This document shows positions 1 through 48,487 of a DNA stretch of 48,487 nucleotides, in pieces (the first letter of the stretch is position 1; the number at the start of each line of letters is the position of its first letter). Origin of the DNA: Candidatus Saccharimonadota bacterium (GTDB taxonomy: Bacteria; Patescibacteriota; Saccharimonadia; Saccharimonadales; UBA7683). The translations under genes were made by a program, and so were the position numbers. The DNA is taken from contig DAIUJM010000002.1 in assembly GCA_036848695.1 (NCBI GenBank), positions 1-48,487 on the forward strand. The letters are read 5' to 3'. Under the pieces are notes generated by a model, which saw nothing but the letters and a program-made list of their open reading frames with translations, did no database searches and had not been told where the DNA came from.

Positions 1-114
1 TGGCTGGGGCTCGAGTTCCTTAATAGAACTTTTTCTCTCCAGGAAGACGACCCATCAGTCGATGTAGATGAGATTCGTCAATTGCTTGATGAAAACATTC
101 AGGTTTCGTCGTGA
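1..114 (+). CDS. 3' end (37 codons) of an unidentified CDS entering from upstream of the window
   Basis: Open frame from position 1 (WLGLEFLNRTFSLQEDDPSVDVDEIRQLLDENIQVSS) ends at TGA 112-114. It overlaps the GTG start of the next ORF as GTGA. A diverged copy at 3409-3540 differs partly by synonymous changes in this frame. Confidence 0.45.
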   Translation, partial: WLGLEFLNRTFSLQEDDPSVDVDEIRQLLDENIQVSS

Positions 115-596
115 TACGTCAGCTACTTCATAAGTATATCACCAGAGATGCTGCGCTGCTTGTGTCAAAACTCTTTGATGAACGCTCATTCTATCCTAGT
201 TTCATGGATGACTTGAAGCGGTGCAAGAAGTCAGTCATCATCGAAAGCCCGTATATGACGACGAGACGGGTAGCTATGCTAGTGCCAATCTTAAAGAAGT
301 TGGTCGAGCGAGGGGTCAAAGTAACTATTAACACTCGTTTCCCGGGACATCATGACGAATTGCTGCGCATCCAAGCTTATATGGCTACAAAAGCGCTAAA
401 GCAAATTGGCGCTAGAGTTGTGTACTTCAATGACTATAGTCACCGGAAAATCGCTGTGCTAGATAATCACATATTATGGGAAGGTAGTCTAAATATCCTC
501 TCTCAGCGCAAAAGCCGTGAGATTATGCGGAGGGTGGAGTCCGAAGCGCTTACAAAACAGATGATTCGGTTTTCGAGACTAGGTCAGTCTTTTTAG
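111..596 (+). CDS. PLD-like (HKD motif) nuclease/phospholipase D superfamily protein
   Basis: 161 aa ORF with an HxKxxxxD-type motif (HRKIAVLDNHILWEGSLN), typical of single-HKD PLD/Nuc-like proteins. GTG start overlaps the upstream stop. Confidence 0.65.
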   Translation: MIRQLLHKYITRDAALLVSKLFDERSFYPSFMDDLKRCKKSVIIESPYMTTRRVAMLVPILKKLVERGVKVTINTRFPGHHDELLRIQAYMATKALKQIGARVVYFNDYSHRKIAVLDNHILWEGSLNILSQRKSREIMRRVESEALTKQMIRFSRLGQSF

Positions 597-599
597 TAA

Positions 600-1418
600 T
601 TAGCGGGCACCAACAAGGTTGCTACTCTCGTATCGTTTAACTGAACGTTTAAAGAATCTGAGACAGAATATTAACCAAAAAGTAGCAACCCCAATTCCTA
701 ATAAAGCGGCCTTCCAGCCAAAGCGGTACAAGACCTCAAGTGGTACAGCGCCTATAAATAACCCCGGGACAAACGTCAAGAGGAACATTCTAAGTGCTCC
801 CGTTAGAACTCCAGTTGGGTACATGCCGCTCTCAAGAAATAGACCACCAGCATATCGGCCAATACGCTCGCTATCAAATATGTAAAACGCTAGCGAATTG
901 GGTAGCAGTAACGCAAAACACCAAAATAATACCAAGGCGACAATGAGTGTCAGCAAGAACAATGTAAGCTTAACGAAGGTTACATGAGCGCTAGACATGT
1001 ACCATAATGTAATCCCCAAGCCCAGAAGCACATCGCCAAATGTTGTTGGGTCAAGATTGCTCCCAGCAAGCTGTAAAAGCAATGGTGCAGGTTTAGTGAG
1101 CATGCTGTCTAGTGATCCTCTATCAACGTAGCGAGGTAAATCCATTAAACCACTACTAAAAACCATCATGACACCAAAGATGAGCATGTTAATACCGATC
1201 ACCCCAATGAGCTCATGGGCATGCCAGCCATTAATGGTGCCGAACTTATGGAACAAAAAGAGCCAGGCAGCTATTAGTGCCGTATTATTAAGAACCATCC
1301 CGAAGATCTGGACAGCAAAAGCGCCCCGTAAACTCATGGCGCTTCTTATTTGCAAGCGTAAACTATGCCAATAAACATGCAGGTCTCGCCTCCAAGAGAT
1401 TTCATTATTTCTAGCCAC
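600..1418 (-). CDS. ABC-2 type transporter permease
   Basis: 272 aa polytopic hydrophobic protein. Last gene of a three-gene string (ATPase-permease-permease) with 4 and 8 nt overlaps. Confidence 0.65.
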   Translation of the reverse strand: MARNNEISWRRDLHVYWHSLRLQIRSAMSLRGAFAVQIFGMVLNNTALIAAWLFLFHKFGTINGWHAHELIGVIGINMLIFGVMMVFSSGLMDLPRYVDRGSLDSMLTKPAPLLLQLAGSNLDPTTFGDVLLGLGITLWYMSSAHVTFVKLTLFLLTLIVALVLFWCFALLLPNSLAFYIFDSERIGRYAGGLFLESGMYPTGVLTGALRMFLLTFVPGLFIGAVPLEVLYRFGWKAALLGIGVATFWLIFCLRFFKRSVKRYESSNLVGAR

Positions 1419-2205
1419 CGTTTACCTCGATTCTCGATTGAGCACGTTTCCAGATATAGTTACTCACCAAAATAAGCACGCCTGTCCAGGCAATAGCAGA
1501 AAGAACGTAGGAAGTCAGAACTACGCTAACCGCTGGATTAAATAGTTGTGTTGGTGCAGCATAGACTCCAAAAGGTGAGAAGCGCACAACTGTTTGAACC
1601 ACATGAGGCAGAAGTGCAATCGGTACAAAGCCACCGCCCAACACTAGTACGGTCTTATCAAATAAGCGGAAGACTGATTTAGCATCGTTTAACCAGAAGG
1701 CGGCTAGTCCGATACTCATGAATAAACAGCTGGCGCTGACGACAGCAAAGATTATTAGTAAGAAAAATTGTAGTAAGAATACTGGTGACCAGAAAGATAC
1801 GTTGGGTCTCCCTACCAGAAGTACTAAGAAGAATGGCAGAATGGCTAGTTGTAATGCAAAATCGATACAGTTCTTCCCAATGGTTTGGCATATCTTAACG
1901 AGCCTCCAGTTAAGAGGTTTGATTAGCTGCAGCTCAACTTCACCGCTCTGCACGTCCTGCTCTACCGCCTTAAATAGATCTCGAATTCCAAGGTTAATTA
2001 TAAAGGCGAAGTAGACCGCTAAACTCCAGATAGCGTTTTGATAACTGAGCCCTGCTTTGCCATAGTGATAAGCCACGGTGTAGATCGCAGACAAAAGAAA
2101 AACACGAAACAATGTTACGCCCAGGCCAGCTATGATTTGGCGCGGATTGGCACTATCCTCCCGTGCAGAGGTGATAAGTACTCGCCAGTAAGGTCTCCAG
2201 CTCAT
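1411..2205 (-). CDS. ABC-2 type transporter permease
   Basis: 264 aa multi-TM protein. ATGA overlap with the upstream ATPase gene. Confidence 0.65.
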   Translation of the reverse strand: MSWRPYWRVLITSAREDSANPRQIIAGLGVTLFRVFLLSAIYTVAYHYGKAGLSYQNAIWSLAVYFAFIINLGIRDLFKAVEQDVQSGEVELQLIKPLNWRLVKICQTIGKNCIDFALQLAILPFFLVLLVGRPNVSFWSPVFLLQFFLLIIFAVVSASCLFMSIGLAAFWLNDAKSVFRLFDKTVLVLGGGFVPIALLPHVVQTVVRFSPFGVYAAPTQLFNPAVSVVLTSYVLSAIAWTGVLILVSNYIWKRAQSRIEVNGG

Positions 2206-3179
2206 TGTTCCTGCCGTACGTACAGTTCGTGAATAATGTCTTCCAGCGGAGTATCTTCAATAGTCATATCGGCTACTTCTACAGTTTCTAGCATTGCCGG
2301 TAGAAAGTTTTTGAGCTTGTGCTTAGAGGTGTCTACTGAGAAGACAATTACGCCATCTTCTTCTGACTGAGCAGTAGTTCCCATGATAGTGGGCATTTCT
2401 TCCAATGGTTTCTTGAGAACTACTCTAACAGTCTTGTTCTCTAGGTAATCTTGCTTGAGTTGATCGGTCGGTGTGTCGAGCATTATCTGACCGTGATTAA
2501 CGATTATCGTGCGATCACTAACTTCTTCAATATCACCTACATCGTGGCTCGTGAGGAAGATAGTCGTACCTTTCTCTTTGTTGGTCTGTCGAATAACTTC
2601 TCGCAAAGAGCGTTTAGCTACAACGTCCAAACCGATTGTTGGTTCATCTAAGAATATAATCTCAGGCTCGTGCAGTAAGGAGTTAGCAATCTCGGCACGC
2701 ATACGCTGGCCAAGCGACAGTTTGCGAACTGGTTGATTCACGAATTCACTAAGATTAAACTGCTCGGTTACTTCTTTGATGCGTGGGGCAATAGTTGATC
2801 GCTCAAGGCCATACATATCAGCGGATAGTTTAAGACTATCAATCAAGGGAAGATTAAAGATTAACTGAGAACGTTGTCCAAAGACTGTTCCTATCTGGTA
2901 TGCTAGTTGGCGTCGTTGTTTGAGCGGGTTAAACCCTAGTACGCTAATATCTCCCTTGGAGGGCTGCAGAATTCCGCAGAGCATTTTAATAGTAGTAGAC
3001 TTCCCAGCACCATTTGGGCCGATAAATGCTACAGATTCACCGCGCTCAATTTGTAGTGACACATTGTTTACGGCGGTCACCTTTTGTATTTCTGGGTGCA
3101 AAAAACCTTTCAGTCCCTGTCGTTTGGAATACTGAAAGACTTTCGATACATTTTGAATACTAATTATTGGTTCTGACAT
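2202..3179 (-). CDS. ABC transporter ATP-binding protein
   Basis: Walker A GPNGAGKST, ABC signature LSLGQRMR, Walker B IIFLDEPT, H-loop TSHD. Confidence 0.9.
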   Translation of the reverse strand: MSEPIISIQNVSKVFQYSKRQGLKGFLHPEIQKVTAVNNVSLQIERGESVAFIGPNGAGKSTTIKMLCGILQPSKGDISVLGFNPLKQRRQLAYQIGTVFGQRSQLIFNLPLIDSLKLSADMYGLERSTIAPRIKEVTEQFNLSEFVNQPVRKLSLGQRMRAEIANSLLHEPEIIFLDEPTIGLDVVAKRSLREVIRQTNKEKGTTIFLTSHDVGDIEEVSDRTIIVNHGQIMLDTPTDQLKQDYLENKTVRVVLKKPLEEMPTIMGTTAQSEEDGVIVFSVDTSKHKLKNFLPAMLETVEVADMTIEDTPLEDIIHELYVRQEQ

Positions 3180-3295
3180 TACGTTTAATACTTATCCTTT
3201 AGGTTAATTCTATAGTAATTTGACCTAAAACTAAATGAGGCATTCGCGTAGAACAAGCTCCTTAACTGCAACTATCCGTGCACGGATAGTTATAG

Positions 3296-3530
3296 GGCTA
3301 AAGGGATTCGAACTTTTTCTGATCTGTTAGTTTGTATAAATCTGAAATAGTTGTGATATAGGTGAAATAACCAAACTTTTCCAAACTGTAAAAGACAATA
3401 GTTAAAATTGGCTGGGGCTCGGGTTCCTTAATATAACTTTTTCCATACAGGAAGATGACCCACTCGTTGATGTATTCGAGATTCGACACTTACTTGATGA
3501 AAACGATGAAGGCTTAGGTCGTGAGACAAA
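3296..3530. repeat. Hybrid junction repeat, copy A (left arm L 3296-3408, core TGGCTGGGG 3409-3417, right arm R 3418-about 3530)
   Basis: L plus core resembles 4076-4197, which abuts tRNA-Gln. Core plus R resembles 1-about 118 (about 82 percent identity over 87 nt by hand alignment). Confidence 0.75.
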
Positions 3531-3559
3531 ATTATCCTAAAATTACAGTTAATGACACG

Positions 3560-4048
3560 TCAGTCATCTTGAACAATGTTCAAGACACCAGCCGTATCTT
3601 TACCAACTATCAGTGCACCACCATAAAAAGTATATGCTGGATCTCCAAGAGCTACAGAATAGAATGTCTTGTCTCCAGTAAAGAGACTCTTGAATTCTTG
3701 CCAAATATTCTCCGCTTCTTCTGGCTGGATAGCATAGTCGATATGTCCGTAATGACTTCCTCCAGCAAGATCACGAGTTACGATTTTGCTCACCTCTTCT
3801 TCACTAATAGGTGACGGGGGCACAGAAAAACCCTGAGCGACACTATCTGTACTTGGCCATTCCTGATCATCAGAGTATTCCGCTACTATATTCGCAATCT
3901 CATCATTCGTCTTATTTTGAGAGCGAAGATCAGCAATAGAAACAAACTTGATTATGTAATATCTTGTTTGCTTGAACGAGTTTACATGATCTATAAATTT
4001 TTGGTATTTAGTGTCAGTCAACTGAGTAAGTTCTTGTTTCATGGACAT
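3560..4048 (-). CDS. hypothetical protein (162 aa), only gene between junction copies A and B
   Basis: Long ORF with ATG start. No motif recognised. Confidence 0.5.
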   Translation of the reverse strand: MSMKQELTQLTDTKYQKFIDHVNSFKQTRYYIIKFVSIADLRSQNKTNDEIANIVAEYSDDQEWPSTDSVAQGFSVPPSPISEEEVSKIVTRDLAGGSHYGHIDYAIQPEEAENIWQEFKSLFTGDKTFYSVALGDPAYTFYGGALIVGKDTAGVLNIVQDD

Positions 4049-4075
4049 ATTATATCATCAAAAGTGGATGTAAGA

Positions 4076-4197
4076 GGCGAAAGGGATTCGAACTATGTTA
4101 ACAGATTAGAAATTGACAGGATGAATATATGTTGAAATATAGTGTAAATAACCAAACTTTTTACAGATCAAAAATTGAAAGTCATAAATGGCTGGGG
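4076..4197. repeat. Junction repeat copy B (L arm plus core), directly abutting the 3' end of tRNA-Gln
   Basis: Identical blocks shared with copy A: aagggattcgaact, aaataaccaaactttt, tggctgggg. The core is the reverse complement of the tRNA 3' end CCCCAGCCA. Confidence 0.75.
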
Positions 4198-4262
4198 ATG
4201 AGGGATTCGAACCCCCGATCACGGGACCAGAACCCGATGCCTTACCGCTTGGCTAATCCCCA
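4189..4262 (-). tRNA. tRNA-Gln (anticodon CUG), CCA encoded
   Basis: Reverse complement reads TGGGGAT-TA-GCCAAGCGGTAAGGCA-TCGGG-TTCTGGT-CCCGT-GATC-GGGGGTTCGAATCCCTC-ATCCCCA-G-CCA. Acceptor stem is 7 bp, T-loop is TTCGAAT, anticodon loop is TT-CTG-GT. Close to the canonical bacterial tRNA-Gln D-arm. Confidence 0.9.
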
Positions 4263-4382
4263 ATGATATTTCTGTTTTGGCTAATGCCGTTTTGGCAGTT
4301 CCAAAAAAGTGTGACAGAACAGATTGATTATACTAAAGTGAGTTGTATTTGTCATCAGTGGCGTATACTGGTAGGTGTAATT

Positions 4383-4856
4383 ATGGAGCGGTTTATGAAT
4401 CAGCAGGCTAAGGAAAAAATAATCTCGTTTATACAAAAACATCCTTTGGTTGTTGTTGGCACTGTGGATGCGAATAATCAGCCCTATGGCGCAGCGGTAT
4501 ATGTTGGGGTAGATGCATATTTGAATCTCTATTTTCTGACAAAAAGCGAAACCGACAAAAACAAAAATATTCTTGAAACTCCTTATGTAAGTGTTGCGGT
4601 TGCTGATGAGGCTTCACAAACCACGCTGAAACTTCGCGGAGAAGCTAGTCGACTTGCCACACCAGAAGAACACGAACAGGCTCTTTCAGCCCTTGGTACT
4701 GTAAATCATAAAAGTGGTGATTGGTTGCCACCACTGCCAAAAATTCAGGCTGGTTACTATCTTGTTTACAAAATAACGCCCAGCTGTGCGAATCTTAGTA
4801 CTTACAGCAATCGCCATCTTGAAGAAGGTCCTGTTTCGGTGGAGTTTCAAGCTTAG
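4383..4856 (+). CDS. pyridoxamine 5'-phosphate oxidase-like (FMN-binding split-barrel) family protein
   Basis: Pattern HPLVVVGTVDANNQPYGAAVYV...LYFLTKSETDKNKNI is typical of the PNPOx-like fold. Start moved to ATG 4383 because the track start at 4263 abuts the tRNA. Confidence 0.6.
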   Translation: MERFMNQQAKEKIISFIQKHPLVVVGTVDANNQPYGAAVYVGVDAYLNLYFLTKSETDKNKNILETPYVSVAVADEASQTTLKLRGEASRLATPEEHEQALSALGTVNHKSGDWLPPLPKIQAGYYLVYKITPSCANLSTYSNRHLEEGPVSVEFQA

Positions 4857-4876
4857 TCTGTCTTATTCGAGTCGAG

Positions 4877-6049
4877 TTAATTCCACAGTTTCAGTTTGCG
4901 CAGTTCTTCCGGCAGGAATCCTTCTGGATGTTTAAAATTGGCCTCCCATTTAGTTCCTTGCTGGTAGCCTAGATCCTTCATGAGTTTGGTCGGGGCATTG
5001 CGTAAATGAAGTGGCACTGTAGAGTCCGGGAATTCTTTTGCAGCTGCCATGGCACCATACATGGCATCGGCAACCTGACGTGATTTCTTACTTTTTGCCA
5101 GCGCAACTGCACAGTGGAACAAACTATATTGACCTTCCGGCAAGCCGATACGTTCAATAGACTGAAAGGTGGCTACGGCCAGACTGAGCGCACCATTACC
5201 AGCTAACCCAATATCTTCAGATGCAAAAATAACCATTCTTCTTGCAATGAATTTTGGATCTTCACCAGCATTAATCATCCGCGCTAAATAATATAGCGTG
5301 GCATTAACATCACTACCGCGCATACTTTTTATAAAAGCTGAAACCAGGTTGTAATGATACTCTCCGCCTTTGTCGTAACCGGGTAAGCGTTTTTGCGCTG
5401 CAGTCTTCACGGTTTCTGGGGTTACTTTTTCATTTAGCTTAAGTGCTAATTCAAGATTCGAAAGTGCGACTCGGGCGTCGCCGCCGCTAATTTCTGCCAA
5501 TAGGTCAATTGCTTTGGGCGCAATTCTTTTAGTGGCTTTTTCGAGTTTCAGCGCTCGCTTAACTATGCTGATCATATCTTCTTTGCTATGAGGTTGCAGT
5601 ACGATCACTCGTGAACGCGAAAGTAGTGGAGTAATAACTTCAAAACTGGGGTTTTCAGTGGTGGCTCCAATAAGTGTGATAAGCCCGGATTCAACATGTG
5701 GTAAAAACGTATCTTGCTGAGATTTTGAGAAGCGGTGAATTTCATCTATGAAGAGCAGTGTACGTTTGTCAAGATTCCAATTAACCCTGGCACGTTCAAT
5801 CACTTTAGTGATATCTGCTTTTTTGGCGGTAACAGCAGAAAGTTCTACAAAATCTGTTTCAAGTTCACTGGCAATTATGCGCGCCAGGGTCGTTTTGCCA
5901 GAACCGGGTGGTCCCCAAAATATTAGGCTAGTAGGTTGTTTTTTCTTAATGATTTCACGAATAATTTCACCATCTTTTGTAAGATGGCTCTGTCCAATAA
6001 ACTCTTCCAGTGTTTTTGGCCTCATTCGCTCGGCCAGTGGCTGCTCCAT
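4877..6049 (-). CDS. rarA: replication-associated recombination protein A (AAA+ ATPase RarA/MgsA)
   Basis: Walker [16 protein letters not shown], Walker [10 protein letters not shown], sensor region TENPSFEV, C-terminal MgsA-type helical domain (YDxxSAFxKSMRGSD). Confidence 0.9.
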
Positions 6050-6141
6050 AACGGTATTATACGCTAGTCGGTATCTTTAAACTCGCATCTCTGTTATTCA
6101 AGCCGATACGTTTTTCTCTGTAAAAATTTGCTAACTTATGC

Positions 6142-6147
6142 TATAAT
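6142..6147 (+). promoter_or_regulatory. candidate extended -10 (TGCTATAAT) for typA
   Basis: TGC immediately precedes TATAAT, about 74 nt upstream of the typA ATG. Confidence 0.4.
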
Positions 6148-6220
6148 AGTGGTTAACGTATATCATATGCGCCTGTTAGAACAGTAAGGGGCGCTTTTAT
6201 TTTGTAAAAGGCTAAAAAAT

Positions 6221-8047
6221 ATGCAGCAAGATCCAAGTAAAATTCGAAACATCGCTATTATAGCGCACGTAGATCACGGTAAAACAACTCTAGTTGACTG
6301 GCTTTTAAAGCAGTCACAGACTTTTCGTGATAATCAGGCTGAAATGACCCAAGATCTTATTATGGATTCAGGCGACCAAGAGCGTGAGCGCGGTATTACA
6401 ATTACTGCTAAAATCACAGCAGTTCAACACAACGACTACCGAATTAACATTATTGATACCCCTGGACACGCCGATTTTTCTGGTGAAGTCGAACGAACGC
6501 TAAATATGGCAGATGGTTGTGTGCTAATTGTTGATGCCCAAGAAGGCCCAATGCCTCAAACAAAGTTCGTGCTAACAAAAGCACTAGCTGGTGGTTTGAA
6601 GCCAATTGTGGTGATTAACAAAATCGACAAGCCGGGAAATCGCTTGGGTGAGGTTGAAGACGAGCTGGCAGATTTGTTCTTAGAACTCGCAGTTCATGAA
6701 GATCAGCTTCATTACCCAGTTTATTACGCTATTGGGCGTGAAGGAAAAGCCTGGAAGGAAGTTCCAGCCGATCCAACAAAAGAAGGTGATCTAGAAGTAA
6801 TCTTTGATGCCATTATTAATGAAGTTCCTGCTCCAACCGTTGAACAAGACAAGCCATTCCAGATGCTTGTCACAGCCTTGGCTCACGATAACTTTAAAGG
6901 CAAGTACGCCATTGGCCGTATAAACCGCGGAAACGTTAAAGCCGGCGATGCAATTGCGGTTTGTAAGAAGGATGGATCTGTAGTAAAAACTAAGGCTGAA
7001 CTTATATTCATGAGTCGTGGTGTGGCAAAATTCGAAGTTCCACTTGGTATCGCAGGTGATATTGTACAGATTACTGGGCTTAAAGATGTTCAAATTGGTG
7101 AAACTGTTGCCGATGCTGAAAATCCAGAGGCTTTGCCGGTACTAGAAGTTGAAGCACCAACCCTTCAGGTTTATCTGGGCCCAAATACAAGCCCGTTCAA
7201 GGGTACTGAAGGCGACTTTAATACATCACGTCAAATTGGTGATCGTTTGCAGCGTGAACTAGAAGTTAATATTGGCCTTCGTGTAGAAGATCAAGGCATC
7301 GGCTTCTTAGTAGCTGGTCGCGGTGAGTTACATCTTTCAGTTTTAATTGAAACTATGCGCCGTGAAGGCTACGAATTTGAAGTTGGACGTCCTCAGGTTG
7401 TGACCAAAGAAGAAAACGGTCAAGTTATGGAACCGCTTGAAGAACTTATTATTGAAGTTCCAGCTGAACACGCTGGTGCCGTGCAAATGGAACTTGGAGC
7501 TCGCAGGGCATCGCTAAAAGAACAATTCACTACTTCTCAAGGTGCTACAAAACTGATTTACGAACTTCCAACCCGTGCATTACTTGGTCTCAGAAACGTA
7601 TTAATTACCAACACCAAAGGTACGGTCATTATGAATAGTCTGACTATTGGTTACCAGCCACTTGGTCCAAAACTGCAACAACTTAGAAACGGTGTATTGA
7701 TCTCATTCGAACAAGGAACCTCAACACCGTACTCACTTGAAAACGCACAGGAACGTGGCACCTGCTACGTTGGTCCTGGCGAAAAAGTTTACGCTGGGCA
7801 GATTATTGGCCTCAATAATCGCGGTGATGATCTTGAGATCAACATTGTTAAAGAAAAGCACCTTACAAATATTCGAAGCTCTAGTTCAGATGGTATTGTG
7901 CACTTAACCCCGCATGTGATCTTAAGTCTTGAACAATGTCTCGATTTTATTGAAAACGACGAGCTACTAGAAGTAACTCCAAAAAACCTACGCCTTCGCA
8001 AGCGCGAACTCGACCCCAATAAGCGCAAACGTCTCAAAAAAGATTAA
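6221..8047 (+). CDS. typA: translational GTPase TypA/BipA
   Basis: G1 [10 protein letters not shown]3 DTPGHADF, G4 NKID. 608 aa with the typical TypA C-terminal domain and a basic tail. Confidence 0.95.
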
Positions 8048-8049
8048 TA

Positions 8050-8925
8050 CTATTTACTGAAGTCGGTGTACTTCACAGAAGTCGGCGTTAGTCGGATAAC
8101 AGTGAAAGAACCTTCGCTTAATTCGGTGACTGGTGGTTTGCGGGTTTTGCTATTATAGCGTCGTTCTCGGCTGATGGTTGAGTAGGTGTATTGGCGCATG
8201 GTTTCGTCTGATTCTATTTCTGCATAGGCTTGCAGTTGAATAGTTTGTAGATTTGCTTCGTCGTATGCAGAAAACGCTACGTTGTGGTGGTTAACAATAT
8301 CACGGGCCTTTTGAGTGCCAGATTTTGTTAAGAAGCGGATAACACCATACTGATCGGCAGTATAATAAATGGTTGCTGCATGCGGTTTGTTGGTTCTGTC
8401 AACAGTTGCTAACACGCCTATATCTTTTGCTTGCAAAAACTTGAGGGAAACTTCAGAAAACAGTGGTTTTTCTAAATCAGTTAGTGTTTGCTTTTCAGCT
8501 TTATCTTCTGCACGCGGAGTCTTGGGCTTGGTTTTACTGGGGAGATCAATTCGGGCCTGTTCTATGTAGTCTACAAATTTTTCCGCAAGAAATGGGTTGG
8601 CCCGGCGGATGGCGTAATCGCCACCACGCGTTTTAAGAACAATGTGGCTTAGGCCGGCTTGCTTGTCGTAGCTGACACCACCTATAATTTCGTAACTAAT
8701 TTCATCTAGCATGCGATGAAATGGTTTCTTGTCGTAAAATAAAACACGCATGTCGGTTGCAATTAACATAGCTGAACCAGTATCACTTGTGCCGTATACC
8801 GCTGCCATAATGTGCTCACTTGGGTGAATAATATCTGGCAAGTTTCGGCTTTCAGTCTTTAGCAATCCATAGCCTGTAAAACCGGCTTTTTTCAGCTCAT
8901 CTCGTATGCGTTCTTTATGGTTCAT
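8050..8925 (-). CDS. fusion protein: N-terminal bacterial PH-like domain plus C-terminal PNPOx-like split-barrel domain
   Basis: N-terminal part resembles bacterial PH (YokE-like) domains (GSAMLIATDMRVLFYDKKPF...). The C-terminal half (GVLATVDRTNKPHAATIYY...RFLTKSGTQKARDI) is paralogous to ORF 4383-4856. Confidence 0.5.
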   Translation of the reverse strand: MNHKERIRDELKKAGFTGYGLLKTESRNLPDIIHPSEHIMAAVYGTSDTGSAMLIATDMRVLFYDKKPFHRMLDEISYEIIGGVSYDKQAGLSHIVLKTRGGDYAIRRANPFLAEKFVDYIEQARIDLPSKTKPKTPRAEDKAEKQTLTDLEKPLFSEVSLKFLQAKDIGVLATVDRTNKPHAATIYYTADQYGVIRFLTKSGTQKARDIVNHHNVAFSAYDEANLQTIQLQAYAEIESDETMRQYTYSTISRERRYNSKTRKPPVTELSEGSFTVIRLTPTSVKYTDFSK

Positions 8926-9002
8926 CTGAAGCCTCCGTTACTTTTAGTATAGCACCGCGCTGAGGTCATTTCTACAGTTGTAGAATCTGATACAATTAAC
9001 AT

Positions 9003-9905
9003 ATGAACAAGAAAGCACCGCCGGTTGTTTTAAAGAACGTCACCAAGCACTATGGTAGCTTTGTTGGTATTGAAGACATTTCGCTTACTTTGCAAGCTGG
9101 TGAAATTTTTGGATTCTTGGGTCCTAATGGTGCTGGCAAGACAACAACTATTAATATGTTGGTGAATTTAACCAAACCAACAAGTGGCAATATTGAACTC
9201 TTCGGGTTAGATAACCAGTTATACGGCATAGAGTCTCGACGAAGAATCGGCTACTTAGCAGGTGATATGTCGCTAGACAAAAATTTGACCGGTGCGCAGC
9301 AGCTAGAATACTTTGGTCGAATGCGTGGCACGTACGAAGAAGCGTATATTAAAGAGCTTGCTACCCGCCTAGGGTGTGATCTTACTCGAAAAATTAAAAC
9401 ATTATCCCGCGGTAACAAGCAGAAAGTTGCCTTAATTTCAGCACTGGCTCACAAGCCGGAACTGCTGATTCTAGATGAACCAACAAGCGGTTTAGACCCA
9501 CTAGTTCAAGCCGAATTTAACGAGATTATTCAGGAACATAAAAAAGCTGGTAAAACTGCCTTCATTTCTTCACATGTTTTAAGCGAAGTTCAGGAACTTT
9601 GCGACCGCGTAGCCTTTATTCGTGAAGGTAAACTTATTGCCAACAAACCACTAAAAGAAATCGTCCGCGGTGCGCCAAAGCGTGTTCGTATAATTACCAA
9701 AACAAAACAAGATGCCACTAAAGCCGCTACATTAACGGGACTTTCTGGTGTGACTCAGCAAGACTTGGTAGTACGCGGAGTATTTGGTGGGGATGCCGGT
9801 ATGTTGCTGAAAGAATTGGCCAAACTTTCAGTTGCCGATATTAGTATTGAAGATGCAGACCTAGAAACAATATTTATGCAGTACTACGGAGAACATAATG
9901 CTTAA
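9003..9905 (+). CDS. ABC transporter ATP-binding protein
   Basis: Walker A GPNGAGKTT, signature LSRGNKQK, Walker B LLILDEPTSGLD. Confidence 0.9.
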   Translation: MNKKAPPVVLKNVTKHYGSFVGIEDISLTLQAGEIFGFLGPNGAGKTTTINMLVNLTKPTSGNIELFGLDNQLYGIESRRRIGYLAGDMSLDKNLTGAQQLEYFGRMRGTYEEAYIKELATRLGCDLTRKIKTLSRGNKQKVALISALAHKPELLILDEPTSGLDPLVQAEFNEIIQEHKKAGKTAFISSHVLSEVQELCDRVAFIREGKLIANKPLKEIVRGAPKRVRIITKTKQDATKAATLTGLSGVTQQDLVVRGVFGGDAGMLLKELAKLSVADISIEDADLETIFMQYYGEHNA

Positions 9906-10689
9906 TTCTATATTTTCTAAAACACTGTACGAAAAAAGGTGGGGTATTGTCTGGTGGGGATTGGCTATGTTCTTAACAACGCTTTTGGTGATGCTGCTGT
10001 TCCCGGTTATGAGAGATTCATTTGGCGCACAGCTCAAAGATGTGCCAGAATCACTTAAATCTATTGTTGGCGAAGCGGCTGACTATCAAAAGATAGCTGG
10101 TTTCGTAGAACTTCAAGTACTGGCGCAGATGATGTTTCTAACAATTATTTACGGAATTATTCTTTGCGTCGCCACGCTTTCTGGCGAAGAAAATCAGGGC
10201 ACACTACAAACATTATTGGCTCAGCCGGTTAGTCGTAGCCGTATATATTGGCACAAGCTAGCTGCCTGCGTATCGGTACTCACTCTTATAAGTATATTGA
10301 TGGCCGCGGGTATTTTGCTTGGCGCGGCAGTACTTGGTGAATCAATCAGTACGGTTGCCGTTTTGCAGGCTAGTTTTATGCAATTACTTCTAGCGCTCTT
10401 CTTAAGCATACTGGCTTATGCAATAGGTGCGGCAACGGGGAGCCGTGCCTTGGCTGGATCAATTGCTGGCATATACGCCTTTGCTGGATATATGGTGACA
10501 AGTCTTGCGCCAATTGCGGATGTGCTTGAAAAGCTCAACTACATCTCTCCGTATAGATACTTCATGACGACCCGTGTTTTAGAAAACGGTATTGCCGCAA
10601 AAAATATGATCCCGCTTCTTCTAGGCTCAGTTCTACTGGCCATAATCGGTTGGTATTTCTTTACACGCCGAAATATTTACCAGCAGTAA
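9898..10689 (+). CDS. ABC-2 family transporter permease
   Basis: 263 aa with about 6 TM segments. 8 nt overlap with the preceding ATPase gene. Confidence 0.65.
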   Translation: MLNSIFSKTLYEKRWGIVWWGLAMFLTTLLVMLLFPVMRDSFGAQLKDVPESLKSIVGEAADYQKIAGFVELQVLAQMMFLTIIYGIILCVATLSGEENQGTLQTLLAQPVSRSRIYWHKLAACVSVLTLISILMAAGILLGAAVLGESISTVAVLQASFMQLLLALFLSILAYAIGAATGSRALAGSIAGIYAFAGYMVTSLAPIADVLEKLNYISPYRYFMTTRVLENGIAAKNMIPLLLGSVLLAIIGWYFFTRRNIYQQ

Positions 10690-10696
10690 ATGGGTA

Positions 10697-10766
10697 GTCA
10701 TCCCAGCTAAGGCTGGGATCAACGAACTCCACTGACTTGTCATCCCCGACTCGATCGGGGATCCAG
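10697..10766. repeat. two tandem hairpin repeats of the GTCATCC..GGATC family
   Basis: gtcatcccagc-taa-gctgggatc (10697-10720) and gtcatccccga-ctcga-tcggggatccag (10739-10766). Confidence 0.8.
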
Positions 10767-11001
10767 TAATCATTCAATGCGCGTAGCGCATACAACCTCT
10801 TATTACTTTTTGTCAGCAAAAAGATAACAAAAACTGCCAACCAGACCAAAAGAACACGAAAGAACCATCAACCCAAAAAGCAGCGCCAGTTCAACGCGAG
10901 CGATCTTGGATAATATTCCTAGTTACGGATCCAAGATGAAGGAACTGGCTTGACTCAGCTTTTTGAGCCGCTGGTTCATCGGTTTTTTGGATGGTTGGGA
11001 G

Positions 11002-11058
11002 GAAGTTACCAAGCTTCGCTTGAACAATGACTGGATCCCAAATCAAGTTTGGGATGAC
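11002..11058. repeat. GAAGTTACCAAGCTTCGCTTGAA module plus inverted-orientation hairpin (ctggatcccaaa..tttgggatgac)
   Basis: The module recurs at 28438-28460 and 31211-31233. The hairpin at 11031-11058 is the mirror of the 10697 type. Confidence 0.75.
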
Positions 11059-11130
11059 GACGCGGAGTTGACTACTAATAACTATTCATAAACTACCAAC
11101 CTTAGAAAGATTCAGATATACTAAACGCAT

Positions 11131-12927
11131 ATGATTAAAAAAATACTCTCACTTCTTGTTCTTATTGGTTTATTTATTGGCGGAACACAGGTAGCCCAGG
11201 CTCAAAATGTTCAAGATTTTAAGTTTGAATCACTTGAAGCCGATTATTACCTAAGTTTAGACAGTGAAAATGTGGCGCAACTTAAGGTCGTTGAAAAATT
11301 TGTTGCCGTTTTCCCAGAATATGATCAAAACCGTGGAATTGAACGAGCAATTCCGACTAAATACAAAAAGAATAATCTAGACCTTAAAATTGAAAGCGTA
11401 CAAAACGAATATGCTATTGATCGAAATTACACAACATACGAATCTAACGACAACCTGGTTCTGCGCATAGGAGATGCTGATAGCTATGTACGTGGTCGGC
11501 AAGTTTACACCATCACCTATACTATGCGTGATGTCATAACCTTTTATGATCAGCAAGATGAATGGTACTGGGATGTAAACGGTGATCAATGGCGGCAGCC
11601 TTTTGGTTCAGTAACGGCACGTATTCACCTTGCTCCAGATCTGGCTGAGGCGATTTCTAAACAGCCAATTTGTTTCACGGGTTCTTATGGTCAAAACGCA
11701 ACAGACTGTTCGGTATCTTCAGCAAAGGAAGGCGATCAAACAGTAATCACAATAGCCTCAACAAAAGCTTTTAACCCTGGTGAAAATCTGAGCCTAGTTA
11801 TGGGTTTTAACAAAGGAGTCTTTGAAAAATATCAAATGGATCCGCTGACTATGATTCTGTGGGTGGTAGGCGGCTTAACAGTACTATTTCTCCCGGGTCT
11901 TATAGCGCTTTTAGTTATGTACCGTAAGTGGTCGAAAACCGGTAAAGATCCAAAAGGTCGCGGAGTGATTGTTCCGCAGTACGATGTGCCAAAAGGTATG
12001 AATCCTATGGTCGCGGAAGTTGTTCTAAACGAAAAAATGAGCACTCAGAGTATTTCAGCCTCAATTTTAGATTTATGTGTTGCAGGCTACCTTAAACTAT
12101 ACGAAACAAAAAAAGATAAGCTCATAGGTTCAAAAACAGAATATGAAATTGAGGTTGTTAAAGACACTACCGGTCTTTATCCTGAGCTCGCTAAAGTTGT
12201 CGACATGCTTATTAGTGGTTCGGTTACGGTGGGGGCCCGGGTTAACCTGAGCGAAATGAAGAATAAAATGTATAGCGATGTAAGCGCCATTACCAAGTCT
12301 GTCAACGAGTCTGTAGTAACTAAAGGCTATTTTGCGCATAATCCTGAAAAAGCACGTAGCGGATCTGTTGGTGTTGGAACTGCGCTGCTTATAGTGGGTA
12401 TGATTGCTTCATTCATATTTATGCCGTATACACTTGTCTTCTTCGGCTTCATTTTGGCGGGAATAATAGTTATGATCTTCGCTGCTGTAATGCCAAAGCG
12501 TACTATAGAAGGCGTTCAGACTAAAGAATATCTACTCGGTCTTAAAGACTATATGAAGCTGGCCGAAGCTGATAGAATCAAGTACTTACAATCTCCTCAA
12601 ACAGCCGAAAAAACTCCAGTTGACACCTCAGACAAACAACAGCTCATTACTTTATACGAAAAACTTTTACCGTACGCCATGCTATTTGGTATAGAAAAAG
12701 AATGGGCCAAACAATTTGCAGATCTGTACGGTGAAGGTCAGTCGCCAAGTTGGTATAGCGGCAACAGTGCCTTCAACGGTGCAGTACTAGGTAGTGCACT
12801 CAGCGGTTTTAATACCGCCGCAACATCTAGTTTTACAGCCCCTAGTAGCTCCAGCTCATCAGGTTTTTCTGGTGGCGGTGGTTTCTCCGGTGGAGGCGGT
12901 GGCGGTGGAGGCGGTGGAGGCTGGTAA
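11131..12927 (+). CDS. DUF2207-type membrane protein with poly-Gly C-terminal tail
   Basis: Signal/TM segment, large extracytoplasmic N-domain, TM cluster, C-terminal SSSSSGFSGGGGFSGGGGGGGGGGGW tail characteristic of DUF2207 proteins. Confidence 0.65.
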   Translation: MIKKILSLLVLIGLFIGGTQVAQAQNVQDFKFESLEADYYLSLDSENVAQLKVVEKFVAVFPEYDQNRGIERAIPTKYKKNNLDLKIESVQNEYAIDRNYTTYESNDNLVLRIGDADSYVRGRQVYTITYTMRDVITFYDQQDEWYWDVNGDQWRQPFGSVTARIHLAPDLAEAISKQPICFTGSYGQNATDCSVSSAKEGDQTVITIASTKAFNPGENLSLVMGFNKGVFEKYQMDPLTMILWVVGGLTVLFLPGLIALLVMYRKWSKTGKDPKGRGVIVPQYDVPKGMNPMVAEVVLNEKMSTQSISASILDLCVAGYLKLYETKKDKLIGSKTEYEIEVVKDTTGLYPELAKVVDMLISGSVTVGARVNLSEMKNKMYSDVSAITKSVNESVVTKGYFAHNPEKARSGSVGVGTALLIVGMIASFIFMPYTLVFFGFILAGIIVMIFAAVMPKRTIEGVQTKEYLLGLKDYMKLAEADRIKYLQSPQTAEKTPVDTSDKQQLITLYEKLLPYAMLFGIEKEWAKQFADLYGEGQSPSWYSGNSAFNGAVLGSALSGFNTAATSSFTAPSSSSSSGFSGGGGFSGGGGGGGGGGGW

Positions 12928-12928
12928 C

Positions 12929-13171
12929 ATGAAACCGTTAAAAATCATCATGGTTGCTCTAGCGGTAGTTGCTTTATTTCTGAGCTTATTTGTAGCGGGG
13001 TATTACTTTGGAAAGAATTCTAATAATCCGAACACACCAATTGACGGCGGTGTTGCCTGCACAGAAGAAGCAAAAATTTGCCCAGACGGTTTAGCTGTTG
13101 GCCGTTCTGGCCCAAAATGTGAATTCCCCGACTGTCCCGATACTCCGCCGGCCCTAATTCCAGAGCAATAG
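12929..13171 (+). CDS. small membrane-anchored Cys-containing protein (80 aa)
   Basis: ATG 12929 lies 1 nt after the DUF2207 stop. N-terminal TM helix, then CTEEAKICPDG...PKCEFPDCPD. The longer track ORF (from 12794) only re-reads the Gly-repeat in another frame. Confidence 0.5.
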   Translation: MKPLKIIMVALAVVALFLSLFVAGYYFGKNSNNPNTPIDGGVACTEEAKICPDGLAVGRSGPKCEFPDCPDTPPALIPEQ

Positions 13172-13365
13172 TAGGCTGTGATATACTGCTTGTGTACCAA
13201 AAATGGTACGTACCTAAACAAAATAATATCAAGAGTGTGGCGAGAGAACTGACTCGTAGACCCACCAGCAACCTATACATGGAAGTTAGAAGTTAGAATA
13301 TAGAAATTAGAAATATTTTTCTAAGATCTAAGAACTAAGATCTTTCATCTTTTTATAAGGTGCTA

Positions 13366-13452
13366 CCTTCAGCCCGTACGGGGAAGATATAGCTAGTTTA
13401 CAAAACTCCTTATTCTGAACCATGGCGGGGCAGATAGAAAGGAGTTATTTTT
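13366..13452 (+). promoter_or_regulatory. structured 5' leader of metK with SD-sequestering helix (candidate riboswitch)
   Basis: AACTCCTT (13404-13411) is perfectly complementary to AAGGAGTT (13439-13446), which contains the metK Shine-Dalgarno. An inner TCTG/CAGA helix lies at 13414-13417 and 13431-13434. Confidence 0.35.
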
Positions 13453-14451
13453 ATGTCTGTAAAAAAATCAATTTATAAAACTGCTGAATCGGTTAGCCCA
13501 AAGCACCCCGATAAAATCTGTGATCAAATCTCTGATGCCATTTTAGATGCATATCTGGGCATAGACCCAAATGCCCGCGTTGCGGTAGAAGCAGTTGGAG
13601 GTCACGGCAAAGTCTTCATTGTTGGTGAAGTCTCGTCTTCCGCCCACCCAGAAATTGAACCAATTGCCAAGCGGCTAGCGCCAAATTGTGAAATTGAAGT
13701 TCGATTAGTAAAACAAAGTCCAGAAATTGCTCACGGTGTTGATACTGGCGGCGCTGGAGATCAAGGCATTATGGTCGGCTACGCTTGTAATGAAACACCG
13801 GAGCTACTACCTCTCGAAGTTGTGCTCGGTAGAAAGCTCAATCAAAACCTATATGCACGCTGGCCATATGATGGAAAAACACAGGTAACCCTAAAAGACG
13901 GTAAAATTACCTCTATAGTTGCAAGTTTTCAAAATGCCCCTTCGGCCGAACTTAAGCAAGCCGTCCAAACTTGGTTGAATCAGCAGAACAACGAACTCCA
14001 AACTGAAAACTACCAACTATTAGCTAACCCTGCCGGCGATTGGCATCAAGGCGGATTCGACGCCGACACAGGTTTAACAGGACGTAAACTTGTTGTCGAC
14101 AATTACGGTCCTAGTATTCCAATTGGCGGTGGTTGTTTTTCTGGGAAAGATCCTAGTAAAGTTGACCGTTCGGCCGCCTATATTGCCCGCAAAATCGCTA
14201 TAGATTACCTAAAAACTCGCAGCGCTAAAGAAGTCTTTGTGCACCTTGCCTACGCCATAGGGCGTGCTGAGCCGCTAGAGGCAACCGTTACCATAGACGG
14301 CAAGCAAGAGGTTGTAGAAGGCTACGATCTTACGCCAAAAGGGATTATTGAACAGCTGGATCTGAAAAAACCAATTTATGAACAGACTGCCCGTTACGGC
14401 CATTTTGGCCACCCGGGATTCGCTTGGGAACAGCTCAGTTCTAGTTCTTAG
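13453..14451 (+). CDS. metK: S-adenosylmethionine synthetase (compact form, 332 aa)
   Basis: ESVSPKHPDKICDQISDAILDA, GAGDQGIMVGYA, GLTGRKLVVDNYG, GGGCFSGKDPSKVDRSAAY and ARYGHFG motifs match MetK. Confidence 0.9.
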   Translation: MSVKKSIYKTAESVSPKHPDKICDQISDAILDAYLGIDPNARVAVEAVGGHGKVFIVGEVSSSAHPEIEPIAKRLAPNCEIEVRLVKQSPEIAHGVDTGGAGDQGIMVGYACNETPELLPLEVVLGRKLNQNLYARWPYDGKTQVTLKDGKITSIVASFQNAPSAELKQAVQTWLNQQNNELQTENYQLLANPAGDWHQGGFDADTGLTGRKLVVDNYGPSIPIGGGCFSGKDPSKVDRSAAYIARKIAIDYLKTRSAKEVFVHLAYAIGRAEPLEATVTIDGKQEVVEGYDLTPKGIIEQLDLKKPIYEQTARYGHFGHPGFAWEQLSSSS

Positions 14452-14557
14452 AGTTTGGGTCATAGGTTTGGGGTGCTAGCGGGAAATTTTACTGCTTTTA
14501 ATGAATAGAAAAAACGAGTATAGTATTAGCATAAGCACGTAAATAAAAAGGGGATTT

Positions 14558-14734
14558 ATGCCAGAGAAGTCACCAAGTAATCCGTTTATTAAAGCAGTCG
14601 AATGGGAAGCAATGGCTGCGTTTATGAAGATACGAGCTGCGCGCTTGGTTGCCCGGGCTACTGAGCCAGATGAAGAGTATATACCGGAAGAAGATCGTTA
14701 CGACGTTGACCCAACCACACAACTATTTGTTTAA
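14558..14734 (+). CDS. small hypothetical protein (58 aa), below the ORF-track cutoff
   Basis: ATG preceded by aaaaagggga. Reads MPEKSPSNPFIKAVEWEAMAAFMKIRAARLVARATEPDEEYIPEEDRYDVDPTTQLFV. Confidence 0.3.
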   Translation: MPEKSPSNPFIKAVEWEAMAAFMKIRAARLVARATEPDEEYIPEEDRYDVDPTTQLFV

Positions 14735-15208
14735 ATCAATAACACCAGCTTCGCTGACTGCCAGTTCACCGCGGAACAATTTACTCTGTAAATCTGCGAA
14801 TATCCGAAGCTTAGTGGCTATGCCTGATTGATCAAGCGCGTAGGCGCTAGGCAGGCCTTGTTCGGCGGCACATGCATAAAACACGCAAACCTCATCTATT
14901 AAGTACCTCATAAGCTCAGAATTATTTTGCATTGTTTCGGATGATATATGACCAACCTTCTGAAGCGGCAGGGCTGTTTTGCCAGCTTGTAGGTCGTGAT
15001 GTTCTTCTACGCTCAAACGAAGTGAAAATACATCACCGCGTTGTTCTATATGTACGCCTTTGAAGAAACCTTCGCCAATATACACCGCAACCGGTTCAAT
15101 GTTCATGCCAGCTACTTCATAAACAGCGCCAATACCAGCCACATCAACCTCTGCTAGTGGAATTACCTGCCAACTTTGAACCGGATCAGTTTCTGCTACC
15201 GTTTTCAT
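14723..15208 (-). CDS. hypothetical protein (161 aa)
   Basis: Long ORF, divergent from 15293-15997. No motif recognised. Confidence 0.5.
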   Translation of the reverse strand: MKTVAETDPVQSWQVIPLAEVDVAGIGAVYEVAGMNIEPVAVYIGEGFFKGVHIEQRGDVFSLRLSVEEHHDLQAGKTALPLQKVGHISSETMQNNSELMRYLIDEVCVFYACAAEQGLPSAYALDQSGIATKLRIFADLQSKLFRGELAVSEAGVIDLNK

Positions 15209-15292
15209 ACCATCATATTACACCCAAAATACCAACTACGTCAGTGAAACAACTTTCACCTCTTGCAAAATTCGTATAAGTAGGGGATAGTA

Positions 15293-15997
15293 ATGCCATA
15301 TAAGAGGTTAGATATGGCAGAAATTGGAAGTGGCAGTGAGTCGCACGACGACCTTGATCAATATATTGATTTAACTGGGCCGAAAGCTGTGTCGCCAGAG
15401 GCGTATTTACTGAGCGAAGCGGCTGTGTTGCGCGCGCGAATTCTTGGAAAACTGATGACGGAGGGTGCTTATGATGACGGTGGCTGGGCAATTTATACTA
15501 CGTCAGCTAGCGAACAAGACTGTGGCGACACACTAGTAAATAATAATCAGCGAGAAGTTTTGATTATAGGTGAAGTTGATGATCCTGATCTCAGGGTATC
15601 TGATGGTTCGGTTAGGATCATAGCCTATGAACTGTACGGTGATGATGGGGGTGGTGTTTTGCTGGATTATTTTTTTATGACAAGTCATAACGCCAATACC
15701 TTTTTCCGTACCACAACCACAACATTTAGCGGCAATATTATTGATGTTAAGAATGGTTATATGCCTGTGTTTTTAATAAAAGACGGAAGACTTATATTAA
15801 CTGTTGAAGATATTGTTCCGCCTGTAGATATGCTTTCGGTAACTATGCCCGACCAGAAGTTCCATATGATTGCACCATTCGGTAACGGTGGTTTGGTAAC
15901 AGATAGAATATACAATTTACAACGAGGTATCGATCTTTTTGAAGAAATAGTCGATCATGAGCCTACGGTAACTATGACTTCCGTAGAAAACGATTAA
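15293..15997 (+). CDS. hypothetical protein (234 aa)
   Basis: ATG preceded by AGGGGA 7 nt upstream. No motif recognised. Confidence 0.5.
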   Translation: MPYKRLDMAEIGSGSESHDDLDQYIDLTGPKAVSPEAYLLSEAAVLRARILGKLMTEGAYDDGGWAIYTTSASEQDCGDTLVNNNQREVLIIGEVDDPDLRVSDGSVRIIAYELYGDDGGGVLLDYFFMTSHNANTFFRTTTTTFSGNIIDVKNGYMPVFLIKDGRLILTVEDIVPPVDMLSVTMPDQKFHMIAPFGNGGLVTDRIYNLQRGIDLFEEIVDHEPTVTMTSVEND

Positions 15998-16013
15998 GAC
16001 TACATGACAAAGA

Positions 16014-16163
16014 TTATTTCTTTTTGCGAAGCTTTTCTGCTTTTATAAGTGTTTTCTGCTGATCTTGAACAGATTTTTTGTAAACACGTTGAAGAGTCTC
16101 GGCGCTCATTAGGCCGCTATTGTCTACTTGCTTTCTTTGCTTTGGAGTGAGTACTAATTCCAT
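16014..16163 (-). CDS. small Lys-rich protein (49 aa) immediately downstream of the zeta-like kinase gene
   Basis: Hand translation: MELVLTPKQRKQVDNSGLMSAETLQRVYKKSVQDQQKTLIKAEKLRKKK. It starts 12 nt after the upstream stop, on the same strand. Confidence 0.35.
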   Translation of the reverse strand: MELVLTPKQRKQVDNSGLMSAETLQRVYKKSVQDQQKTLIKAEKLRKKK

Positions 16164-16175
16164 AATGAATAATCC

Positions 16176-16871
16176 TTAGATATTACCTACATTATATTGC
16201 TTCTGAAGGAATTTTTCAATGATCTCAGACTGATCATCAGTAGGGTCATGAATGATTGAAATGGCATTACTCATGTCAGTTTGACCTCTTTTATTAAGCA
16301 CCCAAAATGAAAATTTACCATGGTCTTTAAAGCGCTTAAATAACAGTAATAAGTTGCCGTTGATCTTACTGCAGGTTTGCATGAATCCGCTACGCTCAAT
16401 AGCACGTTTCTTCACAAGCTCACGCGCCTGAGTTAGTTCCCATGCTTTTTGTGCATCTTGAACTATGTATATAACAGTCACGCGGTAACCCTTTTTTAAG
16501 CATAATTCTATGTTCTTGTATCCATTATCTTGCGAAAGAGTGCCATCAAATAGTATCGGGTAATTATTTTTCAGACAGTCTCTAAATATTCTTGTCACCA
16601 ATACATTTCCTGCACTACGAAAGGTGTAATAGTTTTCCGGTACATAGCCCTTTATGTATTCAACTAGCTTGTCGTGTTCAACCGGGACAAGACTAGGCAT
16701 GGCAAGCTTTATTGTATTTTCGGCAAACTCTGTTTTTCCCGCCCCTGGGATTCCAGCCATGAACACAGCCATTTTTTGTTGAGATACTTTATAGTTTTTG
16801 AAAAATTTATCAACAACTTCTTGCTGATTTTTCTTATTTTTTACCCACTTTTTAGCATCATCTTCGCTCAT
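16176..16871 (-). CDS. zeta-toxin-like P-loop kinase (AAA/zeta_toxin family)
   Basis: Walker A GIPGAGKTEFAE about 40 aa from the N-terminus, followed by VEHDKL and FDGTLS segments as in zeta/PezT-type kinases. Confidence 0.65.
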   Translation of the reverse strand: MSEDDAKKWVKNKKNQQEVVDKFFKNYKVSQQKMAVFMAGIPGAGKTEFAENTIKLAMPSLVPVEHDKLVEYIKGYVPENYYTFRSAGNVLVTRIFRDCLKNNYPILFDGTLSQDNGYKNIELCLKKGYRVTVIYIVQDAQKAWELTQARELVKKRAIERSGFMQTCSKINGNLLLLFKRFKDHGKFSFWVLNKRGQTDMSNAISIIHDPTDDQSEIIEKFLQKQYNVGNI

Positions 16872-16979
16872 GAAAATAATTATAGACTAAACCAACTCAG
16901 AAAAACTACCAATCAAACCAATTGATAGTATTACAATTAGTTCACTTAAGAACTTAGATCTAAGATCTAAGAACTTGCT

Positions 16980-17174
16980 CTAAAGGCCGAGGAGGCCGAG
17001 GACTGCATGCATAACATAAGCTGGCCAGACGAAGGATTTTAGTACTGCTACTATAAATTCGCCGAAGCCGTTAGAAGCTTGCACAAAATATACTAATGCG
17101 CCGATCCAGGCCACGAAAAACACATACCCCATCGGCCCACTCTTTTCAATCACCTTAGTTTTATTCATTCCCAT
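16980..17174 (-). CDS. small two-TM membrane protein (64 aa)
   Basis: AAGGAGG lies 5 nt upstream of ATG 17174. Two hydrophobic helices. Confidence 0.5.
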   Translation of the reverse strand: MGMNKTKVIEKSGPMGYVFFVAWIGALVYFVQASNGFGEFIVAVLKSFVWPAYVMHAVLGLLGL

Positions 17175-17255
17175 AACCACCTCCTTATTTACATTTTTAT
17201 AATACTCCTTTGATCAACAGTTTAAAATGAATCATCAAAATGCTATTGTTTATGT

Positions 17256-17900
17256 ATGAAGATGAAAGATCGAGCCAAGGCTGATCGGCCACGCGAAAAG
17301 CTGGCAATCAAAGGGGCTGCATCACTTTCTGACCTCGAATTACTCATGGCGTTGATTGGTAGTGGCAACAAACAGGCAGATGTTGGCAAGATTGCAAAAG
17401 ATACTCTCAAATTAATTCAAGCCCATGGGGCAGATATATCGTATGAGCAACTGCAGCAGGTGACTGGAATGGGATCAGCTAAAATTACTGAAATATTAGC
17501 AGCACTCGAGCTTTCTAAACGCTACCTTATAGATTCAGAACAACCAATTATAGATTCGCCAGAAAAAGCCGCAGAACAACTCGCCGACATTCGCGACAAA
17601 AAACAAGAATATTTTGTATGCCTTACTCTCGACGGCGCAAACCGACTAATCGCCAAACGCACAATCACCATCGGCACCCTCACTTCCAGCCTAGTTCACC
17701 CTCGTGAAGTCTTCGCCGACGCCATCGCTGACCGCGCCGCATCAATCATTATCGCTCATAATCATCCGAGTGGTAGCGTTAAGCCATCAACCGCAGATGT
17801 AGAAGTTACTAATCGCTTAACCAAAGCCGCACAGCTGGTGGGCATTAGCTTAGTAGATCATATTGTAGTTACAAAAACATCTTTTGCCTCTATACTATAG
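17256..17900 (+). CDS. radC: RadC-family JAB/MPN domain protein
   Basis: N-terminal HhH-like region and C-terminal JAMM motif (IIAHNHPSGSVKPSTAD). Confidence 0.85.
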   Translation: MKMKDRAKADRPREKLAIKGAASLSDLELLMALIGSGNKQADVGKIAKDTLKLIQAHGADISYEQLQQVTGMGSAKITEILAALELSKRYLIDSEQPIIDSPEKAAEQLADIRDKKQEYFVCLTLDGANRLIAKRTITIGTLTSSLVHPREVFADAIADRAASIIIAHNHPSGSVKPSTADVEVTNRLTKAAQLVGISLVDHIVVTKTSFASIL

Positions 17901-17902
17901 TT

Positions 17903-18565
17903 ATGTCGCACGCAAAAAATGAAAAAACCTATGCATTCATTGATAGCCAAAATTTAAACTTGGGTGTTAAAAATGATGTCATCAATGCCAAAGGCAAGGT
18001 GATTTATCGTGGTAAACAGCTTGACTATCGAAAATTTCGCCACTACCTTCGTGAAAAGTATAACGTCTCGCAAGCCTATATATTTATAGGTATGGTTCCT
18101 ACTAACAACAGCCTATATACATACTTGCAGCGATGCGGCTTTACGTTAGTTTTTAAAACCATTTCTACATATATGGATGAACGCGGTCAGACTATCACAA
18201 AGGGCAATGTCGATACTGATATTGTTTTATGGTCAGCAGGAAAGTTAGAGATGGAATATGACGCAGCAGTTTTTGTTTCCGGGGACGGAGATTTCTTAAG
18301 CCTTTACGAGTATATGGATGAACTTGGAAAATTGAAGAAAATTATTGTACCTAACCGAATGAGATATTCGAAGTTATTAAATTCTTTCAGAGATAGACTA
18401 GCATTCGTTGGAGATGTGCCTAAGTTGTTAAATGAAATTCAGACAAACAAAAAGACCAGGAGCAGCGGTCGGATCACATCCTTAGGCCAGCCTGGTCGTG
18501 GTGATACTAAGAATATAGCAAAAAAGACCAAAAAAGTCAATAGGAAGCGTAAGGGCAAACCATGA
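17903..18565 (+). CDS. NYN (LabA-like) domain putative ribonuclease with Lys/Arg-rich tail
   Basis: AFIDSQNL...[10 protein letters not shown]...VFVSGDGDF acidic motifs of the NYN/LabA fold. Starts 2 nt after the radC stop and overlaps hsdR by ATGA. Confidence 0.75.
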
Positions 18566-20433
18566 GCATTGACAAGTTAACAGAGATGGAGATTCGTACT
18601 CGACTCATCACTCCCGCCATTCAAAATGCGGGATGGCAGATTGATACAGTTCGTGAGGAATTTTATTATTTTACGCAAGGTAGAATCATTGTTCGTGGCA
18701 AGAAGTCTTTTCGTAAAGATCGAAAATTTGTAGATTACTTACTTTTCAGGCAGGACGGCACCAACACCCCCCTGGCTATTGTCGAAGCAAAAGACGGCAG
18801 TCACGACGTAGGTGACGGGATGCAACAGGCATTAGAGTACGCGGAGCATTTAGATGTACCATTCGTATTTACAAGCAACGGTGACGGCTTTGTAATGCAC
18901 GACAGAACCGACCAACTTGCGGAAGTCGAAAAAACTATATCGCTTAATGATTTTCCCAGACCCGACGAGCTAGATGCTCTGTATCGTTCTTGGCGCGGAA
19001 TAGAAAACGAATCCTCGCAAGAACTTCTCAATACCCCGTACCATGATGATGGTAGCGGTAAAAAGCCTCGTTACTATCAAAGAGTTGCAATAAATAGAAC
19101 AATTGAAGCAATAGCTCGTGGACAAAAAAGAATACTACTTGTTATGGCTACGGGTACAGGAAAGACATTCACTGCCGCACAAATCATCTGGAGATATTGG
19201 AAAGCCCCGACAGAAAAGCAAAAAAGAATTCTATTCCTGGCAGACAGAAACATTCTTGTCGATCAAACAAAATCCAATGATTTCAAGCATTTTGGCACTG
19301 CAATGACTAAAATCGAAAATCGAAATATCGATAAGTCGTACGAAATTTACCTGTCGCTCTACCAGGCAGTAACTGGCACAGAAGAACAAAGTAATATATA
19401 TAAACAATTTGATCGTGACTTTTTTGATCTTATTGTCATTGATGAATGTCACCGCGGAAGTTCCAAAGAAGACAGCTCATGGCGAAACATTCTGGAGTAC
19501 TTTAGTTCAGCGGTCCAGGTCGGCTTGACTGCGACACCAATTGAAACGAAAGAGGCCAGCAGCTCGCATTATTTTGGAGAGCCAATCTACACATACTCAT
19601 TAAAAGACGGCATAGATGACGGCTTCTTAGCACCATACAAAGTTATCCGAGTCGCAACTGATGTAGATACCTTCGGCTACCGACCAGAAGAAGGTGAGAC
19701 AGATGATGACGGCAACGAAATTGAAGACAAAGAATATACCAGTAAAGATATCGACCGGAATATAATTCTCCCTGAACGCGACAAAAAAGTCGCCCGGTAC
19801 ATCACAAAGTTTCTAGAAAAGACCGATCCTTATGCCAAAACAATTGTTTTCTGCCGAACCATTAATCACGCAACTCGTATGCGACAAGCGCTCATCAATG
19901 AGAACCCAGAACGAGTCCGCGAGAACAGTAAGTACGTGCTCAAGATTACAGGCGATGACCAAATTGGCAAAGCCGAACTGGATAGTTTTATAGACCCAGA
20001 ATCACGCTACCCTGTTATTGCGACAACTTCAAAGTTAATGACCACTGGTGTTGATGCGCAAACTTGCAAGGTGATAGTGCTCGACAGCAATATTGAAAGC
20101 ATGACGGAGTTTAAGCAAATTATTGGTCGCGGGACGCGCGTTCGTGAAGACTATGGCAAGACCTATTTCACAATTTTAGATTTCCGTAATGTCACTAAGC
20201 TGTTTGCAGACCCTGGTTTTGACGGTGACCCGGTCAAGGTATATGAACCTAAAAACGAAGATGAGTTTGACGAAACGATTGAAGATATTGAAAACGACAC
20301 CTACCCAGCGCCAGAAGAAAACACCGATTCTGATTTCGTGCATGATTCAGGCCCAGAAACGGAAGTATATATTCCAGATCCCCGTACAGATAAAGTAGAA
20401 CGCATTATCCATACCATTAGCGGTAGCAGGTAG
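18562..20433 (+). CDS. hsdR: type I restriction enzyme R subunit, N-terminal 623 aa (nuclease plus helicase core); truncated by a frameshift
   Basis: HSDR_N-type start ([14 protein letters not shown]), PD-(D/E)xK region (FVDYLLF...VEAKD), helicase motifs [24 protein letters not shown]. Confidence 0.85.
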
Positions 20434-20450
20434 AAATAGTCGGCGAGAGA

Positions 20451-20969
20451 GTGCAAATTATTGATGCTGAGGGTAAGTTAATAACCGAAAGTCTCACTGA
20501 CTACACAAAACGCAACATCCTTGGAGAATACGCAACGCTCGACGAGTTTCTGCAAACTTGGCAAAACGCGAAGCAGCGATATTATATCCTTGAGGAGTTA
20601 GAAAACAAAGGTGTACCACTTTCCGAATTAAGAGAAAAATTTGGCGGTGACATGGATCTATTTGATCTTGTACTACACATAGCTTATGACCAGAAGCCAC
20701 TCAAGCGTTCCGATCGCGCAGAGTCTGTGCGGCGCAGCAAGTTCTTTAATGAATACCAAGGTAGGGCGCGTGAAGTCCTAGAGGCGCTACTGGATAAATA
20801 CGAATCAGCAAGTCTCAAAACAATTGAAGACCCTTCAATCCTACGGCTAAAGCCAATAGATCAGTTTGGGACACCAGTAGAAATAGCGCAATTGTTCGGT
20901 GGGATTGAACATTATCAAACGGCAGTTAATCAGCTTGAAGAAAAGATATACGAAAGAGCGGGGGCTTAA
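20451..20969 (+). CDS. hsdR: detached C-terminal domain of HsdR (EcoEI R-type C-terminal domain) in a different frame
   Basis: This frame is open from 20427 ([27 protein letters not shown]...), continuing the HsdR architecture. It ends 0 nt before the hsdM ATG. Confidence 0.6.
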   Translation: MQIIDAEGKLITESLTDYTKRNILGEYATLDEFLQTWQNAKQRYYILEELENKGVPLSELREKFGGDMDLFDLVLHIAYDQKPLKRSDRAESVRRSKFFNEYQGRAREVLEALLDKYESASLKTIEDPSILRLKPIDQFGTPVEIAQLFGGIEHYQTAVNQLEEKIYERAGA

Positions 20970-22412
20970 ATGATCACATCAGGACTTATTAAAACTATTC
21001 AAGACATCATGAGAAAAGACGAAGGTGTGGATGGTGATGCGCAGCGGCTTAGTCAGTTAGTCTGGCTTATTTTTCTTAAAGTCTTAGATGACAGCGAAAA
21101 GCAAAAACAGTTTTTAGATAGTAGTTATGCTTCAGTCATCCCAGTCGAGTATCAGTGGCATACCTGGGCGGCTGACCCGGCGGGAATTACTGGCGATGCA
21201 CTACTAGACTTTATAAACAACGAACTCTTCCCGGCACTAAGTCAGCTGCAATCTGCTGGCAATAAGCGAGCCGACATCATCCGTGCTGCCTTTGAGGGGT
21301 CGTATAACTATATGAAGAACGGTACGCTTCTGCGTCAGGTAATTAACAAGATAAATGAGATAAATTTTAACTCTACCGATGATCGCCACAGCTTTAATGA
21401 TATTTACGAAAACCTGCTGGCTAGTCTACAGAGCGCCGGCAACGCTGGTGAATACTACACACCACGACCCGTCACAAAGTTTATTGTTGAGATGGTTAAC
21501 CCTCAACTTGGTGAAAAAATATTTGACCCTGCTTGCGGTACTGGCGGTTTTTTAAGTAACGCTATTGAACACATGCGCCCACAGGCGAAAACCCCAGAAG
21601 ACCTCAAACTACTTGAAGCCTCCATCTACGGTGTTGAAAAAAAGCAACTGCCGTATTTGCTCTGTAGTACCAACATGATTCTGCACGGCATAGAAGAACC
21701 TTACAACATTCGTCACGACAACACACTGCGCAAGCCACTAACTAGCTACGGTCCTGCAGACTATGTAGATTGCATCACCGCCAACCCACCATTTGGTGGT
21801 AAAGAAGAAGACGGTATTGAAGATAACTTCCCAAGCTGGGGTCGCACCCGAGAAACCGCCGATCTCTTTTTGCAACTTTTTGTTCGTTTACTCAAACCTG
21901 GCGGCCGCGCCGGAATTGTACTACCAGACGGCACGTTATTCGGTGAAGGCGTGAAGACACGCATAAAAGAACACTTACTAGAAGAATGTAATCTCCACAC
22001 AATCGTTCGCTTACCAAATAGCGTATTTGCTCCCTACACATCTATCGCTACAAACCTGCTATTTTTCACCAAAGGCGAGCCAACCAAAGAGATCTGGTAC
22101 TACGAACACCGCTTGCCGGAAGGTGTAAAAGCCTACAACAAAACCAAACCAATCTGTATTGAAGAATTTGATGAAATTAAATCTTGGTGGAATGACCGTA
22201 AGGAAAATGAAGGCGCCTGGAAAGTCAGCATAGATGAAATCAAAAAGCGCGGCTATAACCTCGACATAAAAAACCCAAATATCGTAGAGGTAGACGAACT
22301 TAACCCAGAAGAAGTATTAAAAGATTATCGCGCCAAACAAGCCGAAGTTAAAGAGATACTAGAAAAAATCAAAGCAGAACTCACCGAGGCACTCGCACAC
22401 CATGACCGTTAA
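20970..22412 (+). CDS. hsdM: type I R-M system DNA methyltransferase subunit M (N6-adenine)
   Basis: HsdM N-terminal domain, AdoMet motif FDPACGTGGFL, catalytic NPPFG. Confidence 0.95.
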   Translation: MITSGLIKTIQDIMRKDEGVDGDAQRLSQLVWLIFLKVLDDSEKQKQFLDSSYASVIPVEYQWHTWAADPAGITGDALLDFINNELFPALSQLQSAGNKRADIIRAAFEGSYNYMKNGTLLRQVINKINEINFNSTDDRHSFNDIYENLLASLQSAGNAGEYYTPRPVTKFIVEMVNPQLGEKIFDPACGTGGFLSNAIEHMRPQAKTPEDLKLLEASIYGVEKKQLPYLLCSTNMILHGIEEPYNIRHDNTLRKPLTSYGPADYVDCITANPPFGGKEEDGIEDNFPSWGRTRETADLFLQLFVRLLKPGGRAGIVLPDGTLFGEGVKTRIKEHLLEECNLHTIVRLPNSVFAPYTSIATNLLFFTKGEPTKEIWYYEHRLPEGVKAYNKTKPICIEEFDEIKSWWNDRKENEGAWKVSIDEIKKRGYNLDIKNPNIVEVDELNPEEVLKDYRAKQAEVKEILEKIKAELTEALAHHDR

Positions 22413-24048
22413 AGACCTCCGTACTCTAGTAGATAGCCTAGAAGAGTACATTCACGTACCCGGCGGCATCGAACGCCTCAAAAAAACCATTCTCCACTTA
22501 GCAGTTTCAGGTAAGCTGGTTCCACAAGACCCATTCGAAGGAACCGGCGAAGAGCTTTATAAACAAATCCAAGTCGAAAAGCAAAAGCGTATAGCTGAAG
22601 GCAAAGTAAAAAAACAAAAACCATTATTAGAAATAGCAAATGATGAAATTCCATTTGAAATCCCACAATCTTGGAAATGGGTGAGACCACAGGAGGTGGG
22701 CCAAATCAACCCAAGAAATTATGTCGACGATTCCATTGATATTGGTTTCATCCCAATGACAAAAGTGAGTGAAAAATATGGTGCCGCTCCTAAGTATGAA
22801 GTTCGTAAGTGGATTGAAGTAAAAAAGAACTTTACCCATTTTGCTGATGGCGACGTTGTTCTTGCAAAAATTACACCATGCTTTGAAAATTCAAAAGCAG
22901 GAATCATCGTAAGTTTACCGAATCATTATGGTGCTGGTACTACAGAACTGCATGTTTTTAGGCAAGATAGCAAATTAATACTTCCTAAGTACTCCTACTT
23001 ATGGTTCAAAAATCCAACCTATCTTGAAACCGGTAAAACTAAGATGACCGGTTCTGCAGGACAGAAGCGTGTTTCTACAGAGTTCTTTGCAAACTTTCCT
23101 ATGCCACTTCCGCCCTCTAGTGAGCAGCTTAGGATAGTTGAAAAAGTTGATGCTATATTTGCGCTGATTGATGAACTTGCAGAAAAATATGTCGTGGAAC
23201 AGAAAGAGCGTGAAATGCTCGTTGGTTCATCGCTCGCACATTTAGCAAAAGGTGACGGAAACCTTGCGCTCAAATATCTACTAGAAATAATACGTACCAA
23301 ATCAGACGCAGCGCAACTCCGCAAAACGATCCTCCATCTCGCTGTCTCTGGCCAACTCGTCCCACAAGACCCATCAGAAGGAACCGGCGAAGAACTCTTT
23401 GCCAAAATCCAAGCCGAAAAAGCCAACCTAACCAAAGAAGGGAAGCTAAAAAAGCAAAAACCCCTTTCCGAAATCACCGAATCCGAAGTCCCATTCCAAA
23501 TCCCCAAAACCTGGAAATGGGCCAGATTAGGTGAAATCTCCAATATCTTTAATGGAAATAGCATCAACGCAAGCGAAAAGAAGTTGAAGTATGAGAAGGT
23601 AGCAGAAGGCTACCCCTATCTTGGCACAAAGGATATTGGTTATGGGTTCGATAATATCGATTATGATAATGGTGTAAAAACACCGTATGACGAAGGTAAA
23701 TTTACTGTGATACCAAAAGGCACGGTTTTGATTTGTTCTGAAGGTGGGAGTGCTGGGAAAAAGTGCGGAATCGTTGATCGGGACGTAACTTTTGGCAACA
23801 AAATGTACGCATTTAACGCTTATGGCAACAATATGCTTCCGGATTTCGTACTATACAACTACTTAACAAAGCACTTCCATAATCACTTTATTGGCAAAAT
23901 GACAGGCATAATTGGTGGCATTTCTGTAGCAAACTTTAAAGAATTGATCATCCCGCTTCCACCGCAAGATGAACAAATTCGCATCGTCCAAAAAACCACT
24001 CAGCTTTTAGATTTAGTAGACGAACTAGAGAAACACCTAGAGAGGTAA
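22402..24048 (+). CDS. hsdS: type I R-M system specificity subunit S
   Basis: Two target-recognition domains separated by duplicated conserved helices (LKKTILHLAVSGKLVPQDP... and LRKTILHLAVSGQLVPQDP...). 11 nt overlap with hsdM. Confidence 0.9.
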   Translation: MTVKDLRTLVDSLEEYIHVPGGIERLKKTILHLAVSGKLVPQDPFEGTGEELYKQIQVEKQKRIAEGKVKKQKPLLEIANDEIPFEIPQSWKWVRPQEVGQINPRNYVDDSIDIGFIPMTKVSEKYGAAPKYEVRKWIEVKKNFTHFADGDVVLAKITPCFENSKAGIIVSLPNHYGAGTTELHVFRQDSKLILPKYSYLWFKNPTYLETGKTKMTGSAGQKRVSTEFFANFPMPLPPSSEQLRIVEKVDAIFALIDELAEKYVVEQKEREMLVGSSLAHLAKGDGNLALKYLLEIIRTKSDAAQLRKTILHLAVSGQLVPQDPSEGTGEELFAKIQAEKANLTKEGKLKKQKPLSEITESEVPFQIPKTWKWARLGEISNIFNGNSINASEKKLKYEKVAEGYPYLGTKDIGYGFDNIDYDNGVKTPYDEGKFTVIPKGTVLICSEGGSAGKKCGIVDRDVTFGNKMYAFNAYGNNMLPDFVLYNYLTKHFHNHFIGKMTGIIGGISVANFKELIIPLPPQDEQIRIVQKTTQLLDLVDELEKHLER

Positions 24049-24054
24049 TTCGGT

Positions 24055-24318
24055 TTATTGAACGCTTCCGAGCGAAGGACCTTTAATCGCGTATTTTAGC
24101 TTAACGTCGGTAGTATTTATGTATGTATGTAGACCACTACCCTGATTTGCTAGTGTTTTCATTTGATTAATGGCAGTCTGGCTAGCACTCGCGTGAGTGT
24201 ACTTGTAGAATCTAATGGCACTATATTTATTCGGCTTAAATTCAACTATGATGTAATCGCCTCCGATCATGTAGTTTAGGACACCTGATTCTCCGCTAAG
24301 ATTTGCATAAGATTCCAT
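24055..24318 (-). CDS. KTSC-domain-like small protein (87 aa)
   Basis: IIVEFKPNKYSAIRFYKYTHASASQTAINQMKTLANQGSGLHTYIN resembles the KTSC (lysyl-tRNA synthetase C-terminal-like) domain pattern. Confidence 0.5.
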   Translation of the reverse strand: MESYANLSGESGVLNYMIGGDYIIVEFKPNKYSAIRFYKYTHASASQTAINQMKTLANQGSGLHTYINTTDVKLKYAIKGPSLGSVQ

Positions 24319-24436
24319 TTTATCCTCCTTGGATAGTAATTATTCTTTGCTATACTCGGAGGGTGACGCATTTTTGCGCCACCCAACCATGTTCGTCAGA
24401 TCTGCTTCCCGCTAAAAGAATGCAAGTCTGGCGATT

Positions 24437-24655
24437 TTACTTTGTGTGACAGTCTGTGCAGTGTGCGCAACCGTCAATATCCCAGTTTGGATACTCTGAC
24501 TCAGCATCTTCAATTGCGTCACCGCAATCGAAATGCCAGCCAAGATTAATCTGGTTGGCAGGGGCTGGGTATGTTTCGCTATTGCAGTGTACATCAGTAT
24601 CATGAACTTCATGATGATTGTCATACTCTTGTGAATTGAGAACATATGTACTCAT
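24437..24655 (-). CDS. Cys/His-rich acidic mini-protein (72 aa)
   Basis: GAAAGGA lies upstream of ATG 24655. Reads MSTYVLNSQEYDNHHEVHDTDVHC...FDCGD...GCAHCTDCHTK. The longer track ORF start lacks an RBS. Confidence 0.45.
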   Translation of the reverse strand: MSTYVLNSQEYDNHHEVHDTDVHCNSETYPAPANQINLGWHFDCGDAIEDAESEYPNWDIDGCAHCTDCHTK

Positions 24656-24863
24656 AACAGTCCTTTCGTTGATTAAAGTTGATATATTTTGGAAATTTAG
24701 GTTTTCTCGCAGTAAACGCAATCTCCTCCGAACCCCATTACATCCCACCTTTGTTTTGTAGTTCTACCATACTATAGCGTAAAAAGAGATATCTTGTCTA
24801 GTATCTGCCGCCATTTTCACTGAAAAGTACTAAAGTGCACGAATTTTTGATACAATATAAATA

Positions 24864-25508
24864 ATGCATACAGTTCAACAAAAACTATTAGATCTGGCAG
24901 AATCAAAAGATTTGTCACGAATTCCACTCCGCAAGATAGCTGTTCTTATAGGCACACCCAGTATGAGTCCTGGTGTTTTACAGCATCACTTCGCGCAATT
25001 AGAAAAGAAGAAACTTCTATTTATCGACCGCAAGGTGAAGACGCAGCAGCTGGGCGCTGATTTGAAGGATGATAGGTTCTTCGCGATACCTATTGTTGGC
25101 ATGGCAAGCTGTGGCCCGGCTAATCAATTTGCGGACGAGGCAACCGAAGGCTATCTTCATGTGTCGAAAAGCAGCCTGAGGGCAAAAGGAAAATTATTTG
25201 CCGTACGTGCAGCGGGTGATTCTATGAATGACGCACGTGTTGCAACGCCAAATGGTGAGCTAGCCTCAATAAATGATGGTGACTATGCGATAGTTGACAT
25301 TTTCTATGTATCAGTTGAAGACAATATAGGAAGATATATCGTCTCAATAATCAATGGGATGGCTAATATCAAAAAACTTGCCAAGAGAGCATATGATTAT
25401 GCGCTTCTTTCAGAGTCCTTAAGTATGGAAAAATATCCACCGATTATTATTCATGAAGATGATAACTATTTGATCAATGGGCGTGTAATAGCAGTAGTGA
25501 AGGGATAA
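24864..25508 (+). CDS. lexA: LexA-like repressor (winged-helix N-domain plus S24 peptidase)
   Basis: S24 catalytic Ser in AAGDSMND, Lys in ANIKKL, and a candidate self-cleavage site in [11 protein letters not shown] aligned to the LexA VAAGEP region. Confidence 0.75.
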
Positions 25509-25510
25509 TT

Positions 25511-26731
25511 ATGAAACAAGTCGTGTGTCCGCATTGTAAGAAGGCTTTCAAGATTGATGAGGCGGGGTTTGCTGATATTTTAAAGCAGGTTCGAGATGGT
25601 GAATTTGAGAGTGAGCTTCATGAGCGCTTGGCATTGCTTGAAAAAGAAAAAGAAAGTGCGGTTCAGTTGGCTGAAGCCAAGACTAAGAACGAGCTACAGG
25701 CTGAGGCGGCGAAGAAAGATGCTGAAATTGCCAAGCTGAAGGCGGATAAAGAGGCGGAAGTTGCACGGCTTCAGGCGAAGATTGAAGCATCTGAGACAGA
25801 GAAGAAGCTGGCTTTGACTGAAGCGGTGAATAAGTTGGAGCGAGAGCGTGATGAGCTTAGTAATAAGCTAGAGTATAAGGAATCAGAGAAGCAGTTGCTG
25901 GAATCTTCACTGAAGGTTAAGTATGAGGCTGAACTGAGATCAAAAGATGAAACGATTGCACTGTATAAAGATATGAAGGCCAAGCTTTCTACTAAGATGC
26001 TCGGTGAAACACTTGAGCAGCACTGCGAGATCGAATTTAATAAAATCCGCGCCAGCGCCTTTCCAAATGCCTATTTTGAAAAAGACAACGATGCCAGCAC
26101 TGGTACTAAAGGTGACTACGTGTACCGCGAAACTGATCAAGCTGGCAATGAAATCATCTCCATAATGTTTGAAATGAAAAACGAAGGTGATGAAACTGCC
26201 ACAAAAAAGAAGAACGAGGATTTCTTAAGCAAACTTGATGACGACCGTAGAAAGAAGAACTGTGAATTTGCAGTACTGGTTACCCTGCTGGAAGCCGATA
26301 ACGAACTATACAATACAGGCATTGTGGATGTTTCGCACAAATACCCAAAGATGTACGTTATCCGACCTCAATTCTTCATACAAATTATCACTTTACTCCG
26401 AAACGCTGCCATGAATTCTATGCAGTATAAAGCCGAGCTTGCATTGGTTAAGACACAAAATATAGATGTCACTAACTTTGAAAACCAGTTAAATGACTTC
26501 CGGGATTCTTTCGGCCGCAATTACCGGTTAGCATCGGAAAAATTCAAGACTGCTATTGAAAGCATTGACAAGTCTATTGTTCAGTTGCAGAAAACCAAAG
26601 AAAACCTATTGCGCTCAGAAGACAATCTGCGAATCGCTAACAATAAAGCCGATGAGCTCACTGTCAAAAAACTCACCCGAAGCAATCCAACTATGGCTGC
26701 CAAGTTCGCTGATCTAGAAAGTAATGAATAA
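25511..26731 (+). CDS. DUF2130-type protein: N-terminal Zn-ribbon, long coiled coil, C-terminal RmuC-like putative nuclease region
   Basis: VCPHCKKAF start, about 130 aa of E/K-rich heptads, then GDYVYRE...[10 protein letters not shown] (a D...ExK-like pattern). Starts 2 nt after the lexA-like stop. Confidence 0.65.
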
Positions 26732-26793
26732 GAGCAGAGTATAGTGTATTACAAACTACCCATGCCCACCTAACCGTTGGAATGTTACGGCTA

Positions 26794-27393
26794 TTATTCG
26801 CCGGTGTCGAAGCTAATTCCTTCAACAAGGGCTTGGAAGGTTTCGTCTATTGGCAGTGGGTAATGCTGTGGTTGAAGGGGTGGCTGGTTCGGTTCTTCGT
26901 CTTCATTTTCATCTATTACTGCAAAAATAATTTGCAGCGCATCTGCAAGTTCAGCGAGTTCTTCAAGTGCCACTTTTGAGTTATTGGTTCGAGACACCCG
27001 TGGAGTGGTAGTATCTATTGCAGGATCATACACCAGATATGCCGGTTCGGGGCTACCTTCGAAGCTTTCTTTATATACGCTATGAACACCCTTTTGAGTA
27101 ATGATGCCATCTTTGACCCACGGCAATTGGCCAATAGTAAGGGTTGACGGCTTGTCTTCGTCATCTGCCAGTAGATGCTCTTCTAGCGATATATAATTGT
27201 ACTCGACTGGTGCATTTTCATCTGGATTACCAACGTTATCAACGTCAGAGGATTCTACTTCGCCGTAATTTGCAAGTAGAGAAGATACCGTTGTTGCAAT
27301 GGCGTATTCAAGAAATTTTCTTCGAGATTCATTTAATTCGCCAGTTGGTTCTGGTCGAGGTACATTTAAGGGAAATAACTTCCATTCTGCCAT
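26794..27393 (-). CDS. acidic hypothetical protein (199 aa)
   Basis: GAAGGAG lies 6 nt upstream of ATG 27393. No motif recognised. Confidence 0.5.
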   Translation of the reverse strand: MAEWKLFPLNVPRPEPTGELNESRRKFLEYAIATTVSSLLANYGEVESSDVDNVGNPDENAPVEYNYISLEEHLLADDEDKPSTLTIGQLPWVKDGIITQKGVHSVYKESFEGSPEPAYLVYDPAIDTTTPRVSRTNNSKVALEELAELADALQIIFAVIDENEDEEPNQPPLQPQHYPLPIDETFQALVEGISFDTGE

Positions 27394-27497
27394 GTTTACT
27401 CCTTCAAATATAAAGGGCCCCAGAGAACTGGAACCCACCGATATATGCATTATATCATACTAAATAACAGAAGTCAAGTTTACGAGATTTAAATTAT

Positions 27498-27587
27498 GTC
27501 ATCCTGAACTGGATTCAGGATCTAATCAATAAGCACATGGATCCTGAAACTAGCATGCCATGGCGACATGCCGTGGTTCAGGATGAC
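27498..27587. repeat. 90-nt double-hairpin element bounded by GTCATCC ... GGATGAC
   Basis: gtcatcctgaa-ctgga-ttcaggatc, then ggatcctgaa...ttcaggatgac. Confidence 0.8.
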
Positions 27588-27604
27588 ACACGAAGTGTAG
27601 TAAA

Positions 27605-28237
27605 TTACATTAGTTCTGCGTTGACGGCCATGAAGATGTCGGATATTTTGTTTTCGCTATTTAGTTTGAAGATTACTACATAGCCATCTGAGGAAAGTCC
27701 GATCACGCCGCCTGTTGCGGGAACGTATGCAGCGTAGTCGCCGGTGCGCCAATCGGCAATGGTTGCGGCTGGGACATCGAAGTTCCAGGTACCACTTGCG
27801 CTATTTAAGTACTTTAGATCTTCCATAGCTTGGGCTGGCGTTCTATTACCTATGCCTTCGCTTGCCGCAATGATCACTCTAACTGAATCCGCCATTAAAG
27901 GCCCGAGAGCGGTGAATGTATCGCTAGAAACTGCGCTACTAATTGCAGCTTTTGCAGCGGCCGCCGCATCTGCGGTATCTTTTGTAACTGACTTTTCTTT
28001 AGCAGCTGTGTCGCCAATATCTTTCTTCAAGGCCTCTATTGTGCTGTTCAGTGTAGCAATCTCTTCTTCGTGCTGTTTCTGAAGGCTTTGAATGTTAGAT
28101 TCTTGCCAGAAGTATACGCCGGCACCAACTCCGCCAATAACTACAAATGTTCCTACAATTGCAGCTATACGCTTGAACTTACTACCTTTATTCTTGCTAG
28201 CCGGTTGAATTGCTATTTGTCGAGCTCTATCATCCAT
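27605..28237 (-). CDS. membrane-anchored hypothetical protein (210 aa)
   Basis: N-terminal TM helix (IAAIVGTFVVIGGVGAGVYFW), a coiled segment, then a globular C-domain. Confidence 0.55.
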   Translation of the reverse strand: MDDRARQIAIQPASKNKGSKFKRIAAIVGTFVVIGGVGAGVYFWQESNIQSLQKQHEEEIATLNSTIEALKKDIGDTAAKEKSVTKDTADAAAAAKAAISSAVSSDTFTALGPLMADSVRVIIAASEGIGNRTPAQAMEDLKYLNSASGTWNFDVPAATIADWRTGDYAAYVPATGGVIGLSSDGYVVIFKLNSENKISDIFMAVNAELM

Positions 28238-28437
28238 TTCTTGTGACTCCGTTTATGGTTATTGTTGTAATTATACACTTTTTAGTGTTAGTGAATAGTG
28301 ATTAGTTGATAGTGAATAGTTCCTAGATGGAAACAATAAAAGCTCTCGCAAAGCGAGTTAATTCCATTCCACCATTTTGACTTACTTCCTGTTCTCCGTA
28401 GCAAGACTGCGAAGGGTGAATTGTGGTCAAAAGTGAG

Positions 28438-28581
28438 GAAGTTGACAAGCTCCGCTTGAAATTGAAGACTGGATTCTCAGTCCCGGAAAAAGACTTCTCG
28501 GGGCACAGCAAGCTTTAACGTCATCCCTGCGGAGGCAGGGATCCAGTAACGTAACTAGATTCCCGCCTTCGCGGGAATGAC
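28438..28581. repeat. GAAGTTGACAAGCTCCGCTTGAA module plus 62-nt double-hairpin element (28520-28581)
   Basis: gtcatccctgc-ggag-gcagggatccag, then gattcccgc-cttc-gcgggaatgac. Confidence 0.8.
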
Positions 28582-28592
28582 AGAACGAGGGG

Positions 28593-28621
28593 TTGACGTT
28601 GCAGGGTTAGATCGTTATAGT
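28593..28621 (+). promoter_or_regulatory. sigma70-type promoter (TTGACG-17 nt-TATAGT)
   Basis: -35 at 28593-28598, a 17-nt spacer, -10 at 28616-28621. ATG 28633 lies 11 nt downstream. Confidence 0.5.
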
Positions 28622-28632
28622 GGCGTCTTGTC

Positions 28633-28863
28633 ATGTTTGAAGATTTTGATACTACAAATTACGAATCAGGAACGGCGCCAACATCTGTTGAGCGTATTGT
28701 TAATGCCGCTCCACCGCTCGGTGTAGTTGCATATGTAGGAGCTGTAAGAAATCCGGACCGGATTTCTACCGAAGCGGTTTTAGACTGCGTTAAAAGTACC
28801 GGAGCTCAAGATCCGGTACTTGCACTGATCCGCGAAATGCGCGAGGCAGATACTACTCAGTAG
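28633..28863 (+). CDS. hypothetical protein (76 aa)
   Basis: ORF directly downstream of a canonical promoter. Confidence 0.4.
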   Translation: MFEDFDTTNYESGTAPTSVERIVNAAPPLGVVAYVGAVRNPDRISTEAVLDCVKSTGAQDPVLALIREMREADTTQ

Positions 28864-29491
28864 CTGCAGGGGTTTGAGAAAGAGTGTAGGTAAGGGTGGT
28901 TTTACCATCGGTTTGGCTGTAATTGATTACAGCGCTGTAAGGGTCTTTCTTTGCGATGATCATATTGTAGTCGCTGGAATTGCTTTCTGACTGGATTGCC
29001 CAAGATCCGGCGGCAAGTTGTTCTTTAACTTTTGGTGTAATTGTTGCAGGGCTGTCGCTGGTTTCAATTACAACCGTCCAGCTGGTATTTTCACCAACTT
29101 TAATACGGCTAGTGTTTGTGTACTTATTTGAATAGAGCGCGAGCGCTTCTTTAGGAAAATCTTCTGGTAAATCAGTACCAGTTTTAGTGCTGTATTCATT
29201 GCCGTCTTTGTCTTTAATGCTGACGTTGCCATCTTTGGTGTCCAGATCTACATCTACACCTTGAGACTTAGCAATATCTTCTACTATTTTTTCGCCACCA
29301 CGGTTGGCAACGTAGCCCACAAATATTGCGAACAAAATACCCGGTAAAATAAACAAGAAGAACACTACGACACCAAGAATGATGAATAGTTTCTTATTAC
29401 TCTTTTTTGCTGGTGCAGGCTGTGCGGTATTAGCCGTTTGGGCGGCTGGTTGTTCAGATGTTGATGCTGGCTCTTCATTGGTTGGTTTCAT
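28853..29491 (-). CDS. membrane-anchored hypothetical protein (212 aa)
   Basis: AAGGAG lies 7 nt upstream of ATG 29491. Low-complexity N-terminus, one TM helix, then an extracytoplasmic domain. Confidence 0.55.
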   Translation of the reverse strand: MKPTNEEPASTSEQPAAQTANTAQPAPAKKSNKKLFIILGVVVFFLFILPGILFAIFVGYVANRGGEKIVEDIAKSQGVDVDLDTKDGNVSIKDKDGNEYSTKTGTDLPEDFPKEALALYSNKYTNTSRIKVGENTSWTVVIETSDSPATITPKVKEQLAAGSWAIQSESNSSDYNMIIAKKDPYSAVINYSQTDGKTTLTYTLSQTPAATE

Positions 29492-29600
29492 GACTATTCT
29501 CCTTTTGCTTATTCTTAATAATATAATACGACTAACCTGCAACAAATGCGAGCCTGAGATAAGTGCTGTTAAATTTGTACGTATGTTTTATATAGATAAC

Positions 29601-30800
29601 TTAAATAGTGGCCATCTTCTTGGCTTGGCGCCATGTTTTAATGGCTTGCTTGTAAGGCTGGAAGTTCTTGAATATTTCTAGATCAGCCTGACGGCGAATT
29701 GCCCAGCCGGCGCGACCGGTAATTATGGTCCGGCCTTTTTCTACAACTGCCCAGTTGTTGCCAATAGTTACGACGTAGACTGGTTTTCTGGTGCGGTAGA
29801 TTTTACGTGGTTTGCCGGTTTGCGCTCGGATTAAGTTACGACTCACAAAGTTGGCGTCGTGCAGTGCGGTTTGTGCCATTCCGCTATAGCGGGTGTCGGC
29901 GTTATCGCCCAGTACGTAAACATCTTTTTGGCCTTGTACCTCTAGATAATCACCAACGGTTACGCGACCACCGCGACCTAGTGTGAAGACATCGGGGTGT
30001 GCGCTGTAAAAATCAACCGGTTTTGATCCTGCGGTCCAGATAATTAAATCAGCACCTAGATTGCCCGCGCTCATGCAGATAGTGCCAGATTCACAAGATT
30101 CGACCTTAATATTTAGGTGCATTTCTATATTAAGTGCCTGAAGGCGTTTAGCCGATTTGGCCGATGCTTTTGGTGAAAGAAGTGGTAGTACGCGATCAGA
30201 ACCTTCTATTAGAACTACTTTCACACGAGGCGTTTTAATACCATGCTTTTTGGCTACAAACTTGGCAAAGTCGGGAATTTCAGCAGCTAGTTCAACACCG
30301 GAAGCTCCAGCGCCGACCACGGCAATGCGTACTGGTTGCTGATGGGTTTCTTTAAATAGTTCTATTAATTGCTTTCTCAGGCGTATAGTACTGCCGATAT
30401 CATGCATGGTGGCGGTGTGTTGGGCGAGGCCATGAATGCCGAAGAAATTAACGGTGTTGCCGAGTGCAAATATTACTGAATCATATCTGTAGATGTTTCC
30501 GGTATCACTGGCAACCCGCTTCTTCTTGCTATCTAAAAAAGCCACTCTATCTAGAATAAGTTCAACATTTTCGGCTTTTTGAAATATATCTTTTAGGGGG
30601 ATAACAACTTCCATTGGCGAATGGCCGACAGCACTTCGGTACAGGGCTCCGTGGTATTCGAAATGGGTGTTATCTGAGATCAGTTGAACCGTAAAACCCG
30701 GTTTATTGGCAAGATTCAGGGCGGCTTTCACCCCGGCAAAACCACCGCCAACAATTACAACTTTATGAACTTTTTTCTTCCCACTCATTACTTTAATCAT
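29601..30800 (-). CDS. ndh: type II NADH dehydrogenase (NDH-2) / FAD-dependent pyridine nucleotide-disulfide oxidoreductase
   Basis: Two Rossmann GxGxxG motifs (VVIVGGGFAG and IAVVGAGASGVE) and the NDH-2-like GD motif VYVLGDNA. Confidence 0.8.
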   Translation of the reverse strand: MIKVMSGKKKVHKVVIVGGGFAGVKAALNLANKPGFTVQLISDNTHFEYHGALYRSAVGHSPMEVVIPLKDIFQKAENVELILDRVAFLDSKKKRVASDTGNIYRYDSVIFALGNTVNFFGIHGLAQHTATMHDIGSTIRLRKQLIELFKETHQQPVRIAVVGAGASGVELAAEIPDFAKFVAKKHGIKTPRVKVVLIEGSDRVLPLLSPKASAKSAKRLQALNIEMHLNIKVESCESGTICMSAGNLGADLIIWTAGSKPVDFYSAHPDVFTLGRGGRVTVGDYLEVQGQKDVYVLGDNADTRYSGMAQTALHDANFVSRNLIRAQTGKPRKIYRTRKPVYVVTIGNNWAVVEKGRTIITGRAGWAIRRQADLEIFKNFQPYKQAIKTWRQAKKMATI

Positions 30801-30941
30801 AACAAGTATAGTGGATAGTTGGTAGTTTGTAGTTTTTAGTCTCTACTCCGCATCTGGCCGCCATCCCGTGGTACGACCTTACCGTCCTATCGGCCAGACA
30901 GGCGGGCATGGGATCCAGCCGTATTGGCTCTGTCATTCCCA

Positions 30942-30987
30942 ACTTGCGGTGCCCCGAGAAGTATTTTTTCGGGGATTGGGAATCCAG
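30942..30987. repeat. nested hairpin repeat (gtcattcccaa ... ttgggaatccag)
   Basis: Outer stem cattcccaa/ttgggaatc, inner stem ccccga/tcgggg. The CAGACAGGCGGG motif (30896-30907) lies just upstream. Confidence 0.75.
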
Positions 30988-31261
30988 TTATAATAATCAT
31001 CTTTTCGCATCTTTTTATCACTTTTGACGCAAAAGTAATACAAAACATCAGCCATGGCCAAACAACTCGATATATCTCCGATACCATTTTCCCGCGTCGC
31101 ACCAATGACTAGCATCCCTCATATTGTATATAAATATGGATTCGGGCAAGGTGCTCCTTTATTCGGGAAAATGGCATCTCCGATATTCGGGTTTCTTTGG
31201 AATGGCTGGTGAATGTTGACAAGCTTCGCTTGAATCTAGGTCAGGATGACGGGACTTTGAT

Positions 31262-32053
31262 CTATTTACTCTTCGCCTGCTTCATATGCTCTAACGTCAG
31301 CTGTGTGCGAGCCTTCGCATATTCGCAGTGCTCACAGGGTCCACCCATTGCCGCGGTTCCCACAGCGGGCATTTCTTCGCTATCTAAACACGCCTTCATA
31401 TCTTTAATGGTTTGCTCGACCCATTCAGAATTACCGTTGTGTGCAAAAACGTGAGTCTCGAACTTTAAAATGTTATCGAACTTTTCGTGTGCCCAGCTAC
31501 CAGTTGCGTAGACAAAATAACCGGTGTTACTTACAGGAAAGCCATTTTTAGCCAGCAACCATTGGTAAACTTCCATCTGGCGGCGATAGGTATCGTGCCA
31601 GGAGCCTTCTTCTCTTAATTCTTTGACCGGCGCGTCTTTGGCAGTCGCTTTGTAGTCAACCACGATTAGCTCACCCTTAGGGTTCACCCAAACATCATCT
31701 ACCGCTCCAAAAATCAGTAAGTTTGCTTCTTCAAATAGGTACGAAACGCCAGAAAAATTGTGTCTCCAGGTATCCATTTCTTCATGCTGATATGGAATTG
31801 CGTCAACTTTGAATTGTTTCATTAACGGATGTGGTTGCTGCTTCTCCCGGTAAACATCGAATTCTTTTTTAAATAGCTCATCAATCGCTTTGTTAATGTT
31901 AAATGGTGGACTACTCGGGCGCTTAATTCCTTTTATTGCCTCTAGCCAGAAGCAACGCTGACATTGAGTAAAAAGTTCTATTTTTGAACGAGAAAGCCTA
32001 TACGGCGCAGTCGCTTTTTTGTTATATAAACCCCGGTATCCAATTTGTGACAT
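31262..32053 (-). CDS. PD-(D/E)XK nuclease family protein with Cas4/AddB-like cysteine cluster
   Basis: FGAVDDVW...LIVVDYKAT (D...D/ExK), N-terminal CQRC, and C-terminal C...CEHC cysteines. Start placed at MSQIGYRG because the longer ORF runs through a repeat. Confidence 0.65.
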   Translation of the reverse strand: MSQIGYRGLYNKKATAPYRLSRSKIELFTQCQRCFWLEAIKGIKRPSSPPFNINKAIDELFKKEFDVYREKQQPHPLMKQFKVDAIPYQHEEMDTWRHNFSGVSYLFEEANLLIFGAVDDVWVNPKGELIVVDYKATAKDAPVKELREEGSWHDTYRRQMEVYQWLLAKNGFPVSNTGYFVYATGSWAHEKFDNILKFETHVFAHNGNSEWVEQTIKDMKACLDSEEMPAVGTAAMGGPCEHCEYAKARTQLTLEHMKQAKSK

Positions 32054-32289
32054 GGTGTTAGTATATAGTTTCTTGTTACTAGGTTCTAGTATGGGAATAG
32101 TTCGCTGTTCGCAGATCAGACCATCGCGCCCGTGGTGGTCCCGCCTGTCTGATCGAGCCACCTGTCTTTCTGACAAGAAGGCCAGGCAGAACAGGCAGGC
32201 GGGACGGGGTGGACTGCCTGGGGTGCGGTGGCTTTGTCTAAGAACTAAGAACTACAAACTAAGAACTATCTCGGGGTATACTAAATACC

Positions 32290-33036
32290 ATGACTTTGAA
32301 GTTTGTGAAAAAGCAGAATGAAGTGGGCGATGTTTGGTCGTTCTTTTTTGAGTCGCTTGAGCCAGTTAATTTTGTTGCTGGGCAGTATTTAAATTTGACT
32401 ATGCCCAGTGTGCCACCGGCGGTTGCTGACCGGCTTTTTACTATTGCTTCTGCGCCAGACGAACCACTTCTACAGTTCACGACAATCATCGGCCCCAGTG
32501 ATTTTAAACAGAAGTTAAATTCACTAATAGCTGGTGAAGAAGCAGAGGCTGATCAACTTGGTGGCGATTTCATGTACGACATCCCGAATTGTGTCATCCC
32601 GACCAGAGTGGAGGGATCTGATAAATTGATAAAAAGCAGATCTCTCGACAAGCTCGAGATGACAAAAAGATTATTTATAGCCGGAGGAATCGGCATCACC
32701 CCGTACCTCAGTATGATTCGAGACTTAATCTATAAAAAACAACCAATCAACGCAACTCTTCTCTACGCCGGAAAAAATGAAAAGCGCCCGTTTGTCGAAG
32801 AGTTGAATAATGCCGTTAAAATTGATCCAACGTTGATCATTAAAGAGTATTCCGAAACTCGGTTAACTCTTGAGCAGTTAAAAAAAGACGTTCCCAATGT
32901 TGAACACTACATTGTCTACCTAGCTGGATCGCAAGCTTTTTCCGAAGCCATAGGTGAAGGTTTGATTGCAGACGGCTTCCCTCGCCAACAAATTAAATAC
33001 GACTACTTCGACGGATACGTTGATCTTGAATATTAG
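32290..33036 (+). CDS. ferredoxin-NADP reductase-like FAD/NAD-binding oxidoreductase carrying an in-frame repeat insertion
   Basis: RLFTIAS (an RxYS-type FAD motif), then GGDF, then LFIAGGIGITP (NAD-binding). An extra segment of about 24 aa (CVIPTRVEGSDKLIKSRSLDKLEMT) lies between the two domains. Confidence 0.65.
   Translation: MTLKFVKKQNEVGDVWSFFFESLEPVNFVAGQYLNLTMPSVPPAVADRLFTIASAPDEPLLQFTTIIGPSDFKQKLNSLIAGEEAEADQLGGDFMYDIPNCVIPTRVEGSDKLIKSRSLDKLEMTKRLFIAGGIGITPYLSMIRDLIYKKQPINATLLYAGKNEKRPFVEELNNAVKIDPTLIIKEYSETRLTLEQLKKDVPNVEHYIVYLAGSQAFSEAIGEGLIADGFPRQQIKYDYFDGYVDLEY
32593..32663. mobile_element. 71-nt MITE-like double-hairpin element (GTCATC...GATGAC ends) inside a CDS, reading frame preserved
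   Basis: gtcatcccgaccagagtggagggatc, a spacer, then gatctctcgacaagctcgagatgac. Same architecture as the intergenic copies at 27498 and 28520. Confidence 0.55.
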
Positions 33037-33057
33037 TAATGTTACAATTTTTAATTA

Positions 33058-33330
33058 ATGAAGAAGAAGCAAGCTAAAAAACAAGTAACTCATGCCCCGA
33101 CTAGCGCAGTAGCAACATTGGGCTTCTTCTTGGTAATTTTTGGTGCAGTCGTACAATTTTTATTCCTCGCGATAATGGTATTCAGTAGAACATTTGATTA
33201 TGTACTTTTATTTCCACTTGTACCTGTAGTAATGGGACTTGTTTTGATCAAGCTGTCTGGAGTTAACATTAAAACTGCGCTCCCCGGCATAGCGGAAAAC
33301 GTTCTTGGCCTTTTCTTCCCATTTCCGTAG
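33058..33330 (+). CDS. small membrane protein (90 aa)
   Basis: Basic N-terminus followed by three hydrophobic helices. Confidence 0.5.
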   Translation: MKKKQAKKQVTHAPTSAVATLGFFLVIFGAVVQFLFLAIMVFSRTFDYVLLFPLVPVVMGLVLIKLSGVNIKTALPGIAENVLGLFFPFP

Positions 33331-33453
33331 AACTGATTATTCAAAATTTGAAATTGTTTCAACTGCGGATCCTTCAAGGAAGTAGTTCATGACTTACTTA
33401 TCAGCTACTAGGACATAGAATTTTGGATTAGACTACACCAAGACTTACTTAAC

Positions 33454-34599
33454 TTACACTGTCTTTATTCGAAGGTTAACTAGATGTGCGTCATCTGGCC
33501 AGATTTCGTCGAATAATCCATTCGTAGAGGCCCATACTTCCATTTCGCCAGCAGACAATGCCGAGCCACGTAGCTGCAATGCTCGTATAATATACCGTGG
33601 CTGCTTAAGCGCCACTGCAATTTTTTCGGCTTCTGGGTATTCTCTTGGTAACGAGTGTTCTACAAGAAGGTAACGTGAAGTTTGTTGAACGAATGAGCTT
33701 ACGTCGTGCGGTCCGTCATGAGCAAAAAGTTTTGATGGAATGTTTCCCGCTAAAATCATATCCCATCTTGCTAATGCCTTTTCGTACGATTCCTGTTGCT
33801 GAATCACAGCTCTTCTATGTCTCTCCTGTTCAACAGTATCTTGAAAATCAGACAACTTGCCGAAATGATTTATTATACTCCTAGCCGAAGCTCCACGTTT
33901 ATTCTTAGATAACTTGTCGAATACGGTACGTGATGGTCTGGGTATATCATTTGCCTCAGCTACTTTTATGCCATAATCGATATAATCATCTTTATCCCAG
34001 GAGTGAATATTCGGGTAACCAAGATGTTCATGAAAATTTCTTAAGCTACCAAAGCGTGTGTAGATTAAAGAAGGACTTGGCCCTCGTCGATTTACAAAGT
34101 GTCTTTGCAGTGTTGCTTCGTCTGGTTTTTTACCACCTCGCTTGAGAACTACCTCTTGGCCATACGCTAAGAAGTCTCGGTTAGTCCAATCACTATATTT
34201 ACCACGACAGAAACCGCCGTCAAGTTCTGCTTCGTCATGGAAATTCCATAATGAACCAAATCGGATTTTGATGCGTTTAGGGTGTGGACCGAGACCTAGC
34301 TTATATGCGGTGATGTAATCTGCTCGAGTTGGTGTCGGGCTCTGCACAAAACCACTAATCCATTTTCCCCACCGCCTATAATCCTCTTTAGTCCAGTCGT
34401 CACAATTGTATTTTGCTGAATCATAACCATGAGTGATGGTATCATCTGCAAAGATATCACTAAGGGGAACGGTGTCACGCGGGTCAACACCGCACTCGAG
34501 CAGTTCCTCGGGAGATAGGCCGTCAATAAGCACACCCTCTTGTAAATCAAACATAGGGGTATGCTCTGGGCTTTGTTGTGTCTTATTGACGCGAGCCAT
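33454..34599 (-). CDS. protein with three tandem homing-endonuclease-associated (HNH_repeat-like) modules and no recognisable nuclease domain
   Basis: Three units of about 63 aa ending in RFGSLWNFHDEA, RFGSLRNFHEHL and HFGKLSDFQDTV. Each begins with a W-(T/D)-x-(E/R/D)-D-(Y/F) segment. Confidence 0.5.
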   Translation of the reverse strand: MARVNKTQQSPEHTPMFDLQEGVLIDGLSPEELLECGVDPRDTVPLSDIFADDTITHGYDSAKYNCDDWTKEDYRRWGKWISGFVQSPTPTRADYITAYKLGLGPHPKRIKIRFGSLWNFHDEAELDGGFCRGKYSDWTNRDFLAYGQEVVLKRGGKKPDEATLQRHFVNRRGPSPSLIYTRFGSLRNFHEHLGYPNIHSWDKDDYIDYGIKVAEANDIPRPSRTVFDKLSKNKRGASARSIINHFGKLSDFQDTVEQERHRRAVIQQQESYEKALARWDMILAGNIPSKLFAHDGPHDVSSFVQQTSRYLLVEHSLPREYPEAEKIAVALKQPRYIIRALQLRGSALSAGEMEVWASTNGLFDEIWPDDAHLVNLRIKTV

Positions 34600-34731
34600 A
34601 ATGATAAATATTTAATCATAAAATTGATAATATTACAACATTAAGGTTAATAAAAAATACAGCCGAGCGCAGTTTTGTTTTAGAGAGAAGCAATATATAC
34701 TTACACACACAAGGAATAAAGGAGTCATAAA

Positions 34732-35925
34732 ATGGCAGGAGCATCAGCGGCATATGAAGCGGCAGGAGTAAATCTAGAGGCAGGAGATAATGCGTCTGAC
34801 GCATTTTACAATATCACACAGCAATCATGGAGAAATCGTGCAGATGAATTTGGGGAGCCACAAGTGCTTGGTGAGGGCTTTCGTGGTGCACGTGGCGTAG
34901 ACCTTGGGCGATTGTTTGAGTTAAAAGAAAAGTTCCCAGACTTACAGGTAGGAAGATATAGCTGCGCTGACGGTGTGGGGAATAAACCTCGTGTTGCTGA
35001 AAGGGTCGATGACTTTTCTACCATAGGAATAGACCTGGCGGCAATGGTTGTTGATGACGCCGCAGCTGCTGGTGCAGAGCCAATTGGAATGACGAACATT
35101 CTTGTTGTTAATACGCTTGGGAAAAAATCAGATCACCCAAATAAAAAAGAGCGGATACGTAAGCGCGTTATTGATTTAGCGACGGGGCATGTGAAGGGTG
35201 CAAATCAATCAAAAACAGTTATAGAAAATGGTGAAATTGCTGAACACGGTGACCATGTAGGTGGCTATGGGGAGTTTCGAATTGATTGGACTGCTGTTGC
35301 AAATTATATGTTCCAGCCTGAGAGGATAATTGATGGAAAAAAGATCAAAGCTGGCGCTGCGGTAGTGGCACTTGCTGATGAAGGCTTTGGTTGTAATGGG
35401 TATAGCCTGTTGCTAAAGACTTTAGAACAGGTGCATGGACATGAATGGCATCACGTACCATTTGATGATCGCACAACATGGGGCGAAGAGGCGCTAAGAC
35501 CAACTCAGATATATGCCGGTTTGTTTACAGAACTTACCGGTGGCTGGAATCCAGAAAGAGCTCCTGCAGCAGATGTGCAAACGTTAGTCCACAACACTGG
35601 TGGGGGCATACCAGGTAAGTTTGGTTCTAAGCTGAAAGGAACTGGACTAGGGGTGGAATTAGACGACCTATTCGAGCTGAATCCTGCCATGGGAAAACTC
35701 CAAGAATATGCAGATATTGATGACGATGAGCTCTATAACGTGCTTCACGGTGGCCAGCGTGGGTTTGTGGTAACTTCCACACCTGATGTTGTTATGCACT
35801 GGGCTGCTATACGAGGTATTGCATCAAAAATTGCTGGAACAATTATCAGTAAACCAGAAATAATTATTCATTCTAAAGGAAGAAAACAATACGGTCAAAA
35901 GCTTACTTTTCCGACAAAAGATTAA
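34732..35925 (+). CDS. AIR synthase (PurM)-related protein
   Basis: N-terminal YEAAGVNLEAGD (compare PurM YKDAGVDIDAGN), DGVGNK, TIGIDLAAMVVDD..GAEP, and HNTGGG motifs. AAGGAG RBS. Confidence 0.65.
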   Translation: MAGASAAYEAAGVNLEAGDNASDAFYNITQQSWRNRADEFGEPQVLGEGFRGARGVDLGRLFELKEKFPDLQVGRYSCADGVGNKPRVAERVDDFSTIGIDLAAMVVDDAAAAGAEPIGMTNILVVNTLGKKSDHPNKKERIRKRVIDLATGHVKGANQSKTVIENGEIAEHGDHVGGYGEFRIDWTAVANYMFQPERIIDGKKIKAGAAVVALADEGFGCNGYSLLLKTLEQVHGHEWHHVPFDDRTTWGEEALRPTQIYAGLFTELTGGWNPERAPAADVQTLVHNTGGGIPGKFGSKLKGTGLGVELDDLFELNPAMGKLQEYADIDDDELYNVLHGGQRGFVVTSTPDVVMHWAAIRGIASKIAGTIISKPEIIIHSKGRKQYGQKLTFPTKD

Positions 35926-35961
35926 TAGCGGTGAAGCAAGAATTGAACTATACTAGCTAGT

Positions 35962-37047
35962 ATGGAAATGCTCTTGATTGTTTTGTTGGTGTTTGTGGTG
36001 CTGGGATTTATGGCTGTAATTTTTGTATTGAATAAGAAGCTTTCAGGCGTGGGTGATGACCAGGCTTCGCAGATGCTAAAAACAGATATAGATAATTTGA
36101 ATCGTGGGGTTGGGGAGCTTAAAGAAAGTCTTCAAGAAAATATCAGTCAAAAACTGCATCAGAATCAAGTGCAAACAAATGAATCTATTCAGCGCCAGTT
36201 TGCACAGTCGGCAAAGATAATTGCTGATGTTACTCAGCGCCTCACAAAGCTAGACGAAACAAACAGGCGAGTGGTAGATGTTGCTGATGAGCTCAAGACT
36301 TTGCAAAATGTTCTGCAAAACCCAAAACAGCGCGGTGTAGTAGGGGAATATTATCTACAATCAGTTCTTGAAAACGTTATGCCCCCCGGTAAATTTCAGA
36401 TGCAGTATAAGTTTGAAGACGGCGAAACGGTAGATGCGGTTATATTTTTAGATCGCAATCAAGTTTTACCGATAGATTCTAAGTTTAGCCTAGAAAATTA
36501 TAATCGCTTGATTGAAGAAGGTGACAAGGCCACCAAAGAGGCAATTGTTAAAAAGTTCAAAGTAGATCTGAAGAATCGTATAGACGAAACAAGTAAATAT
36601 ATTCGCCCGAACGAGAACACTATGGATTTTGCCTTCATGTTTATACCTTCGGAATCTTTGTATTACGACTTACTAATAAACAAGGTCGGTACTACGGCAA
36701 CAAATTCCAGAGATCTTATTGAATACGCCTTTCAAGAAAAACATGTAATTATTGTCAGCCCAACTAGCTTCATGGCCTACCTCCAGACGGTTCTACAGGG
36801 TCTCAGAAGCCTTCAGATTGAAGAGCAGGCTAAAGATATACAAAAGCGTGTCGGCGAGCTTGGGCGGCACATTGGTGCCTACGACGCGTTTATGCAAAAG
36901 CTTGGTGGTAGCTTAGGTACTACCGTCAACCATTACAACAATGCCCACAAAGAACTCAAGAAGATCGACAAAGATATAGTAAAGATCGCCCAAACTACAC
37001 CGTCAATAGAACCACTGCTCATCGAAAAACCGACCGAAGATGAATAG
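35962..37047 (+). CDS. rmuC: DNA recombination protein RmuC
   Basis: N-terminal TM helix, coiled coil, and conserved RmuC core (QRGVVGEYYL, DAVIFLD..LPIDSKF, FMFIPSESLY). Confidence 0.85.
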   Translation: MEMLLIVLLVFVVLGFMAVIFVLNKKLSGVGDDQASQMLKTDIDNLNRGVGELKESLQENISQKLHQNQVQTNESIQRQFAQSAKIIADVTQRLTKLDETNRRVVDVADELKTLQNVLQNPKQRGVVGEYYLQSVLENVMPPGKFQMQYKFEDGETVDAVIFLDRNQVLPIDSKFSLENYNRLIEEGDKATKEAIVKKFKVDLKNRIDETSKYIRPNENTMDFAFMFIPSESLYYDLLINKVGTTATNSRDLIEYAFQEKHVIIVSPTSFMAYLQTVLQGLRSLQIEEQAKDIQKRVGELGRHIGAYDAFMQKLGGSLGTTVNHYNNAHKELKKIDKDIVKIAQTTPSIEPLLIEKPTEDE

Positions 37048-37558
37048 AATAGTTATTCTCGGCAATTCTGGTACTGGCAAAAGTACGCTTGCCAGAGAGC
37101 TTTCGAGTCTACTGAATATTCCCGTCTACCACACTGATAAGATCTATCACACGACTCAGTGGCCGGATAACGAGTCTGAAAAAATTAAGATATGGGAAGA
37201 GAAGCTGAAAAAACCGTTGAGCGAAAGTAGCTGGATCTTCGATGGCGGTAACAGAAGAATGCTTGATCTTAAGTTAAGCAAGGCTGACACAGTAATATTT
37301 TTAGATTACAACAGGCTGATTAGCTTCCAGCACCTAATTAAACGAAGATTCATGTACCGTAATACCAAACGCCCTGATATGCCTGACGATTGGCAAGAAA
37401 AAATAGATCTGAAATTTTGGAAGCTTGTATGGAACTTTAATAATAAATATCGTCCAGGCATAATAGAAGCGATAGATCGGCACCGCGGGGATCTAGATGT
37501 ATTTGTCTTTAAATCTCCAAGACAAACCAAAGCATTCGTTAACTCATATAAAAATTAA
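37040..37558 (+). CDS. P-loop NTPase/kinase (adenylate-kinase-like, topology-modulation-protein type)
   Basis: RIVILGNSGTGKSTLAREL at the N-terminus. 172 aa. 8 nt overlap with rmuC. Confidence 0.55.
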   Translation: MNRIVILGNSGTGKSTLARELSSLLNIPVYHTDKIYHTTQWPDNESEKIKIWEEKLKKPLSESSWIFDGGNRRMLDLKLSKADTVIFLDYNRLISFQHLIKRRFMYRNTKRPDMPDDWQEKIDLKFWKLVWNFNNKYRPGIIEAIDRHRGDLDVFVFKSPRQTKAFVNSYKN

Positions 37559-37654
37559 TCATAAGTTTACTTTCTATCTTGGACTAACATGAATAGATGT
37601 TGGTATCTGAGGAGGTATATTGCAAAAGAACGTAGAAAACGTCAATATATCTAA

Positions 37655-38458
37655 ATGATTAAAGACTCTGTTTCAAAAGTAGCTCCAGCAAATATCATTT
37701 CTGACACTGGGTTCGATAAAGATGCGTTGAGATCTACTGCTTCGTTTGAAAATATACCGAGTGATCTTATTGGCCTCGGTGATGATATTCGTGAAATATC
37801 AGAAAAGGTTTACGGCGAATGGGTCGCGATCAATTGGCATGGGAGTATTCCCCGGGGTGATTTTGTTTTTGGCGACAGCGATGCTGATTTTACGATTATC
37901 ACCAAGGAAGCTCTACCCGAGGGTCATCAGGAACTACGTAAATCACTGTTAGACGCGTTAGCACCAAAATGGGCAGAACGTGGCGTCGCTAAGCTAGATG
38001 TCATTACCGTGCCTTTAGAGGAACTGCACGAACCTTTCCGAAGAAACGTATTGTTTTTTTGCTATTCTGACGGCGTCAACATTGAAGGTTCAGAGAATTT
38101 AGATCTTTCATTTGTTTTGCCTGAAACTTCACAAGAACTCACGCAGTTACTGAATAAAAAGTTCGAACTATGGATAGAGACAGTAAAAGAAGATGGAGGC
38201 GAAGACGTGCGTTACGTTGAACAGCTCAGAAAGAGGACTATTCGTGCGATTTATGCCTGTGCCATGCTTCAGGGCGCGCCGTATCTGAGAGGATGGCGAA
38301 CCTATGGTCCCAATATTGAAATGTATGCAAGTAAGTACAGCCAGCTCTACAGCGATTTGATTAATAATTCCGTTCCTTTCAAAGACCTTGTACAAAGCTC
38401 AGAGTTGGTCCGCGATGATCTTGCGCATTCTGGAGTCAAGTTCGACAAAGAGTGGTAA
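37655..38458 (+). CDS. nucleotidyltransferase-fold protein (AadA/MNT-like)
   Basis: HGSIPRGDFVFGDSDADFTII matches the GS-x(n)-D-x-D minimal nucleotidyltransferase motif, followed by a helical C-domain. Confidence 0.45.
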   Translation: MIKDSVSKVAPANIISDTGFDKDALRSTASFENIPSDLIGLGDDIREISEKVYGEWVAINWHGSIPRGDFVFGDSDADFTIITKEALPEGHQELRKSLLDALAPKWAERGVAKLDVITVPLEELHEPFRRNVLFFCYSDGVNIEGSENLDLSFVLPETSQELTQLLNKKFELWIETVKEDGGEDVRYVEQLRKRTIRAIYACAMLQGAPYLRGWRTYGPNIEMYASKYSQLYSDLINNSVPFKDLVQSSELVRDDLAHSGVKFDKEW

Positions 38459-38462
38459 AAGT

Positions 38463-38488
38463 AAAACTCCGGCAAGTGCCGGAGTTTT
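38463..38488. terminator. bidirectional intrinsic terminator
   Basis: aaaactccggc-aagt-gccggagtttt: a perfect hairpin flanked by an A-run and a T-run. Confidence 0.65.
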
Positions 38489-38492
38489 GATT

Positions 38493-38639
38493 GAGCGGTC
38501 AGCCTGCCCGTTCTGGCGAACAGACAGGCGGGTCACGCACGTAGTATCTTTAAGTTTTTGAGCGGTCAGCCTGCCCGTTCTGGCGAACAGACAGGCGGGT
38601 CACGAACCGACTATTTTAATGTATGAGCGGTCAGTCACG
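38493..38639. repeat. tandem repeat: two 45-nt units (38493-38537, 38560-38604) plus a third 15-nt copy lacking the internal 30 nt (38625-38639)
   Basis: Unit is gagcggtcag-cctgcccgttctggcgaacagacaggcggg-tcacg. The third copy reads gagcggtcag-tcacg. Confidence 0.85.
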
Positions 38640-38661
38640 ATTACTCTTCTCTGCTAGTATA

Positions 38662-39486
38662 CTACTTTTTGCCCTTTACTTTTTTTGAGGCTTTTTTGAT
38701 TGTAGTAGTAACTTTTTCGGCTACAGTTTTCTTCTTTGCAAATGGGCTTTCGCCAGCTAGCAACATGAAGAGGTTTGCGCCAAGTGCGGCACCAACTAGA
38801 GTACCAACAGTAGTTTCTAGTGTTAGACGACTAACTGGGGTAGTTGTTTTGGCTGAACCGCCAAGTTGTTGTTGCAAAGCGCTAGATTGATCTTCTTTTT
38901 CAGTTGCAGCAAGTGCAATAGCTGGGTTAAGAACTGCACCATCTACTTTTGTAACACGTGGTGCTGATTTAGCATCTGCGCTTACATTTTGAGCAGCAAG
39001 GTTTAGTAAACCACCGCCAGCGTAAAGGCCTACCATCAACGCAAGACCGATTGCAGAAGCAAGTACGCCTTCAGGTGCTTTACGGTTAACAACTGATACA
39101 AGTACGAAGGCAAAAATCGCCATACCAATAACTTCAGCTGCAACAATACGAGCATCGAAGCTACTAAAGCTTGAAAGTGAAATCTGAGTCTCACCACCCT
39201 TAAATAGCTGAGTAACGTAGAGTGCAAATAAACCACCAATAAACTGAGCAAGCCAGTAAAATAGTGCTTTTACAGTGTCCATTTTTTTAACAGACCAGAG
39301 GGCAAAAGTGACCGCTGGGTTAAGGTTTGCGCCACTAATAACGTTCAAACCGAGTACCAAAACTACAAGTGTGAGGCCAACAAGTAGTGGCTGTCCAATT
39401 GTGAGGGCAATAATTGCCAGAACAAATGTTCCCACGAGTTCACCAGCTAACGCAGGCAGTGGAATATTAGTATTTTTTACTTTCAT
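38662..39486 (-). CDS. MIP-family channel (aquaporin/glycerol-facilitator-like) with atypical insertions and a Lys-rich tail
   Basis: Two NPA boxes (SGANLNPAVTFA and AVLNPAIALA). AAGGAG lies 8 nt upstream of ATG 39486. Confidence 0.7.
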   Translation of the reverse strand: MKVKNTNIPLPALAGELVGTFVLAIIALTIGQPLLVGLTLVVLVLGLNVISGANLNPAVTFALWSVKKMDTVKALFYWLAQFIGGLFALYVTQLFKGGETQISLSSFSSFDARIVAAEVIGMAIFAFVLVSVVNRKAPEGVLASAIGLALMVGLYAGGGLLNLAAQNVSADAKSAPRVTKVDGAVLNPAIALAATEKEDQSSALQQQLGGSAKTTTPVSRLTLETTVGTLVGAALGANLFMLLAGESPFAKKKTVAEKVTTTIKKASKKVKGKK

Positions 39487-39717
39487 GAACTGAATCTCCT
39501 TATGATTACCAATGACATTACATATACGCGAGGTTGCATAAAATTGCAAGCATGCCATCTGTTATATTTGTGATAAATACATTAGCGCAGTGACCAGCAT
39601 TATTTGACGAAAGAGAGTATAATAATACGTGGAGGATCTTTTTGATCACTCCATTAAGCCGGGTTATATGCCCGGTTTATTGTTTGCTTAAAATCGCGCT
39701 ATACTAAGGGCAAAGTT

Positions 39718-41097
39718 ATGGTTAAAAAAATGCTTCTACACGAAAAACAAAGAAGGGTACGCGCTATTGCGGTGGTGATTCTTTGTATTCATCTTACTGT
39801 AGTTTTATACACCTGGTTCCAATCTTCACGATTTTATTTACTTGATGGTGGCTTTAGTCTTCGGTTGATAGCACTCGGCCGTCTTGCAGGCTTACTGGCA
39901 GTTACGTTTGCTTTGCAGCAATTTTTGCTGATCGGTAGAATTCCAATATTTGAGCGTACTTTCGGTCAAGATCGAATGAGTCGCTTGCATCAGACAACGG
40001 GCTATCTGGTGTTTGGCACAATTTTGATACATCCGTTTCTACTTGTTTTGGGGAATGCATCTTTGAATGATCTAAATATTTTTTCTCAGTACATTCAGTT
40101 TATAAAAGGCTATGAAGATGTCTTTAAAGCCTCGCTGGCTATGCTCTGCGCGTGGGCGGTGGTAATTAGCTCTGTTTGGATTGTACGCCGACGCTTAAAG
40201 TACGAATGGTGGTACGCCGTTCATCTGCTTACTTATGCAATTATTCTTCTAGCATTTGGGCACCAAAATGAACTTGGTACAACTGTAAACTTCACGCAGT
40301 TCTTCAATTACTACTGGTACGCTATTTATGTACTGGTACTGGGCACATTTATTTTTTACCGATTTTTAAAACCTATACTTAGTTTTTTGAAACACGATTT
40401 TCGGGTTATGCAAGTAGTGCAAGAAGCGCCACACGTTGTGAGTATATATATGCGCGGCAAAAACATGGAACACTTCAAGTGGAAGCCAGGGCAGTTCGCC
40501 TTCTTCACTTTTTTAAGCCCAGGTTTGTATTTGGGTCAGCATCCATTCAGTTTCAGTTATTTATGGGATGACAAACGTATTTTGCGAATAACCGTAAAAG
40601 GGGTCGGTGATTACACGCGTCTACTTCAAGAAGTACCGGTAGGGACCAAGGTTATTATTCAGGGACCTTACGGTATTTTAGGCCGTCAGATAGAAAAAGA
40701 GTTTGAAGTTCTTTTGGTAGCAGGCGGTATTGGTATTACTCCTATTCGCTGCTTATTTGAACGTTATGCCCGTAGTGGTCGTGATGTTGAATTGGTGTAT
40801 GCGGCTCGTACTCCGCAAGATCTAGCGCTCAAGCCTGAGCTTGATGCGCTGGTTGGTTTATTCCCGAATGCGAAGGTACATTATTTGGCAGAACATGATG
40901 CCGGAACTGTCCCGGGAGTTTACGAAGGTCGTATAACTAAAGAATTTTTACTGGCCGCGGTACCGAATATTCCAAACAGGCAAGCCTTTGTATGTGGTCC
41001 ACCGGCTATGGCCGATGCAATTGAACACACTCTTCAGAGCGTCGGTATGCCTGAAAAGAAGATATATGTCGAACGGTTTTCTTTACACAAAAAGTAA
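39718..41097 (+). CDS. NOX/ferric-reductase-family membrane haem-flavoprotein (FRD TM domain plus FAD- and NAD(P)H-binding domains)
   Basis: His pairs with NOX-type spacing: H-x13-H (HQTTGYLVFGTILIH) and H-x12-H (HLLTYAIILLAFGH). FAD motif HPFSFS, NAD(P)H motif GGIGITP, C-terminal CGPPAM. Confidence 0.8.
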   Translation: MVKKMLLHEKQRRVRAIAVVILCIHLTVVLYTWFQSSRFYLLDGGFSLRLIALGRLAGLLAVTFALQQFLLIGRIPIFERTFGQDRMSRLHQTTGYLVFGTILIHPFLLVLGNASLNDLNIFSQYIQFIKGYEDVFKASLAMLCAWAVVISSVWIVRRRLKYEWWYAVHLLTYAIILLAFGHQNELGTTVNFTQFFNYYWYAIYVLVLGTFIFYRFLKPILSFLKHDFRVMQVVQEAPHVVSIYMRGKNMEHFKWKPGQFAFFTFLSPGLYLGQHPFSFSYLWDDKRILRITVKGVGDYTRLLQEVPVGTKVIIQGPYGILGRQIEKEFEVLLVAGGIGITPIRCLFERYARSGRDVELVYAARTPQDLALKPELDALVGLFPNAKVHYLAEHDAGTVPGVYEGRITKEFLLAAVPNIPNRQAFVCGPPAMADAIEHTLQSVGMPEKKIYVERFSLHKK

Positions 41098-41499
41098 CTA
41101 CGAACAGTTTGCGCAGTAGCCCATAATTTCAACGTCGTGACGGATTGGTCGAAAGCCGTTGTTGCCGGCAGTTTGTTCTATGGCGTATTCAATTTCCGGC
41201 GTGTGAACATCTATTACCGAGCCACAGCGAAGGCAGGTAAGGTGATGGTGATGTTCTTGGAAGCTGTCGCCAAGTTCTACGCGGTATTTAAAGCCGGTCG
41301 AAACTTTTTTAGCAATACCAAGATCTACAAATAGATCTACCGTACGGTAAACGGTTGCTCGATCAACGTCGGGGAGGGAACTGATGAGTTGTTGCATGGT
41401 GGCCGGTTGGGCGGAAAGAATTGCCTGGAGTATGGCCATACGTGTTTTAGTGGCTGTGAAGCCGTTTTGTTTGAGTACGTTCTTTATTTCTGCTTGCAT
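41098..41499 (-). CDS. Fur-family metalloregulator (Zur/PerR/Fur type not resolved)
   Basis: Winged-helix N-domain, HHHHLTCLRCG and CANC metal sites. Confidence 0.85.
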   Translation of the reverse strand: MQAEIKNVLKQNGFTATKTRMAILQAILSAQPATMQQLISSLPDVDRATVYRTVDLFVDLGIAKKVSTGFKYRVELGDSFQEHHHHLTCLRCGSVIDVHTPEIEYAIEQTAGNNGFRPIRHDVEIMGYCANCS

Positions 41500-41596
41500 A
41501 ACATACCTTTTTCATTCTGGTTGTTGCCCAGAACTGGTTAGTTGTATCCCGAATTACATTCGGAATGACACTAAGTGTCTGCAAAAATAATACCAA

Positions 41597-41615
41597 ATTG
41601 CGACAATTTTGCAAT
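41597..41615. promoter_or_regulatory. inverted repeat ATTGC-N9-GCAAT, candidate operator between the fur-family and ZIP genes
   Basis: attgcgacaattttgcaat lies in an AT-rich divergent promoter region. Confidence 0.25.
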
Positions 41616-41677
41616 ATTATGCTTATTTACATACAATAAACATAAATCAGATAATAGGAACAGTAGTAGGAACAAAT

Positions 41678-42499
41678 ATGGCAAATTACGGACACATTAT
41701 AATATTTTCGTTTATCGGCGGGATTCTTTCGCTTACCGGTGGTCTGGTATTAATGAGTAAAGCGTCGTGGGCCGAGGCGATGGCAAAGTATGCAACCCCA
41801 TTTGCGGCAGGAGCACTACTTGCGGCGGTATTTTTGGATCTGCTGAAAGAAGGTGTCGAGCAAGCACCAGTTCAGACAGTAATGGTTTCAACCTTAATTG
41901 GTATGATAGTCTTCTTTTTCGCCGAGCGCTTCTTGCACTGGTTTCATCATCACCATGATCATAAATCTAAAGAACATTCTGACCCAACAGTCGGTCTGAT
42001 TGTAGTTGGTGATGTACTTCATAATGCACTTGACGGTGTAGCAATTGCTGCAAGCTTCTTAATTAGTGTGCCAACGGGCATAATTACTACCATTGCGGTG
42101 GCTACTCATGAAATTCCCCAAGAAATTGGTGATTTTGGGTTGATGTTAAAAAAAGGTATGAGCAGGAAGAAGGTTCTTCTTGTTAACGTTTTAAGTGCTC
42201 TTGCAACAATGGTGATGGCAGTTGTGACGTTCTGGTTAGGTAGCGATGCAAAACTACCAATTGGGGTACTGCTTGGCCTTAGCGCGGGCTTTTTACTGTA
42301 CATTGCAGCCAGTGATATCATTCCGACAATTCATGATGAAGTACCGAGTCATAAGATATTTGATATCCGACCATTCTTGCTTCTGCTGGGGGCTATAGTG
42401 GTGGGTGTTTCAATCAATTTAGCGCATTCATTTATAGAGCCCGATCACGGCTATGAGCCCGGACAAGCTGAGGTGCATCAAGACGAAGCAGATCATTGA
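41678..42499 (+). CDS. ZIP-family divalent metal (zinc) transporter
   Basis: HNALDGVAIA and HEIPQEIGDFGLM signature helices, plus a His-rich loop HWFHHHHDH. Start chosen at MANYGHIIIF. Confidence 0.8.
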   Translation: MANYGHIIIFSFIGGILSLTGGLVLMSKASWAEAMAKYATPFAAGALLAAVFLDLLKEGVEQAPVQTVMVSTLIGMIVFFFAERFLHWFHHHHDHKSKEHSDPTVGLIVVGDVLHNALDGVAIAASFLISVPTGIITTIAVATHEIPQEIGDFGLMLKKGMSRKKVLLVNVLSALATMVMAVVTFWLGSDAKLPIGVLLGLSAGFLLYIAASDIIPTIHDEVPSHKIFDIRPFLLLLGAIVVGVSINLAHSFIEPDHGYEPGQAEVHQDEADH

Positions 42500-43824
42500 T
42501 TCAAAAAATCAATTGTCAGCGCGGCAGTCCAGCTGAAGTTGTTAGTCCCGGCTGGTGAGCCGTCTAGTGGGCTAAAGTATTCGTAGCTACCGTGCTTTTC
42601 TACCAAATCAATAGAGCGTTGTCGAATATGTTCAGCTTCTTCGTGGTAGCCGTAACGTTCTAAGCCATCGGCAATTAGCCAGTTGGTATTGATCCAAGTT
42701 GGTCCTTGCCAGTAGCGTTTTGGCTGAAAATAGGGTGAGCTTTTGGGTACTGAAGGAACGGGGTAGGTTGTGTGCCACTGCTGGGCGTGAAGTAGTTCAA
42801 CCAGATTGGCGGCCCGCGCTTTTGTAATAGTTCCAGCGTATAGTGGCATAAATGTCATAATGCTAGATTCATTAATAGGTTCGAAGGTTACAAAGTTTCT
42901 ACTAAAGTACTGAGCTCGTGTTTCGTGCCATAGAAGCTCTAGTGCGTGCGGCGCCTTCTTCATACGTTCATGAAGCCATCCGGGAAGTTCACGGTTAAGT
43001 TCTTTAGAAATTTCATGAAGCAGTGTATTGGCACGGACCAAGATTGAATTAAATGCTAGGTCTTCAACCGCTAGGTGTGAACGGCGCAAGATGAGCCGAG
43101 TTTCGTATTTTTTTCGGCGCAATCTTCGGGCAATACTAAAAAGTCCGAGTGCGTCTATGGTGTCGATGCGTTCATGCCCCTTCCAAATACCAGAATCACG
43201 TCGAAGCAGTGCAATAACGTGTTGTAGTTTGAGCGACCTTACAATACGGATCCAAAGCGGCAGGTGATTTAAGTGCATTTCGCTCATCCAACCTGGGTTG
43301 TTGTCGAGTCCGCATTCCCAGGGATGTACCAAGACCACGAGACCTTCGTTATGCGGGTCGCGTTCACGATATAGCCATTCATGGTAGGCAACTAGGTCGT
43401 CAAAAACAGAGCTGTACCATTGGTGACGGGCTTTTTTCGTCATTTTTTCACCAATTTTTACAACCGCTTCGGCGATCATTGGTGGCTGTGTAATTCCGCT
43501 GGTACGAATATTGTGTGGTGCTTGACTGGAACTACGAGAATTCCAAATATCGTCTGTAGTTTTTTTGCCAGATCCGTAAATAATATTCGGGATCATTCCA
43601 TTTTTCCACTGGCCACGGAATAAGCTTTTAATTTCTTTCTGAGCCCGCCCAATATCGACATGTCGAAGGCCGATAGCAATAAAGCAACTATCCCAGAGCC
43701 ACTGGTGTGGATACAAGTTTGGAGCCGGGCGCGTCCATGCACCTAGGTCATTACGTCTTAACACTTCTGCACAAGCATTAGCTACTTTGTTTTGCCCATC
43801 CATTATGCTTATAGTATAGAACAA
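42493..43824 (-). CDS. six-hairpin (alpha/alpha)6 glycoside hydrolase, GH63/MGH1-like
   Basis: PHQWLWDSCFIAIG, VHPWECGLDNNP and GPTWINTNWL segments are typical of GH63/trehalase-like folds. Confidence 0.55.
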   Translation of the reverse strand: MFYTISIMDGQNKVANACAEVLRRNDLGAWTRPAPNLYPHQWLWDSCFIAIGLRHVDIGRAQKEIKSLFRGQWKNGMIPNIIYGSGKKTTDDIWNSRSSSQAPHNIRTSGITQPPMIAEAVVKIGEKMTKKARHQWYSSVFDDLVAYHEWLYRERDPHNEGLVVLVHPWECGLDNNPGWMSEMHLNHLPLWIRIVRSLKLQHVIALLRRDSGIWKGHERIDTIDALGLFSIARRLRRKKYETRLILRRSHLAVEDLAFNSILVRANTLLHEISKELNRELPGWLHERMKKAPHALELLWHETRAQYFSRNFVTFEPINESSIMTFMPLYAGTITKARAANLVELLHAQQWHTTYPVPSVPKSSPYFQPKRYWQGPTWINTNWLIADGLERYGYHEEAEHIRQRSIDLVEKHGSYEYFSPLDGSPAGTNNFSWTAALTIDFLNQ

Positions 43825-43982
43825 TTTTCATTTTTCATTCGATAATTTTAAAATAAGTGCCAAAATCTTAAGGGATCAATACTGTAATACCAAGCTTTTC
43901 TTGATTAGCATTATTCTTGCCTCGACCAAAAGACGTACATAGTTACATTCTGTTACCGCTGGTGATATATTCTTTCTAAAAA

Positions 43983-44513
43983 CTAATACGAGTAGTTCCA
44001 GCCAGGCTGCCAGCTCTGGGTTGCTCGCCAATCTTCATCAATCGCTTCTTCCCATGTTTTTTGGTTGCAAATAACCTCAAGTGCTAACTGTGTGGCTTCA
44101 TGGCCAAAAATTGCGATGTGCTGCCAGCCTTCACCCTTTTTTTCTACTAAAAATTCGCGCATTCGTTTTTCGACATCTGCGTAGCTTTCGCCGTTAGGAT
44201 ATGGCTTACTGATGTAGCTTTTAATATTTTTCTTGAATGTTTTTGGCGTACCATCAAGGTCACCGTAATTCGCTTCACGAAGTCGTTCGTCAGGAATAAT
44301 CTTGTGAGTTGTACCAAAAGGAATGATGGCCGAATCAATCGCGCGTTTTAGATCGGAAGGAAAAATCACCTCAAACGATGTATCAGAAACAAGCTCCGGC
44401 AACTTCTTAATTCGTTTGACTCCTTCATCAGAAAGCTCCGTCTCAAGCCATCCCGATGCAACGCCGCGCTCGTTATCTTTTGTAATACTATGTACAAAAT
44501 AACTAATCTTCAT
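43983..44513 (-). CDS. histidine phosphatase (phosphoglycerate-mutase-like) family protein
   Basis: Layout matches the family: N-terminal FVHSIT in place of RHGET, later IFGHEAT. Start chosen at MKISYF. Confidence 0.55.
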   Translation of the reverse strand: MKISYFVHSITKDNERGVASGWLETELSDEGVKRIKKLPELVSDTSFEVIFPSDLKRAIDSAIIPFGTTHKIIPDERLREANYGDLDGTPKTFKKNIKSYISKPYPNGESYADVEKRMREFLVEKKGEGWQHIAIFGHEATQLALEVICNQKTWEEAIDEDWRATQSWQPGWNYSY

Positions 44514-44605
44514 GCACTCAGTATATCGTATAAAATACACACGAAATAACACGACCGTCATATTTGGTGTGCATTTATGTATTAAATTACGGTGCTGAGT
44601 GCTCT

Positions 44606-45106
44606 TTATCGGTAGTTGGTGAAGTCGAGGGGGAAGTCGAAGTCGGCTTCTTTGAGGAGTTGGATTACACCTTGCAGTTCGTCGCGTTTGGCGCTGCTTA
44701 CTCGGATTTCTTCACCCTGGACTTGTGGTTTAACTTTGGGGTAGTTATCTCTAATCAGCTTAGTCACTTTTTTGGCGTTTTCTTGGTTGAGACCTTTTTT
44801 AAACGGTAGCTCCCATTTGATTTGCATATTGCTTTCAACTGGCTCTTTACTTGTGTCTAGAATCTTTTGACTAACGCCTGCGCCAGCGAGCTTCTTGCGT
44901 AACATATCTATAATACTGTCGAGATGGAATTGGTTATCACCGGTGATATTTATGCCGGTTTTACTACCGTCGGTAAATTCCAGGTTCGCTTTGGTGCCTT
45001 TAAAATCATAACGACTAGTAATTTCACGCTGCGCCTGTTCAACCGCGTTGGTTACCTTTGCAATGTCGTAGTCTGAAACAATATCAAATGAAGAATCTTT
45101 AGCCAT
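44606..45106 (-). CDS. yajQ: YajQ-family nucleotide/cyclic-di-GMP-binding protein (UPF0234)
   Basis: SFDIVSDYDIAKVTNAVEQAQREITSRYDFKG N-terminus and a length of about 165 aa match YajQ. Confidence 0.85.
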   Translation of the reverse strand: MAKDSSFDIVSDYDIAKVTNAVEQAQREITSRYDFKGTKANLEFTDGSKTGINITGDNQFHLDSIIDMLRKKLAGAGVSQKILDTSKEPVESNMQIKWELPFKKGLNQENAKKVTKLIRDNYPKVKPQVQGEEIRVSSAKRDELQGVIQLLKEADFDFPLDFTNYR

Positions 45107-45215
45107 AACAACCAGTATAACTGGTAAATTCTAAGTACCAAATTCTAAATAACAAATAATCCCGAAATCCAAAAATCAAATTCCAAAACATTTTCGAAAA
45201 ACAAAAAAGCTTTCA

Positions 45216-45824
45216 TTAGAGGATTTTTAATTTTTGAAGATCTTTGATGAGCGTCTCGTGTGTGGCGAACAAGACTGGTTCGTAGCCACATTCTTTGGCG
45301 CTGCTGAGACTTCGTGATGAATCATCTACAAACACCAGCTCTGTACAGTTTATGCCAAGTTTGTCACAAAGTAACTTGTAGATTGCAGGTTCAGGCTTCA
45401 TTAACCCAACCTCTGCTGAAACAATAAAAGCATCGAAATGCTTGTCAATTTCTGCTGAGCGCATCATATTAGCGGCTTCAACGGTGTTATTACTTAGTAG
45501 TCCTGTTTTATAACCATTTGATCGCAATGAATCTACTAATTCAAGAACAAGCTTGTTGATTGATTTCTTGGATCTATATTCAGCAGAAAATTGGACTACT
45601 GCATCAAGCATATCTAACTTATTAAGATCAGCTAATACACGGTTCCACAATTCGCGTTCAGATATTGGTTTGCCGGCATTGAATGCACGATTGTGTCGAA
45701 AATAGACTTCTTTATACTCAGTTTCGGTTACTCCGACGAGTTCGCAGAATTTCTGTGTAAATACAAACCCTGGTTGGCCGTTAATAACGCCGCCCCAATC
45801 GAATCCAATCGCTTTATATTTCAT
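45216..45824 (-). CDS. HAD-superfamily hydrolase
   Basis: Motif I-like FDWGGV, motif II LLSNN, motif III/IV K...FVDDS. Confidence 0.7.
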   Translation of the reverse strand: MKYKAIGFDWGGVINGQPGFVFTQKFCELVGVTETEYKEVYFRHNRAFNAGKPISERELWNRVLADLNKLDMLDAVVQFSAEYRSKKSINKLVLELVDSLRSNGYKTGLLSNNTVEAANMMRSAEIDKHFDAFIVSAEVGLMKPEPAIYKLLCDKLGINCTELVFVDDSSRSLSSAKECGYEPVLFATHETLIKDLQKLKIL

Positions 45825-45906
45825 TCGATCGATTATAGCACTTGCAGAAAGTTTAAGTGTTTGCTTAAATTAAGTATGTACTTAATATTTAAAATTTGGA
45901 GGGTGT

Positions 45907-46458
45907 ATGAAATTATTGGTTGTTGCTACGAGTGTTCGTGAAGGCCGTGCTGGCAAGAAGGTTGCGGATTGGTTTGTGGGTCAAGTTGAAAAAGACGGCA
46001 AATTCGAAGTTGATCTTGTTGATTTGAAAGATTTGAAACTTTCTTACGAGCTTCCTGAAAAGTCGCCTGCAGATGTTAATGATAGTAATTATGATGACGA
46101 GGCTACAAATTATTGGGCCGATAAGGTGAATCAATCTGATGCAGTTGTTTTTGTTATGCCAGAATATAACCATGGATATCCGGCTTCGCTTAAGAACGCT
46201 GTGGACCATTTGTTCCATGAATGGAATGGCAAGCCTGTTAGTTTTGTTGGTTACGGCTCAGCAGGTGCACCCTATGCAATTGGTTCATTTGCGCCTGTCG
46301 CTGCTTGGACGCACATGGATACAATTAATGCCCACGTTGGTATTTCTGAAATCTGGTCAGCATTTGATGAAGACGGAAGACTTATACACGATGATTATCA
46401 CACGTACGAGGCGAAGACCATGATTGATAGCCTAGCGGCTAAGGTTGAAGCGAAGTAA
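45907..46458 (+). CDS. NAD(P)H-dependent FMN reductase family oxidoreductase
   Basis: LVVATSVREGRAGKKVADW, then VFVMPEYNHGYPASLKNAVD, typical of the flavodoxin-like FMN_red family. Confidence 0.7.
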   Translation: MKLLVVATSVREGRAGKKVADWFVGQVEKDGKFEVDLVDLKDLKLSYELPEKSPADVNDSNYDDEATNYWADKVNQSDAVVFVMPEYNHGYPASLKNAVDHLFHEWNGKPVSFVGYGSAGAPYAIGSFAPVAAWTHMDTINAHVGISEIWSAFDEDGRLIHDDYHTYEAKTMIDSLAAKVEAK

Positions 46459-46479
46459 TAGTGATATATAATCAAGTTT

Positions 46480-46635
46480 ATGGACGAAAGTAGACTACCT
46501 TGCCAAGAAAAACTTGTTTTTGATTCGAAAGAAGCTGCTGAAGGCGCTGCGGTATATGCAGAGCATCTACACGGAACTAAATTGAAAGTTTATAAATGCT
46601 CCCACTGCAATCTTTGGCATTTAGCAAGTATGTAA
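46480..46635 (+). CDS. small Cys-containing (zinc-ribbon-like) protein, 51 aa, below the ORF-track cutoff
   Basis: Hand translation: MDESRLPCQEKLVFDSKEAAEGAAVYAEHLHGTKLKVYKCSHCNLWHLASM. Confidence 0.3.
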   Translation: MDESRLPCQEKLVFDSKEAAEGAAVYAEHLHGTKLKVYKCSHCNLWHLASM

Positions 46636-46639
46636 AAAA

Positions 46640-47332
46640 ATGATGCAAACAAAATACTTGAATACCAAAGAATACAACGGTAGTAGCGGCACGACCATTT
46701 ACTTTATGGGTCCGTACGGCGGTAGGGCACTATATTTTAAACCATTTTTTATGGCCATGACACGGCGTCATTATAGAATCGTTTATATACAGCCAAGAAC
46801 AAGCTCTGTTGACAGTCTGAATCCTAAAAACCTGTCGGCTACAATTTATGAATTAACTGAATACGTGAGCGATGACATGTCTCATAGGAAAGGTGATGAT
46901 TTTGTGATCGTTGGAGTGAGCCTTGGTAGTTATCTCGGTTTAAATCTACTTGGAGTCGTACCAATTTATAAGTATGTTGCAATTGCGGGTGGTGCTCCAA
47001 TTCTTGAAGTGTTTAAAGACGCGAGACTTTTTGCAAAATCTAGAAAAAAATTGCGGGAAGTTGAGGGGGCAGAAGAATCACTCTACCTGCACTGGCAACC
47101 ACACGATACGAACTTTAAGAAACGAAACTTGACGGGTGTGAAAGCGGTGGTCTTCAATTCAGACGGTGATCGTATAATTACGCCAAGCAAGAGAGACCTG
47201 TTTCTTGAACAACTTTCAGCCGCGGGTGTGGTCGTTAATACAGATTCGAGGGGTAGTATCTCTCACACTCTTCAGGCATTGAAAACCAATCTACTGGTGG
47301 ATAACATCGACGCATTTATTCGATCTGAGTAG
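46640..47332 (+). CDS. alpha/beta-hydrolase-fold protein
   Basis: Nucleophile elbow GVSLGS and a downstream D/H-containing region. Confidence 0.5.
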   Translation: MMQTKYLNTKEYNGSSGTTIYFMGPYGGRALYFKPFFMAMTRRHYRIVYIQPRTSSVDSLNPKNLSATIYELTEYVSDDMSHRKGDDFVIVGVSLGSYLGLNLLGVVPIYKYVAIAGGAPILEVFKDARLFAKSRKKLREVEGAEESLYLHWQPHDTNFKKRNLTGVKAVVFNSDGDRIITPSKRDLFLEQLSAAGVVVNTDSRGSISHTLQALKTNLLVDNIDAFIRSE

Positions 47333-47426
47333 ATATGGTACAATACCTTTGATGATTGTGACACGAAAAATTTTCTTTTTTAGCTTTTTTGAAACCCGCT
47401 AAGCGAGGAACTTTTTGTCACATATA

Positions 47427-47454
47427 AAACCCTCGCAAAACGGCGAGGTTTTTT
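47427..47454 (+). terminator. intrinsic terminator
   Basis: cctcgc-aaaacg-gcgagg followed by tttttt. Confidence 0.6.
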
Positions 47455-47483
47455 CATTAGAATTAAGGTAGAATATAAGATAT

Positions 47484-48487
47484 ATGGAAGAAATTCAGAA
47501 AACTAAAGAACTATTGTTGCAAAGACTCGAAAACCTTGAGTCTAAGCAAGCTATTCTGCGCGCGCCGGAACTCCGGGCTTTGTACGGCAAAATTAAAGAA
47601 CAGCCAGAAGAACAGCGCAGTGCTTTTGGTCAGGCAATTAATGAATTGAAACAGGAATTAGAAAATCTTGTAGGCGATTCACGAACCACGAACCACGAAC
47701 AACGAAAATCGATTGATGTTACAGCACCGTTTGATGTAAATACTAAGTTACCAGAGCTGATAACAACTGAAAACGGCACTACACACCCGATTACAAAAGA
47801 AATTGAAAAGATCTGTGATATTTTTTGCCGCATGGGTTTTGAGGTTTCTGAATCTCGCGAGATTGATGATGAATACCATATGTTTACCAGCCTTAACTTT
47901 CCGGAAGGTCACCCAGCGCGCGACGATTACGATACTTTCATGACCGAAGAAGGGTTTGTGGCCCCGGCCCACACCTCTACCATGCAAAACCGTATTATGA
48001 GTGCGCGTAAAGAAAAGCTTGAAAATGGTGAACCGATTGCAGTTTTAGCGGTTGATAGAGTATTTAGAAACGAAGATCTAGATGCAAGACACGAACACAC
48101 CTTTCACCAGGCTGAGGGTATATACCTTGGCAAAAACATCACGGTTGGTAACTTGGTTGCTACGCTCAAAACATTCCTGACAACGTATTTTGGTAAAGAA
48201 GTGCAAACTAAAATCACACCGTTCTACTTTCCGTTTACCGAACCAAGTTTTGAATTTTCACTTTCGTGTCCGTTCTGCAAAGAAGGCGAAGACTGCCGAG
48301 TTTGTAGCTCAGAGCGATGGATAGAACTGCTCGGTTGCGGCATGATTCACCCCAATGTATTAATAGAAGCTGGCATAGACCCAGAAAAATACACAGGCTT
48401 TGCTTGGGGTTGTGGTATCGAACGCCTCGTCATGATGCGCTATAACATAGAAGATATCCGCCACTTCAACAGTGGTAAATTAGCATT
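47484..48487 (+). CDS. pheS: phenylalanine--tRNA ligase alpha subunit (partial, runs off the window)
   Basis: Hand translation from ATG 47484 gives an N-terminal coiled coil, then FPEGHPARD, FRNEDLDARHEHTFHQAEG and GFAWGCGIERLVMM class II motifs. No stop before the window end. Confidence 0.9.
   Translation, partial: MEEIQKTKELLLQRLENLESKQAILRAPELRALYGKIKEQPEEQRSAFGQAINELKQELENLVGDSRTTNHEQRKSIDVTAPFDVNTKLPELITTENGTTHPITKEIEKICDIFCRMGFEVSESREIDDEYHMFTSLNFPEGHPARDDYDTFMTEEGFVAPAHTSTMQNRIMSARKEKLENGEPIAVLAVDRVFRNEDLDARHEHTFHQAEGIYLGKNITVGNLVATLKTFLTTYFGKEVQTKITPFYFPFTEPSFEFSLSCPFCKEGEDCRVCSSERWIELLGCGMIHPNVLIEAGIDPEKYTGFAWGCGIERLVMMRYNIEDIRHFNSGKLA

Follow-up and report, generated by a model that had tools for sequence, protein, structure and literature searches.

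A radC–NYN–type I restriction-modification string in a Saccharibacteria genome, probably a juxtaposition of backbone genes and an exchangeable defence island

The hsd 'immigration control region' and strain-variable defence-island hot spots are known from E. coli and Salmonella. The locus described here lies in a window of 48,487 nt (the whole stretch of DNA that we analysed) from a Candidatus Saccharimonadota bacterium. It resembles the immigration control region in that conserved genes flank a slot that unrelated type I restriction-modification (R-M) families and other defence genes occupy in turn in different strains of one species, and in that the cargo of the slot in this species includes GmrSD and a toxin-antitoxin pair. 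As in that region, we found neither an integrase among the domain-annotated island genes nor direct or inverted repeats of at least 9 nt at the island borders. It differs in that (i) the left breakpoint falls within the last seven codons of a NYN-domain gene and each cassette rewrites the C-terminal end of NYN and its coupling to the following gene, (ii) radC keeps its role as anchor across species of a phylum-level group, and (iii) the host genome measures about 1 Mb and the organism lives attached to other bacteria.

A preliminary description had modelled the string on PrrC and RloC instead, proposing that NYN, possibly together with RadC, could be a latent RNase that is masked by the type I complex and serves as a suicide back-up when a phage inhibits restriction. 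As in those systems, a predicted RNase gene and a type I R-M operon share their orientation and are tightly coupled; in the Saccharibacteria L002, L009 and L046 NYN homologues lie between hsdM and hsdS, comparable to prrC inside the hsd locus. Unlike PrrC and RloC, the NYN of the window lies outside the operon, carries no ABC-ATPase or anticodon-nuclease (HEPN-like) domain in Pfam profile searches, is not inherited together with any single R-M family, and is highly conserved and found mostly in housekeeping operons.

The fold and the conserved acidic residues are those of the LabA-like NYN proteins (PF01936, NYN.COG1432 group; crystal structure 2QIP), a family of unknown function for which tRNA or rRNA processing is suspected from gene context (PMC5499597). 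Unlike other LabA-like proteins, the Patescibacteria subfamily carries at its C-terminus a basic, disordered tail that is conserved (KKTRSxGRxTSLGxPGHGD...KVN) and lacks an OST-HTH/LOTUS domain. HEC-09, a NYN-domain candidate from within Hma defence systems (Payne et al. 2024, bioRxiv 10.1101/2024.01.29.577857), is likewise a NYN-fold protein found through 'guilt by embedding' in a defence system. Unlike the window NYN, it has an N-terminal helix-turn-helix-like domain, and the similarity between the two is sub-threshold only (E 0.0046, 14.6 bits, over the GDGDF region) and constitutes the sole PADLOC match of NYN.

Anatomy of the string and the hsdR frameshift

Re-reading of the sequence confirmed every junction and coordinate of the tightly packed radC–NYN–hsdR–hsdM–hsdS string in the preliminary description, and Pfam, PADLOC and NCBIfam profiles bore out the gene identities (Table 1). 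The radC stop codon (TAG, 17898-17900) is followed by TT and by the NYN ATG, leaving a gap of 2 nt; NYN and hsdR share an ATGA, in which the NYN stop codon (TGA, 18563-18565) overlaps the hsdR ATG (18562-18564); the stop codon of the hsdR C-terminal fragment (TAA, 20967-20969) directly precedes the hsdM ATG; and the last 11 nt of hsdM overlap hsdS. This packing exceeds chance only modestly, because five of 19 same-strand gene pairs elsewhere in the window also overlap or lie at most 10 nt apart, and NYN orthologues in other genomes overlap whichever neighbour adjoins them. We found no convincing internal terminator within the string, and therefore all six reading frames may be co-transcribed; such predicted co-transcription would represent operon read-through rather than functional coupling. 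The radC–NYN–type I arrangement is absent from PADLOC, in agreement with the earlier view that the architecture had not been described.

Table 1 Features of the string and the adjoining island (window coordinates)
Feature	Position	Strand	Length	Description
radC	17256..17900	+	214 aa	Canonical RadC; left anchor of R-M hot spot; probable conserved backbone gene
NYN/LabA-like (COG1432-type)	17903..18565	+	220 aa	Pfam NYN PF01936, 45.7 bits (cut-off 24.2 bits)
Strain-variable island	18543..26791		8.25 kb	Defined by strain comparison
hsdR N-terminal part	18562..20433	+	623 codons	Premature TAG 20431-20433; HSDR_N nuclease, ResIII/SWI2-SNF2 motor, Helicase_C
hsdR frameshift site	20420..20433	+	1-nt deletion	One G of GGTAGGCAGG lost versus intact allele of L086
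hsdR C-terminal fragment	20427..20969	+		Different frame; EcoEI_R_C domain, Pfam 4e-31
hsdM	20970..22412	+	480 aa	N6-adenine methyltransferase subunit; Pfam N6_Mtase 2.3e-78, HsdM_N 1e-12; PADLOC MTase_I 6.8e-216
hsdS	22402..24048	+	548 aa	Specificity subunit; Pfam Methylase_S in two stretches, 9.4e-32; PADLOC Specificity_I 2.5e-115
S24 LexA-like gene	24864..25508	+		Pfam Peptidase_S24 5.7e-14
DUF2130 gene	25511..26731	+		Pfam DUF2130 4.9e-89; 2 nt after S24 gene

RadC is canonical. It combines an N-terminal UPF0758/HhH domain with a JAB domain whose HNHPSG...D motif is invariant in the RadC alignment, matches the Pfam profiles PF04002 RadC (1.1e-40) and UPF0758_N (7.4e-17), and reaches 209.5 bits with the NCBIfam RadC equivalog (cut-off 180 bits).

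Pairwise alignment of hsdR with the intact, 802-aa allele of L086, a strain 97% identical to the window, shows that GGTAGGCAGG is changed to GGTA-GCAGG near 20424, outside any homopolymer tract. Three contigs, with listings under NCBI, Logan and ENA, carry the truncated HsdR of 623 aa. This N-terminal part of HsdR covers positions 5-580 of the 807 positions of the PADLOC REase_I profile (1e-266), and the C-terminal fragment, for which the first possible start is a GTG at 20451, covers positions 625-802. The intact allele belongs to the EcoAI/type IB family (NCBIfam EcoAI/FtnUII model, 1103 bits). HsdS has two target-recognition domains, and within its gene the conserved spacer region is repeated over 203 nt (22483-22681 versus 23323-23521, 72% identity). 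Judged from these reading frames, the window strain has probably retained the M2S methyltransferase and lost, or greatly reduced, restriction.

A strain-variable island anchored at radC

In the window strain, the island comprises the type IB hsdR (frameshifted)–hsdM–hsdS genes, an 87-aa ORF, and the S24 LexA-like and DUF2130 genes as remaining cargo; the latter two are absent from the island of the L081/L104 strain. The loci L081-L085 and L108 match the window at 99.4-99.8% until 18542/18543 and are unrelated beyond, L109 matches in the same identity range but only until 18506, and homology of L104, L106 and L107 resumes at 26792. The left breakpoint of same-species strains is located seven codons before the NYN stop (18543), so that the last seven NYN codons (18543-18565) belong to the variable cassette; the flanks are at least 99.4% identical, and radC shows 99.4-99.8% DNA identity across all strain variants. 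Downstream of NYN, which is 98-100% identical among the strains, we saw four junction variants, three of them unrelated type I cassettes and one without R-M: (i) the EcoAI-type hsdR–hsdM–hsdS of the window strain; (ii) a different type I system (HsdR 1027 aa, HsdM 539 aa, HsdS 380 aa) followed by SocA/Panacea, GmrSD, DUF2779 and HD genes in an island of 14.6 kb; (iii) an hsdM-first cassette; and (iv), in one strain, a 50-aa ORF followed by asparaginase and HIT genes. Between the first two cassettes, HsdR is 21% and HsdM 23% identical.

We therefore consider the string to be, with fair probability, a juxtaposition of conserved backbone genes and a swappable defence island and not a dedicated NYN–R-M module. 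radC and NYN would form part of the chromosomal backbone that is conserved in a Saccharibacteria species, and the hypervariable island that runs from the NYN breakpoint to 26791 would act like an immigration control region. Whole R-M cassettes would be exchanged between strains, likely through uptake of DNA by natural transformation and its homologous recombination within the conserved flanks; natural competence is established for Saccharibacteria, as is recombination with flanks of about 1 kb (PMC10187176). Each cassette would supply its own last NYN codons and its own first gene, and the ATGA overlap would be present because it arises where the cassette joins, in a genome with tight packing anyway. 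It counts against juxtaposition that a type I gene lies directly 3′ of NYN in three of the four junction variants of this species and that the hsdM-first cassette is 80% protein-identical (190 N-terminal residues available) to the cassette that follows radC–NYN in the distant species L022.

Comparison across species shows that radC, rather than NYN, is the general anchor. Among the nine closest radC relatives with downstream sequence (67-79% identity), eight have an R-M-type gene within one or two genes 3′, namely type I hsdM (four), an N6_N4 (type III-like) methylase with Fic or DUF6022 (three) or a SNF2 helicase (one), and NYN is found beside none of the nine. No other family neighbours radC more often than the type I genes do.

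The NYN protein, its genomic contexts and alternative explanations

Residues 1-180 of NYN form the NYN fold, and residues 183-220 form the disordered tail with a conserved motif ending in (H/R)GD...KKVN. The AlphaFold2 model has a mean pLDDT of 81 (tail <50) and retrieves 2QIP (E 2.9e-8) as well as the MARF1 NYN domain 5yaa in Foldseek; a PDB profile search gives 2qip at 7.7e-08. The catalytic acidic residues, on which the preliminary description depended, are intact: 25 homologues all share D14, D104, D106, D128 and D130. The closest orthologues from other species, at 70-85% identity, occupy other contexts with 1-4 nt gaps or overlaps, arranged as pheS–NYN–(GDSL)–pheT (L090, L001, L095, L099), GNAT–NYN–ftsK (L091) or Bac_transf–NYN–GT4 (L097); the suspected role of the LabA-like family in tRNA or rRNA processing fits the placement between pheS and pheT. 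When the same genomes are compared, NYN is conserved more strongly than the neighbouring aminoacyl-tRNA synthetases PheS and PheT (L090 versus window: NYN 79-81%, PheS 61%; L090 versus L099: NYN 70%, PheS 63%, PheT 46%).

The immediate neighbours of 80 NYN homologues spread over 118 Pfam families. A type I operon adjoins or contains the NYN homologue in seven of 80 GTDB species, with different R-M families and with NYNs scattered over the NYN tree, and of the eight hsdM matches in the 20-kb regions of the NYN homologues, seven are no more than 3 kb away from NYN; both results count against juxtaposition. The chance expectation for such adjacency is, as a rough estimate, about 1% or less, derived from a CPR figure of about 0.26 type I HsdR hits per genome (bioRxiv 10.64898/2026.07.13.738296). 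The link of NYN or RadC with type I R-M in Patescibacteria is statistically non-random, and the hsdM–NYN–hsdS arrangements (L002, L046) are not easily explained by the hot-spot model. The counter-expectation in the preliminary description, that orthologous radC–NYN pairs normally occur without R-M genes nearby, largely holds for NYN: R-M is absent within 10 kb at 73 of 80 loci, with the seven type I-associated species remaining.

This link could reflect a looser partnership, which we regard as unlikely, in which RadC and/or NYN act generically alongside any R-M family and selection keeps them beside R-M loci; they might process or recycle restriction-cut nucleic acids, handle competence-imported DNA, or alleviate restriction via HsdR. 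Among immediate neighbours, type I genes rank first both for NYN (N6_Mtase at 6 of 80 loci) and for radC (N6_Mtase 6 and HsdR 4 among 115 neighbours), L157, L161, L166 and L168 contain hsdM–hsdS–hsdR–radC strings whose gaps measure 4-5 nt, all five radC+NYN pairs seen (window species, L003, L010, L022, L178) carry type I R-M, and the PADLOC candidate PDC-S01 adjoins 10 oral-clade NYN loci; the R-M-type genes 3′ of the closest radC relatives point in the same direction. However, positional hot spots beside conserved genes yield the same pattern without a functional link, a specific partner is disfavoured by the variety of R-M types beside radC (type I, type III-like, SNF2), R-M is missing from most NYN loci, radC and NYN rarely occur together (one of 80 radC loci), and no biochemistry is known for the LabA-like NYN or RadC families (PMC5499597, PMC5512222).

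It is very improbable that NYN is mobile cargo of R-M cassettes, one of which would earlier have carried it into the radC hot spot, where it took the place of an ancestral pheS–pheT copy. In L102 of the window species a 217-aa non-NYN gene lies between pheS and pheT, and the sole NYN copy seen is at radC; NYN is inside islands in L010 and L178; and NYN identities are out of step with those of RadC (78% versus 48% for NYN in L003) or PheS (62-63% versus 41-45% in L011, L015 and L037). Within the species, however, the breakpoint places NYN with the invariant sequence, and its nearest relatives (80-85%) lie in non-R-M housekeeping contexts.

The PrrC/RloC-like mechanism is not supported and appears very improbable: the tight coupling to hsdR, the intact fold and active site, the homologues inside hsd operons, the radC–hsdM–NYN order in L010 and L178, and the precedents that genes found inside type I systems frequently have a defence role and that the unrelated HEC-09 is embedded in Hma (bioRxiv 10.1101/2024.01.29.577857) stand against the facts that specific masking is hard to square with the same NYN (last seven residues aside) beside three unrelated type I families or none, that hsdR is frameshifted and yet NYN shows no visible decay, that the PrrC domains are missing and the only PADLOC match is sub-threshold, that the closest orthologues sit in pheS–pheT and ftsK operons and exceed PheS and PheT in conservation, and that HEC-09 gave no defence when tested (same source). 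What stands of the preliminary description is its anatomy, the NYN active site and the non-random type I link.

Juxtaposition of backbone and island remains our preferred reading. Fold, active site, conservation and housekeeping contexts indicate that NYN is most likely a conserved Patescibacteria RNA-processing nuclease, independent of R-M. Several R-M types have, across Saccharibacteria, used the 3′ flank of radC as a landing site over long periods; NYN is present there only sometimes.

Gene string and encoded proteins

All six reading frames and every junction of the radC-NYN-hsdR-hsdM-hsdS string were located by sequence check where the preliminary description had placed them, and the gene names used there are backed throughout by domain searches (Pfam, PADLOC, NCBIfam). 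The genes hsdR, hsdM and hsdS lie together in one operon and form a type I R-M system of the EcoAI/type IB kind; HsdR shows the domains HSDR_N, ResIII and Helicase_C, its EcoEI_R_C domain being read in the second frame, and on NF046051 (EcoAI/FtnUII family, type IB; cut-off 550) the score of the intact hsdR allele is 1103.5 bits. RadC reaches 209.5 bits on the equivalog NF000642 (RadC, TIGR00608; cut-off 180), contains the Pfam domains UPF0758_N and RadC (JAB domain), and its HNHPSG motif and a downstream Asp are invariant in alignment A3. We ran PADLOC on all genes of the string, as had been proposed, and obtained type I components only: RadC gave no match, and NYN matched HEC-09, an NYN-domain candidate, below threshold (E 0.0046). 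The closest relatives of NYN, of RadC and of PheS are without exception from metagenome-assembled Saccharibacteria genomes, which assigns the window to a member of this group.

Tight packing is general in the window, where 5 of the 19 other same-strand gene pairs overlap or lie at most 10 nt apart. Stop–start overlaps and unbroken strings are to be read with caution, as they are no proof of functional coupling in very compact genomes. Predicted promoters and terminators between 16800 and 24900 do not exceed shuffled expectation, and an Rfam scan returned only a tRNA-Gln and a SAM riboswitch, neither within the gene string.

Coordinates of features in the window, of the left-junction variants V1–V4 and of comparison loci (L numbers)
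Feature	Sequence	Position (nt)	Strand	Remarks
SAM (S-box) riboswitch	window	13223–13393		46.3 bits (gathering score 44.4); directly upstream of metK
metK	window	13453–14451		unusually short, 332 aa
ORFs beside kinase	window	~16014–16163, ~16980–17180		49 aa after, 64–66 aa (membrane-like) before the kinase
zeta-toxin-like kinase	window	16176–16871	−	PF06414, 3.1e-20; just upstream of radC, opposite strand
radC	window	17256–17900	+	TAG end; NYN start 2 bases further on
NYN	window	17903–18565	+	own TGA and hsdR ATG share ATGA, 18562–18565
NYN tail motif	window	18440–18542		~residues 180–213
hsdR, first frame	window	ATGA overlap to TAG 20431–20433	+	
hsdR remainder, other frame	window	open from 20427 to TAA 20967–20969	+	first start GTG 20451
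hsdM	window	20970–22412	+	ATG 20970 directly after hsdR-remainder TAA; HsdM_N, N6_Mtase
hsdS	window	22402–24048	+	11 nt common with hsdM; two Methylase_S domains
hsdS direct repeat	window	22483–22681, 23323–23521		203 nt, 72% identity
Exchangeable island	window	18543–26791		left break 18543, right break 26792
S24 LexA-like and DUF2130 genes	window	24864–26731		2 nt apart
Cas4-like PD-(D/E)XK nuclease	window	31262–32176	−	
RmuC gene	window	35962–37047		
pheS, partial	window	from ~47472		runs off window end
V1	window			EcoAI-type hsdR, ATGA overlap with NYN
V2				NYN end ...KKVN-TTRDRIQ; 5-nt spacer; 1027-aa HsdR (T1R_D3-like domain), 539-aa HsdM, 380-aa HsdS; downstream SocA/Panacea, GmrSD, DUF2779, HD genes; island 14.6 kb
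V3				NYN end ...KKVN-S(L/F)PIGLRIDNE; hsdM overlaps NYN by 8 nt
V3 HsdM, first 190 residues	L108	3245–3814		
V4	L109			break 37 nt earlier; 50-aa ORF overlapping by 4 nt, then asparaginase and HIT
hsdM-NYN-hsdS-x-hsdR	L002	8374–15511		
hsdM-NYN-Fic-...-hsdS...hsdR	L009	3664–9264		
hsdM-NYN-x-hsdS	L046	2–4154		
radC-hsdM-NYN-x-KAP NTPase-hsdS	L010	7838–12700		
radC-hsdM-NYN	L178	7995–10974		
radC-NYN-hsdM-HATPase-hsdS-hsdR	L022			hsdM 10607–12067
NYN-radC-RhuM-hsdM-HATPase...hsdS...hsdR	L003			
NYN, hsdM fragment, hsdS	L023			in that order
972–1001-aa ORF and radC	L157	5063–8651		
972–1001-aa ORF and radC	L161	2174–5846		
972–1001-aa ORF and radC	L166	2970–6567		
972–1001-aa ORF and radC	L168	5065–8651		

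Compared with L086, a strain whose DNA is 97% identical to the window and whose hsdR is unbroken (802 aa), the window hsdR lacks one G (GGTAGGCAGG to GGTA-GCAGG); the frame is thereby shifted with 179 codons left to the natural stop, and HsdR is divided into pieces of 623 aa and roughly 172–180 aa. The truncated protein is recorded on three contigs (listed under NCBI, Logan and ENA); we take the frameshift to be a real allele and not the artefact of a single assembler, although these records may share one sample. Programmed frameshifting or phase variation at the break was considered and rejected: the site GGTAGCAGG is not a homopolymer, nor is it a slippery heptamer, and it has one G fewer than the intact allele. 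Judged by this allele, the window strain probably still methylates its DNA, with restriction weak or lost. The direct repeat within hsdS encodes a duplicated conserved segment (LHLAVSG(K/Q)LVPQDP.EGTGEEL...) ahead of each target-recognition domain and is a possible substrate for specificity-changing recombination.

NYN is a genuine member of the LabA-like PF01936 proteins and has a PIN-like fold. PF01936 is its sole Pfam domain (45.7 bits, gathering score 24.2; residues 9–158) and is found in all but one of the 120 NYN homologues listed. The AlphaFold2 model (mean pLDDT 81) comprises an alpha/beta domain (residues 1–180) and a disordered stretch (183–220), and Foldseek places it with 2QIP (LabA-like NYN; E 2.9e-8, target TM-score 0.76) and the MARF1 NYN domain (5yaa; target TM-score 0.70), in agreement with a PDB profile search. 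Loss of the catalytic residues, named in the preliminary description as a route to refuting its proposal, is not what we find: D14, D104, D106, D128 and D130 are invariant in an alignment of 25 homologues. Given these conserved acidic residues, the predicted nuclease looks active. The basic tail is partly conserved (...KKVN), and its motif KKTRSxGRxTSLGxPGHGD...AKKxxKVN is conserved across Saccharibacteria, though predicted disordered, which suggests a binding peptide whose target may be nucleic acid, the ribosome or another protein.

A strain-variable island behind NYN

Comparison of strains of the same species settles the question of coupling, as it identifies the R-M cassette as exchangeable cargo. 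The contigs L081–L085 align with the window at 99.1–99.8% identity over a stretch that begins no later than 7903 and stops at 18542, and they have nothing in common with it beyond. To the right, it is L104 (one contig with L081), L106 and L107 that align with the window, starting at 26792 and at 98.2–99.9% identity. Since flanks that are 98.2–99.9% identical enclose interiors that are unrelated between strains, the interval between the two breaks is an exchangeable island. Behind one and the same NYN gene at least four left-junction variants occur, and the four junctions provide NYN with four different C-terminal ends. V1 and V2 carry different type I families (21% identity for HsdR, 23% for HsdM), and defence genes dominate the content, the alternative islands holding two more type I systems, GmrSD and SocA/Panacea.

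The V3 HsdM fragment shares 80% identity with the HsdM found behind radC-NYN in L022, a distant species, against 64% for RadC and ~46% for NYN between the same two species; thus, two divergent lineages have one R-M family in the same slot. At the island borders we found no att-like repeats of 9 nt or more, and no integrase is present among the island genes with domain annotation. Saccharibacteria are naturally competent and recombine with ~1-kb homology arms (PMC10187176), and the cassettes are likely to be swapped by allelic replacement through homologous recombination in the flanks. In its behaviour, the locus resembles an hsd 'immigration control region' or defence-island hot spot.

Several further genes were noted in and around the island. 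The S24 LexA-like and DUF2130 genes are present in V1 strains (L086, L105), not in the V2 island; the two could make up a small pair that is mobile or linked to defence. The zeta-toxin-like kinase and both small ORFs are conserved in every strain variant; no epsilon antitoxin is recognisable beside the kinase. The Cas4-like nuclease and RmuC genes belong to the conserved backbone downstream of the island.

Neighbourhoods of NYN and radC in other Saccharibacteria

Outside the window species, the nearest NYN genes lie in housekeeping operons. The order is pheS-NYN-GDSL lipase-pheT in L090 (81% identity) and L095 (77%) and pheS-...-HIT-NYN-pheT in L099 (70%), while in L001 (79%) other small genes are interposed as well between pheS and pheT. 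NYN is found as GNAT-NYN-ftsK in L091 (80–85%) and as sugar transferase-NYN-glycosyltransferase in L097 (69%) and the more distant L060. At these loci NYN is likewise separated from its neighbours by gaps of 1–4 nt or overlaps them. In the window species an unrelated 217-aa gene stands between pheS and pheT, from which we conclude that NYN has moved. Within the same genome pairs NYN has diverged less than PheS and PheT, a pattern not usual among accessory defence genes. No member of the bacterial COG1432/LabA-like group has been characterised biochemically, and the group is suspected of tRNA or rRNA processing (PMC5499597), a role that the pheS-pheT placement fits.

Across 80 species-level loci the immediate NYN neighbours belong to 118 Pfam families, and type I R-M adjoins or surrounds NYN at 7 of these loci (L002, L003, L009, L010, L022, L023, L046). 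Seven of the eight hsdM matches in the 20-kb NYN intervals lie within 3 kb of NYN. Based on ~0.26 type I HsdR matches per genome in a CPR-wide survey (bioRxiv 10.64898/2026.07.13.738296), we roughly estimate chance adjacency at ~1% or less. Type I R-M is thus over-represented around NYN and the association is non-random. The R-M families differ among the NYN-linked loci. An R-M-specific NYN clade was rejected, as the R-M-linked NYNs are scattered over a neighbour-joining tree, each nearest to a non-R-M NYN (L046-L065 88%, L022-L060 74%, L009-L050 73%, L003-L004 70%). Extra genes (Fic, KAP NTPase or unknown) are embedded in NYN-bearing type I operons. Ten further NYN loci of closely related oral Saccharibacteria (L016, L020, L025–L031, L034) neighbour the PADLOC candidate PDC-S01 (AAA_14-DUF4143 ATPase; best E 2.8e-139), most likely encoded by 422-aa ORFs ~0.4–0.6 kb downstream of NYN, and some appear to have another copy of similar size upstream.

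Of the two genes, radC serves more generally as the anchor, and NYN is an occasional resident of its region. Type I genes are the commonest among 115 immediate radC neighbours in 80 metagenome loci (N6_Mtase 6, HsdR 4), and by tblastn at least one type I component lies within 8 kb of radC in ~22 of the 80. We further compared the nine closest radC relatives with downstream sequence (67–79% identity). In four, hsdM is within the first two genes 3′ of radC; three carry Fic or DUF6022 together with an N6_N4 (type III-like) DNA methylase, and one a SNF2 helicase, so that eight of the nine have such a gene just downstream, and none has NYN. The positional hot spot is the simplest reading, because different R-M types fill the slot. 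In the more distant metagenome loci L157, L161, L166 and L168, a radC of canonical length begins 4–5 nt after a long ORF; four immediate radC neighbours match HsdR-type domains (HSDR_N, T1R_D3-like) and are most likely these ORFs. Upstream of them, tblastn detected hsdM and hsdS in L168, hsdS in L166 and hsdM in L157, and the implied string would be hsdM-hsdS-hsdR-radC. radC-NYN was rejected as a conserved pair, since it occurs at 1 of 80 radC loci and ~4 of 80 NYN loci; all five pairs seen are also accompanied by type I R-M.

Readings of the association

The best explanation for the adjacency of radC, NYN and R-M genes is an R-M island that can be swapped and lies beside conserved genes. We regard it as rather unlikely that RadC and/or the NYN nuclease of Patescibacteria serve R-M systems in general as functional accessories; possible roles would be a DNA-bound JAB peptidase or nuclease that aids or alleviates restriction, or an RNase or DNase that acts as a second line of defence. 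Such a role would agree with R-M genes being the commonest neighbours of both radC and NYN, with the repeated position of NYN between hsdM and hsdS, and with the recurrence of hsdM-hsdS-hsdR-radC strings with 4–5 nt gaps in metagenomes.

The preliminary description had read NYN as a latent RNase held by the type I complex in the manner of PrrC and RloC. These proteins combine an N-terminal ABC-type ATPase with a C-terminal anticodon-nuclease domain, are embedded between hsd genes and belong to one cognate R-M system; PrrC is kept latent by the EcoprrI complex. NYN differs in all three traits: (i) it consists of a single NYN domain and a disordered tail (Pfam, AlphaFold2), (ii) in the window it lies upstream of hsdR, outside the operon, embedded cases being confined to other species (L002, L009, L046, L010), and (iii) the same NYN (98–100% identical) precedes three unrelated type I cassettes, or asparaginase and HIT. 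PrrC-like masking is not expected, as three unrelated complexes would each have to mask the same NYN, which in other strains would have none to mask it. The strain comparison and the three missing traits thus contradict a PrrC-like mechanism in this species. Part of the preliminary interpretation stands: the association is non-random and the architecture undescribed. The literature searched for radC or NYN with type I R-M contained no description of this architecture, nor of any association of radC or NYN with R-M in Patescibacteria; general statements exist on PIN-like nucleases adjoining type I R-M (PMC5499597), on genes embedded in type I systems and on the NYN candidate HEC-09, which gave no defence in a test (Payne 2024, bioRxiv 10.1101/2024.01.29.577857).

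In Saccharibacteria, the 3′ flank of radC, or of radC-NYN in the window species, predictably marks a hot spot for R-M and defence genes, which is useful for the mining of defence systems and for predicting methylation barriers to genetic work. The association of RadC and NYN with R-M offers a testable lead on the function of two large protein families.

Follow-up and report, generated by a model that had tools for sequence, protein, structure and literature searches.

A lexA-like gene and a DUF2130 gene with a predicted nuclease product form a probable operon in Saccharibacteria

Within a 48,487-nucleotide stretch of Saccharibacteria (Patescibacteria) chromosome, of sludge or freshwater origin (the window), a gene that appears to encode the LexA-type SOS repressor of its lineage is followed after 2 nt by a gene for a DUF2130 protein. 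We think it rather probable that an SOS repressor here autoregulates an operon whose cargo is a defense-island-type nuclease, both functions being predicted. The repressor would sit on repeats in its own promoter region; upon DNA damage, RecA-ssDNA filaments would promote its self-cleavage at Cys83-Gly84 by the Ser120/Lys170 dyad, the operon would be derepressed, and DUF2130, co-transcribed with lexA, would be produced. DUF2130 itself would be a Mg2+-dependent PD-(D/E)xK nuclease (D202, E221, K223), with a long coiled coil as its stalk and a CxxC knuckle at the N terminus. It seems to belong to a horizontally mobile and strongly conserved family that usually lies behind other genes, often defense genes, has no intrinsic LexA partner, and has in several Saccharibacteria lineages probably landed in the cargo slot behind lexA. 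The features of the region (coordinates of the window) are as follows.

18562..24048, plus strand: type I restriction-modification (R-M) island adjoining the operon, with hsdR split into two (18562-20433 and 20451-20969), hsdM (20970-22412), and hsdS (22402-24048)
24055..24318, minus strand: 87-aa small ORF; L004-L012 have homologs in the corresponding place ahead of lexA
24440..24655, minus strand: 72-aa Cys/His-rich ORF, no family match
24657..24765, minus strand: conserved non-coding leader
24771..24800, minus strand: TAGACA-18-TATAGT, a divergent promoter-like site from which the leader and small ORFs would be transcribed
24794..24807, plus strand: candidate operator TTGTCTAG-TATCTG, from comparison of upstream regions
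24848..24856, plus strand: probable extended -10 TGaTACAAT, read by eye, 7 nt before the lexA ATG
24864..25508, plus strand: lexA-like gene, 214 aa, with an N-terminal winged-helix domain and a C-terminal S24 autopeptidase; codons of Cys83-Gly84 at 25110-25115, Ser120 at 25221-25223, and Lys170 at 25371-25373
25497..25513, plus strand: gene junction, with SD-like GTGAAGGGA in the lexA 3' end (25497-25505), TAA stop (25506-25508), 2-nt spacer tt (25509-25510), and the DUF2130 ATG (from 25511)
25511..26731, plus strand: DUF2130 gene, 406 aa, encoding a full-length DUF2130 protein

The repressor gene and its upstream region

A preliminary description of this DNA had recognized the first gene product as a winged-helix/S24 protein with the catalytic serine and lysine and a Cys-Gly dipeptide at the LexA cleavage position, and Pfam, a 17-sequence family alignment, and a profile alignment with LexA all agree with it. 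Residues 76-209 match Peptidase_S24 (PF00717; E = 5.7e-14), and C83, G84, S120 (GDSM), and K170 (IKK) are invariant in the family alignment. The family profile matches Escherichia coli LexA along its full length (residues 21-212; E = 9e-13), both domains included, pairing C83-G84 with A84-G85, S120 with S119, and K170 with K156. The scissile Ala-Gly of LexA is absent, and the aligned Cys-Gly is of the type found in UmuD, which cleaves itself at Cys24-Gly25, so self-cleavage is still plausible. The score against the NCBIfam lexA model TIGR00498 (43.5 bits; cut-off, 110.95) does not reach the equivalog level. The LexA-type winged helix PF01726 is not matched by this protein in Pfam at E ≤ 0.1; several other family members do match it, and the profile alignment with LexA begins at residue 21. 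Direct phmmer searches of PDB sequences with both proteins returned nothing useful. The family, some members of which carry the JGI name LexA, ranges across Saccharibacteria, Paceibacteria, and Parcubacteria, and the 80 related loci that we compared come from 80 different assemblies. The 48-kb window holds no second S24 ORF and no recA or other SOS gene. These comparisons support a LexA-type SOS repressor of its lineage, within a LexA-like family of Patescibacteria. UmuD, a protein of ~140 aa that lacks a DNA-binding domain and is encoded beside umuC, was considered and set aside: the protein here has 214 aa and a winged helix-turn-helix (wHTH), its downstream neighbor is DUF2130, and it scores 38 bits against NF007621 (UmuD), where the cut-off is 110.

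The promoter region suggests autoregulation. A TAYAAT sequence is kept at the same distance from the lexA start in relatives, and the probable -10 element stands so close to the ATG (7 nt) that the lexA mRNA would be leaderless. About 45 nt farther upstream, and overlapping the -35 of the divergent promoter, lies the candidate operator, in which TTGTC(T/A)AGT is invariant across seven Saccharibacteria lexA upstream regions. Its position is that of a TGTCAA-N3-TGTCAA tandem in other CPR lexA genes, which it resembles in the first half only. The tandem occurs upstream of 38 lexA-like genes, versus ~10 comparable matches elsewhere in 1 Mb, and in five loci a divergent recA adjoins the lexA-like gene and shares that tandem. 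The signal is a direct repeat and not a palindrome; exact palindromes in 80 lexA upstream regions are no more frequent than in shuffled controls. A repeat search of the window's lexA intergenic region found none, and further copies of the candidate operator within the window are at chance level, so that no regulon can be inferred from them. The likeliest binding sites of the protein are TGTC(A/T)A repeats of its own promoter region. The divergent leader is common to L001-3, L084, L086, L170, and L172, where it precedes differing small ORFs (in L172 a KTSC-family ORF occupies the position of the window's 87-aa ORF); Rfam contains no match to it, and it folds no more stably than shuffled sequences.

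Both ORFs lie on the plus strand and, as described previously, are separated by 2 nt. The gap is 2 to 3 nt in L001 and L172, a spacing kept at 75% LexA identity, and in the window it is too short to hold a promoter for DUF2130; we therefore regard DUF2130 as co-transcribed cargo of lexA in this genome, whose product would appear once LexA is inactivated. A single 151-nt metatranscriptome contig (25448-25598) crosses the junction, but this is weak evidence that could reflect DNA carry-over. The RNA runs contain no more than 10% of the sequence words and yield four short contigs in all.

The DUF2130 protein

The protein has the following parts.

C6/C9 (25526-25537, plus strand): CxxC knuckle
Residues 30-159: long helix (AlphaFold)
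Residues 168-285: PD-(D/E)xK core, with D202 (26114-26116), E221 (26171-26173), and K223 (26177-26179)
Residues 286-404: C-terminal helices

Residues 133-390 match Pfam DUF2130 (PF09903; E = 4.9e-89; 298.4 bits, threshold 26.7) over profile positions 3-254 of 255. In the AlphaFold domain model (pLDDT 85, pTM 0.83), residues 168-258 form an alpha-beta-beta-beta-alpha-beta core (helix 168-180; strands 187-192, 202-208, and 214-223; helix 235-248; strand 253-258), and D202, E221, and K223 (GDY...FEMK) are invariant in 46 homologs. With the aspartate on the second strand and the (D/E)xK motif on the third, the model fits the PD-(D/E)xK superfamily, in which earlier remote-homology work had placed DUF2130 (PMC3424549); nuclease activity is predicted. 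In fold searches of the PDB, PD-(D/E)xK enzymes come out on top (restriction endonucleases, DdmD, MUS81, and Can2), all with weak E values (best, 3e-3), and a search of PDB sequences with the DUF2130 profile returned coiled-coil noise only. The preliminary description had proposed a D...ExK-like pattern, a nuclease-like fold in the C-terminal part, and a coiled coil of ~130 residues, which agree respectively with the invariant triad, with the predicted core and its top matches, and with the single helix over residues 30-159. The proposed zinc ribbon stands in part: there is one CxxC knuckle, but the Zn_ribbon_4 score (16.7 bits) is below the cut-off of 30.3. H171, C172, and C251 are also invariant and could provide the remaining ligands.

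A likeness to RmuC had been suggested as well, and the rmuC gene noted near 35962 is real (35962-37047; PF02646, E = 5e-58). A published list of the PD-(D/E)xK superfamily includes the two families (PMC3424549), and in each a coiled coil comes before the superfamily domain. The resemblance holds for layout but not for sequence or profile: DUF2130 and the window's RmuC align with an hhalign probability of 0.2% and a BLASTP E value of 2.2, DUF2130 does not match PF02646, and it adds the N-terminal CxxC knuckle and ~120 residues of C-terminal helices. The likeness is architectural only.

Linkage of lexA and DUF2130 across lineages

DUF2130 lies behind lexA in six of about ten sampled Saccharibacteria lineages (the window, L001, L003, L172, L084, and the L004-12/L139 clade), and four have no DUF2130 there. 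In the S24 tree as well as in the DUF2130 tree, the linked loci are spread over separate branches, and the operon probably arose more than once. Two further arrangements, in L173 and L183, have the genes within 3 kb of each other; in L183, LexA is followed by a CBASS 1TM effector and cyclase, and then by DUF2130. The slot behind lexA takes other cargo too: in the closest relatives of the window it is DinD, alone in L002 (NF008573, 351 bits versus a cut-off of 242) and followed by DUF2130 in L003; sister lineages have DinD or Bro-N proteins there, and about eight Paceibacteria loci have DNA methyltransferases. The lexA locus is flanked by housekeeping genes in conserved synteny, and in Saccharibacteria it repeatedly adjoins R-M systems (type I, type IIG, or MmeI) or Old.

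DUF2130 has a much wider life of its own. It is ~58% identical across phyla, amounts to 722 clusters (50% identity, E ≤ 1e-30), and occurs without a neighboring S24 gene in 64 of 65 metagenomic loci, on three plasmids, and on three CPR-size contigs. Most copies, among them some of 76-79% identity from CPR-size contigs, have neither a link to lexA nor the operator-like repeat; unlinked copies have their own promoters, and solitary genes of this kind are stably kept on genome-size contigs of 0.9-1.2 Mb. Of 83 unlinked loci, 68 have an upstream neighbor that reads in the same direction as DUF2130, 26 of these 68 with a gap of ≤20 nt, and the upstream genes (Old, PDC-S06, R-M, transporters, glycosidases) are mutually unrelated. 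Typically DUF2130 is directly behind defense genes (Old, PDC-S06, R-M, CBASS), and in seven loci with Old-like genes and three with PDC-S06 genes it either overlaps that gene or starts 3 nt after it. It is a separate, widely transferred gene and a defense-island resident across phyla.

The preliminary description had offered two interpretations. The first, that the S24 protein is the SOS repressor and places DUF2130 in the damage regulon, stands in that the gene is LexA-type and DUF2130 is its cargo in this genome; it does not extend to the family generally, because most copies are unlinked to lexA and lack an operator-like repeat. Co-occurrence of DUF2130 with S24 repressors holds for the six Saccharibacteria lineages and fails in 64 of the 65 metagenomic loci.

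The second interpretation was a damage- or phage-triggered repressor-nuclease defense pair beside an R-M island. In a dedicated defense or abortive-infection module of this kind, the S24 protein would be a private sensor-repressor for DUF2130, cleaved upon phage-induced damage, and not an SOS regulator. Placement beside R-M fits, as the Saccharibacteria lexA locus repeatedly borders R-M or Old. The defense-island context of DUF2130 across phyla, its neighbors in the window (R-M, zeta toxin, RadC, NYN), and the gene order in L183 also speak for such a module. However, each gene is far commoner without the other: the S24 family is found without DUF2130 in each of the 68 more distant loci and in four Saccharibacteria lineages, and DUF2130 without an S24 gene in nearly all metagenomic loci. 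The S24 gene moreover sits in housekeeping synteny, beside recA or before DinD, and PADLOC-DB 2.0 has no match for it and only a coiled-coil artifact (JetC, E = 0.063) for DUF2130. We consider a dedicated module distinctly improbable.

Distribution and context led us to reject two other readings. A type II toxin-antitoxin-like pair, with an autoregulating DNA-binding antitoxin upstream of a nuclease toxin, would match the gene order, 2-nt spacing, and probable autoregulation, but neither gene is always accompanied by the other, solitary DUF2130 genes persist under their own promoters on the genome-size contigs, and the S24 domain is a predicted self-cleaving peptidase rather than a toxin-binding fold; we give this very little credence. 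Just as far-fetched seems a prophage or integrative element that has the S24 protein as its CI-like repressor and DUF2130 as one of its genes. S24 repressors are common in prophages and 20 DUF2130 loci are on IMG/VR contigs, but there are no phage structural, integrase, or replication genes within ~10 kb of the operon, GC content is flat across the region, the N-terminal domain is probably a LexA-type winged helix and has no HTH_3 match, and DUF2130 has no match in 50,697 GenBank phage records.

A weightier alternative, although we think it unlikely, is incidental adjacency: in genomes this small, the lexA neighborhood would be the chief site where defense and mobile genes integrate, DUF2130 a promoter-less cassette inserted after whichever gene it meets, and LexA control an unselected by-product. 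The same-strand and often closely spaced unrelated upstream genes of unlinked DUF2130 loci, the R-M systems and Old beside lexA, and the Paceibacteria methyltransferases would all be expected from it. Against it, lexA is one of about a thousand genes, yet DUF2130 is behind it in six of about ten lineages in separate clades, is within 3 kb of it in L173 and L183, and retains the 2- to 3-nt spacing as LexA diverges.

A bolder reading, of similarly low probability in our estimation, is that DUF2130 is a generic, promoter-less effector nuclease of an unrecognized defense family, inserted downstream of varied sensors (Old, PDC-S06/PrrC-like ATPases, R-M enzymes, and CBASS) and repeatedly wired to LexA in Saccharibacteria, where the trigger would be RecA-sensed DNA damage or phage replication. 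If true, this would be an SOS-gated defense or suicide nuclease in ultra-small episymbiotic bacteria; if DUF2130 turns out to be just a repair nuclease, the SOS regulon gains one more routine member. Because the pairing, though real, is confined to some lineages, we see it as a useful lead rather than a new system. Nonetheless, it is one of few handles on transcriptional control and the DNA damage response in the mostly uncultured Saccharibacteria, and it gives a family with no known function and unusually high cross-phylum conservation a testable regulatory input, LexA. Given its position right after Old, PDC-S06, R-M, and CBASS genes across phyla, DUF2130 is a reasonable candidate for phage-challenge screens.

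Comparison with known systems

The repressor shares with E. coli LexA (PDB 1JHH, 3JSO, 7B5G) the wHTH and S24 layout, a Ser/Lys dyad and cleavage loop that align residue for residue, probable autoregulation, and, in relatives, adjacency to recA or DinD. It differs in having Cys-Gly for Ala-Gly, a TIGR00498 score below cut-off, no PF01726 match, a probably leaderless mRNA, and a candidate operator that is a TGTC(A/T)A direct repeat versus CTGT-N8-ACAG; LexA boxes of the direct-repeat type are known in Alphaproteobacteria (PMC8565304). With UmuD (PDB 1UMU, 8GMT) the family has the S24 fold in common (profile E = 1e-10), but UmuD has UmuC as its partner and no counterpart of the 80-residue wHTH domain, and no umuC is nearby here.

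The operon resembles lexA operons with a co-transcribed SOS gene, such as lexA-dinF of E. coli and lexA-dinD of L002 and L003, in having its cargo right behind lexA, where it would come under LexA control; the cargo here is DUF2130, for which the literature searched reports no SOS link. A damage-responsive repressor upstream of defense-type genes (compare L183) also recalls damage-induced defense operons, such as CBASS controlled by CapH/CapP, which is induced by DNA damage via a cleavable repressor. Here, repressor and protease would instead be a single genome-wide LexA, and the operon contains neither a cyclase nor a known defense system. For the cargo there is a parallel with P2 Old-type and PDC-S06 single-gene defense systems, as the same DUF2130 family (53-64% identical) lies behind Old-like and PDC-S06 genes. 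An Old homolog is found a few genes upstream of lexA only in the relatives L172 and L084, and in the window the gene in the upstream position is lexA itself.

Gene order and setting of the pair

The two genes are encoded on one strand, and their junction is tight.

24864-25508, + strand, gene 1, lexA-like ORF, 214 aa
25511-26731, + strand, gene 2, DUF2130 ORF, 406 aa

Two bases separate the gene 1 stop codon (TAA, 25506-25508) from the gene 2 ATG, a space too small for any promoter, and an SD-like GTGAAGGGA lies within the 3' end of gene 1, ahead of gene 2. Window sequence is scarce in public RNA runs, and a single 151-nt metatranscriptome contig (25448-25598) spanning the junction is compatible, if weakly, with co-transcription. 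The window is chromosomal; among its genes are bipA, transporters, rmuC, and a metK preceded by a SAM riboswitch. GC is flat (~0.43) throughout, and both homologue names and the public runs containing window sequence point to a Saccharibacteria bacterium of activated sludge or freshwater. The riboswitch (S-box; 13223-13393, 46.3 bits, gathering score 44.4) is directly 5' of metK (13453-14451). Further nuclease genes are one for a PDDEXK_1/Cas4-like protein (31262-32176) and rmuC, the end of which is overlapped by the beginning of a small P-loop kinase-like ORF (35962-37558). Three genes lie ahead of the restriction-modification (R-M) genes.

16176-16871, - strand, zeta-toxin kinase
17256-17900, RadC/JAB
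17903-18565, NYN nuclease

RadC also adjoins the lexA-DUF2130 operon in the related locus L172. The type I restriction subunit (18562-20969) is in two pieces, a 623-aa ORF (HSDR_N, ResIII, Helicase_C) and a 172-aa ORF (EcoEI_R_C), and this split hsdR may be a frameshifted or inactivated gene.

Gene 1 and its promoter

Gene 1 matches Pfam Peptidase_S24 (E 5.7e-14), with scores far under the NCBIfam cut-offs for lexA (43.5 bits vs 110.95) and UmuD (38 bits vs 110). Its family consists of 208-221-aa proteins across Saccharibacteria, Paceibacteria, Parcubacteria, and a few other MAGs; some members match PF01726, and some are named LexA by JGI. Gene 1 is best read as the LexA of its lineage, and four lines argue for an SOS repressor. 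First, a direct repeat, TGTCAA-N3-TGTCAA, is upstream of 38 family members, and a matrix built from these sites finds only ~10 comparable matches in the remaining 1 Mb of retrieved sequence. Second, recA is the divergent neighbor of the lexA-like gene in five loci, with a common TGTCAA repeat, and endonuclease III is downstream. Third, DinD is encoded immediately behind lexA in L002 (S24 protein 74% identical; NF008573, 351 bits vs cut-off 242), and dinD of Escherichia coli is a classical LexA-controlled gene; the order in L003 is lexA, a short DinD, and DUF2130, and a Bro-N protein takes this position in L170. Fourth, gene 1 is located among housekeeping genes, and in Paceibacteria the lexA-like gene is in conserved synteny, with xfp-ackA divergent and mscL downstream.

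The TGTCAA repeat occurs with divergent and nondivergent upstream genes alike and is therefore part of the lexA promoter; Alphaproteobacteria are known to have LexA boxes in direct-repeat form (PMC8565304). Two elements precede gene 1.

24848-24856, + strand, extended -10-like TGaTACAAT, 7 nt 5' of the gene 1 ATG
24794-24807, + strand, candidate operator TTGTCTAG-TATCTG, the sole window element upstream of gene 1 related to the TGTCAA repeat

The closeness of TGaTACAAT to the ATG, an arrangement shared by relatives, suggests that the lexA mRNA is leaderless. In seven Saccharibacteria lexA upstream regions, TTGTC(T/A)AGT does not vary. Because the 24794-24807 element doubles as the -35 of a divergent promoter-like TAGACA-18-TATAGT, we only infer that it acts as an operator; a search across the window found no further copies above chance. 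A conserved noncoding leader of ~100 nt (GGTGG...GGGGTTCGG...TTGCGTTTACTGCGAGAAAAC; 24657-24765, - strand) lies 3' of the divergent promoter, and is also present in L001-3, L084, L086, L170, and L172. The small ORFs behind it differ (DUF3892, DUF2188, or a 72-aa protein rich in Cys and His); the leader matches nothing in Rfam, and shuffled sequences are predicted to fold at least as stably.

We note that many Paceibacteria/Parcubacteria loci have a perfect DnaA-box-like CTGTGGATAAC between the TGTCAA tandem and the lexA -35, 40-60 nt 5' of the ATG (L014, L017, L018, L020, L026, L034, L037, L041, L049, and others). In contigs binned as Chitinophagaceae or Bacteroidota (L059, L064, L067, L071, and L072), the CPR-type LexA gene has recA as its divergent neighbor and endonuclease III 3' of it; since noncanonical LexA proteins are reported for Bacteroidetes (PMC8565304), either the binning of these contigs is wrong or they are an exception.

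Linkage of lexA and DUF2130

Among the 80 loci of a species-level genome scan, DUF2130 is behind lexA in L001, L003, and L004-L012 (the last near-identical and counted as one lineage), and in none of 68 more distant lexA-like loci. Five loci were looked up beyond this set: L172 has lexA-DUF2130, L084 has a 151-aa ORF between the two, L086 has no DUF2130 at its lexA locus, L088 has two other small ORFs, and the fifth is L170. DUF2130 is thereby in the lexA operon in ~6 of 10 Saccharibacteria lineages. Linked lineages are set apart by unlinked ones in the S24 tree, and lexA-linked DUF2130 genes fall in at least two separate clades of neighbor-joining trees, with unlinked genes of other contexts between them. 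The simplest reading of these distance trees is that there was more than one capture, or a capture followed by several replacements.

The DUF2130 family is large (>8000 clusters at 90% identity; 722 at 50% identity with E<=1e-30), and gene 2 shares ~58% identity with plasmid-borne copies of Bradyrhizobium, Lactococcus, Ralstonia, and Arthrobacter, an unusual degree of conservation. Linkage to S24 is rare from this side: an S24 gene precedes DUF2130 in 1/65 metagenomic loci (GC 0.30-0.71) whose upstream sequence is long enough, in 0/3 plasmid loci, and in none of three copies of 76-79% identity that lie on contigs of 0.9-1.2 Mb and have their own promoters without the TGTCAA repeat. No GenBank phage has a DUF2130 match, and IMG/VR contigs seldom carry the family (20 loci). 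The counts of S24 linkage, with the 0/68 above, do not bear out the dedicated repressor-nuclease module proposed in the preliminary description: the pair is not such a module, and DUF2130 at large is not an SOS family. The proposal of an SOS repressor survives on the repeat, recA, DinD, and synteny; placing the DUF2130 family in its regulon does not, the family being mostly unlinked to S24.

DUF2130 as a predicted nuclease and its company

The Pfam DUF2130 match of gene 2 is full-length (E 4.9e-89); this family is already listed in the PD-(D/E)XK superfamily with function unknown (PMC3424549). Its AlphaFold model has a small N-terminal beta-hairpin with C6/C9, a single helix (30-159), a core (helix 168-180; strands 187-192, 202-208, and 214-223; helix 235-248; strand 253-258), and long C-terminal helices; the isolated domain is modeled with pLDDT 85 and pTM 0.83. 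D202, E221, and K223 are invariant in 46 homologues, as are C6, C9, H171, C172, and C251. The top PDB fold matches, all weak (E >=3e-3), are restriction endonucleases BstEII, AspBHI, and MspJI, and the DdmD, MUS81, Can2, and SPARDA nucleases.

The upstream gene is same-strand in 68/83 unlinked DUF2130 loci, with a gap of <=20 nt in 26 of the 68. Neighbors include P2 Old-type nucleases (seven loci, gap +/-3 nt; PADLOC Old, E 5e-57), PDC-S06/PrrC-like (AAA_13) ATPases (three loci), type I, III, and IIG restriction enzymes, and GmrSD. Tight two-gene arrangements with Old or PDC-S06/PrrC-like genes recur with gaps of -3 to +33 nt (L134, L176, L177, L179, L180, L184, and L185; L120, L137, and L141), and DUF2130, for which PADLOC has no model, is possibly an unrecognized accessory or effector of these defense genes. 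The order in L173 is mod-res-DUF2130, and an S24 gene lies at a distance of 2.6 kb. L183 (3285-7098) encodes, on one strand with overlaps or short gaps, a canonical LexA (S24 + PF01726), a CBASS 1TM effector (PADLOC E 1.7e-55), a CBASS cyclase (E 1.7e-180), and DUF2130, and looks like a LexA-fronted defense operon. From these same-strand, short-gap neighbors, DUF2130 is a defense-island resident that tends to ride at operon tails. The Saccharibacteria lexA locus itself adjoins type I, MmeI-type, or Old genes. DNA methyltransferase genes are directly 3' of the lexA-like gene, same-strand, in ~8 Paceibacteria-type loci (N4/N6 in L014, L015, L060, and L080; C5 in L026, L034, L037, and L045), which suggests that lexA adjoins an R-M integration spot across CPR.

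We propose that gene 2 is a mobile PD-(D/E)xK nuclease occupying the cargo position behind lexA in the operon here and in some related lineages, and that by virtue of this position it should be damage-inducible in this organism. Literature searches on DUF2130 function and on a DUF2130-LexA link found nothing. R-M, LigD, Gam, and SRAP neighbors of DUF2130 hint that the predicted nuclease serves break processing, and Old, PDC-S06, and CBASS neighbors hint at defense.

As for known systems, the suggested resemblance of gene 2 to RmuC holds for layout, a likeness of architecture only; neither sequence nor profile comparison shows similarity to the RmuC of the window. The gene 1 family profile aligns with UmuD' (E 1e-10) and with residues 21-212 of E. 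coli LexA (E 9e-13). C83, G84, S120, and K170 are invariant in a 17-member family alignment (41-100% identity) and are placed on the Ala84-Gly85 bond, Ser119, and Lys156 of LexA, so that gene 1 was correctly described as having the S24 Ser and Lys and a Cys-Gly at the LexA cleavage site, Cys-Gly being the UmuD-type scissile bond.
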